Shown here: piece after piece, positions 1 to 18,407 of the stretch
Numbering within the stretch: the stretch's first letter is position 1
How the letters are laid out: every line of letters begins with the position of its first letter
Source: a virus
DNA length: 18,407 nt
Direction: 5' to 3' (one strand)
Virus genome (UHGV): UHGV-0077132
Position numbers and translations under genes: made by a program
The notes under the pieces: generated by a model
What the model was told of the DNA's origin: nothing
What the model saw: the letters and a program-made list of their open reading frames with translations, nothing else
Database searches by the model: none

Positions 1-21
1 GATTTTTTCCATCTGGTACAT
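1..21 (-). CDS. S: Holin S, 5' end only (gene continues beyond the window start)
   Basis: Minus strand reads ATG TAC CAG ATG GAA AAA ATC = MYQMEKI, matching the N-terminus recalled for phage 21/Stx-phage holins, with a Met1/Met4 dual start; SD GGGAGA 6 nt upstream (plus 22-40). Confidence 0.45.
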
Positions 22-96
22 ACCCCGTCTCCCGTTATCCGGAAGCTCACAACAACAAGTGGGGCATCAGCTCACACCGACACCCCCTGCGCATGG

Positions 97-366
97 TTAC
101 ATCATCATTTCGCCGTCAGGCTGAGGCTCTTCACTACCGTCAGGCTGAGACCCGACGCCATCTGAAACAGTACTGTCATCCGCAATGCCTTCCGGCTCCG
201 GAACCGCTGGTACGCCCAGCAGCTCATCCAGAATGGCATCCACTTCTGCATCAAGACGCGCCTCAAGGTTCTGGCGGAGTTTCTGTTTCAGTGCGCTCAG
301 GACTTCTTCAGAGCGCAGGACTTCCTTCACTGCCTCAGCAGTGACCAGGGATGTGATTTCTGACAT
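97..366 (-). CDS. Hypothetical small acidic protein (90 aa, MSEITSLVTAEAVKEV...), between nanS-p and the holin
   Basis: ORF taken from the internal ATG at 366-364; the longer 147-aa form overlaps the 404-586 ORF; coiled-coil-like N-terminus and Asp/Glu/Pro-rich C-terminus; weak SD. Confidence 0.35.
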   Translation of the reverse strand: MSEITSLVTAEAVKEVLRSEEVLSALKQKLRQNLEARLDAEVDAILDELLGVPAVPEPEGIADDSTVSDGVGSQPDGSEEPQPDGEMMM

Positions 367-403
367 GGGATTTTCTCGTTGAAAGGTGTTGTCAAGAAAG
401 TGA

Positions 404-586
404 CTACGGAATGAGCGGATCTTCGGGTTTGCTTCCGGCTGACTGACTGGCGCTGATTCTCTCAGCGGCCCTTTTATCAATCTGCCTGCGCCAGAAATCG
501 CGCACTGCCCTGTACCCACCCGAAAGAAGATACATAACACAGACTGCCGTACAGAAGTACAGCATCACCTGATGAATAAATGTCAT
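404..586 (-). CDS. Hypothetical small membrane protein (60 aa, one predicted TM segment then a basic tail)
   Basis: ORF MTFIHQVMLYFCTAVCVMYLLSGGY...; hydrophobic N-terminus; weak SD GGTAAG upstream; lies between the late cargo and lysis genes. Confidence 0.3.
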   Translation of the reverse strand: MTFIHQVMLYFCTAVCVMYLLSGGYRAVRDFWRRQIDKRAAERISASQSAGSKPEDPLIP

Positions 587-683
587 AATTTCTTACCGTT
601 ATGGTTGACAATGAGAACTGTTTTCATTTAAAAAACCGATATACGAAAGCATCTTTTCTTTACATTCTCCATTGGGATTACCT

Positions 684-721
684 CCGCCAGCTTCCATTCC
701 TGCCGCTGGCGGCCTTTTTTT
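684..721 (+). terminator. Hairpin plus T7 run, plus-strand orientation, abutting the nanS-p stop
   Basis: ccgccagc (684-691) pairs with gctggcgg (705-712) around a 13-nt loop, followed by ttttttt (715-721); large loop lowers confidence. Confidence 0.3.
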
Positions 722-722
722 A

Positions 723-2684
723 TCATGCCGCAGCATCCGCGTTGTTCACTTCCACCTTCACACTGTCAATCAGCAGCGTATATGTCGCCGCCTTTGATAT
801 GCCTGTCAGTTGCAGTTTGTCCGCCGCCCCTGATGCCGGAGATTTCACCAGTGTGAACGGCGTCCCCCGTTTCTCATCCAGTACCGGCGTCACCTGAATG
901 CTGTTGTTTCCGGCAAACTCAAAAGCCAGTGTGTGCCATCCGTTATCAAAGACCCCGAACGTATCCAGCTTCGCATTCGGCTTCTTGTGGTGCATCGCGT
1001 TCAGGTTCGTCGCATCCGTCTGCAGGAAGAAGGACATCAGCATGTCGTTGCCTTCCTCTGCCAGCGTCACTCCCTCCGGCAGGGACGACAACTGCCAGTA
1101 AATGCCCAGGGCAAACTGATTCGGCACCAGTGAACCCGGCAACTTAAACCGTACGCTCACACGTCCTCCTTTCTTCAGCAACTCTGCCCCCTGCCCGGCT
1201 GCATCATGCTCCAGAAACCAGATGTGGTTTTCCGGTTTATTCAGTTGCAGGGCCTTACCTCCCGTAGCCCCCGCATCACTGACCACCGCTTCAGCAATGT
1301 TTTTGTTAACATTGTCTCCGCTCGCCGGTTTGTGATAATAGCGCCAGCCCTGTGATGCCAGGTCTTCGCCGGACGCCAGCAGACTCATCAGGGTTCGGTT
1401 ACTGACCGGGGCTTCCGGCTCTCTCTCCGTACCTTCACCGGAAGGTCCGGTGGGCTTCACCGTATCAGGCTGTTTTCCGGTAATGAATTCAGCGTTTCTC
1501 CCGGCATGCACAAGAATCGCCGTTGCCAGACGGTCGGAAATAATCCCACGACGTGCCCATGATCCAAAATGCGTTTTACGGTCAGCCGTCGTCCAGGTTT
1601 TGGCGTCCGTTCGACCACCGGCTCCGTAATACCCAATATCCGCAACATCCGGATCTTCTGACGGCTCGTTGGTACCCACATTTCGCCCGTTTTCATCCGT
1701 CATAAACGGCACAAAGAAGATTTTTTTTGCGGATTTCGTCTTGTATGCACCATACACCGCATCGTATTGCGAAGAATAAGTCTGCTTCCAGTAGTAGGTC
1801 GTGTCGCCACAAATCCAGGGAACTGATGACGGAGAGCCCCCGAGACACTGACCTCCGAATTCCGACAGGTCAGAACGATATTTTTCCACCATGGAATCAA
1901 ACAGCCCCGGCTGAGTGGCGTATGCACCCTGTTTCAAATCAAACTCGCCCTGCATCCAGACCACTGCAAGCAGAATATTTTTAGGGTTGGCCTTCAGTGC
2001 GGCCTGAGTACGGGTAAGCAGGTCCTTGTACAGTGGCTTATCTACACCCCAGCGTGCCGAGGTCTCGCTTGCGCCGGTGGATTCGCTGAAGGTACCTTCA
2101 TCGCCCGCCAAAAATGCAGAACCACCACGGCAGCACGGAACCAGAAGAATACCGGCATTCGCCGGAATAAACGGCAACAATTTCTTCGCGATATGTAATC
2201 CCTGCCCCACGCATCCATACTGAGCTGCGCTGGCTTTCGGGTGTGAAAACTTACTCAAATCCTGAACATCATGCAGGCAGTGGTCCGCAGGAATAATGTC
2301 ATTGTAGTTACAGGACGCACCACCCGGCGTGACAGTGCTGCGACGCGCCAGCTGTTTAATACGCGGGTCCGGACGGTCATATGTCTCCGGCAGCGGAAGC
2401 CCTTCACCATACGCCATACCGTTTGACTGCCCGGCCAGGGCAACAACAAAGTAATACTCCGGGTTGCTGGTGGTGCTGATAACTGCGCCTTCTCCATCCG
2501 ACGGCTTCACCACCACAGGTGTGGTGACATCACCTTCCGCCGCAATGGCCTGCATCAGGGTATAAGGCGTGATGGCCACCGGACTGCCAAATGGCTGCCA
2601 CCCCTCCTTCAGTTTTTGTGTCAGTCGTTTCGCAAGGTCTGACGGCGATGCCGCCCTGACCACGTCATAGTGTTTAAATGCCAT
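723..2684 (-). CDS. nanS-p: NanS-p-like prophage sialate O-acetylesterase (N-terminal DUF1737-like region plus SASA/SGNH esterase domain), 653 aa
   Basis: ATG at 2684 with SD GGGAGG; GQSNG motif (VVALAGQSNGMAYGEG) typical of the SASA esterase family; N-terminus MAFKHYDVV...EGWQP resembles the DUF1737 start; position matches the gene downstream of stxB in Stx phages. Confidence 0.8.
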   Translation of the reverse strand: MAFKHYDVVRAASPSDLAKRLTQKLKEGWQPFGSPVAITPYTLMQAIAAEGDVTTPVVVKPSDGEGAVISTTSNPEYYFVVALAGQSNGMAYGEGLPLPETYDRPDPRIKQLARRSTVTPGGASCNYNDIIPADHCLHDVQDLSKFSHPKASAAQYGCVGQGLHIAKKLLPFIPANAGILLVPCCRGGSAFLAGDEGTFSESTGASETSARWGVDKPLYKDLLTRTQAALKANPKNILLAVVWMQGEFDLKQGAYATQPGLFDSMVEKYRSDLSEFGGQCLGGSPSSVPWICGDTTYYWKQTYSSQYDAVYGAYKTKSAKKIFFVPFMTDENGRNVGTNEPSEDPDVADIGYYGAGGRTDAKTWTTADRKTHFGSWARRGIISDRLATAILVHAGRNAEFITGKQPDTVKPTGPSGEGTEREPEAPVSNRTLMSLLASGEDLASQGWRYYHKPASGDNVNKNIAEAVVSDAGATGGKALQLNKPENHIWFLEHDAAGQGAELLKKGGRVSVRFKLPGSLVPNQFALGIYWQLSSLPEGVTLAEEGNDMLMSFFLQTDATNLNAMHHKKPNAKLDTFGVFDNGWHTLAFEFAGNNSIQVTPVLDEKRGTPFTLVKSPASGAADKLQLTGISKAATYTLLIDSVKVEVNNADAAA

Positions 2685-2877
2685 GAATCCTCCCGGCCGG
2701 GATAATATTGTGAGTAAAATAAGGAGCGGGCTGAAGTCCGGAAGTTACAGGACAATGGCAGAAGAGAGACGACAGCCCGCAATTCGAAAAAGACCGCGCA
2801 GTTGCGCAGAGTGATTACTATGGGGTATTATTCGTCAGCTGAAATATTACTTCACGTTTTATTGTTTATTCCTTGCC

Positions 2878-2906
2878 GCCCGCGTCTCCCAGCGCGGGCT
2901 TTTTTT
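2878..2906 (+). terminator. Rho-independent terminator, plus-strand orientation
   Basis: Stem gcccgcg (2878-2884) / cgcgggc (2893-2899), 8-nt loop, then seven Ts (2900-2906). Confidence 0.45.
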
Positions 2907-2909
2907 GTC

Positions 2910-2937
2910 CATAAGAAAGCCCCTCCGGAGAGGGGCT
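2910..2937 (-). terminator. Possible minus-strand terminator hairpin about 350 nt downstream of the lipoprotein gene
   Basis: Perfect 8-bp stem agcccctc / gaggggct with cgga loop (2918-2937); minus strand continues TTCTTAT. Confidence 0.25.
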
Positions 2938-3282
2938 GGAGAGTGGCGCTATGTGCCATTGCATGGTGCCGGGTGCCTCCCGGTGAGTTCAGCCCGGTGA
3001 CACTGAACCCGCGTCATTCTCGTTTTGATAATCAGAGATTATACCATCACCAGTCGCCCCTCCGCTCAGGGGGATTCACCATGCCGTTCTCTTTTAACAA
3101 ATTCGCCGCTAACAGGACAACATTCCGCTTTCTGAGTTGTGAGGAATTTAACACTTCACACCTGTGTGCATTTTCTACAGGCTGATCCCAGCACCACAAT
3201 ACATCGCAGGCAACAGAAGCCAAATGCCCCACCACAGAAAAAACATGCAATTATGATTATTGTTTACTGCAAAGATGTAGAA

Positions 3283-3711
3283 TCACGGTTTAAAATCCAG
3301 CACTCCATTGTGAAATACTTTATATACTTCCGGAGACGGCGGAACTGGTATATCAGCATGCTTCACCGCATTCATCGCTTCACGACATAAATCGGGGTCT
3401 CCACCTTCTCTTTTAACCTGTAGCAGAAGACCATTCGGGGCCATATACATTCTCAGTGAACACTCTTTTCCTGAATACTTACTCGCATCCTTTAACTGTT
3501 CTTCTATGGCTTTCCTGACCTGAATGGCATACTGCCTGATTTCTTCACTGGCATCAGGGGTACGTTCCGATGAGCTCAAATTTTGCGACTTTATTAATTT
3601 ATCTGAGTGATACAGAGAAGCATCATAATTATTTGTCGATACATCTTTTGTGCAGCCAGTTGTCAGACTGGCTAATATCAAAACAAGAACTGGTACAGCA
3701 CGGCAATACAT
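3283..3711 (-). CDS. Secreted lipoprotein with a TolA C-terminal domain (domain III)-like fold, 142 aa; candidate periplasmic TolA-III decoy
   Basis: ATG at 3711 with SD GGAG; signal peptide MYCRAVPVLVLILASLTTGC (lipobox-like, Cys21); Ser/Asp-rich linker; C-terminal ~85 aa align with E. coli TolA domain III as recalled (YSGKECSLRMYMAPNGLLLQVKREGGDPDLC ... IPVPPSPEVYKVFHNGVLDFKP versus TolA YAGKTCTLRIKLAPDGMLLDIKPEGGDPALC ... IPKPPSQAVYEVFKNAPLDFKP); both disulfide cysteines conserved. Confidence 0.8.
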   Translation of the reverse strand: MYCRAVPVLVLILASLTTGCTKDVSTNNYDASLYHSDKLIKSQNLSSSERTPDASEEIRQYAIQVRKAIEEQLKDASKYSGKECSLRMYMAPNGLLLQVKREGGDPDLCREAMNAVKHADIPVPPSPEVYKVFHNGVLDFKP

Positions 3712-3841
3712 TTATCCATCTCCATATTAACAAGAACAATTATCTATAAAATATAGTAAATATGCGGGATCCGGGAGGACTTGTAACTATCATCTCCGGA
3801 TCAGCATGTAGTTTTTATTTTTCCGGATGATATATGCCGCA

Positions 3842-3870
3842 ATAATACCTCTGCATACAGATGCCTGCAA
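3842..3870 (-). promoter_or_regulatory. Candidate sigma70 promoter for the TolA-III-like lipoprotein gene
   Basis: Minus strand: -35 TTGCAG (3870-3865), 17-nt spacer, -10 TATTAT (3847-3842); about 130 nt upstream of the ATG. Confidence 0.3.
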
Positions 3871-3913
3871 ATATCTGCGAAGCATCCGGCGAGAATAAAC
3901 AAGGAAGTCTGAG

Positions 3914-3933
3914 GCTATCTTATATGATAGCCT
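3914..3933. promoter_or_regulatory. Perfect 20-bp palindrome GGCTATC-TTATAT-GATAGCC, candidate dimeric regulator site upstream of the lipoprotein promoter
   Basis: Exact inverted repeat of 7 bp with an AT-rich 6-bp spacer; no adjacent T-run, so not a terminator. Confidence 0.3.
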
Positions 3934-3989
3934 GTTGCTCAAAAGACAATGATTCACTCATCAGAACCAACAACGCATAATGCAGATAA

Positions 3990-4066
3990 TGGACCGCCAT
4001 CGAGGACTCGAACCCCGCGCAGCCAGCTTCGAAGGCTGGCGCTCTATCCCGATGAGCTAATGGCGG
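3990..4066 (-). tRNA. argO: tRNA-Arg (anticodon UCG), phage-borne, argO-like
   Basis: Minus strand folds as a cloverleaf: acceptor CCGCCAT/ATGGCGG, D-arm GCTC..GAGC, anticodon stem CCAGC/GCTGG with loop CTTCGAA, T-loop TTCGAGT, encoded 3' CCA; boundaries +/-1 nt. Confidence 0.7.
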
Positions 4067-4075
4067 TATGTGATA

Positions 4076-4151
4076 TGGTGGCCCTTGCTGGATTTGAACC
4101 AGCGACCTGGCGATTATGAGTCGCTCGCTCTCACCACTGAGCTAAAGGGCC
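4076..4151 (-). tRNA. ileZ: tRNA-Ile2 (anticodon CAU, lysidine type), ileX/ileZ-like
   Basis: Minus strand GGCCCTTTAGCTCAGTGGTGAGAGCGAGCGACTCATAATCGCCAGGTCGCTGGTTCAAATCCAGCAAGGGCCACCA; near-identical architecture to E. coli ileX as recalled; anticodon loop CTCATAA; 3' CCA encoded. Confidence 0.8.
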
Positions 4152-4191
4152 GGGCGTAGGATAATAACGGTACGTAACTAATTCTGCAATA

Positions 4192-4530
4192 TCATCCGTT
4201 CTGACTGACTAAATCCTGAACTTCCCGAACCGTCTGCTCAAAACGTTCAGTCTCCAGCTCAACGCCTGTAGCACGACGGCCCAGTGCCAGTGCAGCTTTA
4301 ACTGTTGAACCTGACCCCATAAAAAAATCTGCAACCAGGTCACCCGGACGACTGCTTGCGCTGATTATCTGCTGCAGCATTTCTGCCGGTTTTTCGCACG
4401 GATGTTTCCCGGGATAGAACTGCACCGGTTTATGCGTCCAGACATCGGTATACGGCACCTGCGCCGTCACGCCAAAATACCGCCGCAGTCGGCATTCACA
4501 ACCACCAGCGCATTTAACGTTCAGGCACAA
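4192..4530 (-). pseudogene. 5'-truncated N6/N4 DNA methyltransferase remnant (C-terminal part only)
   Basis: Contains the AdoMet-binding motif DLVADFFMGSGSTV and the upstream WT..P..F.PGKHPCEKP block of beta-class MTases, but no DPPY catalytic motif and no ATG start (the ORF opens with TTG right after a terminator hairpin). Confidence 0.6.
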
Positions 4531-4532
4531 AA

Positions 4533-4556
4533 AAACCCGCTCGACGGCGGGTTTAA
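4533..4556 (-). terminator. Rho-independent terminator, minus-strand orientation, at the upstream break of the methylase remnant
   Basis: Stem aaacccgc / gcgggttt (8 bp) with loop tcgacg; on the minus strand it is followed by TTTT (plus A-run 4529-4532). Confidence 0.4.
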
Positions 4557-4885
4557 GCTGTGTGACGAAGTAACCACTCTTAACAGCATAACCAATTTTT
4601 TACGTACGTAAACTACTAAATGATATTTGTGAGAATGCCACCGAGTGTTCAAAACACCACCACAAATACATAAGAAAACTTCAACAAATAACCAATGAAT
4701 AATTTCCGATGTTATTTTTAGGTTGTTTAAATTAAGCCAAAAAATTATAGGGCGCTTATAAATAAGTGTCATTAATATAAATTAGCTAATAGATTTATTT
4801 TTGTTCAAACAAGAGCCATGAATAGGATTAGATAGAAAAGGTTCAGATAAAAATAGAGATCTACGTCACAAATTAAATGAGAAAC

Positions 4886-4965
4886 TAAAACTTACATCTT
4901 GAAATAATCACATTGATTAGATGAATATTTATCGCGCAGTGACATCATTTTTTTATAATAGTTCA
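4886..4965 (+). promoter_or_regulatory. Porin promoter region: OmpR-box-like repeats and a -10 TATAAT with a poor -35
   Basis: cTTACATcTTGAAAtaatCACAT (4891-4913) resembles ompC/ompF OmpR boxes; TATAAT at 4954-4959 about 20 nt before the ATG; strongly AT-rich upstream region. Confidence 0.35.
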
Positions 4966-4980
4966 AAAAAAGGGCGTACA

Positions 4981-6063
4981 ATGAAAAAATTAACAGTGGC
5001 AATTTCTGCTGTAGCTGCATCAGTACTGATGGCGATGTCTGCTCAGGCAGCTGAAATTTATAATAAAGACAGTAACAAGCTGGATCTATACGGGAAAGTT
5101 AATGCCAAGCACTACTTCTCCTCTAATGATGCAGATGATGGTGATACTACTTATGCTCGTCTTGGCTTCAAAGGTGAAACCCAAATCAACGATCAACTGA
5201 CTGGTTTCGGTCAGTGGGAATATGACTTCAAAGGCAACCGTGCTGAATCTCAAGGTTCTTCCAAAGACAAAACCCGTCTTGCATTTGCAGGCCTGAAATT
5301 TGGTGATTACGGCTCAATCGATTACGGTCGTAACTACGGTGTAGCATACGACATCGGTGCGTGGACTGACGTTCTGCCAGAATTCGGTGGTGATACCTGG
5401 ACCCAGACAGATGTGTTCATGACTGGCCGCACTACTGGTGTTGCAACTTATCGTAACAACGACTTCTTTGGTCTGGTCGATGGCCTGAACTTTGCTGCTC
5501 AGTATCAGGGTAAAAATGACCGCACTGACGTAACTGAAGCCAATGGTGATGGTTTCGGTTTCTCCACTACTTATGAGTATGAAGGATTCGGCGTGGGTGC
5601 AACCTATGCTAAATCAGATCGCACTGACGGTCAGGTCGCCTATGGTAAGAGCAAATTCAATGCCTCCGGCAAAAATGCGGAAGTATGGGCTGCAGGCCTG
5701 AAATATGATGCGAACAATATCTATCTGGCTACCACATATTCTGAAACTCAGAATATGACCGTTTTTGGTAATAACCATATTGCAAACAAAGCACAAAACT
5801 TTGAAGCAGTAGCACAATATCAGTTTGACTTCGGTCTGCGCCCATCTGTTGCTTACCTTCAGTCAAAAGGTAAAGACCTTGGTGTTCATGGTGACCGAGA
5901 CTTAGTCAAGTATGTCGATGTCGGTGCTACTTACTACTTTAATAAAAACATGTCCACTTTTGTTGATTACAAAATCAACTTAATTGACGATAGTAAGTTT
6001 ACCAAAACAGCTGGTATTGATACCGACGACATCGTCGCTGTAGGTCTGGTTTATCAGTTCTAA
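4981..6063 (+). CDS. nmpC: Outer-membrane general porin of the OmpC/PhoE/NmpC/Lc family (phage-borne porin moron), 360 aa
   Basis: ATG at 4981 (the ORF-track start at 4921 lies upstream of the -10); signal peptide [23 protein letters not shown]; mature N-terminus [16 protein letters not shown] and C-terminus ...VAVGLVYQF typical of enterobacterial porins; same Q-adjacent, opposite-orientation position as nmpC in DLP12 and lc in PA-2. Confidence 0.9.
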
Positions 6064-6074
6064 TCTGACTTACG

Positions 6075-6114
6075 AAAAAGATATGTTGCGGGAGGCTTTG
6101 CCTCCCCAACATAT
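6075..6114 (-). terminator. Strong rho-independent terminator on the minus strand, candidate tR' downstream of Q
   Basis: 15-bp stem (atatgttgcgggaggc / gcctccccaacatat, one bulge), 3-nt loop, then C plus TTTTT on the minus strand (plus A-run 6075-6079). Confidence 0.5.
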
Positions 6115-6118
6115 AAGT

Positions 6119-6251
6119 GGAGCCCTCAAGCCACTTCCTTTAGAAGCACTACCTTGCTTCTTACTATATAAACCTTCTGTTATATATTACCCTTTATTTT
6201 GGGGGCGTTTCCACGCCCCATTTTTAATAACTTTTAGTAAACAATTGCATA
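6119..6251 (-). promoter_or_regulatory. Expected location of the late promoter PR' and Q-utilisation site
   Basis: Inferred from position between Q and the terminator at 6075-6114; candidate -35 TTGATA on the minus strand, but no clean -10 identified. Confidence 0.3.
6202..6225 (+). terminator. Rho-independent terminator for the porin gene
   Basis: Stem ggggcg (6202-6207) / cgcccc (6214-6219), loop tttcca, then ATTTTT (6220-6225). Confidence 0.5.
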
Positions 6252-6635
6252 TCAATTAGAATTATTAGCAACGATATCCATATCTAACCGGATATCTAAT
6301 GCCATTAACATCCCTTCAATTATGCCCTCAGCCTTCTGTAACCTTTTCCCGATATAACCATCCGAGCAGCAATGCTTACTTGCCAGTGACATGAATGTCA
6401 TACCACATACATAATAATCTACTAATAAATCGTGTAAATCGCTGTTGTTCTTTTTCAGACGGGCCATGCACCCGCAAATGATCATCGCGTCATCGTCACA
6501 ACATTGCGGGCGAGATTTTACTTTTGAAGGAATTAATCCCTTAAAACCGGCAGCAATGGACGACCAGGTCACATCCTCATGATTATTTGCCGCCCATGCG
6601 CCCCAGCGTTCAAGAACCATCTGAATATCACGCAT
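6252..6635 (-). CDS. Q: Late antiterminator Q (Stx-phage/phage 82-type), 127 aa
   Basis: First ATG at 6635 gives [38 protein letters not shown]...[16 protein letters not shown], matching the recalled Q of Stx2 phages; start overlaps the upstream gene stop (TAATG). Confidence 0.85.
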
Positions 6636-7492
6636 TATTCGCACTCACCAACCAGATTGAGAATGACCGCTGCACCGTCGTCTTCCATGCATTCACCCTT
6701 ACCACTTGCCAGAAACCAGCGGCACACCTCCACGGCTTCAGCGCGTGTCACCGGTTTGATGGTTGCCAGCAATTTTTCAAGGTAGCGCTCGCGGTCATAT
6801 ACCGATTCGTGATGCTCAGAGTAACCAAACTCATCGCCCTGTTCTTTAGTTGCAGTGTGGCGAACACTGTAGAGCCAGTCCCAGTAAACGAACTCGCGAA
6901 CAACATCAGACAGCGTATAAGGCTCAGGCAGCACATCGCGATATCCATCAACAAATGCCCGACGCTGTTCATCAATTTCGTTCATGCGGCTGCCGCCAAT
7001 GCTTCCGGCTTTTTTCTCTGCCGCAGTCCAGCCCCAGAGATGATCGTTGATAAATTTCTGGGAAGACCTGATGACCCGCTCTGCTTCCACATCTTCGAGC
7101 GCTGCTTCATAGCTACCAAACGTAGCCCTGACTGATGCCGCTTTTTTGATGTTCTCCCGGGCGTTCCTGATAACCTGCGCAGGGTTATCCATGCCGATGA
7201 TGCCGAACGCAACTTGGAAAGGTTCGTAACCATTCGCCAGCAGATAACGCGAATAGCGTTCCTGAGCCTCTTTTGGGGAAATTTTAATTTTCACCAGCGC
7301 AGCCTCAGCAGCATCCAGATGTGCGGGTTCGTTCAGACGGATAACCTCCAGCACCCAAAGATAAGCATCAGTCTGCTTATGCCCGGTGATTCTCCGTTGC
7401 TCTGGCAGGGGCTTGATGTTTGCGAGGGCGGAGCTGTACGCTGCCGTCGGGATGGTGAATAGTGCTTTATGTTCGTTATTATCAGTACGCAT
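6635..7492 (-). CDS. Conserved phage protein of unknown function (nin-region position), 285 aa
   Basis: Long ORF translationally coupled at both ends (TAATG overlaps with the primase stop and the Q start); no motif recognised. Confidence 0.65.
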
Positions 7493-8460
7493 TACGCAAC
7501 CGCCTTTTTCTTATGGAAAACCAGCTCTCGAACCTGATCACCGTTCATGAGCATATTGTTGAAATCATCGTGATCCGGCCAGTACACGCTCACGCGCTGC
7601 AGGTCATTCTTTGCCATCAGATTGGCATGAGCACATTCGCAAGCCGCAGCCAGCCCGGTGGCGCTGTTCTCGTCACGGTCGGCAAAAATAATCAGGTGCA
7701 GAACACCAGCTGGTACGCGAAACTTTTTCATAAAGCCGCTGTTAATGGTTGCCCAGGTGTTCACGTTATAAATCTGGTGCGCTGACAGCGCTGTTTCGAT
7801 GCCTTCGGCGATACCCAGAGTGCTGGCGACAGGAAACATGCGGATAGCTACAGAACGAGCGTGATCCAAATAGTTATCTTCCTGCAGGGATTTGAGGCGC
7901 TTTGCACTGCTACCGATATCTGCTTTTTTATCACCATCAAGCAGAGTCTGGTGCAGATAGCACAACTCCCCTTTATCGTCCGTAGCAAGTGAATAAAGAG
8001 ACTGGAACACACTCCCGTTGTGTCTCTGCCTGGCATTGAACCGGATCGCCTCAGCAGGAAGACTGAATATTCCACGAGAATTAAGATACGCTGCGCCGGA
8101 TGTACCACGCAGTGCCTCCAGTTTTGAAAACTTGCTCAATACCCGTTTGCGTAAGCTGGTGGCGCTGCTGGTTACCGGGATTTTAACCCGTTGGTAATCA
8201 TTACCGATCAGGCGGTCTATTTCGGTACAAATCTCGTTAAATGGCTTCGCCTGTGTCAGGGTGACAAGTTTCATACCATCGCCACTACCACATACACAGA
8301 TCCACGTTCCTGCACCGTCGCGGTCATCAATTCGGAACTTGCCACGTGCACCGCATACCGGGCATTCACCCTTGAAGTGATTTTTTCCTGTTATCGGCGG
8401 CAAGCCGAAGTGCTCTAATATTTCAGGCCAGCGGCCTTTCGCTGCAGCTGCTGTTTTCAT
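7492..8460 (-). CDS. Phage DNA primase-like protein (zinc-binding plus Toprim-like), 322 aa
   Basis: N-terminal Cys cluster CPVCG...WICVCGSGDG; follows the helicase gene with a 1-nt gap; typical helicase-primase replication module. Confidence 0.65.
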   Translation of the reverse strand: MKTAAAAKGRWPEILEHFGLPPITGKNHFKGECPVCGARGKFRIDDRDGAGTWICVCGSGDGMKLVTLTQAKPFNEICTEIDRLIGNDYQRVKIPVTSSATSLRKRVLSKFSKLEALRGTSGAAYLNSRGIFSLPAEAIRFNARQRHNGSVFQSLYSLATDDKGELCYLHQTLLDGDKKADIGSSAKRLKSLQEDNYLDHARSVAIRMFPVASTLGIAEGIETALSAHQIYNVNTWATINSGFMKKFRVPAGVLHLIIFADRDENSATGLAAACECAHANLMAKNDLQRVSVYWPDHDDFNNMLMNGDQVRELVFHKKKAVA

Positions 8461-8461
8461 C

Positions 8462-10120
8462 TTACTGACTCAAACTGTTTATATTTTTCTGGAGTTGTTG
8501 CTTTGCTTGCATGATGCGCCAAGCCTCAGTGCCTATTGGCATCTCGCTTCGCTCACCTCGTTCCTGAGACAGAGGAATCGTTGCCTGCAATTTTTCTATA
8601 GTTCTCTGCGTCCGCTGACGGCCTTTGGCAAACCGAATCAGCTTGTGTTTGATGTAGTTACTTACTTCTGGGCTTATTTCCATCGGGAAACTGCTCAACC
8701 CATCAGGCCATTCACCGAATTTCTCCCTGAAAGTGTGAGCACACCATCCATCACTGACTGGACGCCCCAGCGAAGCACGCTGGCGCTGATAAAATTTGAT
8801 CTGACTCCACCAGGACTGTTTCTCTGCCTTCGTCGACTGATGCTGATTTTTACCCAGCTTATTAAGTTTGCGGCTAGTGTCAGTATCAACGTCTTCACCT
8901 CGCAGCGGCTTGTGTCCACATTTCGGGCAAACATAGACGCCAACTGGCTTCATGTAGTGGCATTGAGGGCATTCATGTGGCAGTTTTTCGGCCCGTTCCT
9001 CAACTGCGCGGCGCGCGCTTTCCTCCATGCCATCAGACTTACCGGGAAGATCGTCGTACTCGATTGAATCCGGATAACCCAAACGGTGCACGGTGCCGCT
9101 GTGATCGAAGATAAGGCAGGACGCTTTACCCGGTGCGGTGCGCAGCCCACGCCCGAGTGCCTGCAACCAGCGAATTTCGCTTTTTGTTGGCCTGGCGTAG
9201 ATGATGCAACGAACGTCACTATCGAATCCGGCTACCAGAACGCCCACACTAACGATGATTTTCGTTGCACCGGTTTCAAAGCGGTGAATGATGGTCTGGC
9301 GCTCATCTACCGGAGTGTCGGCGGTCATTACCTCAGCGTTAACACCCGCCAGGTTAAACTGGATTGTCAGATAATTGGCGTGAGCTACGTTGACGCAGAA
9401 AGCGATGGTAGGTAGATCCCGACCATTCTCCAGCCAGTTCTGTACGATGTCGCCCACCAGCGTAGATCCGCACATGATTTCAGCCAGCTGTGTTTCGTTG
9501 TAATCGCGGCCGTACTCAAGCGAAGATGTGGTTTTAACACCTTTCAGATCCGGCTTAGTTGGCGCGTAAAATTCGTATTTACTCAGATCGCCACGCTGGA
9601 TTAACTCGCCGATGGTGGTCGGCTTAATCAGTCGGTCATAGTATTTGCCCAGGAACGGGGAAAACGGAGTACCCGACAGGCCAATCACCTTTACGCCTTT
9701 GCCGCGCAGACGTTCGATATCCTTCAGGATGCGTTTTTTACGCAGGTGCGCTTCGTCGATAATCAGCAGATCGATATTTTCAGGAAAAACACGACGAATA
9801 AGCGTATCAGCGCTGGCAATCTGAATTTTCCGGTCCGGATCGTAGTTCGGGTGATCCGCCCAGATATAACCGATTTCATCTCCAGGTAAACCATACTGCA
9901 CGAACCGATTAGCCGTCTGACCAATCAGGATGGTGTACGGAACACAGAACAGAACGCGCATACCACGGCTGACAAAACCAGCAACTATGAAGGCTGCCAG
10001 ACCCGTTTTACCGCTACCGGTTGGCGAGTACACCATGAAAGTGTCGTTTGCCTTCCAGTCACGGCGCAACATGTTTAACGCTCGTTCCTGTGCAAAATTC
10101 GGCGTGATCGTCAGCTCCAT
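8462..10120 (-). CDS. SF2 DEAD/DEAH-box replicative helicase, 552 aa
   Basis: Walker A SPTGSGKT, DEAH box IIDEAH, C-terminal zinc ribbon CPQCHY...CPKCGH; ATG at 10120 with SD GGGAG. Confidence 0.85.
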   Translation of the reverse strand: MELTITPNFAQERALNMLRRDWKANDTFMVYSPTGSGKTGLAAFIVAGFVSRGMRVLFCVPYTILIGQTANRFVQYGLPGDEIGYIWADHPNYDPDRKIQIASADTLIRRVFPENIDLLIIDEAHLRKKRILKDIERLRGKGVKVIGLSGTPFSPFLGKYYDRLIKPTTIGELIQRGDLSKYEFYAPTKPDLKGVKTTSSLEYGRDYNETQLAEIMCGSTLVGDIVQNWLENGRDLPTIAFCVNVAHANYLTIQFNLAGVNAEVMTADTPVDERQTIIHRFETGATKIIVSVGVLVAGFDSDVRCIIYARPTKSEIRWLQALGRGLRTAPGKASCLIFDHSGTVHRLGYPDSIEYDDLPGKSDGMEESARRAVEERAEKLPHECPQCHYMKPVGVYVCPKCGHKPLRGEDVDTDTSRKLNKLGKNQHQSTKAEKQSWWSQIKFYQRQRASLGRPVSDGWCAHTFREKFGEWPDGLSSFPMEISPEVSNYIKHKLIRFAKGRQRTQRTIEKLQATIPLSQERGERSEMPIGTEAWRIMQAKQQLQKNINSLSQ

Positions 10121-10533
10121 TGTGCAGCTCCCGTGCTGATGAGATAATAATTTTGTGATGTGGTTTTCATGGATTCCCCCTCACATGGCTGGTGGCCTCC
10201 CCAAAGGCTGCCAGCCTCCCTTCTGATTCAGCTCCTCTGAAAAATCACTCTTCCAGGAAGAACCCTTTTCGTTTCTCAACGCCTGAGCGCTTTGTACTAC
10301 CTTGCTGATACGGGCGTTTTTTTAAATTGCGCCCTTAAGACAGTGATCTACTTAACCAATGGATCTCTCCTGTTGGAAAAGACCCTATTCCTGCCCCAAC
10401 ACCCAATCCCCCCTTACCCCCCTTACCCTCTTCCCCATAAAAACGTACTACTTCCCTAGTACACATGAGGAGTTGGGTCAGTTGGTTGCCAACCTGAACA
10501 GGCACCTTTAAGCCTGCTTCTGTTCGGGTACCT

Positions 10534-10842
10534 TTAAACCCGAAACAATGAGGAGCGCGATTGCGTTCCTGCCAGGGGCGGCTGAGTTGTATACCCCTGT
10601 AAAGCTCTGCCCTGATTTCTCACAAACAAGCGGAGCCTTGTGTTTGCTTCGTGCCTTGCTCTGTTCTCCTTGCGGAATGAAACAGGCTCAGCGTCAAAAG
10701 TGATTTCGTATACCTCCGCATATTTCAGGGCGACCTTCCGTCTCAGTGACGGAGGCAGCCCCTGTAACTGCTGCTGAATCCACTCTTCGTCTGCCTGGCA
10801 GTACCTAGCTGGCATTTCAACCCTGACTAAATCCTGTTGCAT
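10534..10842 (-). CDS. Hypothetical early protein, 102 aa
   Basis: ORF in the cro operon, start 4 nt after the upstream stop; no motif recognised. Confidence 0.5.
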   Translation of the reverse strand: MQQDLVRVEMPARYCQADEEWIQQQLQGLPPSLRRKVALKYAEVYEITFDAEPVSFRKENRARHEANTRLRLFVRNQGRALQGYTTQPPLAGTQSRSSLFRV

Positions 10843-10845
10843 GGC

Positions 10846-10965
10846 TTACTCTTCCCGCTTCGCTATGAGGTTATAAACCCCGCTGATCGGGTCATACCAT
10901 ATGCTGCGTGGCAGCAGCTTCTGGAAGTAGCGCGGATCTGGCATTACGGTTGACTGTTGTGACAT
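10846..10965 (-). CDS. Hypothetical small protein, 39 aa (MSQQSTVMPDPRYFQKLL...)
   Basis: ATG at 10965 preceded by SD AGGTG and lying just after the cro-like stop; the longer ORF-track form overlaps cro. Confidence 0.3.
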   Translation of the reverse strand: MSQQSTVMPDPRYFQKLLPRSIWYDPISGVYNLIAKREE

Positions 10966-10972
10966 GTCACAC

Positions 10973-11173
10973 CTAACTATTTGTTTTCCGTAATGGAGAA
11001 AAAATGAGGCTCTCTTTAGATAATTTGAGGGTTGGTGAAACTTTAGATACCGCTTCCTCAATTCTTTCAGCCATTGCAACTGAGGGGCGCCTAAAACCCA
11101 GAGCCATCTGGTTCAGGTATGCAACGCTAGTCCCAGATAACTGTGCCAGCCGCCTCCATTCATCCGCGCTCAT
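10973..11173 (-). CDS. cro: Cro-like HTH regulator, 66 aa
   Basis: ATG at 11173 with strong SD GAGGAG; HTH segment LAQLSGTSVAYLNQMALGFRRPS; divergent from the cI-like gene across an operator-containing spacer. Confidence 0.6.
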   Translation of the reverse strand: MSADEWRRLAQLSGTSVAYLNQMALGFRRPSVAMAERIEEAVSKVSPTLKLSKESLIFSPLRKTNS

Positions 11174-11231
11174 GACTCCTCTGATTGAGAGCAATACACT
11201 GGACATAAAAAACCCCATACTGTATTGGTTA

Positions 11232-11255
11232 TTAGCAACGTGCTAACATTAGCAC
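11232..11255. promoter_or_regulatory. OR-like operator: three alternating half-sites TTAGCA-acg-TGCTAA-ca-TTAGCAC
   Basis: Overlapping palindromes at 11232-11246 and 11240-11255 in the cro/cI intergenic region; a further TTAGCTAA palindrome at 11291-11298. Confidence 0.4.
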
Positions 11256-11311
11256 ATGAGATCACAATACAGCAATACGCTGTAAAGCATTTAGCTAACA
11301 ATGAGACAAGC

Positions 11312-11767
11312 ATGGAAATCAAAGATATTCGCTTAAAAAATCTACAGACGGTAATCCAACGCAGCGGCTTAACCCAGACAGATCTGGCGTTAAAATGTGA
11401 GATATCACCCTCACTTATAAGCCAAATAATGACTAAGCGCAGAAATATGGGAACTGCTCTCGCTAGAAAACTCGAGGGGCGACTGAGCCTATCAGAAGGA
11501 TGGTTTGACATCCCCCACTCATTGCTGGATTCCCCATGGCATCTAGCTAAAATGAGGGAAAAGACTGGTGAGACCACTATTGATGAACAGCAACTAACTA
11601 AAAGAGAGACTCGACTTATTGAGTTATTCAGACAAATGCCTGAAAGCGAAAAAGACAGGATAATCAGTGAGTTATCTGAAAAGAAACGTAATTTTGACAA
11701 ACTACTTGATGAGCTAATGGCTGTTAAAGCATCAAGAATGCCGATCGACAAAGACGAAAATGAATAA
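11312..11767 (+). CDS. cI: cI-like phage repressor (XRE-family HTH, no S24 peptidase domain), 151 aa
   Basis: First ATG at 11312; N-terminal HTH LTQTDLALKCEISPSLISQIMTKRR...LSEGWF; C-terminal ~80 aa helical and charged with no Ala-Gly/Ser-Lys autocleavage motifs; flanked by the same operator motif on both sides. Confidence 0.7.
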   Translation: MEIKDIRLKNLQTVIQRSGLTQTDLALKCEISPSLISQIMTKRRNMGTALARKLEGRLSLSEGWFDIPHSLLDSPWHLAKMREKTGETTIDEQQLTKRETRLIELFRQMPESEKDRIISELSEKKRNFDKLLDELMAVKASRMPIDKDENE

Positions 11768-11801
11768 TAAATACAACGCACTATAAAAAAAACAGCAAAT
11801 A

Positions 11802-11850
11802 TTAGCATTTTGCTATTGTCAAGAATAACGCATAGCGCTACATTCACCTC
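11802..11850 (+). promoter_or_regulatory. OL/pL-like unit: operator TTAGCAtttTGCTAt overlapping the -35 TTGTCA, 17-nt spacer, -10 TACATT
   Basis: Same half-site as the cro/cI operator (11802-11816); -35 at 11816-11821 and -10 at about 11839-11844; followed by a 7-bp inverted repeat cacctca..tgaggtg in the leader. Confidence 0.35.
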
Positions 11851-11879
11851 AGCAAGTAAAAACAAGTGAGGTGAATGTA

Positions 11880-12410
11880 ATGTTAAATGATAAACATGAC
11901 TCTTATTCCGTAAACTCTCTGTTGATTTGTGCTCAAGCGGCACTATTAGGCGGTACCGCTTCAAACCATGACGTCATCAACCTCTTAGATGTTGCACAAG
12001 ACATCATCTCTTCAACTATGAATTCCTTTACAGATAGTAGCGCTCCCGGCGCTAATGTTGATTTATTTACCAAAGAAGTTAGCGCTAGTAATTCCCCAGC
12101 ATTATCTTTCGGTCAACGTATTCTCCAAGCGCGTAAATCAGCAAGTCTTCAACAACATCATATTGCCAGCGGTGCTGGAGTGACTGTTCAGGCTGTTTCG
12201 TTATGGGAAAATGACTCAGCAATTCCTACTTGCGACAAAATTATCCCATTGGCAAATCTTCTTGGCTGCGATCCAATGTGGCTGTTAACTGGTGAGGTTA
12301 CTCCTCCGGAGCAACCAAAAAGTGAGGAGCAGCAACACCATGACGCATCTCAACAAGTTTGCCCCTTATCTCGCGAAGCTCTTCTACGGAAGAACCAATA
12401 CCAATGGTGA
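11880..12410 (+). CDS. Two-domain protein: unknown N-terminal domain plus a C-terminal XRE-type HTH, 176 aa
   Basis: ATG at 11880 with SD GAGGTG; HTH LSFGQRILQARKSASLQQHHIASGAGVTVQAVSLWENDSAIPTCDKIIPLANLLGCDPMWLLTGE; first gene after the pL-like promoter. Confidence 0.6.
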   Translation: MLNDKHDSYSVNSLLICAQAALLGGTASNHDVINLLDVAQDIISSTMNSFTDSSAPGANVDLFTKEVSASNSPALSFGQRILQARKSASLQQHHIASGAGVTVQAVSLWENDSAIPTCDKIIPLANLLGCDPMWLLTGEVTPPEQPKSEEQQHHDASQQVCPLSREALLRKNQYQW

Positions 12411-12538
12411 CATAATCGCCGCTTCGCCCCTCAAGGTACATGCGAACATTTTTATCAATCATTGCGGAAACAGTCTCAATATGAAAACACTTCTGAGACT
12501 CGCTATATAGCAGAACATATAAGTCAGCTGAGGAAACC

Positions 12539-12904
12539 ATGAAAAAGTTCGAAAACATAACTGTTCTCCATGTTGATGACTTTGATTATACAAACCCGGA
12601 ACTTCTCCCGGAGGTTGTAAAGGCAATAGATGTTGCCGATATAGTGATTAGAGAAAAGAGAATTGTCAAAAACAGGCTCGTATGCACTTCAGGAGCAATG
12701 ACAGAAACAACCTCACAGCAAGATAATTACGAAGGCATTTGCCTGGAGCCTGATTCATTTGCGGTAAATGTTTATCATTTATTGCATGCAACACAGGTAT
12801 TACATATGTCCAGTAATCACGAAACGAAAACACTCGGCAGCGAAATTCTGAGTTTTGCATGTGAGTATACAAAAGCTGCTGCCGAAAAAGAATTAGCGCA
12901 ATAA
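12539..12904 (+). CDS. Hypothetical early-left protein, 121 aa
   Basis: ATG with SD GAGGA; no motif recognised. Confidence 0.55.
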   Translation: MKKFENITVLHVDDFDYTNPELLPEVVKAIDVADIVIREKRIVKNRLVCTSGAMTETTSQQDNYEGICLEPDSFAVNVYHLLHATQVLHMSSNHETKTLGSEILSFACEYTKAAAEKELAQ

Positions 12905-12982
12905 CAACAAATATGCCCTGAACGTTTATTGCGGTTTTATCGCCGGGGATTGTTACAACCTTAAACCACAGGAGGCTTTATT

Positions 12983-13096
12983 GTGACTTTTATAAAGAAT
13001 ATGGCATCACACAAGACCGCCTGCCTTATTGCACAATACGGTGAAAATTACATGCATATTGCCTGCTTATTTCTGCGTAAAGCATACGGGAGATAA
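12983..13096 (+). CDS. Possible small ORF, 37 aa, GTG start (VTFIKNMASHKTACLIAQYGENYMHIACLFLRKAYGR)
   Basis: Strong SD AGGAGG 7 nt upstream of the GTG; its stop sits just before the next start codon; below the ORF-track length cutoff. Confidence 0.25.
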   Translation: MTFIKNMASHKTACLIAQYGENYMHIACLFLRKAYGR

Positions 13097-13098
13097 TA

Positions 13099-13317
13099 AT
13101 GCATCAGAAAACAGCAGAACACGAACAAACCAGAATATTGCTGACCATCAAAAACGGGAAAGTAATATTCATTCGCCATGTTCATGACGATGAACTTGTA
13201 GGAACTCTTTCAACATTCCTGTTTATTGCAGAAAAGGCAGGATATGACGTTATTGCACCAGCAGATGAAGATGAAGATGAAGATGAAGATGAAGATGAAG
13301 ATGAAGATGAGGAATAA
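13099..13317 (+). CDS. Small protein with a C-terminal (Asp-Glu)8 acidic tail, 72 aa
   Basis: ATG with SD GGGAGA; C-terminus ...APADEDEDEDEDEDEDEDEE encoded by a GATGAA hexamer repeat. Confidence 0.55.
   Translation: MHQKTAEHEQTRILLTIKNGKVIFIRHVHDDELVGTLSTFLFIAEKAGYDVIAPADEDEDEDEDEDEDEDEE
13264..13311 (+). repeat. Hexanucleotide microsatellite (GATGAA)x7 plus GATGAG, in frame within the CDS 13099-13317
   Basis: Read directly from the sequence; the opposite strand gives the spurious poly-Ser ORF 13182-13397. Confidence 0.95.
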
Positions 13318-13322
13318 ATATC

Positions 13323-13904
13323 ATGCAATACGATGAATTCCAGGCTGAAGCAACAGCCAATGGTATACGAACTGGCAGTATGACGATTGATTATCACGAC
13401 GCCATACGTCGTCTGGATGCCGGAGAATTCGATACTCCTAATGTGCGAGGTTTACGTATCCTTCAGTGTCTGGCGCAAGCCGACGAAGCAGGATTACTGG
13501 GTAAACTTCCGGTTGAGATGAAGGTTGCTCAGTGGCGATGGTTGTATGTGACGACATTCATCAACGAAGAAGAAGACAAGAACGGCACAATTGATATCCT
13601 GAATGAACACGGAACAACTGAACACGCCGTGGTATATAACGGGATGTATGGGTTTATGACGATATATCCCGGCCCCATTCGATTTGCCTTACAACAGTAT
13701 ATTGAATGGAATTTAATTCAAAAATACGGCGAAGCTGAAGGAATGGGAAGAGCGCTGTTTCTTTATCAGAAAATGCTCACTACTTCCCCTGATAAAGGTT
13801 TCATTCTTTCAGATATGGGTCGAGAAGGGCTTGAAATCCTTCTGGATGAAATTATTAACGAAATGAATACTCATGGCATGCAATCCGAAACAGATATTAA
13901 GTAA
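13323..13904 (+). CDS. Hypothetical early-left protein, 193 aa
   Basis: ATG 5 nt after the upstream stop with SD GAGGAA; no motif recognised. Confidence 0.6.
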   Translation: MQYDEFQAEATANGIRTGSMTIDYHDAIRRLDAGEFDTPNVRGLRILQCLAQADEAGLLGKLPVEMKVAQWRWLYVTTFINEEEDKNGTIDILNEHGTTEHAVVYNGMYGFMTIYPGPIRFALQQYIEWNLIQKYGEAEGMGRALFLYQKMLTTSPDKGFILSDMGREGLEILLDEIINEMNTHGMQSETDIK

Positions 13905-13914
13905 AAGGGACCAC

Positions 13915-14163
13915 ATGACCGTTATCGAGTATATCCAGGAAAATCCAGATTGCAGTAGAGAAGATATATCCCTCGCACTTGGAAGAAGCGCAACTTCTAT
14001 CAGTAATGAATTATCACGGTTATTGTGGAATGGGTTAATAGTACGAACTGGAGAAAAAATCAAAATGATTCTGTACTGCGTAAACAATCTGCCGTTTGGA
14101 TACAGCAATCCCCTAAGTGTTATGTTCAACCAGTTACTTAAACAGGTAAGAAATGGCAACTGA
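13915..14163 (+). CDS. Small winged-helix-like DNA-binding protein, 82 aa
   Basis: First ATG at 13915; segment SREDISLALGRSATSISNELSRLLWNGLIVR resembles a wHTH recognition unit. Confidence 0.45.
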   Translation: MTVIEYIQENPDCSREDISLALGRSATSISNELSRLLWNGLIVRTGEKIKMILYCVNNLPFGYSNPLSVMFNQLLKQVRNGN

Positions 14164-14470
14164 CTCACAACTAACCATAGAAACGGCCCTGAATGTCGGC
14201 CTGGCGCTCCTTGGTTATTTTTACATCGTGTTCTGCAGCGGACGGTGGCTGTCGCTGTTGTTCCTGAAAAAATGGAATAAACGCCGTAAGCAGGATGAAC
14301 GCCAGAAGGCAATGAATGCGTTTTCCGAAGCCTTCGGAATTGACGGCATGGAACCAGGGGATCCAGCTCGCGCAATCAGCAGAGGGGGTGTAGTAATCCT
14401 TGTATATCGGAGTGAAGAGAAAAATGACGATCACAAAACAACGAGTAGAAAAAATCATATATCGCCATGA
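14153..14470 (+). CDS. Hypothetical small membrane protein, 105 aa
   Basis: ATG with SD AGGTAAG; predicted TM segment LNVGLALLGYFYIVFC followed by a basic stretch; overlaps the next gene by 47 nt. Confidence 0.4.
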   Translation: MATDSQLTIETALNVGLALLGYFYIVFCSGRWLSLLFLKKWNKRRKQDERQKAMNAFSEAFGIDGMEPGDPARAISRGGVVILVYRSEEKNDDHKTTSRKNHISP

Positions 14471-14738
14471 AATGGGACTGAACAGCGATGTCACTGCCGA
14501 AGAGGTTTATGACCTGGCTGTACTGGCGCTGAATTTATCAAATATCGCAAACCTGAAGCGATACGAGCTTGATATGGATGGTTGCGACTCGTGCGGTCAG
14601 GATTGTGGCGCAGATATGACTGAAGATCCTGATGGTGATTATGTCCTGTTTGATGACGTGGTTAAGTTGTTTGAATTTGATACAACCACTCAAAAGTTAG
14701 AAATCCCGGCAAAGGAGGCTGCCAGTGAGCAAGATTGA
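14424..14738 (+). CDS. Hypothetical protein, 104 aa, Cys cluster and acidic C-terminus
   Basis: ATG at 14424 with SD GGAGTGAAGAG; motif DGCDSCGQDCG. Confidence 0.45.
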   Translation: MTITKQRVEKIIYRHEMGLNSDVTAEEVYDLAVLALNLSNIANLKRYELDMDGCDSCGQDCGADMTEDPDGDYVLFDDVVKLFEFDTTTQKLEIPAKEAASEQD

Positions 14739-15261
14739 CTATCAGGCACTGCGCGAGGCGGCGGAACGTGCAATTCCAGCAATGGAACGCCTGTTAATGT
14801 TGCCAGCTGATGATGATTTGTTAAGTGAACAGGAACTTAAAGATTACGATGTGGATATTGATGCGCTCAATGCCTTCAAATTTCTGACCGGACCAGAAAC
14901 CGTGCTGGCACTACTGGATGAACGGGAAAGAAACCAGCAATACATCAAACGCCGCGACCAGGAGAACGAGGATATTGCGCTTACGGTTGGGAAGCTGCGC
15001 GTTGAGCTTGAAGCAGCAAAATCAAAACTCAACGAGCAGCGCGAGTATTACGAGGGAGTTATCTCTGATGGGTGCAAGCGTATTGCTGAACTGGAAGCGC
15101 GGGAAGTTCAATTACCGACTCGCTACGACCTTCGATATGGACACCCGATAAATGCAGATGAGCGACAAGTCATGATACCTAAAGAAAATGGCAGTTGGCT
15201 TTACCTGATTGACCTAGAACACGCATTACGCGTCGCTGACATTCGCATCAAAGGAGAGTGA
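14725..15261 (+). CDS. Coiled-coil early protein, Ead/Ea22-like, 178 aa
   Basis: GTG start with strong SD AAGGAGG; central heptad-rich region (KLRVELEAAKSKLNEQREYYE); position and composition typical of lambdoid ea-region proteins. Confidence 0.5.
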   Translation: MSKIDYQALREAAERAIPAMERLLMLPADDDLLSEQELKDYDVDIDALNAFKFLTGPETVLALLDERERNQQYIKRRDQENEDIALTVGKLRVELEAAKSKLNEQREYYEGVISDGCKRIAELEAREVQLPTRYDLRYGHPINADERQVMIPKENGSWLYLIDLEHALRVADIRIKGE

Positions 15262-15262
15262 T

Positions 15263-15526
15263 ATGGCAACTTTGACAAAAAAAGAACAAGCATGGTTGAG
15301 CGAATTACAGGACGTTCTTGATCGCTGCCCATCACCGAAAAAAATTGGTTTTTACACCATTGGCGATAAAAGCATTTACCTGTATGACCTGCGCCGCATG
15401 GATGAAATCATGGAGGCTCTTGATAATCGTTCGTCAATGGATTGGTGTGTTGCTGTTCATGATATGAATGCCGGATTTGATGAAAAGATTTTATTCCCCT
15501 CATCAGTTGAAAGTACAGCAGGATAA
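15263..15526 (+). CDS. Hypothetical early-left protein, 87 aa
   Basis: ATG 2 nt after the upstream stop with SD AAGGAG. Confidence 0.5.
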   Translation: MATLTKKEQAWLSELQDVLDRCPSPKKIGFYTIGDKSIYLYDLRRMDEIMEALDNRSSMDWCVAVHDMNAGFDEKILFPSSVESTAG

Positions 15527-15536
15527 GGACTAACAC

Positions 15537-16295
15537 ATGACCACTATTACCAAAGAGCGACTGCTGACAATCAGGCAGTGGCGCGAAACATACGGACCTG
15601 GTAGCAACGTTGTACTGCCAGCAGAAGAAGCGGAAGAACTGGCACGAATTGCACTGGTATCGCTGGAAGCAGAGCCGGTGGCAAAGATTATAGCTCATTA
15701 CCCATTAGGAGTTGACGTAGGCAAACAAAAGTTCGTACAGGCCATTGGAGAGCTTCCTGACTTTGGCGGATATCTATTTGCCGCCCCGCCAGCGCCGGTA
15801 GTGCCGGAAGAAGCAACTCCGGAAAACGTAGAAATGCTCTCTGGCTATGTTTCCACGTACAAATTAACCGATAGCGAGCGCGATATTGCTGCCGAAATAT
15901 GGAACGCCTGCCGCACCGCCATGCTTCAGTCCGGAAACTTTCGGGAAAGCAAGAATTCGTCAACCAATAATTTTCGGGAAATCCCGGAAGCGTCAACCAG
16001 CTCTCCGGTAACTCCGGCTCTTCTGCCTGGTGGTTTCACCATTGAGGAGGCGAAGGAATTACATGAAGACCTGGTACGCAGCCACATAAGCAAGGCCTTA
16101 AGTGGCGAAAAGATGAAAAAGAAAGATCGCGATGCTGATTTGCGCTGGATTCATGGCGTTATAGTTCAGGCAGCGTGGTTTGTAAAAGCATCACTGGAGC
16201 AGAATGCACTATCGGGCAACTCTCCGGTAACTCCGGATGGTTGGATAAGCTGTAGTGAGCGAATGCCGGACGACAGGCAGGAGGTGAATCAATGA
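15537..16295 (+). CDS. Early-left protein with a DUF551-like C-terminus, 252 aa
   Basis: SD AAGGA; internal near-repeat (NSPVTP/SSPVTP); C-terminal WISCSERMPDD resembles the DUF551 signature of lambdoid early proteins. Confidence 0.55.
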   Translation: MTTITKERLLTIRQWRETYGPGSNVVLPAEEAEELARIALVSLEAEPVAKIIAHYPLGVDVGKQKFVQAIGELPDFGGYLFAAPPAPVVPEEATPENVEMLSGYVSTYKLTDSERDIAAEIWNACRTAMLQSGNFRESKNSSTNNFREIPEASTSSPVTPALLPGGFTIEEAKELHEDLVRSHISKALSGEKMKKKDRDADLRWIHGVIVQAAWFVKASLEQNALSGNSPVTPDGWISCSERMPDDRQEVNQ

Positions 16296-16375
16296 GCTGG
16301 CCTGATGCAATCGTAACTCTGGGGGTGGTATTCGCAGCAGCGTTTGTTGTGTTCTCGATTTGTCGATGGGGATAA
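16292..16375 (+). CDS. Small hydrophobic single-TM peptide, 27 aa (MSWPDAIVTLGVVFAAAFVVFSICRWG)
   Basis: ATGA stop/start overlap with the upstream gene and a near-consensus SD AGGAGGTG 5 nt upstream; below the ORF-track cutoff. Confidence 0.4.
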   Translation: MSWPDAIVTLGVVFAAAFVVFSICRWG

Positions 16376-16379
16376 CCAC

Positions 16380-16622
16380 ATGTTCGCTTTGATTCAACGC
16401 GGTCAGATATACACGGACAGAGCTGGATACCCCGTGGTGATTACTCGCATCACTGAGCACTCAGTGTTCTTTCGACGGATGGACGGACGATCCGGGCGGG
16501 TACGCATTGGTGAGTTAAACTGCCTGTTCGAACATATTGACCACCAGGAGTACCGCAAAATTCTCGCGGACACTGAGCAGGAAAAGCACCTGAAAAAATT
16601 ACGAGCCATAAAAAGGAAGTAA
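16380..16622 (+). CDS. Hypothetical small phage protein, 80 aa (MFALIQRGQIY...)
   Basis: First ATG at 16380, 4 nt after the upstream stop. Confidence 0.5.
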   Translation: MFALIQRGQIYTDRAGYPVVITRITEHSVFFRRMDGRSGRVRIGELNCLFEHIDHQEYRKILADTEQEKHLKKLRAIKRK

Positions 16623-16625
16623 AGA

Positions 16626-16760
16626 ATGAATAAAGCATTTGAACGATGGGTCCACCAGCGTTACGGCAATCGCTATGACCTGACGCGAGATGTTGACGGC
16701 TTCTACTGTCGTGAAGTTGTGAAGCGAATGGTTGAAGTGTGGTGCCACTGCCGTGGATGA
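16626..16760 (+). CDS. Possible small Cys-containing protein, 44 aa (MNKAFERWVHQRYGNRYDL...)
   Basis: SD AAGGAAG 7 nt upstream; below the ORF-track cutoff. Confidence 0.35.
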   Translation: MNKAFERWVHQRYGNRYDLTRDVDGFYCREVVKRMVEVWCHCRG

Positions 16761-16778
16761 AAATTTTATGAGGTTGGC

Positions 16779-17033
16779 ATGCAGACAATCATCTATCAGA
16801 TAACCCCCAGCAAATGGTGTACGGAGAGAGTCCTCATTGCATCAACAGGGCTAAAGCCTGGCACCATTGAGCGGGCAAGAAGAAAGTCATGGATGCAGGG
16901 AAAAGAATACCGCCATTACGCTGTAGAAGGTGATCCGGGGCACTACAGTGAATGCCTGTACAACATCGAAGAAATTATGCGATGGATCGAAAACCAGAAA
17001 CAACCAGGTGCCAAAAATGCAAGTTCCGGTTAA
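16779..17033 (+). CDS. xis: Excisionase-like protein, 84 aa
   Basis: Small basic protein immediately upstream of the integrase on the same strand; SD GAGGT. Confidence 0.5.
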   Translation: MQTIIYQITPSKWCTERVLIASTGLKPGTIERARRKSWMQGKEYRHYAVEGDPGHYSECLYNIEEIMRWIENQKQPGAKNASSG

Positions 17034-17066
17034 CCTGTTAATGCTCCTGGACGTCTGGGAGGTTTA

Positions 17067-18353
17067 ATGAGTAACGCATCATACCCGACAGGCGTTGAAA
17101 ACCATGGAGGATCACTCCGTATATGGTTTCACTATAATGGCAAACGTGTCAGAGAAAACCTCGGTGTTCCTGACACAGCCAAAAACCGGAAGATCGCTGG
17201 TGAACTTCGCACTTCCGTTTGTTTTGCAATCAGAATGGGGAGTTTCGACTATGCCGCGCAGTTCCCTAATTCCCCTAACCTGAAACACTTTGGTCTGGGA
17301 AAAAGAGAGATAACCGTTAAGGCACTTTCGGAAAAATGGTTGGACCTTAAGAAAATTGAGATTTGTGCGAATGCACTTAACCGTTACCAGTCAGTAATTA
17401 AAAACATGTTACCAATGTTAGGTGAAAAAAAACTGGTTTCATCCATAACAAAAGAGGATTTACTTTTCGTAAGGAGAGATTTGTTGACCGGTTACCAAAA
17501 GCTTTCTAATGGAAAGACTTCTTCCATAAAAGGGCGCTCAGTGGTCACGGTAAACTACTATATGACAACCATAGCTGGAATGTTTCAATTTGCAACAGAT
17601 AATGGTTATACCTCAGGAAACCCATTTAACGGTCTGGCTCCCTTAAAAAAGTCCAAGGTAAAACCAGATCCTCTCACCCGTGACGAATTTATTCGTTTTA
17701 TTGAGGCTTGCCGTCATCAACAAACAAAAAACCTGTGGATTCTCGCTGTATACACGGGTATTCGTCACGGGGAGTTGGTATCGCTGGCATGGGAAGATAT
17801 AGACCTTAAAGCAAGGACTATAACCATCCGTAGAAATTATACAAAACTTGGCGAATTCACTCCACCAAAAACCGATGCAGGCACCGGAAGGACAATTCAT
17901 CTGGTTCAACCAGCTATTGATGCTCTTAAAAGCCAGGCGGAAATGACCATGCTTGGAAAGCAACATTCTGTAGAGGTGAAGCAGAGGGAATATGGGAGAA
18001 CTGCTGTGCATAAATGCACTTTTGTTTTTAGTCCTCAGGTAACAAAACAGCAGCAGTTGTCCGGACCTCACTACAAGGTTGACTCCATCAGGGAGTCATG
18101 GACAAGTATCTTAAAACGCGCAGGTCTGAGACACAGAAAATCGTACCAATCCAGGCATACTTATGCATGCTGGTCACTTGCCGCAGGAGCTAATCCTAGT
18201 TTTATCGCAAGCCAGATGGGCCACACAAACGCACAAATGGTATTCAATGTTTACGGAGCATGGATGAAAGACAACAATCACGAACAGATAGAACTCCTTA
18301 ACAAAAGACTATCTGAAAGTGTCCCATGTATGCCCCATAAGAAAGTTGGGTAA
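17067..18353 (+). CDS. int: Tyrosine site-specific integrase with an N-terminal Arm-type DNA-binding domain, 428 aa
   Basis: SD GGAGG; N-terminal GSLRIWFHYNGKRVRENLG arm motif; C-terminal catalytic region with R..HxxR and ...RHTYACWSLAAGANPSFIASQMGHTNAQMVFNVYGAW (Tyr nucleophile). Confidence 0.9.
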   Translation: MSNASYPTGVENHGGSLRIWFHYNGKRVRENLGVPDTAKNRKIAGELRTSVCFAIRMGSFDYAAQFPNSPNLKHFGLGKREITVKALSEKWLDLKKIEICANALNRYQSVIKNMLPMLGEKKLVSSITKEDLLFVRRDLLTGYQKLSNGKTSSIKGRSVVTVNYYMTTIAGMFQFATDNGYTSGNPFNGLAPLKKSKVKPDPLTRDEFIRFIEACRHQQTKNLWILAVYTGIRHGELVSLAWEDIDLKARTITIRRNYTKLGEFTPPKTDAGTGRTIHLVQPAIDALKSQAEMTMLGKQHSVEVKQREYGRTAVHKCTFVFSPQVTKQQQLSGPHYKVDSIRESWTSILKRAGLRHRKSYQSRHTYACWSLAAGANPSFIASQMGHTNAQMVFNVYGAWMKDNNHEQIELLNKRLSESVPCMPHKKVG

Positions 18354-18407
18354 AATAAAAACTTGCAAAATCAGTTAGTTTACCCTTAATCCCTGTCACG
18401 TTACGCG

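Follow-up and report, generated by a model that had tools for sequence, protein, structure and literature searches.

A predicted TolA-domain lipoprotein gene in the cargo slot of a probable lambda-like prophage late region without Shiga toxin genes

Read along the minus strand, positions 1–6650 of the window (the whole stretch of 18,407 nucleotides analysed) carry a Q antiterminator gene, a late-promoter block, the remnant of a methylase gene, two tRNA genes, a gene for a lipoprotein with a TolA domain, two convergent small-RNA elements, nanS-p, and the DUF1378 and DUF826 genes (table 1). An initial annotation had listed these minus-strand genes in the late-region order of Shiga-toxin (Stx) phages; profile and tRNA searches, together with alignment to the phage Stx2_12E129_yecE, agree with it on both presence and order. 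It had also placed the holin gene S here, of which the start is present but only the first codons fall inside the window; the holin has 71 amino acids at full length in the source-genome annotation. The prophage, of about 46 kb, is inserted in mlrA, and its structural genes are of the lambda-like siphovirus type.

Table 1. Features of the late region, in window coordinates
Feature	Coordinates	Strand	Basis or remark
Class II holin S, first 7 codons (MYQMEKI) only	1-21	-	Remainder outside window
DUF826 small protein, conserved ORF between nanS-p and holin	97-366	-	PF05696, E=3.5e-37
DUF1378 small protein, conserved ORF between nanS-p and holin	404-586	-	PF07125, E=2e-36
NanS-p-type sialate O-acetylesterase	723-2684	-	DUF1737 + SASA + DUF6645
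Anti-sRNA-like element, convergent with STnc100	2845-2906	+	Terminator, alignment; 5' end approximate
STnc100-family sRNA element	2907-3113	-	Rfam RF02076, full-length model match; terminator 2937-2918
AT-rich cargo unit (moron), 826 nt	3143-3968	-	Junctions from alignment
Predicted lipoprotein, 142 aa, TolA C-terminal domain	3283-3711	-	PF06519, E=4e-23
tRNA-Arg, anticodon TCG, argN equivalent of Stx phages	3990-4066	-	Within 3969-4488
tRNA-Ile2-type, CAT anticodon, annotated tRNA-Ile (ileZ type)	4076-4151	-	
N6/N4 DNA methyltransferase 3' remnant, 98 codons	4192-4488	-	Profile positions 135-220 of 221 only
Late promoter PR' + Q-utilisation block (inferred)	4531-4615	-	Block conserved in five phages
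General porin, OmpC/NmpC/Lc-type	4981-6063	+	PF00267 (Porin_1), E=2.5e-151
Q antiterminator, Q21/933W/QuuD family, 127 aa	6252-6635	-	PF06530, E=7e-54

The Q protein scores 181 bits against the PF06530 profile (cut-off 26), and its residues 8–88 match the Q21 structures 6P18 and 6JNX (E=4e-8); by these matches it is a Q21-family antiterminator, with antitermination activity predicted. At the DNA level the gene is 94.6% identical to quuD of DLP12. Its product shares 81% of amino acids with Q of phi296, a 933W-like Traversvirus of the Stx-phage subfamily Sepvirinae, and 51% with Q of Stx2_12E129_yecE. The porin gene, preceded by a stretch of 28% GC (4621–4980), is convergent with Q and sits between it and the inferred PR'. 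Lying there on the opposite strand, like nmpC in DLP12, it is not late-transcript cargo; of the cargo positions proposed initially, that of the TolA-like unit, in the interval taken by argO, stxA, and stxB in Stx2 phages, was right, but that of the porin was not.

The PR' block combines a −35 TTTACG (4612–4607), a −10 TATGCT (4590–4585), and an invariant box, TAAGAGTGGTTAC; we infer a transcription start near 4579. Inside the block, at 4554–4531, lies a terminator-like GC-rich hairpin with a U-run. The same promoter block directly follows Q in the Stx1 phage NC_004913, where a start in it would agree with the mapped StxS RNA of 258 nt and its RNase E site at +173 (PMC7547250); DLP12 also has the block, about 120 nt before essD. 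Promoter-like sites numbered 8 against 9.4 expected from shuffled sequence, that is, no excess. Of the PR'/tR' pair annotated initially, the first member is matched by the inferred block, but the region lacks both tR' and the StxS leader (258 nt) known from Sakai-type Stx phages, and after the promoter block there is just the short hairpin and U-run.

The region is a mosaic of three parts. One (4531–6635), with Q, the convergent porin gene, and PR' with the Q-utilisation block, is a module of DLP12/4A7 type: it recurs in the phages 4A7 (recorded genus Bievrevirus; 98.7% identity over these positions), ev017, Lambda_4C10, and Perceval, and the quuD-nmpC-essD segment of the cryptic K-12 prophage DLP12 shares the QuuD-type Q, the convergent porin, and the PR' block at 87–95% identity. 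The second (3969–4488) holds ileZ, argN, and the methylase remnant in their Stx-phage form and is 95% identical to Stx2 phages. Its CAT tRNA aligns with the Stx2-phage ileZ copy without a mismatch, and argO, the third Stx-phage tRNA, is absent from the region. The methyltransferase, of 352 aa at full length in Stx2 phages, is cut off here at a recombination junction within 4489–4530, and the truncation is identical in the IMG/VR contigs L013 and L020. The third part (1–3142) contains the sRNA pair, nanS-p, DUF1378, DUF826, and the holin start; it is of a type common in EHEC lambdoid prophages and about 76% identical to Stx phages. In DLP12/4A7-type phages the holin follows within about 140 nt after PR', whereas here some 4.5 kb lie between the two, made up of the methylase remnant, the tRNAs, the TolA unit, the sRNAs, nanS-p, and the small ORFs. 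Presumably, the parts were put together by recombination at conserved linker sequences. In the E. coli strain CE10, the same late region is combined with another immunity and replication backbone.

In the nanS-p arm, the STnc100 element matches RF02076 with 162.4 bits (gathering score 47, E=4e-37) and marks the promoter-distal end of the cargo slot, a conserved border facing nanS-p; the tRNA block forms the other border. The anti-sRNA-like element ends in an intrinsic terminator (stem 2878–2899 and a T-run); its allele is shared with NC_004913, phi296, and Stx2_12E129_yecE, unlike the AsxR region of Sp5, and the element is conserved across Stx1, Stx2, and non-Stx phages. Predicted convergent sRNA genes thereby separate the cargo CDS from the conserved ORF that follows it. 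NanS-p is a divergent allele (63% amino acid identity to the NanS-p of a Stx2a phage) that keeps the GQSN motif; with this and its three domains it is a prophage sialate O-acetylesterase, enzyme activity being predicted. A DNA copy of the gene, 99.5% identical, is present in L013. At 81% and 63% amino acid identity, respectively, neither Q nor NanS-p proved unrelated to the Stx lineage.

The cargo unit between these borders has a GC content of 0.41 (0.409) against 0.52–0.54 in the flanks and, in the alignment to the Stx2a phage Stx2_12E129_yecE, occupies exactly the argO-stxA-stxB interval. Deviant GC, a separate promoter-like site, and a ribosome-binding site, all present in the unit, are usual moron traits (PMC8065619). 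Placed downstream of the inferred PR' and upstream of the lysis genes, and deviating in composition, the unit fits the lambdoid PR' moron insertion site. Of the 5,426 complete genomes of E. coli, 15 have the arrangement; these 15, among them the meningitis isolate CE10, are of human or unrecorded origin, and the unit is 99.9–100% identical in all 15, on at least two different prophage backbones. Elsewhere, only its positions 3282–3657 were matched, at 82%, in mEp460_ev081 and the UPEC strain 98191.

The absence of stxA and stxB, noted at first from the region itself, holds well beyond it. With Stx2A and Stx2B as tblastn queries, the best match in the window and two stretches jointly covering the whole prophage had E=0.18, while the Stx2 control loci used as a positive control scored 98–100% identity; Stx1A/B, searched against the slot (2900–4200) only, gave a best E of 0.025. 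A chimeric blastn query found no stx1A- or stx2A-like DNA anywhere on the closest complete chromosome, and no stx gene turned up elsewhere in the prophage. The prophage, lacking stxA and stxB, is not a Shiga-toxin-converting phage. With a good deal of confidence, we regard positions 1–6650 as the part of a lambda-like siphovirus prophage, in a non-Shiga-toxigenic E. coli, that holds its late regulation and accessory genes (morons).

Might the prophage still be a direct descendant of a Shiga-toxin phage that exchanged stxAB (and argO) for other cargo? The exact substitution of the TolA unit for argO-stxA-stxB relative to Stx2 phages, the 95% identity of the adjoining tRNA and methylase-remnant segment, the similarity of Q to that of phi296, and an integrase 66% identical to that of the Stx1-converting NC_004913 all point that way. 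The integration site mlrA/yehV is also a known Stx1-phage attachment site in O157:H7. Yet such descent seems very unlikely. The arm at 1–3142 reaches only about 76% identity to Stx phages, against 98.7% between the Q-porin-PR' module and non-Stx phages such as 4A7; the porin lies outside the stx-type cargo position, and the structural genes are those of a lambda-like siphovirus. No trace of stx was left in the prophage (no tblastn match to Stx2A/B at E<0.1), stxA was undetectable on the chromosome in all 15 complete genomes with the arrangement, and relatives with matching arms have argO in place of the TolA unit (L020, right arm) or an empty slot (L013, left arm), not stx. In IMG/VR, where at least 120 contigs matched, we surveyed the first 80, a sample that is not random; 71 of these were assessable, with the STnc100 landmark and an upstream landmark. 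Among these listed matches, just 5 of the 71 scaffold-bearing contigs carried stx2AB, 20 had an essentially empty slot, at least 18 held a DUF3927 ORF, and the remainder contained other genes. Late regions with Q, PR', the slot, nanS-p, and lysis genes are common to many non-Stx prophages, and the scaffold therefore does not discriminate Stx phages. Hence, of the proposal that this is an Stx-phage scaffold with the toxin replaced, the gene order and the position of the slot stand, but the scaffold is generic, the region a three-way mosaic, and the Q-porin module non-Stx. The TolA-like gene need not be a derived state of an Stx phage. We see one recombination hot spot here, filled in some phages by stx genes and in this prophage by the TolA-like gene.

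For the lambdoid PR' moron insertion site, Juhala and colleagues (2000) are reportedly named along with Tree and colleagues (2014). The closest Stx relatives compared were the Stx2a phages Stx2_12E129_yecE (LC567842) and Stx2a_WGPS2 (NC_049941), and the late regions of 933W/Sp5 type. The Stx2a-phage order of Q, methylase, ileZ, argN, (argO, stxAB), sRNA region, nanS-p, DUF1378, DUF826, and holin is matched here, without stxA, stxB, argO, a 65-aa ORF, and the StxS leader with tR', and with the methylase truncated; the nanS-p arm is only about 76% identical, against 95% for the segment with the tRNAs and the methylase 3' end. In 2014, Tree et al. (PMC4104026) described for the O157:H7 Sakai prophages Sp3, Sp4, Sp5, Sp9, Sp10, Sp11, Sp15, and Sp17 that morons insert downstream of PR', at a site common to prophages with and without Stx, and that convergent sRNAs lie 3' of the moron CDS. 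Like that site, ours has Q and PR', a cargo CDS that varies, two convergent sRNAs, the large ORF nanS-p, and lysis genes; it differs in that its cargo is a TolA domain III lipoprotein, not Stx or another Sakai cargo, in the porin gene between Q and PR', and in a host that is not EHEC. The region is an ordinary member of the lambdoid cargo-swapping regions already known. Only the lipoprotein with TolA domain III, so far uncharacterised and possibly a Tol-system decoy, is fresh.

The lipoprotein begins with a signal peptide and the lipobox LTTG/C, with Thr at +2, followed by a linker of about 33 residues (21–53) modelled at low confidence. Residues 54–142 align end to end with E. coli TolA 333–421 (48/89 identical, 54%), and solved TolAIII chains are matched at E=8e-27. 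Both cysteines and the C-terminal LDFKP strand (D418/K420 equivalents) are kept. A structure model of low confidence (pLDDT 58) gave TM-scores of 0.3–0.5 to TolAIII, and its top five PDB matches are all TolAIII. The protein belongs to a family of about 142 aa (58–94% identity) whose lipobox is conserved and whose domain core is invariant. By its profile and sequence matches it has the predicted TolA globular domain III with the β3 strand used by TolB, g3p, and ColN. PGAP names the ORF "cell envelope integrity protein TolA", and we considered whether it is a true TolA. It has a lipoprotein signal peptide instead of the inner-membrane anchor domain I, through which TolQ-TolR coupling occurs, and only a short linker instead of the long helical, periplasm-spanning domain II; TolA profiles match by their last 90 or so positions only. 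Compared with TolA, it is a phage-borne lipoprotein without domains I and II, and we rejected the identification. Most likely, it is anchored to the outer membrane and faces the periplasm. Phage mEp460_ev081 and the 98191 prophage have a homologue of 142 aa, its CDS 82% identical in DNA, between Q/tRNAs and the holin. Its gene there stands behind a Q of Q82 type, nearer to the holin than the STnc100-like element, and nanS-p is missing; in 98191 a second TolA-domain lipoprotein gene, 28% identical, follows.

It is highly improbable, in our estimation, that all this is decaying junk in a defective prophage, with the methylase, the TolA-like fragment, and the porin as functionless relics and their order a fossil. 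The TolA-like ORF is no random fragment, even though it is a domain-sized piece of a host protein: it has acquired a signal peptide, a conserved lipobox, and a GGAG ribosome-binding site with a promoter-like site upstream (3871–3842), and the 826-nt unit is preserved almost without change in the 15 genomes. The methylase is indeed a remnant, but the porin, Q, nanS-p, DUF1378, and DUF826 ORFs are all intact. In K-12 the DLP12 counterpart is cryptic and its porin interrupted by IS5, yet phages with a near-identical Q-porin module exist as complete genomes with named hosts, and the near-identical Perceval porin is expressed 10-fold over the local background in an LF82 lysogen (PMC9928086). The annotation of the closest genome records a frameshift in the portal gene and a partial YdfR, a pseudogene; the prophage may therefore be defective, and late expression may never occur in its host.

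Our preferred reading, a functional moron region, suggests the following course. In the lysogen, PR' transcripts would stop at the hairpin just downstream, and the porin, and probably the lipoprotein, would be transcribed from their own promoters. Upon induction, Q would modify RNA polymerase at PR', and transcription would continue past the hairpin, through the methylase remnant, both tRNA genes, the lipoprotein gene, the terminator of the sRNA, and nanS-p, into the lysis genes. The LDFKP strand of TolA binds TolB, ColN, and g3p, with ColN at 1 μM and TolB at 40 μM (PMC4339652), and engineered TolAIII exported to the periplasm is used to make E. coli leaky, so that it releases periplasmic proteins (Wan & Baneyx 1998; Levengood-Freyermuth 1993; both cited in PMC6195910). 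A free TolA domain III could bind the TolA ligands, namely the translocation domains of group A colicins, g3p of filamentous phages, and the N-terminus of TolB; by such binding the lipoprotein would be a decoy conferring tolerance to colicins or filamentous phage. A literature search found no paper on such phage TolA-domain lipoproteins. We tentatively suggest, as a possibility more doubtful than not, that the lipoprotein represents an undescribed class of phage-encoded Tol-Pal mimics, which would intercept group A colicins and g3p and so make the lysogen tolerant but, at late-gene levels, would instead titrate TolB, loosen the outer membrane, and aid release. If true, this would be a new molecular strategy by which prophages protect their hosts, and many E. 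coli genomes would carry such a protein under the misleading label "TolA".

The resemblance of the late region of this prophage (1-6650, minus strand) to that of Shiga-toxin phages is real, and a TolA-like gene lies in the slot, between the tRNA block (ileZ, argN) and the sRNA element STnc100, that in Stx2 phages holds argO-stxA-stxB. From the sequence comparisons we favour a model in which a mosaic lambdoid prophage holds one of several alternative cargoes at a shared recombination hot spot, rather than one of toxin-phage descent by replacement. The gene list of the initial annotation was borne out, with Q, the tRNAs, the methylase remnant, the TolA-like ORF, nanS-p, the small ORFs and the porin all found (see table). 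The Stx-phage gene order also held overall, except that the holin barely enters the window and argO is missing. The ORFs at 2802-3185 (+) and 3790-3957 (-) were treated as non-genes, as they have no credible family match and overlap RNA or regulatory sequence. A 23-codon hydrophobic ORF (MFFLWWGIWLLLPAMYCGAGISL; 3174-3245, minus strand), 35 nt past the TolA-like stop and with no obvious ribosome-binding site, may be due to chance.

Features of the late region, with positions in the window and profile matches where reported
Feature	Coordinates	Strand	Match
Holin, first seven codons only	1-21	-	
DUF826 protein	97-366	-	
DUF1378 protein	404-586	-	
NanS-p (DUF1737 + SASA + DUF6645)	723-2684	-	
142-aa ORF with TolA C-terminal domain	3283-3711	-	
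tRNA-Arg (TCG)	3990-4066	-	
tRNA with CAT anticodon, ileZ type	4076-4151	-	
N6/N4 DNA methyltransferase 3' remnant, 98 codons	4192-4488	-	
Porin	4981-6063	+	Porin_1, E=2.5e-151
Q antiterminator	6252-6635	-	PF06530, E=7e-54

The Stx2a phage Stx2_12E129_yecE runs Q, a 65-aa ORF, a full methylase, ileZ, argN, argO, stx2A, stx2B, nanS-p (yjhS), DUF1378, DUF826 and holin; the window, in contrast, has neither argO nor stx, and of the methylase only the 3' remnant. By pairwise alignment and BLAST, 1-3142 is homologous to this phage at ~76% and 3969-4488 (argN, ileZ and the methylase 3' end) at 95%, with no match anywhere inside 3143-3968. This 826-nt TolA unit, with a GC content of 0.41 against 0.52-0.54 in its flanks, stands in for ~1.45 kb carrying argO, stxA and stxB, and the TolA-like unit is therefore located exactly at the stx position. 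Thus, the proposal that other cargo sits at the stx position stands for the TolA-like gene; the porin lies elsewhere, between Q and the putative PR' on the opposite strand. Homology to every comparison phage stops at the same two points, ~21 nt past argN (3969) and at the STnc100 5' edge (3142-3159). The tRNA block and the STnc100 element delimit the exchangeable slot, and these shared breakpoints suggest that both served as recombination anchors for cargo exchange. The STnc100 element is full-length (2907-3113, minus strand; 162 bits against a gathering score of 47 in Rfam), and a strong plus-strand terminator (2878-2899) closes an anti-sRNA-like element convergent with it, the pair spanning 2845-3113 between the cargo gene and nanS-p. 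Such an architecture was reported in Sp5 (stx2) and in Sp3, Sp4, Sp9, Sp10, Sp11, Sp15 and Sp17 (Tree et al. 2014, PMC4104026). The plus-strand allele is that of the Stx1 phage NC_004913, phi296 and Stx2_12E129_yecE, and not that of Stx2a_WGPS2; a different allele, containing CAACACAACA, occurs in the yecE prophage of STEC ERL04-3476 and may be AgvB-like.

The exact placement of the TolA-like gene, amid a late region so similar to that of Stx phages, speaks for descent from a toxin phage via cargo replacement, as originally proposed. The relatives of the individual modules argue against it. Over 4531-6635 the window shares 98.7% identity with the non-Stx phage 4A7, and Lambda_4C10, ev017, Perceval and several ECOR-derived phages are about as close; all of these run Q, convergent porin and then holin; in the cryptic K-12 prophage DLP12, quuD-nmpC is 87-95% identical to the Q-porin module. 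The scaffold itself is also found in non-Stx prophages, for example in phi296, of the Stx-phage genus Traversvirus, and in one at yecE in STEC ERL04-3476. Two IMG/VR contigs bracket the history of the window: in one (L020) the Q-porin-PR'-methylase remnant-ileZ-argN arm is shared at 97.4% and argO takes the place of the TolA unit; in the other (L013) the shared arm runs from the holin to nanS-p, at 99.5%, and the slot is empty. Because the nearest relatives differ among the three modules, the closest relatives of both arms are without stx and no stx remnant was found, the description as a toxin-replaced Stx-phage variant was not upheld, and alternative occupancy of a hot spot is the reading that we prefer.

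The claimed absence of stx was confirmed with Stx2A and Stx2B in the window and the whole prophage, and with stxA fragments on the closest chromosome. In tblastn with Stx2A and Stx2B, nothing better than E=0.18 was obtained in the window or in two stretches jointly covering the whole prophage; two control phage loci yielded their toxin genes at 98-100% identity in that run. We also searched all complete E. coli genomes (chromosome records, the strain's plasmids being separate) in sensitive blastn mode with a chimeric query, composed of the TolA unit as anchor and 450-nt fragments of stx2A and stx1A, the anchor being longer than the fragments. On NZ_CP070162.1 and all 14 other unit-bearing genomes the stx1A and stx2A fragments were unmatched, the anchor being the sole matching place in each; sensitivity was adequate, because stx2e and stx2g genomes were picked up at ~81% identity. 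The full 2600-6650 arrangement occurs in 15 of 5,426 complete genomes, with a TolA unit 99.9-100% identical. The carrier E. coli strains are mostly of human origin and without detectable stxA on the chromosome; one, the neonatal-meningitis strain CE10, has the same late region and integrase at mlrA with a different immunity/replication backbone.

How variable the slot is was surveyed in 80 IMG/VR contigs with a 25-nt invariant STnc100 core (the first 80 of at least 120 matches, not a random sample), by classifying the content up to the first upstream landmark; 71 contigs had such a landmark in the flank and were assessed. No cargo ORF was present in 20 of the 71, the slot measuring at most ~320 nt, and a small DUF3927 ORF, not found in the slot of the window, occupied at least 18. 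The slot held stx2AB in five contigs (5/71), a TerB-domain protein in three to four, and an AraC-family regulator (L060), an IS3 element and an HNH endonuclease in one each. Several slots carried unannotated two-gene cassettes, one with DUF6731. Thus, stx is clearly a minority occupant of the shared scaffold. The TerB-domain protein has 143 aa and lies between STnc100 and argO (L085, L088, L045), and the DUF6731 protein is accompanied by a membrane partner (L054). Unannotated cassettes on the opposite strand (L025, L040, L079) are possible defence genes.

The position of the porin depends on that of the late promoter. An ~85-nt block (4615-4531, minus strand) is conserved in five phages and combines promoter-like hexamers (TTTACG and TATGCT, 16 nt apart), an invariant box (TAAGAGTGGTTAC) and a GC-rich hairpin plus U-run; the same block sits immediately past the Q stop codon in phi296, Stx2_12E129_yecE and the Stx1-converting NC_004913. 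Counted in NC_004913 from a start at AAGAG, just past the -10 hexamer, a hairpin terminator falls at ~+258 and a GUAUU motif at ~+173, matching the mapped length and RNase E site of StxS in Sakai Stx phages (PMC7547250). Given this fit, PR' was assigned to the 4615-4531 block, with a probable start near 4579. The 188-nt spacer directly after Q (6251-6064) was rejected as the site of PR'/tR', as the conserved post-Q block maps beyond the porin. With PR' so placed, the porin would lie between Q and its promoter, and is probably an independently transcribed gene outside the late transcript. Perceval, in its LF82 lysogen, expresses a near-identical porin 10-fold over local background (PMC9928086). 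The same placement implies that the window lacks both the StxS body and its tR', leaving only a short hairpin after the promoter, so that any constitutive PR' RNA would reach only ~50 nt. This hairpin lies at about +25 to +48 from the putative start; in Stx1 and Stx2 phages another ~200 nt of StxS and then the mapped tR' come after it, whereas DLP12 and 4A7, like the window, are without the StxS body. The porin-Q spacer contains two hairpins, including a plus-strand terminator (6202-6219). In PA-2/DLP12 the porin gene is said to be adjoined by IpeX, an sRNA that lowers OmpC/OmpF (PMC8065619); a permissive Rfam search of 2600-6700 gave no family match in this spacer, a possible place for an IpeX-like RNA, and nothing credible besides STnc100 and the tRNAs.

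The closest chromosome is that of E. coli FDAARGOS_1283 (NZ_CP070162.1, 2,801,822-2,820,234), 99.9% identical over the full window length; positions in 1-6650 convert by a constant offset of 15,000. ORF coordinates place a net 6-nt indel somewhere within ~10,842-13,323, and the window thus derives from a very close, not identical, sequence. It corresponds to the right-hand ~18 kb of a ~46 kb prophage inserted at mlrA (yehV), bounded by a 5' fragment of this gene at one end and its remainder at the other; a 228-aa MlrA ORF remains (window 17067-18353 and beyond). An integrase and an excisionase adjoin mlrA, and lambda-like structural genes (terminase, HK97-type capsid, tape measure, gpJ, Lom and tail fibre) lie further left. 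The integrase is 83% identical to that adjoining yecE in STEC ERL04-3476 and 66% to that of NC_004913; these integrases are one family with different attachment sites. In the annotation of NZ_CP070162.1 the portal gene has a frameshift and the gene for YdfR, beside the holin, is partial (stretch L001, 3726-6310 and 14466-14801); the prophage may be defective, or the closest genome may contain an assembly error. There is no Nin/RusA region 5' of Q (6635-10120). The gene for a 285-aa protein with no assigned function (phrog_6204) shares one base with the start of Q and follows those for a toprim-domain protein and a DEAD/DEAH-box helicase, the last two being the apparent replication module; an STEC prophage (L006) carries all three, 99% identical. 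Near the lysis genes of the same prophage, outside the window, a 108-aa "TonB family protein" is encoded (L001, 11774-12100), and the morons that Perceval expresses as a lysogen include a "TonB fragment" (PMC9928086). Pieces of TolA and of TonB, the two energy-transducing envelope proteins, are thus both present in the prophage.

The TolA-like ORF starts with MYCRAVPVLVLILASLTTGC, a signal peptide and lipobox with Thr at +2. Under the +2 rule a lipoprotein with Thr at this position is sent to the outer membrane, the location thus predicted here. Residues 54-142 match E. coli TolA 333-421 without gaps (E=8e-27; 48/89 identical), retaining both cysteines and the C-terminal LDFKP. TolA binds TolB, colicin N and phage g3p through beta-strand addition, for which D418 and K420 of that strand are needed; the affinities are ~1 uM for ColN and ~40 uM for TolB (PMC4339652). 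PGAP calls the protein "cell envelope integrity protein TolA", a name that claims too much, because TolA domains I and II are absent; the TIGR02794 cut-off is reached by the last ~97 profile positions alone. An AlphaFold model (17-sequence alignment) was poor (pLDDT 58; top five PDB hits all TolAIII, with TM-scores of only 0.3-0.5) and is thus not counted as fold evidence. Homologues form a narrow E. coli family (~142 aa, 58-94% identity, lipobox conserved), present in other lambdoid late regions and without assigned function in PHROGs. A tandem second TolA-domain lipoprotein, 28% identical and also with a lipobox, is found in E. coli 98191 (L008, 4456-5430) and three IMG/VR contigs (L030, L056, L081), the pair sitting between an STnc100-like element and the holin. 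In the gene of the window, ATA accounts for 4/6 Ile codons and AGA/AGG for 4/7 Arg codons; the adjacent ileZ-type tRNA would read ATA, but argO (anticodon TCT), which reads AGA/AGG, is the only one of the Stx-phage tRNAs that the window does not have. We found no paper on phage TolA-like lipoproteins, and a Tol-Pal review never mentions prophages; exported TolAIII is described as a biotechnological means to free periplasmic proteins (PMC6195910). Our best guess, though less likely than not to be right, is that the lipoprotein is a decoy sequestering TolA ligands: its low lysogenic level would favour the tighter-binding colicin and g3p domains, and its late level might also titrate TolB.

Overall, this kind of system is already known and published, and the arrangement has been in public genomes since the sequencing of CE10; the sole new element is the unstudied cargo protein. 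For Stx-phage biology the finding carries little weight: it adds one case of a cargo slot already documented beyond PR' in lambdoid prophages. It also suggests that Q and its promoter can be separated by a porin gene that stays outside the late transcript. The testable candidate is a conserved phage-borne TolA domain III lipoprotein, mislabelled TolA by current pipelines; should it block colicins or filamentous phages, or modulate outer-membrane integrity, it would represent a new mechanism of prophage-encoded host protection.

Follow-up and report, generated by a model that had tools for sequence, protein, structure and literature searches.

A stand-alone TolA domain III with a predicted lipoprotein signal in a prophage late operon, a possible decoy for Tol-dependent bacteriocins and filamentous phages

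The window analysed here, a stretch of 18,407 nucleotides from the virus genome UHGV-0077132, encodes a protein of 142 residues (421 in E. coli TolA) that is composed of a predicted lipoprotein signal, a polar linker and a complete TolA domain III. It is a member of a large family of exported TolA III proteins that stand alone, PHROG 5772 included, of which none has been characterised. Group A colicins, klebicins and filamentous phages all enter by way of TolA III, and it is there that force is applied to TolB-Pal. We give about even odds (roughly 0.5) to the reading that the protein, tethered to the outer membrane and not energisable, acts as a decoy or dominant negative against Tol-dependent colicins and filamentous phages. 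If so, it would represent a new mobile-element route to broad bacteriocin and phage tolerance and could help to explain the colicin resistance of wild E. coli without receptor loss.

The features discussed below are collected in Table 1. An original prediction, made from the DNA letters, had described a minus-strand ORF with a lipobox-like signal peptide, a Ser/Asp-rich linker and a TolA III-like C-terminus, and all these elements were recovered. In the signal peptide (MYCRAVPVLVLILASLTTG, followed directly by the Cys), Arg4 precedes a hydrophobic core (residues 5-16) and the lipobox L-T-T-G-C, an arrangement that fits the PROSITE lipoprotein rule. In an alignment of 36 short homologues, the lipobox Cys is kept in at least 90%, the signal peptides being otherwise unrelated. 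Among the 150 best-scoring clusters, 72 have short, complete-looking representatives, of which 50 carry a lipobox by the strict pattern and about five more by eye. Under the Lol-avoidance rule, a lipoprotein without Asp at position +2 is sorted to the outer membrane. The window protein has Thr at this position, and Asp occurs there in none of the 50 lipobox-bearing homologues; by this rule, the window lipoprotein is predicted to be sorted to the outer membrane. The linker is polar and Ser-rich, with 7 Ser and 4 Asp among its 33 residues, is predicted to be disordered, and has changed far more rapidly than the domain: the nucleotide identity of alleles A and C is 62-65% in the linker against 85-88% in the domain.

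Table 1. Features of the window around the stand-alone TolA domain III gene (positions refer to the 18,407-nucleotide window)
Feature	Position	Strand	Basis
NanS-p-type sialate O-acetylesterase (DUF1737 + SASA + DUF6645)	723..2684	-	Pfam, RefSeq, yjhS/nanS-p of Stx2 phages
STnc100/PasD-family prophage sRNA with terminator	2907..3113	-	Rfam RF02076, 162 bits (gathering score 47)
CDS, 142-aa stand-alone TolA-domain-III lipoprotein (predicted)	3283..3711	-	ORF list; start ATG; stop codon 3283-3285
TolA domain III, residues 54-142	3286..3552	-	gap-free alignment, Foldseek
Disordered polar tether (predicted), residues 21-53	3553..3651	-	pLDDT <50 (AlphaFold), composition
Lipoprotein signal peptide (residues 1-19) and lipidated Cys20 (codon 3652-3654)	3652..3711	-	sequence reading; predicted
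Shine-Dalgarno GGAG, 8 nt 5' of ATG	3720..3723	-	sequence reading
Weak sigma-70-like site TTTGCA-18-TATTAT (9/12), 131 nt 5' of ATG	3842..3871	-	consensus scan, not significant
tRNA-Arg(TCG) 3990-4066 and tRNA-Met(CAT) 4076-4151	3990..4151	-	ARAGORN, Rfam, RefSeq of CE10 locus
Promoter-like ATGACA-17-TATAAT (11/12, 4772-4744), then hairpin 4554-4533 about 200 nt on	4533..4772	-	consensus scan
Late antiterminator Q (QuuD type), upstream	6252..6644	-	Pfam Phage_antitermQ E=7e-54; RefSeq quuD

The C-terminal part is recognised as TolA III by sequence and by fold. The Pfam profile TolA_C (PF06519) matches residues 52-140 with E=3.8e-23 (81.9 bits, cut-off 25), residues 54-142 align with E. coli TolA 333-421 end to end without gaps at 55% identity, and phmmer finds the TolA III structures 1s62, 3qdp and 1tol with E=8e-27. 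Both disulfide cysteines that had been pointed out (C84/C109) align with TolA C363/C388, and the terminal VF.N..LDFKP reads VFHNGVLDFKP in the window protein and VFKNAPLDFKP in TolA. A single-sequence AlphaFold model was poor (pLDDT 55.6); rebuilt with an alignment of 40 sequences, it exceeds pLDDT 90 throughout the TolA III domain. The superposition on TolA III that had been proposed as a check gave an rmsd of 0.6 A over 88 columns and a TM score of 0.96 against 2x9a_B (Foldseek), and all Foldseek matches of the model are TolA and TonB domains.

The strand beta3 of TolA (L417-D418-F419-K420-P421) is identical to residues L138-D-F-K-P142 of the window protein, and is largely conserved in the 36 stand-alone homologues (L in 32, D in 28, F in 34 and K or R in 31). 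It is the site of beta-strand addition by g3p-N1, ColN and TolB, and the exchanges D418P or K420P in TolA abolish binding of all three ligands, the loss of TolB binding being accompanied by a full leaky tol phenotype (PMC4339652). By alignment, the colicin A site on beta2 is only partly kept: K368 is replaced by Y and P380 by R, with K379 and K396 unchanged. Further differences from host TolA lie on the surface of helix alpha2 (Q389R, A390E, A393N, L397H, K399D). Among the prophage alleles, dN/dS ranges from 0.10 to 0.51, which points to purifying selection between them. The window gene and host tolA share 57% nucleotide identity (dS about 2.5-2.8); a recent capture from host tolA is ruled out by these values.

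E. coli CE10 has an identical locus, the protein of which (RefSeq WP_000271630.1) is named 'tolA: cell envelope integrity protein TolA' by PGAP. Taken literally, the name makes it a spare or paralogous envelope-integrity TolA; alternatively, it could be a dead fragment of host tolA taken up by a phage. Either case is very improbable. Instead of the N-terminal transmembrane helix (domain I) of TolA, there is the predicted cleavable signal of 19 residues, and instead of the Ala/Lys/Glu-rich helical domain II, only the Ser-rich segment of 33 residues between Cys20 and domain III. The NCBIfam models for full-length TolA, PRK09510 and TIGR02794, match with their last 90-97 positions only, the C-terminal quarter (297-386 of 387 and 266-362 of 362, respectively). 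PRK09510 scores 104.6, far below its cut-off of 213. TIGR02794 does speak for the RefSeq name, with 74.2 against a cut-off of 59.45; since it passed on the C-terminal match alone, it is probably the source of that name. The context ybgC-tolQ-tolR-tolA-tolB-pal-cpoB is absent at the window locus, and a genuine tolQRA-tolB-pal operon is found elsewhere (locus L015). Without membrane anchor, domain II and tol-pal context, 'cell envelope integrity protein TolA' over-annotates the protein; we regard the current name as misleading and propose 'TolA C-terminal domain lipoprotein' instead. A fragment would be consistent with the frameshift near residue 124 in some copies (P0022-P0031). Against it stand a start codon and a Shine-Dalgarno site of the gene's own, the lipoprotein signal that it has acquired, dN/dS values below 1, the presence of one allele at >=99% identity in 782 genomes, and the lipobox in about 50-55 of the 72 short representatives; moreover, synonymous sites are saturated relative to host tolA, and thus the gene is not a recent fragment. 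PHROG 5772, matched over residues 6-142 with E=5e-57, is annotated as 'unknown function', and a further RefSeq name in use is 'TolA C-terminal domain-containing protein'.

The original prediction of a prophage-encoded free TolA III holds as far as its presence is concerned. It is not a one-off, however, as the prophage gene forms one branch of a family that extends to plasmids and to Klebsiella chromosomes. We propose to define this family by a length of 120-160 residues, a signal peptide or lipobox, a short linker and a single TolA_C domain reaching the C-terminus, and the window protein shows all of these. About 16% of complete E. coli genomes carry the prophage gene. Homologous lipoproteins are encoded beside colicin-like tRNase and pore-former operons on Col plasmids of Klebsiella and Enterobacter; on Klebsiella Col plasmids, the TolA III gene overlaps a gene for a secreted TonB_C protein. 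Further homologues reside on IncR plasmids, next to psiA/psiB in the leading region of IncF plasmids of the pO157 type, and at a syntenic non-prophage chromosomal site in Klebsiella and Raoultella. The pO157 homologue has a different C-terminus, and hence not every family member can act alike. In agreement with the first reading, which knew of no characterised example, full-text literature searches found no characterised free TolA III encoded by a phage or plasmid, PADLOC returned no defence-system model for the window protein, and a paper on TolA/TonB evolution (PMC12204202) leaves stand-alone forms unmentioned.

The gene order of the late operon is Q, tRNAs, window gene, sRNA, nanS-p and holin; a porin gene at a distance of 1.2 kb and a methylase remnant are further neighbours. 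The gene had been placed between the late tRNAs and nanS-p, in the cargo slot where Stx phages carry their toxin genes, and this is in line with our comparison: Stx2 phages match both flanks, with stx2AB in between. RefSeq names the tRNA-Met(CAT) a tRNA-Ile. The sRNA lies 170 nt 3' of the stop codon and ends in a terminator-like hairpin (2937-2918), and copies of the STnc100/PasD-family sRNA flank the homologous gene at other loci. At the CE10 locus, holin, endolysin and spanin genes follow downstream, the holin gene lying beyond nanS-p.

One expectation is not supported, namely that of a promoter of the gene's own. The sole private-promoter candidate is the site at 3871-3842; the region contains four such sites, as compared to 5.1 +/- 2.3 in shuffled sequences, and consensus scans revealed no equivalent upstream of allele C or the Salmonella homologue. 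Alleles A and C and the Salmonella homologue have upstream DNA that shows no relation to one another, and a comparative alignment is therefore uninformative for a private promoter. A lambdoid 'moron', transcribed independently in the lysogen, would be flanked by a promoter and a terminator of its own; a terminator comes with the sRNA downstream, and on the upstream side there is the weak 9/12 site. Directly after Q (6040-6260), no convincing pR' site was detected; the best candidate is the promoter-like site beyond the porin gene, which by its layout may form, together with the hairpin following it, a late promoter/terminator unit (pR'/tR'). As no private promoter is supported and the gene is situated on the late strand, with Q before it and holin after it, expression may be late only, after induction, which would favour a modulation of Tol-Pal and the envelope as much as a protection of the lysogen.

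According to the decoy reading, the lipid anchor would most likely be located in the inner leaflet of the outer membrane, and the flexible tether of about 33 residues would hold a complete, correctly folded domain III beneath it. Lacking the transmembrane anchor and the helical domain II, with a lipid anchor instead, the protein could neither couple to the TolQ-TolR motor nor transduce force; it could only bind. It would most likely compete with host TolA III for ligands, namely the N-terminus of TolB, g3p-N1 of Ff/IKe/If1-type phages, and the translocation domains of group A colicins and klebicins. As ligands would be caught just below the outer membrane, energised TolA would never be reached, and tolerance to Tol-dependent bacteriocins as well as exclusion of filamentous phages would be expected. 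TolA III binds parasite ligands at about 1 uM and TolB at about 40 uM (the latter value from PMC4339652), and a modest dose should therefore block the parasites first. At a high dose, e.g., under Q-dependent late transcription, Tol-Pal would probably be disturbed as well, with an outer membrane that becomes leaky and vesiculating.

Several observations strengthen the decoy reading as a hypothesis: the beta3 strand used by TolB, g3p-N1 and ColN, with its identity to E. coli TolA and family-wide conservation; the relatives adjoining bacteriocin operons, in one case with a secreted TonB C-terminal domain encoded in the same operon; a lipoprotein with a TonB C-terminal domain encoded by the window prophage itself; and the IncR, pO157-type and Klebsiella chromosomal settings, which involve no phage lysis. 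A precedent is given by periplasmic g3p-N1, which sequesters TolA and thereby makes cells resistant to colicin A and lowers phage uptake by 4 logs (PMC10424213). On the other side, the protein may not be made in the lysogen, where protection matters most, the colicin A site on beta2 is incomplete, and sequestration of TolB should cost the envelope. The conservation of beta3 may be due to the structural part that this strand also plays, rather than to ligand binding. Furthermore, the gene is present in only one of 50,697 deposited phage genomes, and the window protein has no match among the BFVD viral structures.

A second explanation, which we consider rather unlikely, is that the protein would be produced after induction only, together with the late genes (or, where it is encoded on Col plasmids, together with the SOS-induced genes for bacteriocin and lysis). 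It would titrate TolB away from TolA and thereby switch off Tol-Pal, and a weakened, blebbing outer membrane would speed up lysis or the escape of virions, bacteriocins or cargo, any protection being incidental. In the viral contigs, Q is located upstream on the same strand in 48 of the 49 with room upstream, and lysis genes downstream in 20 of 23, with the holin only 0.8 kb away in the commonest allele. The unsupported private promoter, the slot shared with stx2AB, whose product is released by lysis, the bacteriocin and lysis-protein operons beside the gene on Col plasmids, the conserved TolB-binding strand, and the leaky phenotype of TolA D418P and K420P would all fit such a role. It does not account for the homologues on IncR plasmids, in the pO157-type leading region and on Klebsiella chromosomes, which have nothing to release, nor for the paired secreted TonB C-terminal domains, which have no obvious role in outer-membrane integrity and fit a block of import. 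In addition, the TolA III gene of a Klebsiella Col plasmid is divergent from the bacteriocin operon, lambdoid phages already possess holin, endolysin and spanin genes, here encoded downstream, and large amounts of the protein would be needed since TolA binds TolB weakly. If the outer membrane is nevertheless loosened late, the protein would be a new accessory to phage or bacteriocin release in the Shiga toxin gene slot of related phages.

A third explanation is an envelope adaptor for a different partner (e.g., CpoB, Pal, a porin, an enzyme acting on peptidoglycan, or a protein of the phage or plasmid), which would alter outer-membrane constriction at the division site, lipid homeostasis, conjugation or DNA entry rather than serve as a decoy. 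The syntenic chromosomal copy in Klebsiella and Raoultella points to a housekeeping-type role, the exchanged residues on helix alpha2 would fit this reading, and psiA/psiB in plasmid leading regions and the porin gene of the window are found nearby. We judge the adaptor improbable: no partner gene is consistently linked across the prophage, plasmid and chromosomal contexts, and the best-conserved surface element is the strand of the known ligands. Moreover, according to the literature, Pal is not bound by TolA III in vitro, and an interaction of domain III with CpoB is not established (PMC7391070).

With domain III of E. coli TolA (residues ~325-421; 1S62, 3QDP, 1TOL, 2X9A), the window protein shares the fold, the disulfide, the YxGK motif and the terminal LDFKP. 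The two differ in that TolA is anchored in the inner membrane and encoded in ybgC-tolQRA-tolB-pal-cpoB, while the window protein has a predicted lipid anchor and belongs to a prophage late operon. A free terminal domain of an energy transducer in the periplasm is known from laboratory constructs: periplasmic TolA III is said to have conferred group A colicin tolerance together with leakiness in the work of Levengood-Freyermuth, Click and Webster in 1993 (J Bacteriol 175:222), and periplasmic fragments of the TonB C-terminus reportedly inhibit TonB-dependent uptake. Those constructs are artificial, soluble and over-produced, in contrast to a natural protein that is predicted to be lipid-tethered, is under selection, and is carried by mobile elements. 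Small outer-membrane lipoproteins with which mobile elements stop the entry of competitors are also represented by Cor (phi80/N15/mEp phages), Llp (T5) and TraT (F). These bind and plug an outer-membrane receptor (FhuA, OmpA) and are not known to be copies of host domains, and they have no relation in sequence or fold to the window protein, the Foldseek matches of which are confined to TolA and TonB domains. In cells infected by Ff phages, g3p (pIII) engages the same TolA III/g3p-N1 interface, with predicted colicin tolerance and superinfection block (PMC10424213). There, the host receptor is masked; with the window protein, the roles would be reversed, a mimic of the receptor masking the ligand that arrives. 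FimU mimics of Pseudomonas prophages (Cell Rep 2026, PMC12952977) are reported as a further case in which a prophage copy of an envelope-machine part of the host interferes with phage entry; there, the machine is the type IV pilus of another organism, and the mimic becomes a component of it instead of a free decoy.

More tentatively, and with more doubt than the decoy reading of the window protein itself, we suggest that mobile elements of Enterobacteriaceae, namely lambdoid prophages, Col-type bacteriocin plasmids and IncF/IncR plasmids, may in general carry free, exported copies of the tips with which the two proton-motive-force transducers face the outer membrane (TolA domain III and the TonB C-terminal domain) as tethered decoys, a form of 'import-blocking immunity'. 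A strict co-occurrence of TolA III and TonB_C lipoproteins in each prophage was considered and discarded, as allele-C prophages have no TonB_C gene in the regions examined. If the suggestion is true, a carrier would simultaneously tolerate entire classes of bacteriocins and phages that depend on Tol and on Ton, which differs from toxin-specific immunity proteins and from exclusion lipoproteins that plug receptors, and the window gene would represent the prophage TolA arm, found in about one E. coli genome in six. The window protein would also provide Tol-Pal research with a natural dominant-negative probe. Bacteriocin- and phage-based therapeutics against E. coli and Klebsiella are where such tolerance would be relevant; pO157-type plasmids encode homologues, as do the small Col plasmids found in clinical isolates of K. 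pneumoniae.

The 142-residue ORF at 3283..3711 on the minus strand starts with ATG, 8 nt behind a Shine-Dalgarno sequence GGAG, and was read in the original prediction as a lipoprotein with a signal peptide, a lipobox and a domain resembling domain III of TolA. This reading is borne out. The N-terminus, MYCRAVPVLVLILASLTTG followed by C, combines a single basic residue with a hydrophobic core of 12 residues, and Cys20 closes the lipobox-like L-T-T-G-C. Over the full extent of residues 54-142, the protein matches residues 333-421 of E. coli TolA gap-free. The predicted disulfide cysteines are present (C84/C109, corresponding to C363/C388), as is the terminal VF.N..LDFKP (VFHNGVLDFKP vs VFKNAPLDFKP in TolA). 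The proposed profile search yielded Pfam TolA_C (PF06519) with 81.9 bits (E=3.8e-23; cut-off 25), and phmmer matched the domain to the solved structures 1S62, 3QDP, 2X9A, and 1TOL (E=8e-27). An AlphaFold model built from a 40-sequence alignment has a pLDDT >90 across residues 54-142 and <50 for most of residues 22-53. Superposition, likewise suggested beforehand, agrees: in Foldseek, the model fits TolA III of 2X9A chain B best (rmsd 0.6 A over 88 columns, target TM 0.96), with further TolA III structures ranking next and TonB C-terminal domains after them. The resemblance to TolA III is well above chance, and the coordinates are exact.

Comparative support for the predicted lipoprotein status is strong. 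Searching 1.84 billion cluster representatives without a profile gave 330 matches, and 97 of the best 150 are at most 200 aa long. A strict lipobox pattern occurs in at least 50 of 72 short complete-looking homologues and about five more are recognizable by eye; the remaining ones mostly carry ordinary signal peptides. The lipobox Cys is conserved to at least 90% in the homologue alignment, and close E. coli relatives use three unrelated signal peptides, MYCRAVPVLVLILASLTTGC (in the window), MYCRGLPVLVLIFACLTAGC, and MGFRSASILTLIISGIIIGC. Asp never follows this Cys in the lipobox-bearing homologues, and under the Lol sorting rule the predicted site is the inner leaflet of the outer membrane.

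In fifteen complete genomes, E. coli CE10 among them, RefSeq names the identical gene "tolA: cell envelope integrity protein TolA" (WP_000271630.1). We reject this name: the protein has neither the transmembrane domain I nor the helical domain II, its gene neighbours are phage genes, and tolQ-tolR/tolB-pal are located elsewhere. NCBIfam models of full-length TolA match over their final 90-97 positions only; PRK09510, at 104.6, stays below its cut-off of 213, and the low cut-off of TIGR02794 is exceeded through the C-terminal match alone, which probably accounts for the name. Because of this architecture, the protein cannot be energised by TolQ-TolR and is confined to binding. Nucleotide identity to host tolA is 57% with saturated synonymous sites, and therefore we see an old, maintained gene; a recent fragment of host tolA is ruled out. 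Between alleles, the dN/dS of the domain (0.10-0.51) indicates purifying selection. That the ORF is a TolA as annotated, or a dead tolA fragment, is extremely improbable.

The TolB N-terminus, filamentous-phage g3p-N1 and colicin N bind TolA III by beta-strand addition to beta3, and in TolA either D418P or K420P alone abolishes all three interactions and causes the full tol phenotype (PMC4339652, PMC7391070). With TolA residue n corresponding to residue n-279 of our protein, beta3 is identical in both (L138 D139 F140 K141 P142). It is among the most conserved surface segments in 36 stand-alone homologues (L in 32, D in 28, F in 34, K/R in 31). Colicin A binds at the opposite edge (L375-P380) and makes cation-pi contacts involving K368, K379, and K396 (PMC3365938); this edge is partly kept (LLQVKR vs LLDIKP), with K379 and K396 retained and K368 replaced by Tyr. 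Such a domain, binding-competent, not energisable and tethered under the outer membrane, would compete with native TolA for TolB, g3p-N1 and colicin ligands. We propose, with a probability of roughly one half, a decoy or dominant-negative protein whose selected effect is protection against Tol-dependent bacteriocins and filamentous phages. Artificial periplasmic TolA III, reportedly described by Levengood-Freyermuth et al. in 1993, is said to cause group A colicin tolerance and leakiness. Conversely, g3p-N1 in the periplasm sequesters TolA, so that cells resist colicin A and take up phage 4 logs less (PMC10424213). Parasite ligands bind TolA III with ~1 uM affinity and TolB with ~40 uM (PMC4339652); therefore, a modest dose is predicted to block parasites preferentially, and a high dose to cripple Tol-Pal as well.

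The window is a lambdoid prophage (see the table). Megablast of 600-4600 against deposited phages confirms the anticipated placement in the stx slot: Stx2 phages match both flanks and carry stx2A and stx2B in between. Among 62 IMG/VR viral contigs with a relative, 49 extend far enough upstream to show what precedes it; 48 of these have a Q gene there on the same strand, and these Q genes belong to five different types. Downstream, 23 contigs extend far enough, and in 20 of them holin/endolysin genes follow on the same strand. The commonest allele is located 1.05 kb past Q and 0.8 kb ahead of the holin gene, and a Salmonella homologue (42% identical) occupies the same slot. Group A colicins cross the outer membrane through porins; thus, with the porin gene, two neighbouring cargo genes touch one import pathway. 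In related prophages, such as that of strain G1/2, the methylase gene is complete (1,059 bp) and the porin gene is absent. ARAGORN assigns 4076-4151(-) to tRNA-Met (anticodon CAT), RefSeq the identical gene to tRNA-Ile; presumably, this is a tRNA of the ileZ type with lysidine modification, as Stx phages are known to carry.

Coordinates of the features in the window and in loci carrying relatives
Feature	Location	Strand	Remarks
Q antiterminator, QuuD type	window 6252-6644	-	
OmpC-family porin gene	window 4921-6063	+	opposite to late transcription; Pfam Porin_1 E=3e-151; between Q and tRNAs
DNA methylase gene, 3' remnant	window 4192-4530	-	3' third left; adjoins porin gene
tRNA-Met(CAT) and tRNA-Arg	window 4151-3990	-	
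TolA III gene	window 3283..3711	-	between tRNAs and sRNA
STnc100/PasD-type sRNA	window 3113-2907	-	RF02076, 162 bits, full-length; 170 nt 3' of TolA III gene
NanS-p-type esterase gene	window 2684-723	-	
DUF1378, DUF826, holin			beyond NanS-p-type gene in minus-strand order
STnc100 copies	L004 7704-7877, 8599-8803, 8854-9061		
STnc100 copies	L010 4281-4478, 4570-4749, 5445-5642, 6925-7152		
STnc100 copy	L002 5444-5634		
Overlapping TolA III/TonB_C genes	L012 3526-4259; L013 2118-2851		K. pneumoniae ColRNAI plasmids
Signal-peptidase-I version	L017 4923-5282		Klebsiella IncFIA/IncR plasmid; abuts psiA
pO157-type homologue	L016 5947-6378		IncF plasmid pTA108, 92.7 kb; before toxB; TolA_C Pfam E=5e-14
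Chromosomal TolA III paralogue	L080-L084 7001-7429		LLLSAC then SG; Klebsiella michiganensis/K. quasipneumoniae; after LacI/ABC/PTE/peptidase M20 cluster
Lipoprotein TonB_C gene	L001 9687-10013	-	CE10 prophage; TonB_C Pfam E=1e-14; ~3.2 kb beyond window position 1

The original interpretation is partly supported: its architecture and stx slot stand (alignment, fold, Stx2 flanks), and a promoter of the gene's own is not supported. The only candidate, TTTGCA-18-TATTAT at 3871-3842, matches 9 of 12 consensus positions, and promoter-like matches around the gene are no more numerous than in shuffled sequence. DNA upstream of other alleles is unrelated to that of the window, and consensus scans revealed no promoter-like site directly ahead of the gene there. 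A far better, near-consensus site, ATGACA-17-TATAAT, is located further upstream on the same strand (4772-4744), with a strong terminator-like hairpin (AAACCCGCCGTCGAGCGGGTTT and a T-run, 4554-4533) ~200 nt past it. The porin insertion is upstream of this unit, 4533-4772(-), whose layout is like that of a pR'/tR' late promoter/terminator leader; directly after Q, no comparable promoter-like site was found. The safest prediction is that Q controls transcription of the gene as part of the late operon. Its late-operon position and the failure to find a supported private promoter speak for late-only use of the same binding activity, weakening the outer membrane and aiding release, which we consider possible though doubtful in view of the wider family.

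By megablast, ~890 of the 5,426 complete E. coli genomes have the gene, in three copies at most; one allele (at least 99% identity) accounts for 782 genomes and that of the window for 15. A single one of 50,697 deposited phage genomes, mEp460_ev081, carries it, and nothing similar was found among the BFVD viral structures. For alleles A and C (window 3643-3711 against L002 and L004), nucleotide similarity ends ~70 nt into the gene, just past the lipobox: homology is lacking in the signal peptide and in all DNA ahead of it, and the mature part is 83-88% identical. A mosaic joint between these alleles thus lies at the signal-peptide/mature-protein boundary. Several E. coli copies (P0022-P0031, P0036) are frameshifted near residue 124, their last helix and beta3 being replaced by an unrelated hydrophobic tail (...APLRRKYIKYFKMGCWILNPDIYCFVINGFGLGLF); these are probably decaying.

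Using tblastn against 72,556 plasmids, we identified homologues on 1,334 records. ColRNAI plasmids of K. pneumoniae (10,060 and 11,970 bp) encode a 123-aa TolA III lipoprotein and, in an overlapping gene, a secreted TonB C-terminal domain of 121 aa (Pfam TonB_C E=9e-11); the two adjoin colicin-like tRNase bacteriocin, immunity and lysis genes. On these small plasmids, which are very common in clinical K. pneumoniae, the pair may form a dual module that blocks import. An Enterobacter Col plasmid has a 140-aa lipoprotein gene beside a pore-forming colicin-like operon, and Klebsiella IncR/IncF plasmids a 144-aa lipoprotein version or a signal-peptidase-I version beside psiA. On IncR plasmids (locus L009), a Thioredoxin_2 (thioredoxin-fold) gene, 6406-6954(+), precedes the TolA III lipoprotein gene by 47 nt in the same orientation and may be relevant to TolA III disulfide formation. 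In pO157-type plasmids of 92-95 kb, which also bear toxB, the leading region contains a lipoprotein version of 143 aa behind psiB-psiA-hok; its C-terminal strand deviates (SGFDMRG). A syntenic non-prophage site in Klebsiella and Raoultella chromosomes is occupied by a lipoprotein version of 142 aa, with 879 member sequences in one cluster alone for the Klebsiella type; given this fixed copy, the family is not confined to mobile elements. The CE10 prophage matching the window encodes, just past the lysis genes, a 108-aa lipoprotein TonB C-terminal domain (LVMGC then TQH). Of the 5,426 E. coli genomes, 415 have its gene, as do phage 21, Stx1a phages, and CP-933N. This lipoprotein could serve as a parallel "free transducer tip" directed against colicins and phages that depend on Ton.

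Members on IncR/IncF plasmids and Klebsiella chromosomes, and the pairing with free TonB C-terminal domains, argue against late-only use for release. Group B colicins and phages such as T1 and phi80 enter by way of TonB, which has no known role in envelope integrity. We rank the decoy above release; an envelope adaptor with a different partner is less likely, indeed rather improbable, and the annotated TolA or dead fragment is less likely as well. The domain is known to Pfam and the gene is filed under PHROG 5772 ("unknown function") and under the misleading RefSeq name. A literature search found no functional study of a phage- or plasmid-borne free TolA III, in agreement with the earlier remark that no characterised example was known. 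The proposed receptor-tip decoys differ from the receptor-plugging lipoproteins Cor, Llp, and TraT as well as from toxin-specific immunity proteins. If true, such decoys on mobile elements represent a new variant of envelope-level exclusion or immunity.

The late strand of other loci also has STnc100 copies of ~200 nt on either side of the TolA III gene. The STnc100/PasD family is known from prophages and consists of Hfq-binding sRNAs (bioRxiv 10.64898/2026.05.13.724894). These repeats may mark where the cargo slot recombines, or else promote or end its transcription. In the 97%-identical G1/2 prophage (L011), an AsxR-family match (RF02703, 4623-4675(+)), scoring exactly the gathering score, adjoins the STnc100 copy at 4680-4889(-) directly downstream of the TolA III gene. 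In Stx2 phages, AsxR adjoins stx2.

Follow-up and report, generated by a model that had tools for sequence, protein, structure and literature searches.

A highly mosaic accessory gene block between the repressor and excisionase genes of a lambda-like Escherichia coli prophage

Related early-left regions

Among 314 enterobacterial lambdoid phages, 68 (22%) have no recombination (Rec) module, for which Chi sites and host RecBCD make up, and 62 of these 68 have at least eight Chi sites in the active orientation (Zheng, Casjens, Davidson, Amundsen & Smith, Genome Res 2025, PMC12315714). As quoted there, Bobay et al, 2013 counted 134 of 275 as Rec-minus, and their Rec-minus/Inh-minus category is the counterpart of the class without a Rec module (PMC3784561). 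[quoted passage not shown] The Ea22 family from this region is pro-lysogenic and tetrameric, with swappable C-terminal domains that include DUF551 (PMC7093339, PMC10834534).

The DNA analysed here, a stretch of 18,407 nt referred to as the window, matches at 99.9% identity a prophage adjoining mlrA in E. coli FDAARGOS_1283. The whole prophage is an E. coli lambdoid element of 46 kb inserted at mlrA (yehV), with the order divergent cro and cI-like genes, HTH gene, small genes, xisR and int, which bears out a preliminary description of the sequence that called this an early-left region. Positions 12539-16760 are a string of 13 co-directional small genes, 97% coding, with the immunity region on one side and xis/int on the other:

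12539..12904, + strand: 121-aa acidic protein (PHROG 5451, E 5e-83, full length)
12983..13096, + strand: 37-aa basic ORF, TAATAATG (AGGAGG ribosome-binding site; abuts the next gene)
13099..13317, + strand: 72-aa acidic protein, pI 4.2 (PHROG 340, E 1.8e-23)
13323..13904, + strand: 193-aa acidic protein (alpha/beta fold, confidently predicted by AlphaFold)
13915..14163, + strand: short winged-helix (wHTH) DNA-binding protein, 82 aa (ORF open from 13873)
14153..14470, + strand: DUF4752 single-pass membrane protein, 105 aa (Pfam PF15944, E 7e-37; PHROG 667)
14424..14738, + strand: 104-aa acidic protein (PHROG 3126, E 3.7e-64)
14725..15261, + strand: Ead/Ea22-like coiled-coil protein, 178 aa (Pfam Ead_Ea22, E 5.9e-37, profile positions 1-139 of 139)
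15263..15526, + strand: 87-aa acidic protein (length kept across Enterobacterales)
15537..16295, + strand: 252-aa mosaic protein (PHROG 60, E 2e-43; ends 16 residues into DUF551)
16292..16375, + strand: 27-aa hydrophobic membrane peptide, MSWPDAIVTLGVVFAAAFVVFSICRWG, without annotation (AGGAGG ribosome-binding site)
16380..16622, + strand: DUF4222 basic protein, 80 aa (Pfam PF13973, E 1.1e-13; PHROG 285)
16626..16760, + strand: 44-aa basic protein (PHROG 3871, E 3e-31)

The block is followed by the excisionase and integrase genes, with which the operon ends:

16779-17033, + strand: excisionase, xisR type (Pfam DUF1233; RefSeq annotation)
17067-18353, + strand: tyrosine integrase (Pfam Arm-DNA-bind_2 and Phage_integrase; adjoins mlrA)

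The prophage resembles the 'No Rec module - high Chi' phages (LLS functional type) in its lambdoid gene order, in an early-left operon without an SSB, nuclease, annealase or anti-RecBCD gene, and in having Chi sites concentrated toward the right end of the vegetative map. However, it carries five active Chi sites where at least eight are typical of the class, and the early-left genes of LLS and ST64B (yfbR, yfdQ and yfdP) are replaced by others. Like the lambda/Phi24B exo-xis region (ea22, ea8.5, orf60a, orf61, orf63, orf73), the block adjoins xis, would be expressed early, comprises small, presumably non-essential genes, and includes the Ead/Ea22 N-terminal and coiled-coil module with C-terminal domain swapping that involves DUF551. 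In contrast, orf60a, orf61, orf63, orf73 and ea8.5 are all absent (no Pfam match), no exo gene bounds the region, and the Ea22-like protein does not match the solved C-terminal domain of lambda Ea22, to which its own C-terminal domain is unrelated. The early-left region of Rac in E. coli K-12 (intR-xisR-rcbA-ralR-recT-recE-racC-ydaE-kilR-sieB) shares the xisR/intR type (DUF1233), two small genes directly adjoining xisR, and an opposite-strand gene near the immunity end (sieB in Rac, an 86-aa gene here), but its recET, kilR and ralR are missing from this block. The DUF4222 protein was considered as a relative of Rac RcbA or RalR and rejected, as comparison gave no similarity; the 44-aa protein is likewise not similar to RcbA.

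The Stx1a phages at yehV (e.g. LC567819) and the Stx2e phage P27 share g68-g37-g72-g193-wHTH-DUF4752 (genes designated by product length or domain) at 87.5% nucleotide identity, as well as DUF4222-g44-xis-int and the lack of annotated Rec genes between cI and xis. They differ in immunity, replication and the middle 'ea' cassettes, and the prophage described here has no annotated stx genes. Homologues in PhiR49_2, an isolated, plaque-forming phage, carry the gene names L08 and L10, which we take to be P27-style labels.

Coding content and mosaicism of the block

The tight packing and coupling claimed in the preliminary description are evident in the refined gene list, which leaves 113 of 4222 bases outside genes, with overlaps at four junctions (14163/14153, 14470/14424, 14738/14725 and 16295/16292), and the spacing at other junctions is mostly 1-10 nt. 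All of the previously listed ORFs of 121, 193, 104 and 87 aa were found, the 104-aa ORF extending to 112 aa from an upstream TTG, but that list lacked the 37-aa ORF and the 27-aa peptide, and the DUF4222 and 44-aa genes round off the block. The 27-aa peptide occupies what had appeared as a gap: it starts at an ATGA overlap with the preceding stop codon and ends 4 nt short of the next start. Its length of exactly 27 codons and the pattern M-x-W-P-[DE]-A...RWG-stop are shared by at least five diverged variants, those of a Stx1 phage and of PhiR49_2 among them. PHROG and PADLOC searches with the peptide gave no match. Relative to the Stx1 phage (87.5% identity), substitutions in g68, g193, DUF4752, DUF4222 and g44 are in excess at third codon positions, which supports coding by these genes. 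Most of the products are small, acidic and predicted to be cytoplasmic (pI 4.1-5.0), and the remainder consists of two small basic proteins, two membrane peptides and the wHTH protein. Existing PHROG or Pfam DUF families of unknown function take in the block genes, with the exception of the 37-aa and 27-aa ORFs, the former having no match in Pfam or PHROGs.

Several products could be described further. The protein previously called winged-helix-like matches PHROG 1687 'MarR family' (E 3.8e-24) over profile positions 65-150 of 162; its score against Pfam MarR_2 (22.6 bits, cut-off 27) is below threshold, as is that against HTH_24, and its annotated length in Stx1 phages is 84 aa. The predicted membrane protein was recovered as the DUF4752 protein, with hydrophobic residues 12-30 (Kyte-Doolittle 1.67) followed by KKWNKRRK, and the Ea22-like protein as a match to the full Ead_Ea22 profile, although RefSeq flags its gene as partial. 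A relative carries a second, full Ea22-like gene at the Ea22 position, and this gene is missing from the window. The 252-aa protein had been described as DUF551-like: a 24-bit Pfam match exists, but it covers profile positions 1-16 of 68 only and then meets the stop codon. The middle part of this protein is unlike its nearest relatives, and it shares a paralogous N-terminal segment with the 104-aa protein (BLASTP E 2e-5). Fold searches with the predicted model of the 193-aa protein and the confident AlphaFold model of the 87-aa protein matched no solved structure.

These shortened forms raise the alternative that the block has partly decayed into pseudogenes as the relic of a defective prophage, with mostly non-functional ORFs. 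The Ea22-like gene is flagged partial, the DUF551 domain ends after 16 residues, the wHTH protein corresponds to the C-terminal half of a MarR-type profile only, and reference strain FDAARGOS_1283 has a frameshift in the portal gene, so that this prophage may be defective. Nonetheless, every ORF in the block is intact and tightly coupled, the third-position substitution bias is present, the same alleles (short DUF551 and wHTH forms included) occur in many genomes, and 12241-15018 of the window is found at 98% identity in PhiR49_2. We therefore consider decay very unlikely, and the PhiR49_2 copy indicates that live phages carry the block in functional form.

Of 5426 complete E. coli genomes, 3443 (63%) contain pieces of the block, at a median of two places per genome, but only 14 genomes hold at least 80% of it; among 588 matched phage records, none covers more than 80% of the query. 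Breakpoints between relatives fall at gene boundaries or conserved N-termini, and the wHTH, DUF4752, g104, Ea22, g87 and g252 genes are variably present or absent. The block is assembled from exchangeable cassettes, which are found again in different combinations in active phages and in the majority of E. coli genomes; it is an ordinary, highly mosaic accessory gene set between the repressor and excisionase of a lambda-like prophage.

Recombination genes, Chi sites and a linked four-gene cassette

No homologue of Exo, Bet, Gam, RecT, RecE, Erf, Kil or cIII was recognised in the preliminary description, and broader searches agree. None of these had a Pfam match among all plus-strand and the larger minus-strand ORFs; recombination, Kil and cIII families gave no match in PHROGs or NCBIfam and are missing from the RefSeq annotation of the whole 46-kb prophage; and the 193-aa and 87-aa models matched no nuclease, annealase, SSB or Gam-like fold. 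Family and fold searches likewise did not turn most ORFs into recombination or housekeeping proteins. [quoted passage not shown]

The window contains six Chi sites where 0.55 are expected, a number reached in none of 200 shuffles. One lies inside the 44-aa gene (16652-16659, minus strand, the lambda 'active' orientation) and is kept in the PhiR49_2 homologue. The whole prophage has eight, all in the right half of the vegetative map, with five in the active orientation and three in the other; at ~1 per 5.8 kb, this density is near that of the E. coli chromosome and could reflect chromosome residence rather than selection. PhiR49_2 has 11 Chi sites on the top (active) strand and three on the bottom (inactive) strand; no octamer is more frequent in it than GCTGGTGG, which shares first place. 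Zheng et al, 2025 and Bobay et al, 2013 had already described Rec-less phages as a class, so the Rec-less state is not new.

The position usually taken by a Rec module is occupied by g68-g37-g72-g193. RefSeq annotates the 121-aa gene only as an internal 68-aa form starting at 12698, and Shine-Dalgarno sequences precede both starts; PHROG 4587 covers the C-terminal 65 aa, and Salmonella has a 121-aa homologue in the same position. The 37-aa ORF is an annotated CDS in PhiR49_2 and Stx1 phages and was found in 80 of 80 related IMG/VR loci. The 72-aa protein ends in an (Asp-Glu)n tail whose coding sequence is a (GATGAA)n microsatellite, its length varying in frame by 24-36 nt among relatives. Two 'anti-repressor' families, PHROGs 4792 (E 7e-6) and 2379, match the protein weakly in their C-terminal part. 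All four genes occur together in 79 of 80 related viral contigs from IMG/VR, including variants at 49-70% identity, and a Salmonella prophage also has genes resembling g72 and g193. Linkage and position leave room for a dedicated function of this cassette that may have escaped recognition. It could, for example, be a cryptic recombination or RecBCD-modulating module that substitutes for exo-bet-gam at their position in lambda, and Zheng et al allow that unrecognisable Rec proteins may exist (PMC12315714). We give this idea very little weight. The published Rec-less class is the simpler explanation of the missing genes, and the Chi counts here fit it; nor does the lack of Exo, Bet and Gam leave a gap for one of the block's unknowns to fill.

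Left edge and probable role of the block

Upstream of and overlapping the first gene are three further features:

11802..11844, + strand: candidate oL operator, TTAGCATTTTGCTAT, outside 12539-16760, overlapping a promoter-like site (TTGTCA-17-TACATT)
11880..12410, + strand: HTH2, XRE-type HTH protein, 176-179 aa (RefSeq CDS), the first gene after the candidate pL
12298..12558, - strand: conserved antisense gene, 80-86 aa (PHROG 6104, E 5e-49, full length)

The palindrome TTAGCAnnnTGCTAA is found in only two places, the candidate operator and the cro/cI intergenic region (11232-11246), but 44 of 200 shuffles also give two matches, so the pair alone is not above chance and the oL assignment is one that we infer. 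A scan for consensus promoters and terminators gave a result not above chance. From its sequence and location just downstream of the cI-like gene, the promoter-like site near 11816-11844 is probably pL, the start of the early-left operon. HTH2 matches Pfam HTH_3 (E 6.5e-8) and PHROG 4836 'CII-like regulator' (E 6.6e-56), with a below-cut-off score (50.8 bits) against NCBIfam DicA-like.

The antisense gene extends over the 3' end of HTH2 on one side and over the start codon region of the 121-aa gene on the other; therefore, the region described as plus-stranded is co-directional through its 13 genes but not at its left edge. It was missed in the preliminary description and is without annotation in the RefSeq record and in PhiR49_2, yet has homologues of 82-88 aa (58-97% identical) in E. 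coli, E. albertii, Salmonella and Citrobacter. In the core free of plus-strand genes, comparison with a Salmonella prophage gave 5/1/16 substitutions by codon position, with 14 synonymous and five non-synonymous codons. The arrangement recurs in loci L097 and L098, and P27 has a partial copy. This 86-aa gene, the 27-aa membrane peptide, the invariably linked g68-g37-g72-g193 cassette, and the 193-aa and 87-aa proteins that match no solved fold are the small points that are new here.

A possible but rather unlikely reading is that the block is an anti-defence or host-takeover island, a variable accessory locus in which several of the small acidic proteins would have accumulated as inhibitors of bacterial immune systems or host machinery; the preliminary description took each unknown as a candidate of this kind. 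Its early-expressed position, the seven small acidic products, the rapid turnover of the middle cassettes between relatives, and the poly-Asp/Glu tail of the 72-aa protein are consistent with this proposal, as are the confidently folded 193-aa and 87-aa proteins with no known fold, a property common for such inhibitors. However, no family, structure or literature link and no PADLOC defence-model match was found, and g68-g37-g72-g193, g87 and the antisense gene are stably linked or conserved across genera, which suggests core regulatory accessories rather than arms-race cargo. The earlier interpretation is, as a whole, partly supported.

We consider it likely that the block forms the accessory portion of the early-left operon in an mlrA/yehV lambdoid prophage of the 'no Rec module' class. 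It would form a single transcription unit from a repressor-controlled pL at ~11816-11844, and would thus be shut off in the lysogen and switched on early upon infection or induction. Experimental tuning of the lysis-lysogeny decision or of the host is on record for the Ea22 family and further exo-xis genes of lambda and Phi24B only, and our literature search found an experimental record for no block protein outside the Ea22 family. The products most likely would act stoichiometrically by binding host or phage proteins, and such binding would tune the lysis-lysogeny decision and host physiology, with the genes presumably dispensable for plaque formation. RecBCD would be left uninhibited and, together with the Chi sites, host RecBCD and RecA would supply the recombination needed for concatemer formation.

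Layout of the prophage and gene content of its early-left block

The window aligns over its full length, at 99.9% identity, with the chromosome of Escherichia coli FDAARGOS_1283, where it makes up the immunity-proximal third of a lambdoid prophage of 46 kb whose insertion adjoins mlrA (yehV). RefSeq annotation, taken for the whole prophage as well as for the window, combined with domain searches, revealed a lambdoid organization (int, xis, early left, cI/cro, replication, Q, lysis, structural). Its plus strand corresponds to the leftward direction of lambda. The window opens with lysis genes and a SASA/NanS-type esterase, after which come two tRNAs, a porin of ompC type, QuuD, genes for a Toprim primase and a DEAD/DEAH helicase, and a minus-strand Cro-like gene. 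The plus strand then encodes two helix-turn-helix (HTH) proteins, of which the first is cI-like and 151 aa long, and beyond them the block of early-left accessory genes, xisR and a tyrosine integrase.

Features of the window
2907-3113 (-) and 3993-4151 (-), STnc100 sRNA (Rfam, 162 bits) and two tRNA genes (RefSeq: Arg, Ile), downstream of Q
4921-6063 (+), ompC-like porin gene, 380 aa, a moron flanked by the tRNA cluster on one side and the Q antiterminator on the other, both neighbours lying on the opposite strand
6635-10120 (-), replication module: DEAD/DEAH-ResIII helicase (552 aa), Zn-ribbon/Toprim primase (322 aa) and a 285-aa protein of PHROG 6204
11312-11767 (+), cI-like repressor, 151 aa
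11880-12410 (+), second HTH gene, XRE-type
12298-12558 (-), antisense gene, 80-86 aa
12539-16760 (+), early-left block
16292-16375 (+), 27-aa hydrophobic ORF

The replication module differs from lambda O/P. The cI-like repressor consists of an HTH domain only, with no S24 peptidase domain, so that induction probably needs an antirepressor or some other route. In the matching FDAARGOS_1283 prophage (L005), a DinI-like gene lies at the far end (L005 3070-3318), and the portal gene, outside the window (L005 19548-22132), is annotated as frameshifted; therefore, this copy of the prophage may be defective.

Each ORF listed for the block in the preliminary description was found in place, and the block comprises 13 co-directional genes once two further small ORFs, the DUF4222 gene and the 44-aa gene are counted. 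The packing is as tight as described, with 113 of 4222 bases non-coding, four start/stop overlaps, and gaps of 1-10 nt at most other junctions. Substitutions relative to a Stx1 phage (87.5% identity) favour the third codon position, with 9/10/24 across the three positions in the gene for the 193-aa protein and 4/1/12 in the DUF4752 gene. There were no Rfam matches inside the block, and a scan for consensus promoters and terminators gave counts at chance level.

Several of the family assignments made from the sequence alone were borne out. The winged-helix protein is MarR-like by its match to PHROG 1687 (E 3.8e-24), which spans only profile positions 65-150 of 162; its score against Pfam MarR_2 is 22.6 bits, under the cut-off of 27, and the protein has the winged helix at half the length of a usual MarR-family member. 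The membrane protein is a DUF4752 protein with a single hydrophobic span. In the coiled-coil protein, residues 2-124 match the entire Ead/Ea22 profile (Pfam PF13935, positions 1-139 of 139, E 5.9e-37). The NMR-solved C-terminal domain of lambda-type Ea22 was not matched; a PDB sequence search up to E 1 gave chance coiled-coil hits only. In Ea22 proteins the N terminus and coiled coil are constant, whereas the C-terminal domain is exchanged among variants, DUF551 being one of those used (PMC10834534). The protein described as DUF551-like does match this family (Pfam PF04448, 24 bits, cut-off 22), but over profile positions 1-16 only of the 68 in the complete domain, which is absent; the match ends at a stop codon and the following sequence instead encodes a 27-aa peptide. 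Each of the four proteins listed as unknowns (121, 193, 104 and 87 aa) belongs over its full length to an existing PHROG without an assigned function (5451, 1515, 3126 and 1714). The 104-aa and 252-aa proteins have an N-terminal segment in common (E 2e-5).

In a collection of 5.8 billion proteins, the relatives of the 193-aa protein with at least 52% identity come, as far as the available source names tell, nearly exclusively from Escherichia, and a profile search of 1.84 billion representatives added 102 more distant relatives of ~200 aa. The examined relatives sit in rows of small genes that share one direction; some of these rows belong to early-left operons of prophages and others to primase-carrying satellite-like elements, and two of the relatives adjoin ORF6N antirepressor-like genes. 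Distant homologues (L087-L091, L092-L095 and L097) were seen in other prophage early-left operons and also in small, satellite-like integrative elements, where they lie just upstream of the primase-helicase genes; one contig has a ParE_like match immediately upstream. A scan of genome contigs returned no relatives of this gene. The 87-aa protein has a conserved length and 53-99% identity across Enterobacterales, and its predicted model is confident (pLDDT 88.6). PDB sequence searches gave no relatives of the 121-, 193-, 178- or 252-aa proteins. The 193-aa and 87-aa proteins both have a confidently predicted fold and no structural relatives.

The 72-aa protein shows only weak matches to 'anti-repressor' PHROGs, and BLASTP gave no match to ORF6N or to the small genes upstream of the distant relatives of the 193-aa gene. 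Its (Asp-Glu)n tail is encoded by a (GATGAA)n microsatellite (13264-13317) that varies in length in frame, being 24-36 nt shorter in three relatives and 6 nt longer in FDAARGOS_1283. An apparent similarity of the C-terminal half of the 121-aa protein to the N-terminal domain of the second HTH protein (PHROG 4836, E 9e-4) was not supported by BLASTP (E 0.66). Homology of the DUF4222 and 44-aa proteins to RcbA or RalR of the Rac prophage, whose genes occupy the equivalent place beside xisR, was rejected: BLASTP of the DUF4222 protein against RcbA and RalR, and of the 44-aa protein against RcbA, gave no alignment.

Two conserved genes outside current annotation and a candidate early-left promoter

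Examination of the edges and gaps of the block adds to its gene map two conserved genes absent from current annotation. One is the ORF at 12298-12558 (-), whose ends run into two neighbours, the second HTH gene (at its 3' end) and the 121-aa gene (at its start codon). Its match to PHROG 6104 is full-length (E 5e-49), and homologues of 82-88 aa occur in four genera; it is annotated neither in the RefSeq record nor in PhiR49_2, a phage isolated from ECOR13. Close relatives are too invariant to judge this ORF, and a homologue in a Salmonella prophage was decisive. Identity to that prophage is 64% for the antisense gene, versus 33% for the second HTH gene and 32% for the 121-aa gene, and the conserved core, residues 10-50, falls where the plus strand has no gene. 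Within this core the substitutions are distributed 5/1/16 by codon position, and codon changes are 14 synonymous versus 5 non-synonymous. This pattern of substitution argues that the antisense ORF is a real gene. Beyond PHROG 6104 it gave no functional family or structure match. Because it runs opposite to the pL operon, it may be expressed in the lysogen. The Salmonella homologue of its neighbour is 121 aa long, which favours the 121-aa reading over the 68-aa call in RefSeq.

The second gene, the 27-aa ORF at 16292-16375 (+), occupies an apparent gap before the DUF4222 gene. It has an AGGAGG ribosome-binding site and is translationally coupled, its start forming an ATGA overlap with the stop codon of the DUF551-like gene. 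At least five diverged versions, including those in a Stx1 phage and PhiR49_2, have exactly 27 codons and preserve the motif M-x-W-P-[DE]-A...RWG.

The window contains just two copies of the palindrome TTAGCAnnnTGCTAA:

11232-11246, copy 1, in the cro/cI intergenic region
11802-11816, copy 2, directly after the stop codon of the cI-like gene

The second copy overlaps the -35 element of a promoter-like site (TTGTCA-17-TACATT). Two matches are statistically unexceptional, and hence we infer, rather than assign, the site at 11802-11816 as a candidate oL/pL. If oL/pL is located there, the first gene of the early-left operon would be that of the XRE-type HTH protein (11880-12410), which lies before the start at 12539 given in the preliminary description, and no N homologue is apparent.

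Missing recombination genes and Chi content

The absence of recombination, Kil and cIII families noted from the sequence alone held up in searches of both strands with Pfam, PHROGs and NCBIfam, and in RefSeq annotation of the whole prophage. Within the sensitivity of these methods, no gene for a single-stranded DNA-binding protein (SSB), nuclease, strand-annealing or anti-RecBCD protein was found in the early-left operon or elsewhere, and the prophage has no ninB- or ninG-type recombination gene before Q. The predicted models of the 193-aa and 87-aa proteins matched no such folds. For the 193-aa protein, comparison with Rad52-like annealing proteins (Redbeta/RecT, Erf, Sak) revealed neither a sequence-profile match nor the beta-beta-beta-alpha core fold. 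A hidden recombination module is unlikely.

Lambdoid phages of this kind have already been described, and the absence of recombination genes is not new. In the survey by Zheng et al (2025; PMC12315714), a recombination (Rec) module was missing from 68 of the 314 lambdoid phages of enterobacteria, and 62 of these 68 carry at least eight Chi octamers in the lambda-active orientation, clustered near the right end; LLS, the type phage of the class, grows better with RecBCD (PMC12315714). By the account of Zheng et al (PMC12315714), Bobay et al (2013) found that 134 of 275 lambdoid phages and prophages had no annealase or RecBCD inhibitor, and that Chi was over-represented in phages without an inhibitor. 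Members of the class typically have at least eight Chi on the top (active) strand and at most six on the opposite one, with a bias towards the right end.

Chi (GCTGGTGG) occurs six times in the window, three per strand, against 0.55 expected, and none of 200 shuffled sequences reached six. The positions are:

2466
4502
8155
9454
10188
16652

The whole prophage has eight Chi, five on the lambda top strand and three on the bottom, all within the rightmost 45% of the vegetative map (0.55-0.96) and none in structural genes; this count is ~6 times the random expectation, yet near chromosomal density. PhiR49_2, which is 98% identical to window positions 12241-15018 and likewise lacks any annotated Rec gene, carries 11 top-strand and 3 bottom-strand Chi, with GCTGGTGG tied as its commonest octamer. 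The Chi counts fit the published picture, although the five top-strand sites of the prophage are fewer than the typical eight; we read the prophage of the window as a probable member of the no-Rec-module class, moderate rather than extreme. PhiR49_2, with the Chi numbers typical of the class, is a textbook case. In these phages host RecBCD and RecA, with Chi, would supply recombination. Sp15 of O157 Sakai, however, was reported with exo, bet and gam (PMC8046923), so prophages at yehV are not all Red-less and modules are shuffled at this locus.

Mosaicism and possible roles of the block

Of 5426 complete E. coli genomes, 3443 contain pieces of the block, in a median of two places per genome; a single stretch with at least 80% of it is present in only 14. 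Matches were found in 588 of 50,697 phage records, none covering 80% of the query. Alignment breaks off against relatives at 12241 (inside the HTH gene), ~14709-14773, 15018, 16015 and 16223, and one relative has an extra full-length Ea22-like gene exactly where two Ea22-type N termini would recombine. Among 80 related viral contigs, 79 carry a cassette of four genes (12698-13904) for proteins of 68 aa (an internal start, at 12698, of the 121-aa gene), 37 aa, 72 aa and 193 aa, including variants at 49-70% identity. The genes for the winged-helix, DUF4752, 104-aa, Ea22, 87-aa and 252-aa proteins form a variable middle, and the xis-proximal DUF4222 and 44-aa pair is common.

The preliminary description considered each gene of unknown role a candidate for host takeover or anti-defence, unless most ORFs proved to be known recombination or housekeeping proteins. 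Family and structure searches of the block did not place most ORFs among such proteins, which leaves this proposal standing, without confirming it. PADLOC defence-protein models yielded generic HTH similarities only, NCBIfam nothing specific, and literature searches on DUF4752, on the RefSeq protein accessions, and on Ea22 together with anti-defence nothing relevant. An anti-defence role, for which these searches gave no positive support, is possible for individual genes. Another possibility is that the four-gene cassette, perhaps with the antisense and HTH genes, is an unrecognized functional module of Rec-less lambdoid phages, acting in RecBCD/Chi-dependent replication or countering defence triggered by unprotected DNA ends. 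We consider this quite improbable; if it were true, the 193-aa protein would represent a new fold.

[quoted passage not shown] By analogy, the products of the block are most likely small modulators of that decision and of host physiology that bind proteins and are expressed early, under repressor control. We regard the block as an early-left operon of accessory genes, assembled from widely circulating cassettes, in a lambdoid prophage that is Rec-less and bears Chi: a real but ordinary entity, and a finding that matters little as it stands. The analysis does yield a clean, refined gene map of a block found in most E. coli genomes, and the two conserved genes outside current annotation and the two confidently folded proteins on this map are reasonable entries for a systematic screen of prophage accessory genes. 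When a lambdoid prophage has no recombination module, it should be read first as a member of the RecBCD/Chi-dependent class, and not as the bearer of hidden functions. The block is also common to Stx1-converting phages, so that any effect of its genes on the lysis-lysogeny decision would bear on toxin-phage induction.

What the first reader, a model, noticed from the sequence alone, without database searches (positions are those of the whole stretch)
13099..13317. Small protein with a (Asp-Glu)8 tail encoded by a GATGAA microsatellite
A 72-aa protein ends in an uninterrupted DEDEDEDEDEDEDEDEE tail encoded by eight hexamer repeats (13264-13311). Strongly acidic tails are typical of DNA mimics and anti-restriction or anti-defence proteins, and the repeat is an in-frame slipped-strand locus that can change tail length. 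It is tightly linked (5-bp gap) to the unknown 193-aa gene downstream.
Basis: partly seen in the sequence, partly recalled or inferred. Interest (0 to 1): 0.6.

Follow-up and report, generated by a model that had tools for sequence, protein, structure and literature searches.

The report
Variable acidic tail on prophage protein
A small early gene of an E. coli lambdoid prophage ends in a GATGAA repeat that really does vary from 2 to 9 copies between near-identical prophages, but the long Asp-Glu tail is a rare, recent slippage product on a disordered end, and nothing supports a DNA-mimic or anti-restriction role.

Summary
ORF 13099-13317 (+) encodes 72 aa ending in (DE)8E, from a perfect period-6 repeat (13264-13311), with a 5-nt gap to the 193-aa gene. 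The repeat is a true VNTR. Near-identical E. coli prophages carry every allele from 2 to 9 units, with flanks differing at only 2 SNPs. The 2-unit tail (PADEDEE) is commonest and is the only state in diverged relatives and Stx phages; frequency falls with length.

The protein belongs to uncharacterised PHROG 340 (phiP27 L07). It has no Pfam, NCBIfam, PADLOC or PDB relative. Its conserved part is a roughly 45-aa hairpin-helix core, which also forms the C-terminal domain of Rha and Bro-N "antirepressor-like" phage regulators. The core is nearly neutral (net -1). The sister clade ends ...PPAKEQTL, and no other family representative has a D/E run longer than 4. Strong acidity is therefore a lineage-specific accident, not a family trait.

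The gene is third in the inferred early-left (pL-like) operon. In Escherichia phages it is translationally coupled to the 193-aa gene, whose Shine-Dalgarno lies in the last repeat unit.

Slippage is supported; the DNA-mimic/anti-restriction reading is unsupported but not excluded. Biochemical function remains unknown. Interest is low to moderate.

The parts
13088..13092 (+). Shine-Dalgarno (GGGAG) of the 72-aa gene, 6 nt before its ATG
   Evidence: Read from the sequence.
13099..13317 (+). CDS of the 72-aa protein (PHROG 340 / phiP27 L07 family), stop codon included
   Evidence: phrog_340 match E 1.8e-23 over residues 2-67. Annotated as a CDS in RefSeq relatives.
13126..13263 (+). Conserved core domain (about residues 10-55): beta-hairpin, helix, then AGY-x-V/I-x-P-P. 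It is shared with the C-terminus of Rha/Bro-N regulators.
   Evidence: AF2 strands 12-18 and 21-28, helix 37-46, pLDDT about 90. Family alignments. Rha/Bro-N fusions.
13264..13311 (+). In-frame hexanucleotide VNTR: (GATGAA)x7 + GATGAG, encoding (DE)8. It is followed by GAA (E) and TAA.
   Evidence: TRF. Alleles n=2-9 in near-identical prophages. The tail has pLDDT 57-58, i.e. it is predicted disordered.
13309..13313 (+). GAGGA, the Shine-Dalgarno of the downstream 193-aa gene. It is formed by the last, imperfect repeat unit plus the final Glu codon, and lies 9 nt before ATG 13323.
   Evidence: Sequence. This 3' end is invariant in all eight alleles aligned.
13323..13904 (+). 193-aa gene (PHROG 1515 / phiP27 L06), translationally coupled to the 72-aa gene. 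Confident predicted fold with no solved analogue.
12539..12904 (+). Upstream gene of the module (phiP27 L08 / PHROG 5451). RefSeq calls only the shorter 12698-12904 version (68 aa).
   Evidence: phrog_5451 E 5e-83 over 1-121/121. RefSeq annotation. It is 95% identical to phiP27 L08, whereas L07 is 49% and L06 65% identical.
11795..11844 (+). Operator-like repeat (11795-11815, related to 11230-11254) followed by a promoter-like site (TTGTCA-17-TACATT). This is the inferred pL of the early-left operon that contains the gene.
   Evidence: Inference only; no transcript data.

Best explanation
The gene encodes a small early-left-operon accessory protein of a lambdoid E. coli prophage (PHROG 340, the phiP27 L07 family).

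Its functional part is a roughly 45-residue beta-hairpin/helix module. The same module is the C-terminal domain of Rha- and Bro-N-type phage regulators and is sometimes tandemly duplicated. It most likely works as a protein-protein interaction or dimerisation module. In Escherichia phages it probably acts together with the translationally coupled 193-aa L06 protein.

The C-terminal tail is intrinsically disordered. In this clade the long-term tail is PADEDEE. Its coding sequence, GATGAA-GATGAG, seeded a hexanucleotide microsatellite that grows and shrinks by replication slippage, always in frame. The 3' edge is fixed, because the last unit supplies the Shine-Dalgarno of L06. The (DE)8 allele in this window is a rare, recently expanded state that the disordered tail tolerates. 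It is not a designed DNA mimic.

Shown: the ORF, the repeat, the allelic series, family membership, the shared domain, the lack of acidity in relatives, and the synteny. Inferred: early-operon expression, the protein-binding role, and near-neutrality of tail length.
For: Repeat and ORF.

Allelic series: alleles n=9, 8, 7, 6, 5, 4, 3 and 2 align with flanks identical except for 2 SNPs. In 5,426 complete E. coli genomes the counts are n9 x1, n8 x0, n7 x1, n6 x4, n5 x12, n4 x3. My estimate for n3 is about 40, and n2 is the majority. Contig counts in the 15-billion-protein collection are: 60 aa at least 1000, 62 aa at least 1000, 64 aa 265, 66 aa 84.

Expansions sit on several point-variant backgrounds (I13/V13, K46/R46, F33, N36, I21), so they are recurrent. 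All units are the identical codon pair GAT-GAA with no synonymous variation, which points to recent origin. All 20 Stx-phage and related copies, and all diverged Escherichia copies, have n=2; PhiR49_2 has n=3.

Family: phrog_340 E 1.8e-23. The exhaustive profile search found 76 representative clusters. Most are standalone proteins of 60-85 aa; seven are C-terminal fusions to PF09669 Rha or PF02498 Bro-N, and there are tandem duplications. The core aligns without gaps across standalone and fused forms.

Structure: the AF2 core has pLDDT about 90 and the tail 57-58.

Charge: core -1, tail -17. The family median net charge is -2 (range -10 to +6) and the longest D/E run in representatives is 4 or less.

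Operon position: a Cro-like ORF and OR-like repeat, a CI-like HTH, then an OL-like repeat plus promoter-like site upstream of HTH179-L08-L07-L06...xis-int.

L07-L06 coupling: a 5-nt gap here and an ATGA overlap in ASU11 and L017. L07 and L06 co-diverge (49% and 65%) next to a 95%-identical L08.
Against: No biochemical function is demonstrated for any member of the family, so the protein-binding role is an inference from domain architecture only.

The fold search gave no analogue.

Neutrality of tail length is inferred from the decaying allele spectrum and repeat purity. It has not been tested with a phylogeny-aware model. An 8- or 9-unit tail of -17 to -19 charge could well have a phenotype.

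L07 homologues in Citrobacter, Enterobacter, Trabulsiella and Pseudocitrobacter prophages lack L06, so the L06 partnership cannot be the universal function.

The pL assignment rests on consensus matches whose number does not exceed chance expectation.
Confidence: 0.6

Rival explanations
1. One reading: the poly-(Asp-Glu) tail is a polyanionic DNA mimic. It would let this early protein block type I restriction enzymes or other DNA-binding defence or host proteins. The repeat would be a contingency locus that tunes potency.
For: The tail carries 17 consecutive acidic residues, net -17. The gene lies early in the inferred pL-type operon, where lambdoid phages keep host-takeover and anti-defence genes such as ral and gam (established knowledge; operon layout). 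Copy number is hypervariable.
Against: There is no homology to any anti-restriction, anti-defence or DNA-mimic family. The folded core is nearly neutral, whereas known mimics (Ocr, ArdA) display charge on a rigid folded surface (established knowledge; PMC2731889, PMC3439906 titles and abstracts). The dominant and ancestral allele has only DEDEE. The sister clade has KEQTL and net charge 0. Long alleles are rare and built of identical codons, so they are not maintained over time.
Confidence: 0.1
2. L07 and L06 form a two-protein functional unit in which L07 is the small adaptor, inhibitor or chaperone of the 193-aa protein. The acidic tail contacts L06 or its target, so repeat length modulates that complex.
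For: In every Escherichia locus examined L07 sits immediately upstream of L06, with a 5-nt gap or an ATGA overlap. This holds even for the most divergent L06 (52-54% identity). The two genes co-diverge as a unit beside a 95%-conserved L08. L06 folds confidently (pLDDT 88).
Against: L07 occurs without L06 in other genera. The same domain is fused to Rha/Bro-N proteins unrelated to L06. KEQTL-tailed L07 proteins pair with L06 equally well, so an acidic tail is not needed. No complex prediction could be run.
Confidence: 0.2
3. The repeat acts at the level of translation. A long run of acidic residues in the nascent chain destabilises the ribosome (intrinsic ribosome destabilisation). Together with the purine-rich tract just upstream of the L06 Shine-Dalgarno, this would make repeat number a rheostat for L07 yield and for termination-reinitiation on L06.
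For: Consecutive D/E residues cause stochastic translation abortion in E. coli (bioRxiv 10.1101/2021.02.02.429294, read; PMC9718836 abstract). The L06 Shine-Dalgarno (GAGGA, 13309-13313) is part of the last repeat unit, and the stop and start codons are 5 nt apart. The repeat RNA is predicted to be unstructured.
Against: The same paper reports that such sequences stay cryptic when about 30 or more residues already fill the exit tunnel. Here 55 residues precede the run. The RNA fold around the junction is no more stable than shuffled sequences (z -0.56). No expression data exist.
Confidence: 0.07

Closest known systems
PHROG 340 / phiP27 L07 (NP_543059) and its E. coli prophage and Stx-phage homologues, all annotated 'hypothetical protein'
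   Same: HMM match E 1.8e-23. 49-56% identity to phiP27 and ASU11 L07 over the core. Same L08-L07-L06 order between the immunity region and xis-int.
   Different: phiP27-type proteins end in PPAKEQTL with net charge 0. The window's clade ends in PADEDEE, and only one sub-lineage has expanded that to (DE)3-9.
C-terminal domain of Rha-family (PF09669) and Bro-N (PF02498) phage regulators, annotated 'anti-repressor' in PHROGs 4792 and 2379
   Same: The roughly 45-residue hairpin-helix core aligns without gaps. Whole-library E-values are 1e-8 to 4e-4 for seven fusion proteins. PHROG hits are at 7e-6 and 8e-4.
   Different: The 72-aa protein has no Rha or Bro-N DNA-binding domain. The fused forms continue with a short H-x-D-D-L helix rather than a P-P-A plus polar tail. 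No antirepressor activity has been shown for this domain.
DNA-mimic anti-restriction proteins (T7 Ocr, ArdA)
   Same: Small, very acidic overall (net -18, pI 4.2), encoded by a mobile element and probably expressed early.
   Different: No sequence or fold similarity. The charge sits in a disordered homopolymer-like tail rather than on a rigid DNA-shaped surface. Acidity is not conserved in the family.
In-frame coding VNTRs / simple-sequence contingency loci of bacteria (including the hexanucleotide MLVA loci used for E. coli typing)
   Same: A perfect short tandem repeat inside a gene, with stepwise copy-number alleles among near-clonal genomes.
   Different: The 6-nt unit never shifts the frame, so there is no ON/OFF switching. 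I did not find this locus in any typing scheme (one search was uninformative).
Acidic C-terminal tails of SSB, T7 gp2.5 and HMGB1 (recalled from general knowledge, not tested)
   Same: A disordered, strongly acidic C-terminus appended to a small folded domain.
   Different: Those tails are conserved. In SSB and gp2.5 they end in a hydrophobic or aromatic tip that docks on partners. Here the tail ends ...DEE, is not conserved, and the core shows no DNA-binding domain signature.

Membership tests
PHROG 340 (phiP27 L07-like small prophage proteins) | Significant full-length match to the family profile | tested here: met
   phrog_340 E 1.8e-23, residues 2-67 on profile positions 17-82 of 85. Reciprocal family alignment A1.
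PHROG 340 (phiP27 L07-like small prophage proteins) | Location in the early-left region between the immunity genes and xis/int | tested here: met
   Window, phiP27, ASU11, two further E. coli contigs and six non-Escherichia prophages.
Rha / Bro-N 'antirepressor-like' regulators | N-terminal Rha (PF09669) or Bro-N (PF02498) domain | tested here: not met
   No Pfam hit in the 72-aa protein. Only the C-terminal module is shared.
Rha / Bro-N 'antirepressor-like' regulators | Shared C-terminal roughly 45-aa hairpin-helix module | tested here: met
   Profile hits to P0078, P0097, P0098, P0102, P0103, P0117 and P0118. Gapless alignment.
DNA-mimic anti-restriction proteins (Ocr / ArdA type) | Sequence or structural homology to a known mimic or anti-defence family | tested here: not met
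   [not shown]
DNA-mimic anti-restriction proteins (Ocr / ArdA type) | Folded domain with a strongly negative surface | tested here: not met
   Core residues 1-55 have net charge -1 and pI 6.4. All excess charge lies in the low-confidence tail.
DNA-mimic anti-restriction proteins (Ocr / ArdA type) | Acidity conserved among homologues | tested here: not met
   The sister clade has net charge 0. For 55 standalone representatives the median is -2, the range -10 to +6, and the longest D/E run 4 or less.
DNA-mimic anti-restriction proteins (Ocr / ArdA type) | Relief of restriction, or binding to a DNA-binding enzyme | not testable with these tools
   Needs plating or transformation assays and pull-downs.
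Slipped-strand simple-sequence (VNTR / contingency) locus | Perfect short tandem repeat with copy-number alleles among near-identical genomes | tested here: met
   TRF 8.0 copies at 100%. Alleles n=2-9 with only 2 flank SNPs.
Slipped-strand simple-sequence (VNTR / contingency) locus | Reversible ON/OFF switching by frameshift | tested here: not met
   The unit is 6 nt, and every allele keeps the frame and the same stop codon.
Slipped-strand simple-sequence (VNTR / contingency) locus | Phenotypic consequence of repeat number | not testable with these tools
   No expression or phenotype data are available.
Intrinsic-ribosome-destabilisation (IRD) sequences | Run of consecutive D/E residues in the nascent chain | tested here: met
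   17 consecutive D/E residues. Criterion taken from the paper read.
Intrinsic-ribosome-destabilisation (IRD) sequences | Position near the N-terminus, with the exit tunnel not yet filled (fewer than about 30 preceding residues) | tested here: not met
   55 residues precede the run. The paper reports that mid-ORF sequences remain cryptic.

The most novel reading that the evidence does not exclude
The expandable (Asp-Glu)n tail is a tunable polyanionic decoy on an early phage protein. Under this reading it is a phage-borne in-frame contingency locus, and its length variants change how strongly the protein (alone or with L06) titrates a host or rival-phage nucleic-acid-binding factor such as a restriction or defence enzyme. 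Recurrent expansions in the ST131-associated prophage would then reflect selection rather than drift.
Probability: 0.08. Interest if true: 0.65.

Novelty: new member of a known kind. Interest (0 to 1): 0.27.

Why it matters
As it stands, this is a clean example of a coding microsatellite being born and drifting in the disordered tail of an uncharacterised prophage protein. It has three modest uses.

1. It is a fast-evolving length marker (n=2-9) in a prophage common in ST131-type E. coli.
2. It shows that a strikingly acidic tail is not by itself evidence of DNA mimicry.
3. It flags an uncurated small domain, absent from Pfam and the PDB. The domain is widespread in the early-left operons of Enterobacteriaceae prophages and shared with Rha/Bro-N regulators, and its function is worth finding.

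If tail length did turn out to change a host-interaction phenotype, it would be an unusual in-frame contingency locus in a phage.

Tried and rejected
**Family and structure searches**
- Pfam, NCBIfam and PADLOC scans of the protein and its neighbours gave nothing for L07, L06 or L08. Pfam on 51 family members was also negative.
- PDB sequence searches with two family profiles gave only a chance 22-residue hairpin match to DegV proteins, E about 0.02.

**Sequence features**
- LexA-box search, to test for an SOS-controlled antirepressor: no site near the gene, and fewer matches than chance.
- Search for a second L07-like domain, i.e. a possible Rha/Bro partner, in the window and related loci: none in the window.
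- Antisense ORF 13182-13397, which would read the repeat as poly-Ser: not annotated anywhere and no family support. I regard it as an artefact of the repeat.
- RNA structure around the repeat and L06 start: not different from shuffles.
- Rfam: nothing at the locus.

**Literature**
- No paper mentions phiP27 L07 or peptide words from the family. The protein is absent from the supplements of one accessory-gene screen.
- The MLVA search was uninformative.

Full report
**Observation**

The window is a lambdoid prophage of E. coli. It runs from the lysis and late-regulation genes through the replication and immunity regions to xis and int, next to mlrA. A 2-kb query around the finding matches 766 of 5,426 complete E. 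coli genomes, including many O25b:H4-ST131 strains, at 99.7% identity.

The ORF at 13099-13317 (+) is real and translates to 72 aa ending in ADEDEDEDEDEDEDEDEE. Tandem Repeats Finder reports a period-6 array of 8.0 copies at 100% identity (13263-13310). In frame this is (GATGAA)x7 + GATGAG at 13264-13311, followed by GAA and TAA. About 2e-21 such tracts would be expected by chance in this window.

A GGGAG Shine-Dalgarno precedes the ATG by 6 nt. The 193-aa ORF starts 5 nt after the stop codon.

**Is the repeat variable?**

Yes. A 361-nt query spanning the gene returns spans of 367, 355, 349, 343, 337, 331 and 325 nt in complete E. coli genomes.

I fetched one example of each and aligned them with the window. 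The result is a perfect allelic series of 9, 8, 7, 6, 5, 4, 3 and 2 units. The only other differences are two SNPs in 319 flanking positions, and the 3' end (GATGAGGAATAAATATCATG) is invariant.

Counts in the complete-genome set are:

| Units | Records |
|---|---|
| 9 | 1 |
| 8 | 0 |
| 7 | 1 |
| 6 | 4 |
| 5 | 12 |
| 4 | 3 |
| 3 | roughly 40 (my estimate from the identity bands) |
| 2 | the majority |

In the 15-billion-protein collection the alleles were seen on these numbers of contigs: 60 aa (n=2) at least 1000, 62 aa (n=3) at least 1000, 64 aa (n=4) 265, and 66 aa (n=5) 84. The window's exact 72-aa sequence is absent. An interrupted 72-aa variant (…DEDEDEYEDEDEDEE) is present.

Expanded alleles occur on several point-variant backgrounds, so expansion has happened repeatedly. 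All Stx-phage copies and all more diverged Escherichia copies (80-89% identity) have n=2, that is PADEDEE. PhiR49_2 has n=3. All units use the same codon pair, with no synonymous variation.

Taken together, DEDEE is the long-term state. The microsatellite was born from GATGAA-GATGAG in one prophage lineage, and long alleles are young and rare.

**What is the protein?**

It matches PHROG 340 (unknown function) at E 1.8e-23. It has no Pfam, NCBIfam or PADLOC family.

Word-based searches found only Escherichia relatives, in two clades. One is the DEDEE clade. The other is the phiP27 L07 clade, which is 45-50% identical and ends in PPAKEQTL.

An exhaustive profile search of 1.84 billion representatives found 76 clusters. 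Most are standalone proteins of 60-85 aa. Their C-terminal tails are short, polar and varied, and none carries a DE repeat.

Seven clusters carry the domain at the C-terminus of proteins whose N-terminus is a Rha (PF09669) or Bro-N (PF02498) domain. Several others are tandem duplications of the domain. The roughly 45-residue core aligns without gaps between standalone and fused forms. This explains the weaker PHROG hits to the C-terminal part of 'anti-repressor' families 4792 and 2379.

AlphaFold2 predicts a beta-hairpin (12-18, 21-28) and a helix (37-46) at pLDDT about 90, with a low-confidence tail at 57-58. No solved or predicted viral structure resembles it. None of 51 family members hits a Pfam model.

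The core has net charge -1 and the tail -17. Across 55 standalone representatives the median net charge is -2 (range -10 to +6), and the longest D/E run is 4. Strong acidity is therefore not a property of the family.

**Context**

On the minus strand lie a Cro-like ORF (10973-11218), the helicase/toprim replication genes and QuuD. On the plus strand lie:
- a CI-like HTH gene (11312-11767);
- an operator-like repeat (11795-11815, related to 11230-11254) followed by a promoter-like site (11816-11844);
- then HTH179 (a 'CII-like regulator' PHROG), L08, L07 (this gene), L06, a small winged-helix gene, DUF4752, an Ea22-like gene, xis and int.

I infer that L07 is the third gene of the early-left (pL-type) operon, repressed in the lysogen and expressed early. 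This rests on consensus matches only.

The L08-L07-L06 order recurs in phiP27, ASU11, Stx phages and other E. coli prophages. L07 and L06 are always adjacent there, with a 5-nt gap or an ATGA overlap. They co-diverge (49% and 65% identity to phiP27) next to a 95%-identical L08. This suggests they are exchanged, and perhaps function, as a pair.

In Citrobacter, Enterobacter, Trabulsiella and Pseudocitrobacter prophages, however, an L07 homologue sits in the same early-left region without L06 or L08.

L06 itself folds confidently (pLDDT 88) but has no informative structural neighbour.

The Shine-Dalgarno of L06 (GAGGA, 13309-13313) is built from the last, imperfect repeat unit and the final Glu codon. 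This explains why the 3' end of the array is fixed while units are gained and lost upstream.

**How it most likely works**

The repeat behaves as a classic slipped-strand VNTR. Because its unit is 6 nt, it can only lengthen or shorten a disordered acidic tail and cannot switch the gene off.

The conserved core also serves as the C-terminal module of DNA-binding Rha/Bro-N regulators, and it is found tandemly duplicated. It is therefore most plausibly a dimerisation or protein-binding module. In Escherichia phages it probably acts with L06.

The decaying allele spectrum, repeat purity, and the absence of long tails in older lineages all argue that tail length is close to neutral. I put about 0.6 on this overall picture. 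The biochemical activity of the core remains unknown.

**Rivals**

*DNA mimic / anti-restriction (about 0.1).* The extreme charge and the early-operon position speak for it. Against it are the lack of any homology, the neutral core, and the non-conservation of acidity. Known mimics present charge on rigid surfaces.

*L07-L06 complex modulated by the tail (about 0.2).* Strict synteny, translational coupling and co-divergence support it. KEQTL-tailed L07 proteins pair with L06 too, and L07 exists without L06.

*Translational rheostat through ribosome destabilisation by acidic nascent chains (about 0.07).* It is mechanistically possible. The source paper reports that such runs are cryptic once about 30 residues fill the tunnel, and here 55 precede the run. 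The junction RNA shows no special structure.

**Comparison with what is known, and novelty**

The protein is a member of an already catalogued but uncharacterised phage family (PHROG 340 / phiP27 L07). The repeat is a new instance of a known kind of feature, an in-frame coding VNTR. I found no literature on this protein or locus.

It fails the tested defining features of DNA-mimic anti-restriction proteins. It also lacks the DNA-binding domain that defines Rha/Bro-N regulators, sharing only their C-terminal module.

**Verdict**

The DNA-mimic/anti-defence part is unsupported, though not excluded.

Interest is low to moderate (0.27). This is a tidy, fast-evolving length polymorphism on an unknown early prophage protein, not a surprising new system.

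Noticed in passing
window 13873-14163 (+), probable start ATG 13916: An ORF encoding a small winged-helix (MarR-like) protein: phrog_1687 E 3.8e-24, with weak MarR_2 and HTH_24 Pfam hits. It lies in a stretch that RefSeq leaves unannotated in the near-identical prophage (L001 gap 15411-15660), so it is probably a missed gene.
   Followed up: partly
window 12539-12904 (+): The upstream gene L08 matches PHROG 5451 over all 121 residues (E 5e-83), but RefSeq annotates only the C-terminal 68 aa (12698-12904). The start site is ambiguous. It is 95% identical to phiP27 L08, while the adjacent L07 and L06 are only 49% and 65% identical, so there is a sharp mosaic boundary.
   Followed up: partly
[not shown]
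   Followed up: partly
window 2907-3113 (-): Full-length match to the Rfam sRNA family STnc100 (162 bits, E 4e-37). It lies in the late region, between the SASA-family esterase gene and a TolA-like gene.
   Followed up: no
window 3283-4151 (-): tRNA-Arg and tRNA-Ile genes (3993-4151) lie downstream of the Q antiterminator region, as in Stx phages. The cargo position that follows holds a 142-aa gene annotated 'TolA' rather than a toxin. A truncated DNA methyltransferase pseudogene lies next to the tRNAs (4192-4488).
   Followed up: no
window 4921-6063 (+): A phage-borne OmpC-type porin gene (annotated ompC in the near-identical RefSeq prophage) sits between the tRNA region and quuD.
   Followed up: no
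window 11230-11254 and 11795-11815: Two related TATTAGCA-N-TGCTA operator-like sequences flank the CI-like gene. The second is immediately followed by a promoter-like site (11816-11844). They look like OR and OL/pL. Both HTH proteins lack a Peptidase_S24 domain, and no LexA box was found in the window, so the induction mechanism is unclear.
   Followed up: partly
window 10408-10428: A short perfect tandem repeat, CCCCCCTTA x2.3, in the intergenic region downstream of the helicase gene.
   Followed up: no
L009 4700-5192 (Enterobacter soli prophage): Two adjacent L07-like segments in different frames (E 8e-9 and 2e-23). This is either a tandem duplication or a frameshifted copy.
   Followed up: no
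window 13182-13397 (-): An antisense 71-aa ORF reads the repeat as a 16-residue poly-Ser run. It has no annotation or family support and is probably a by-product of the repeat.
   Followed up: partly
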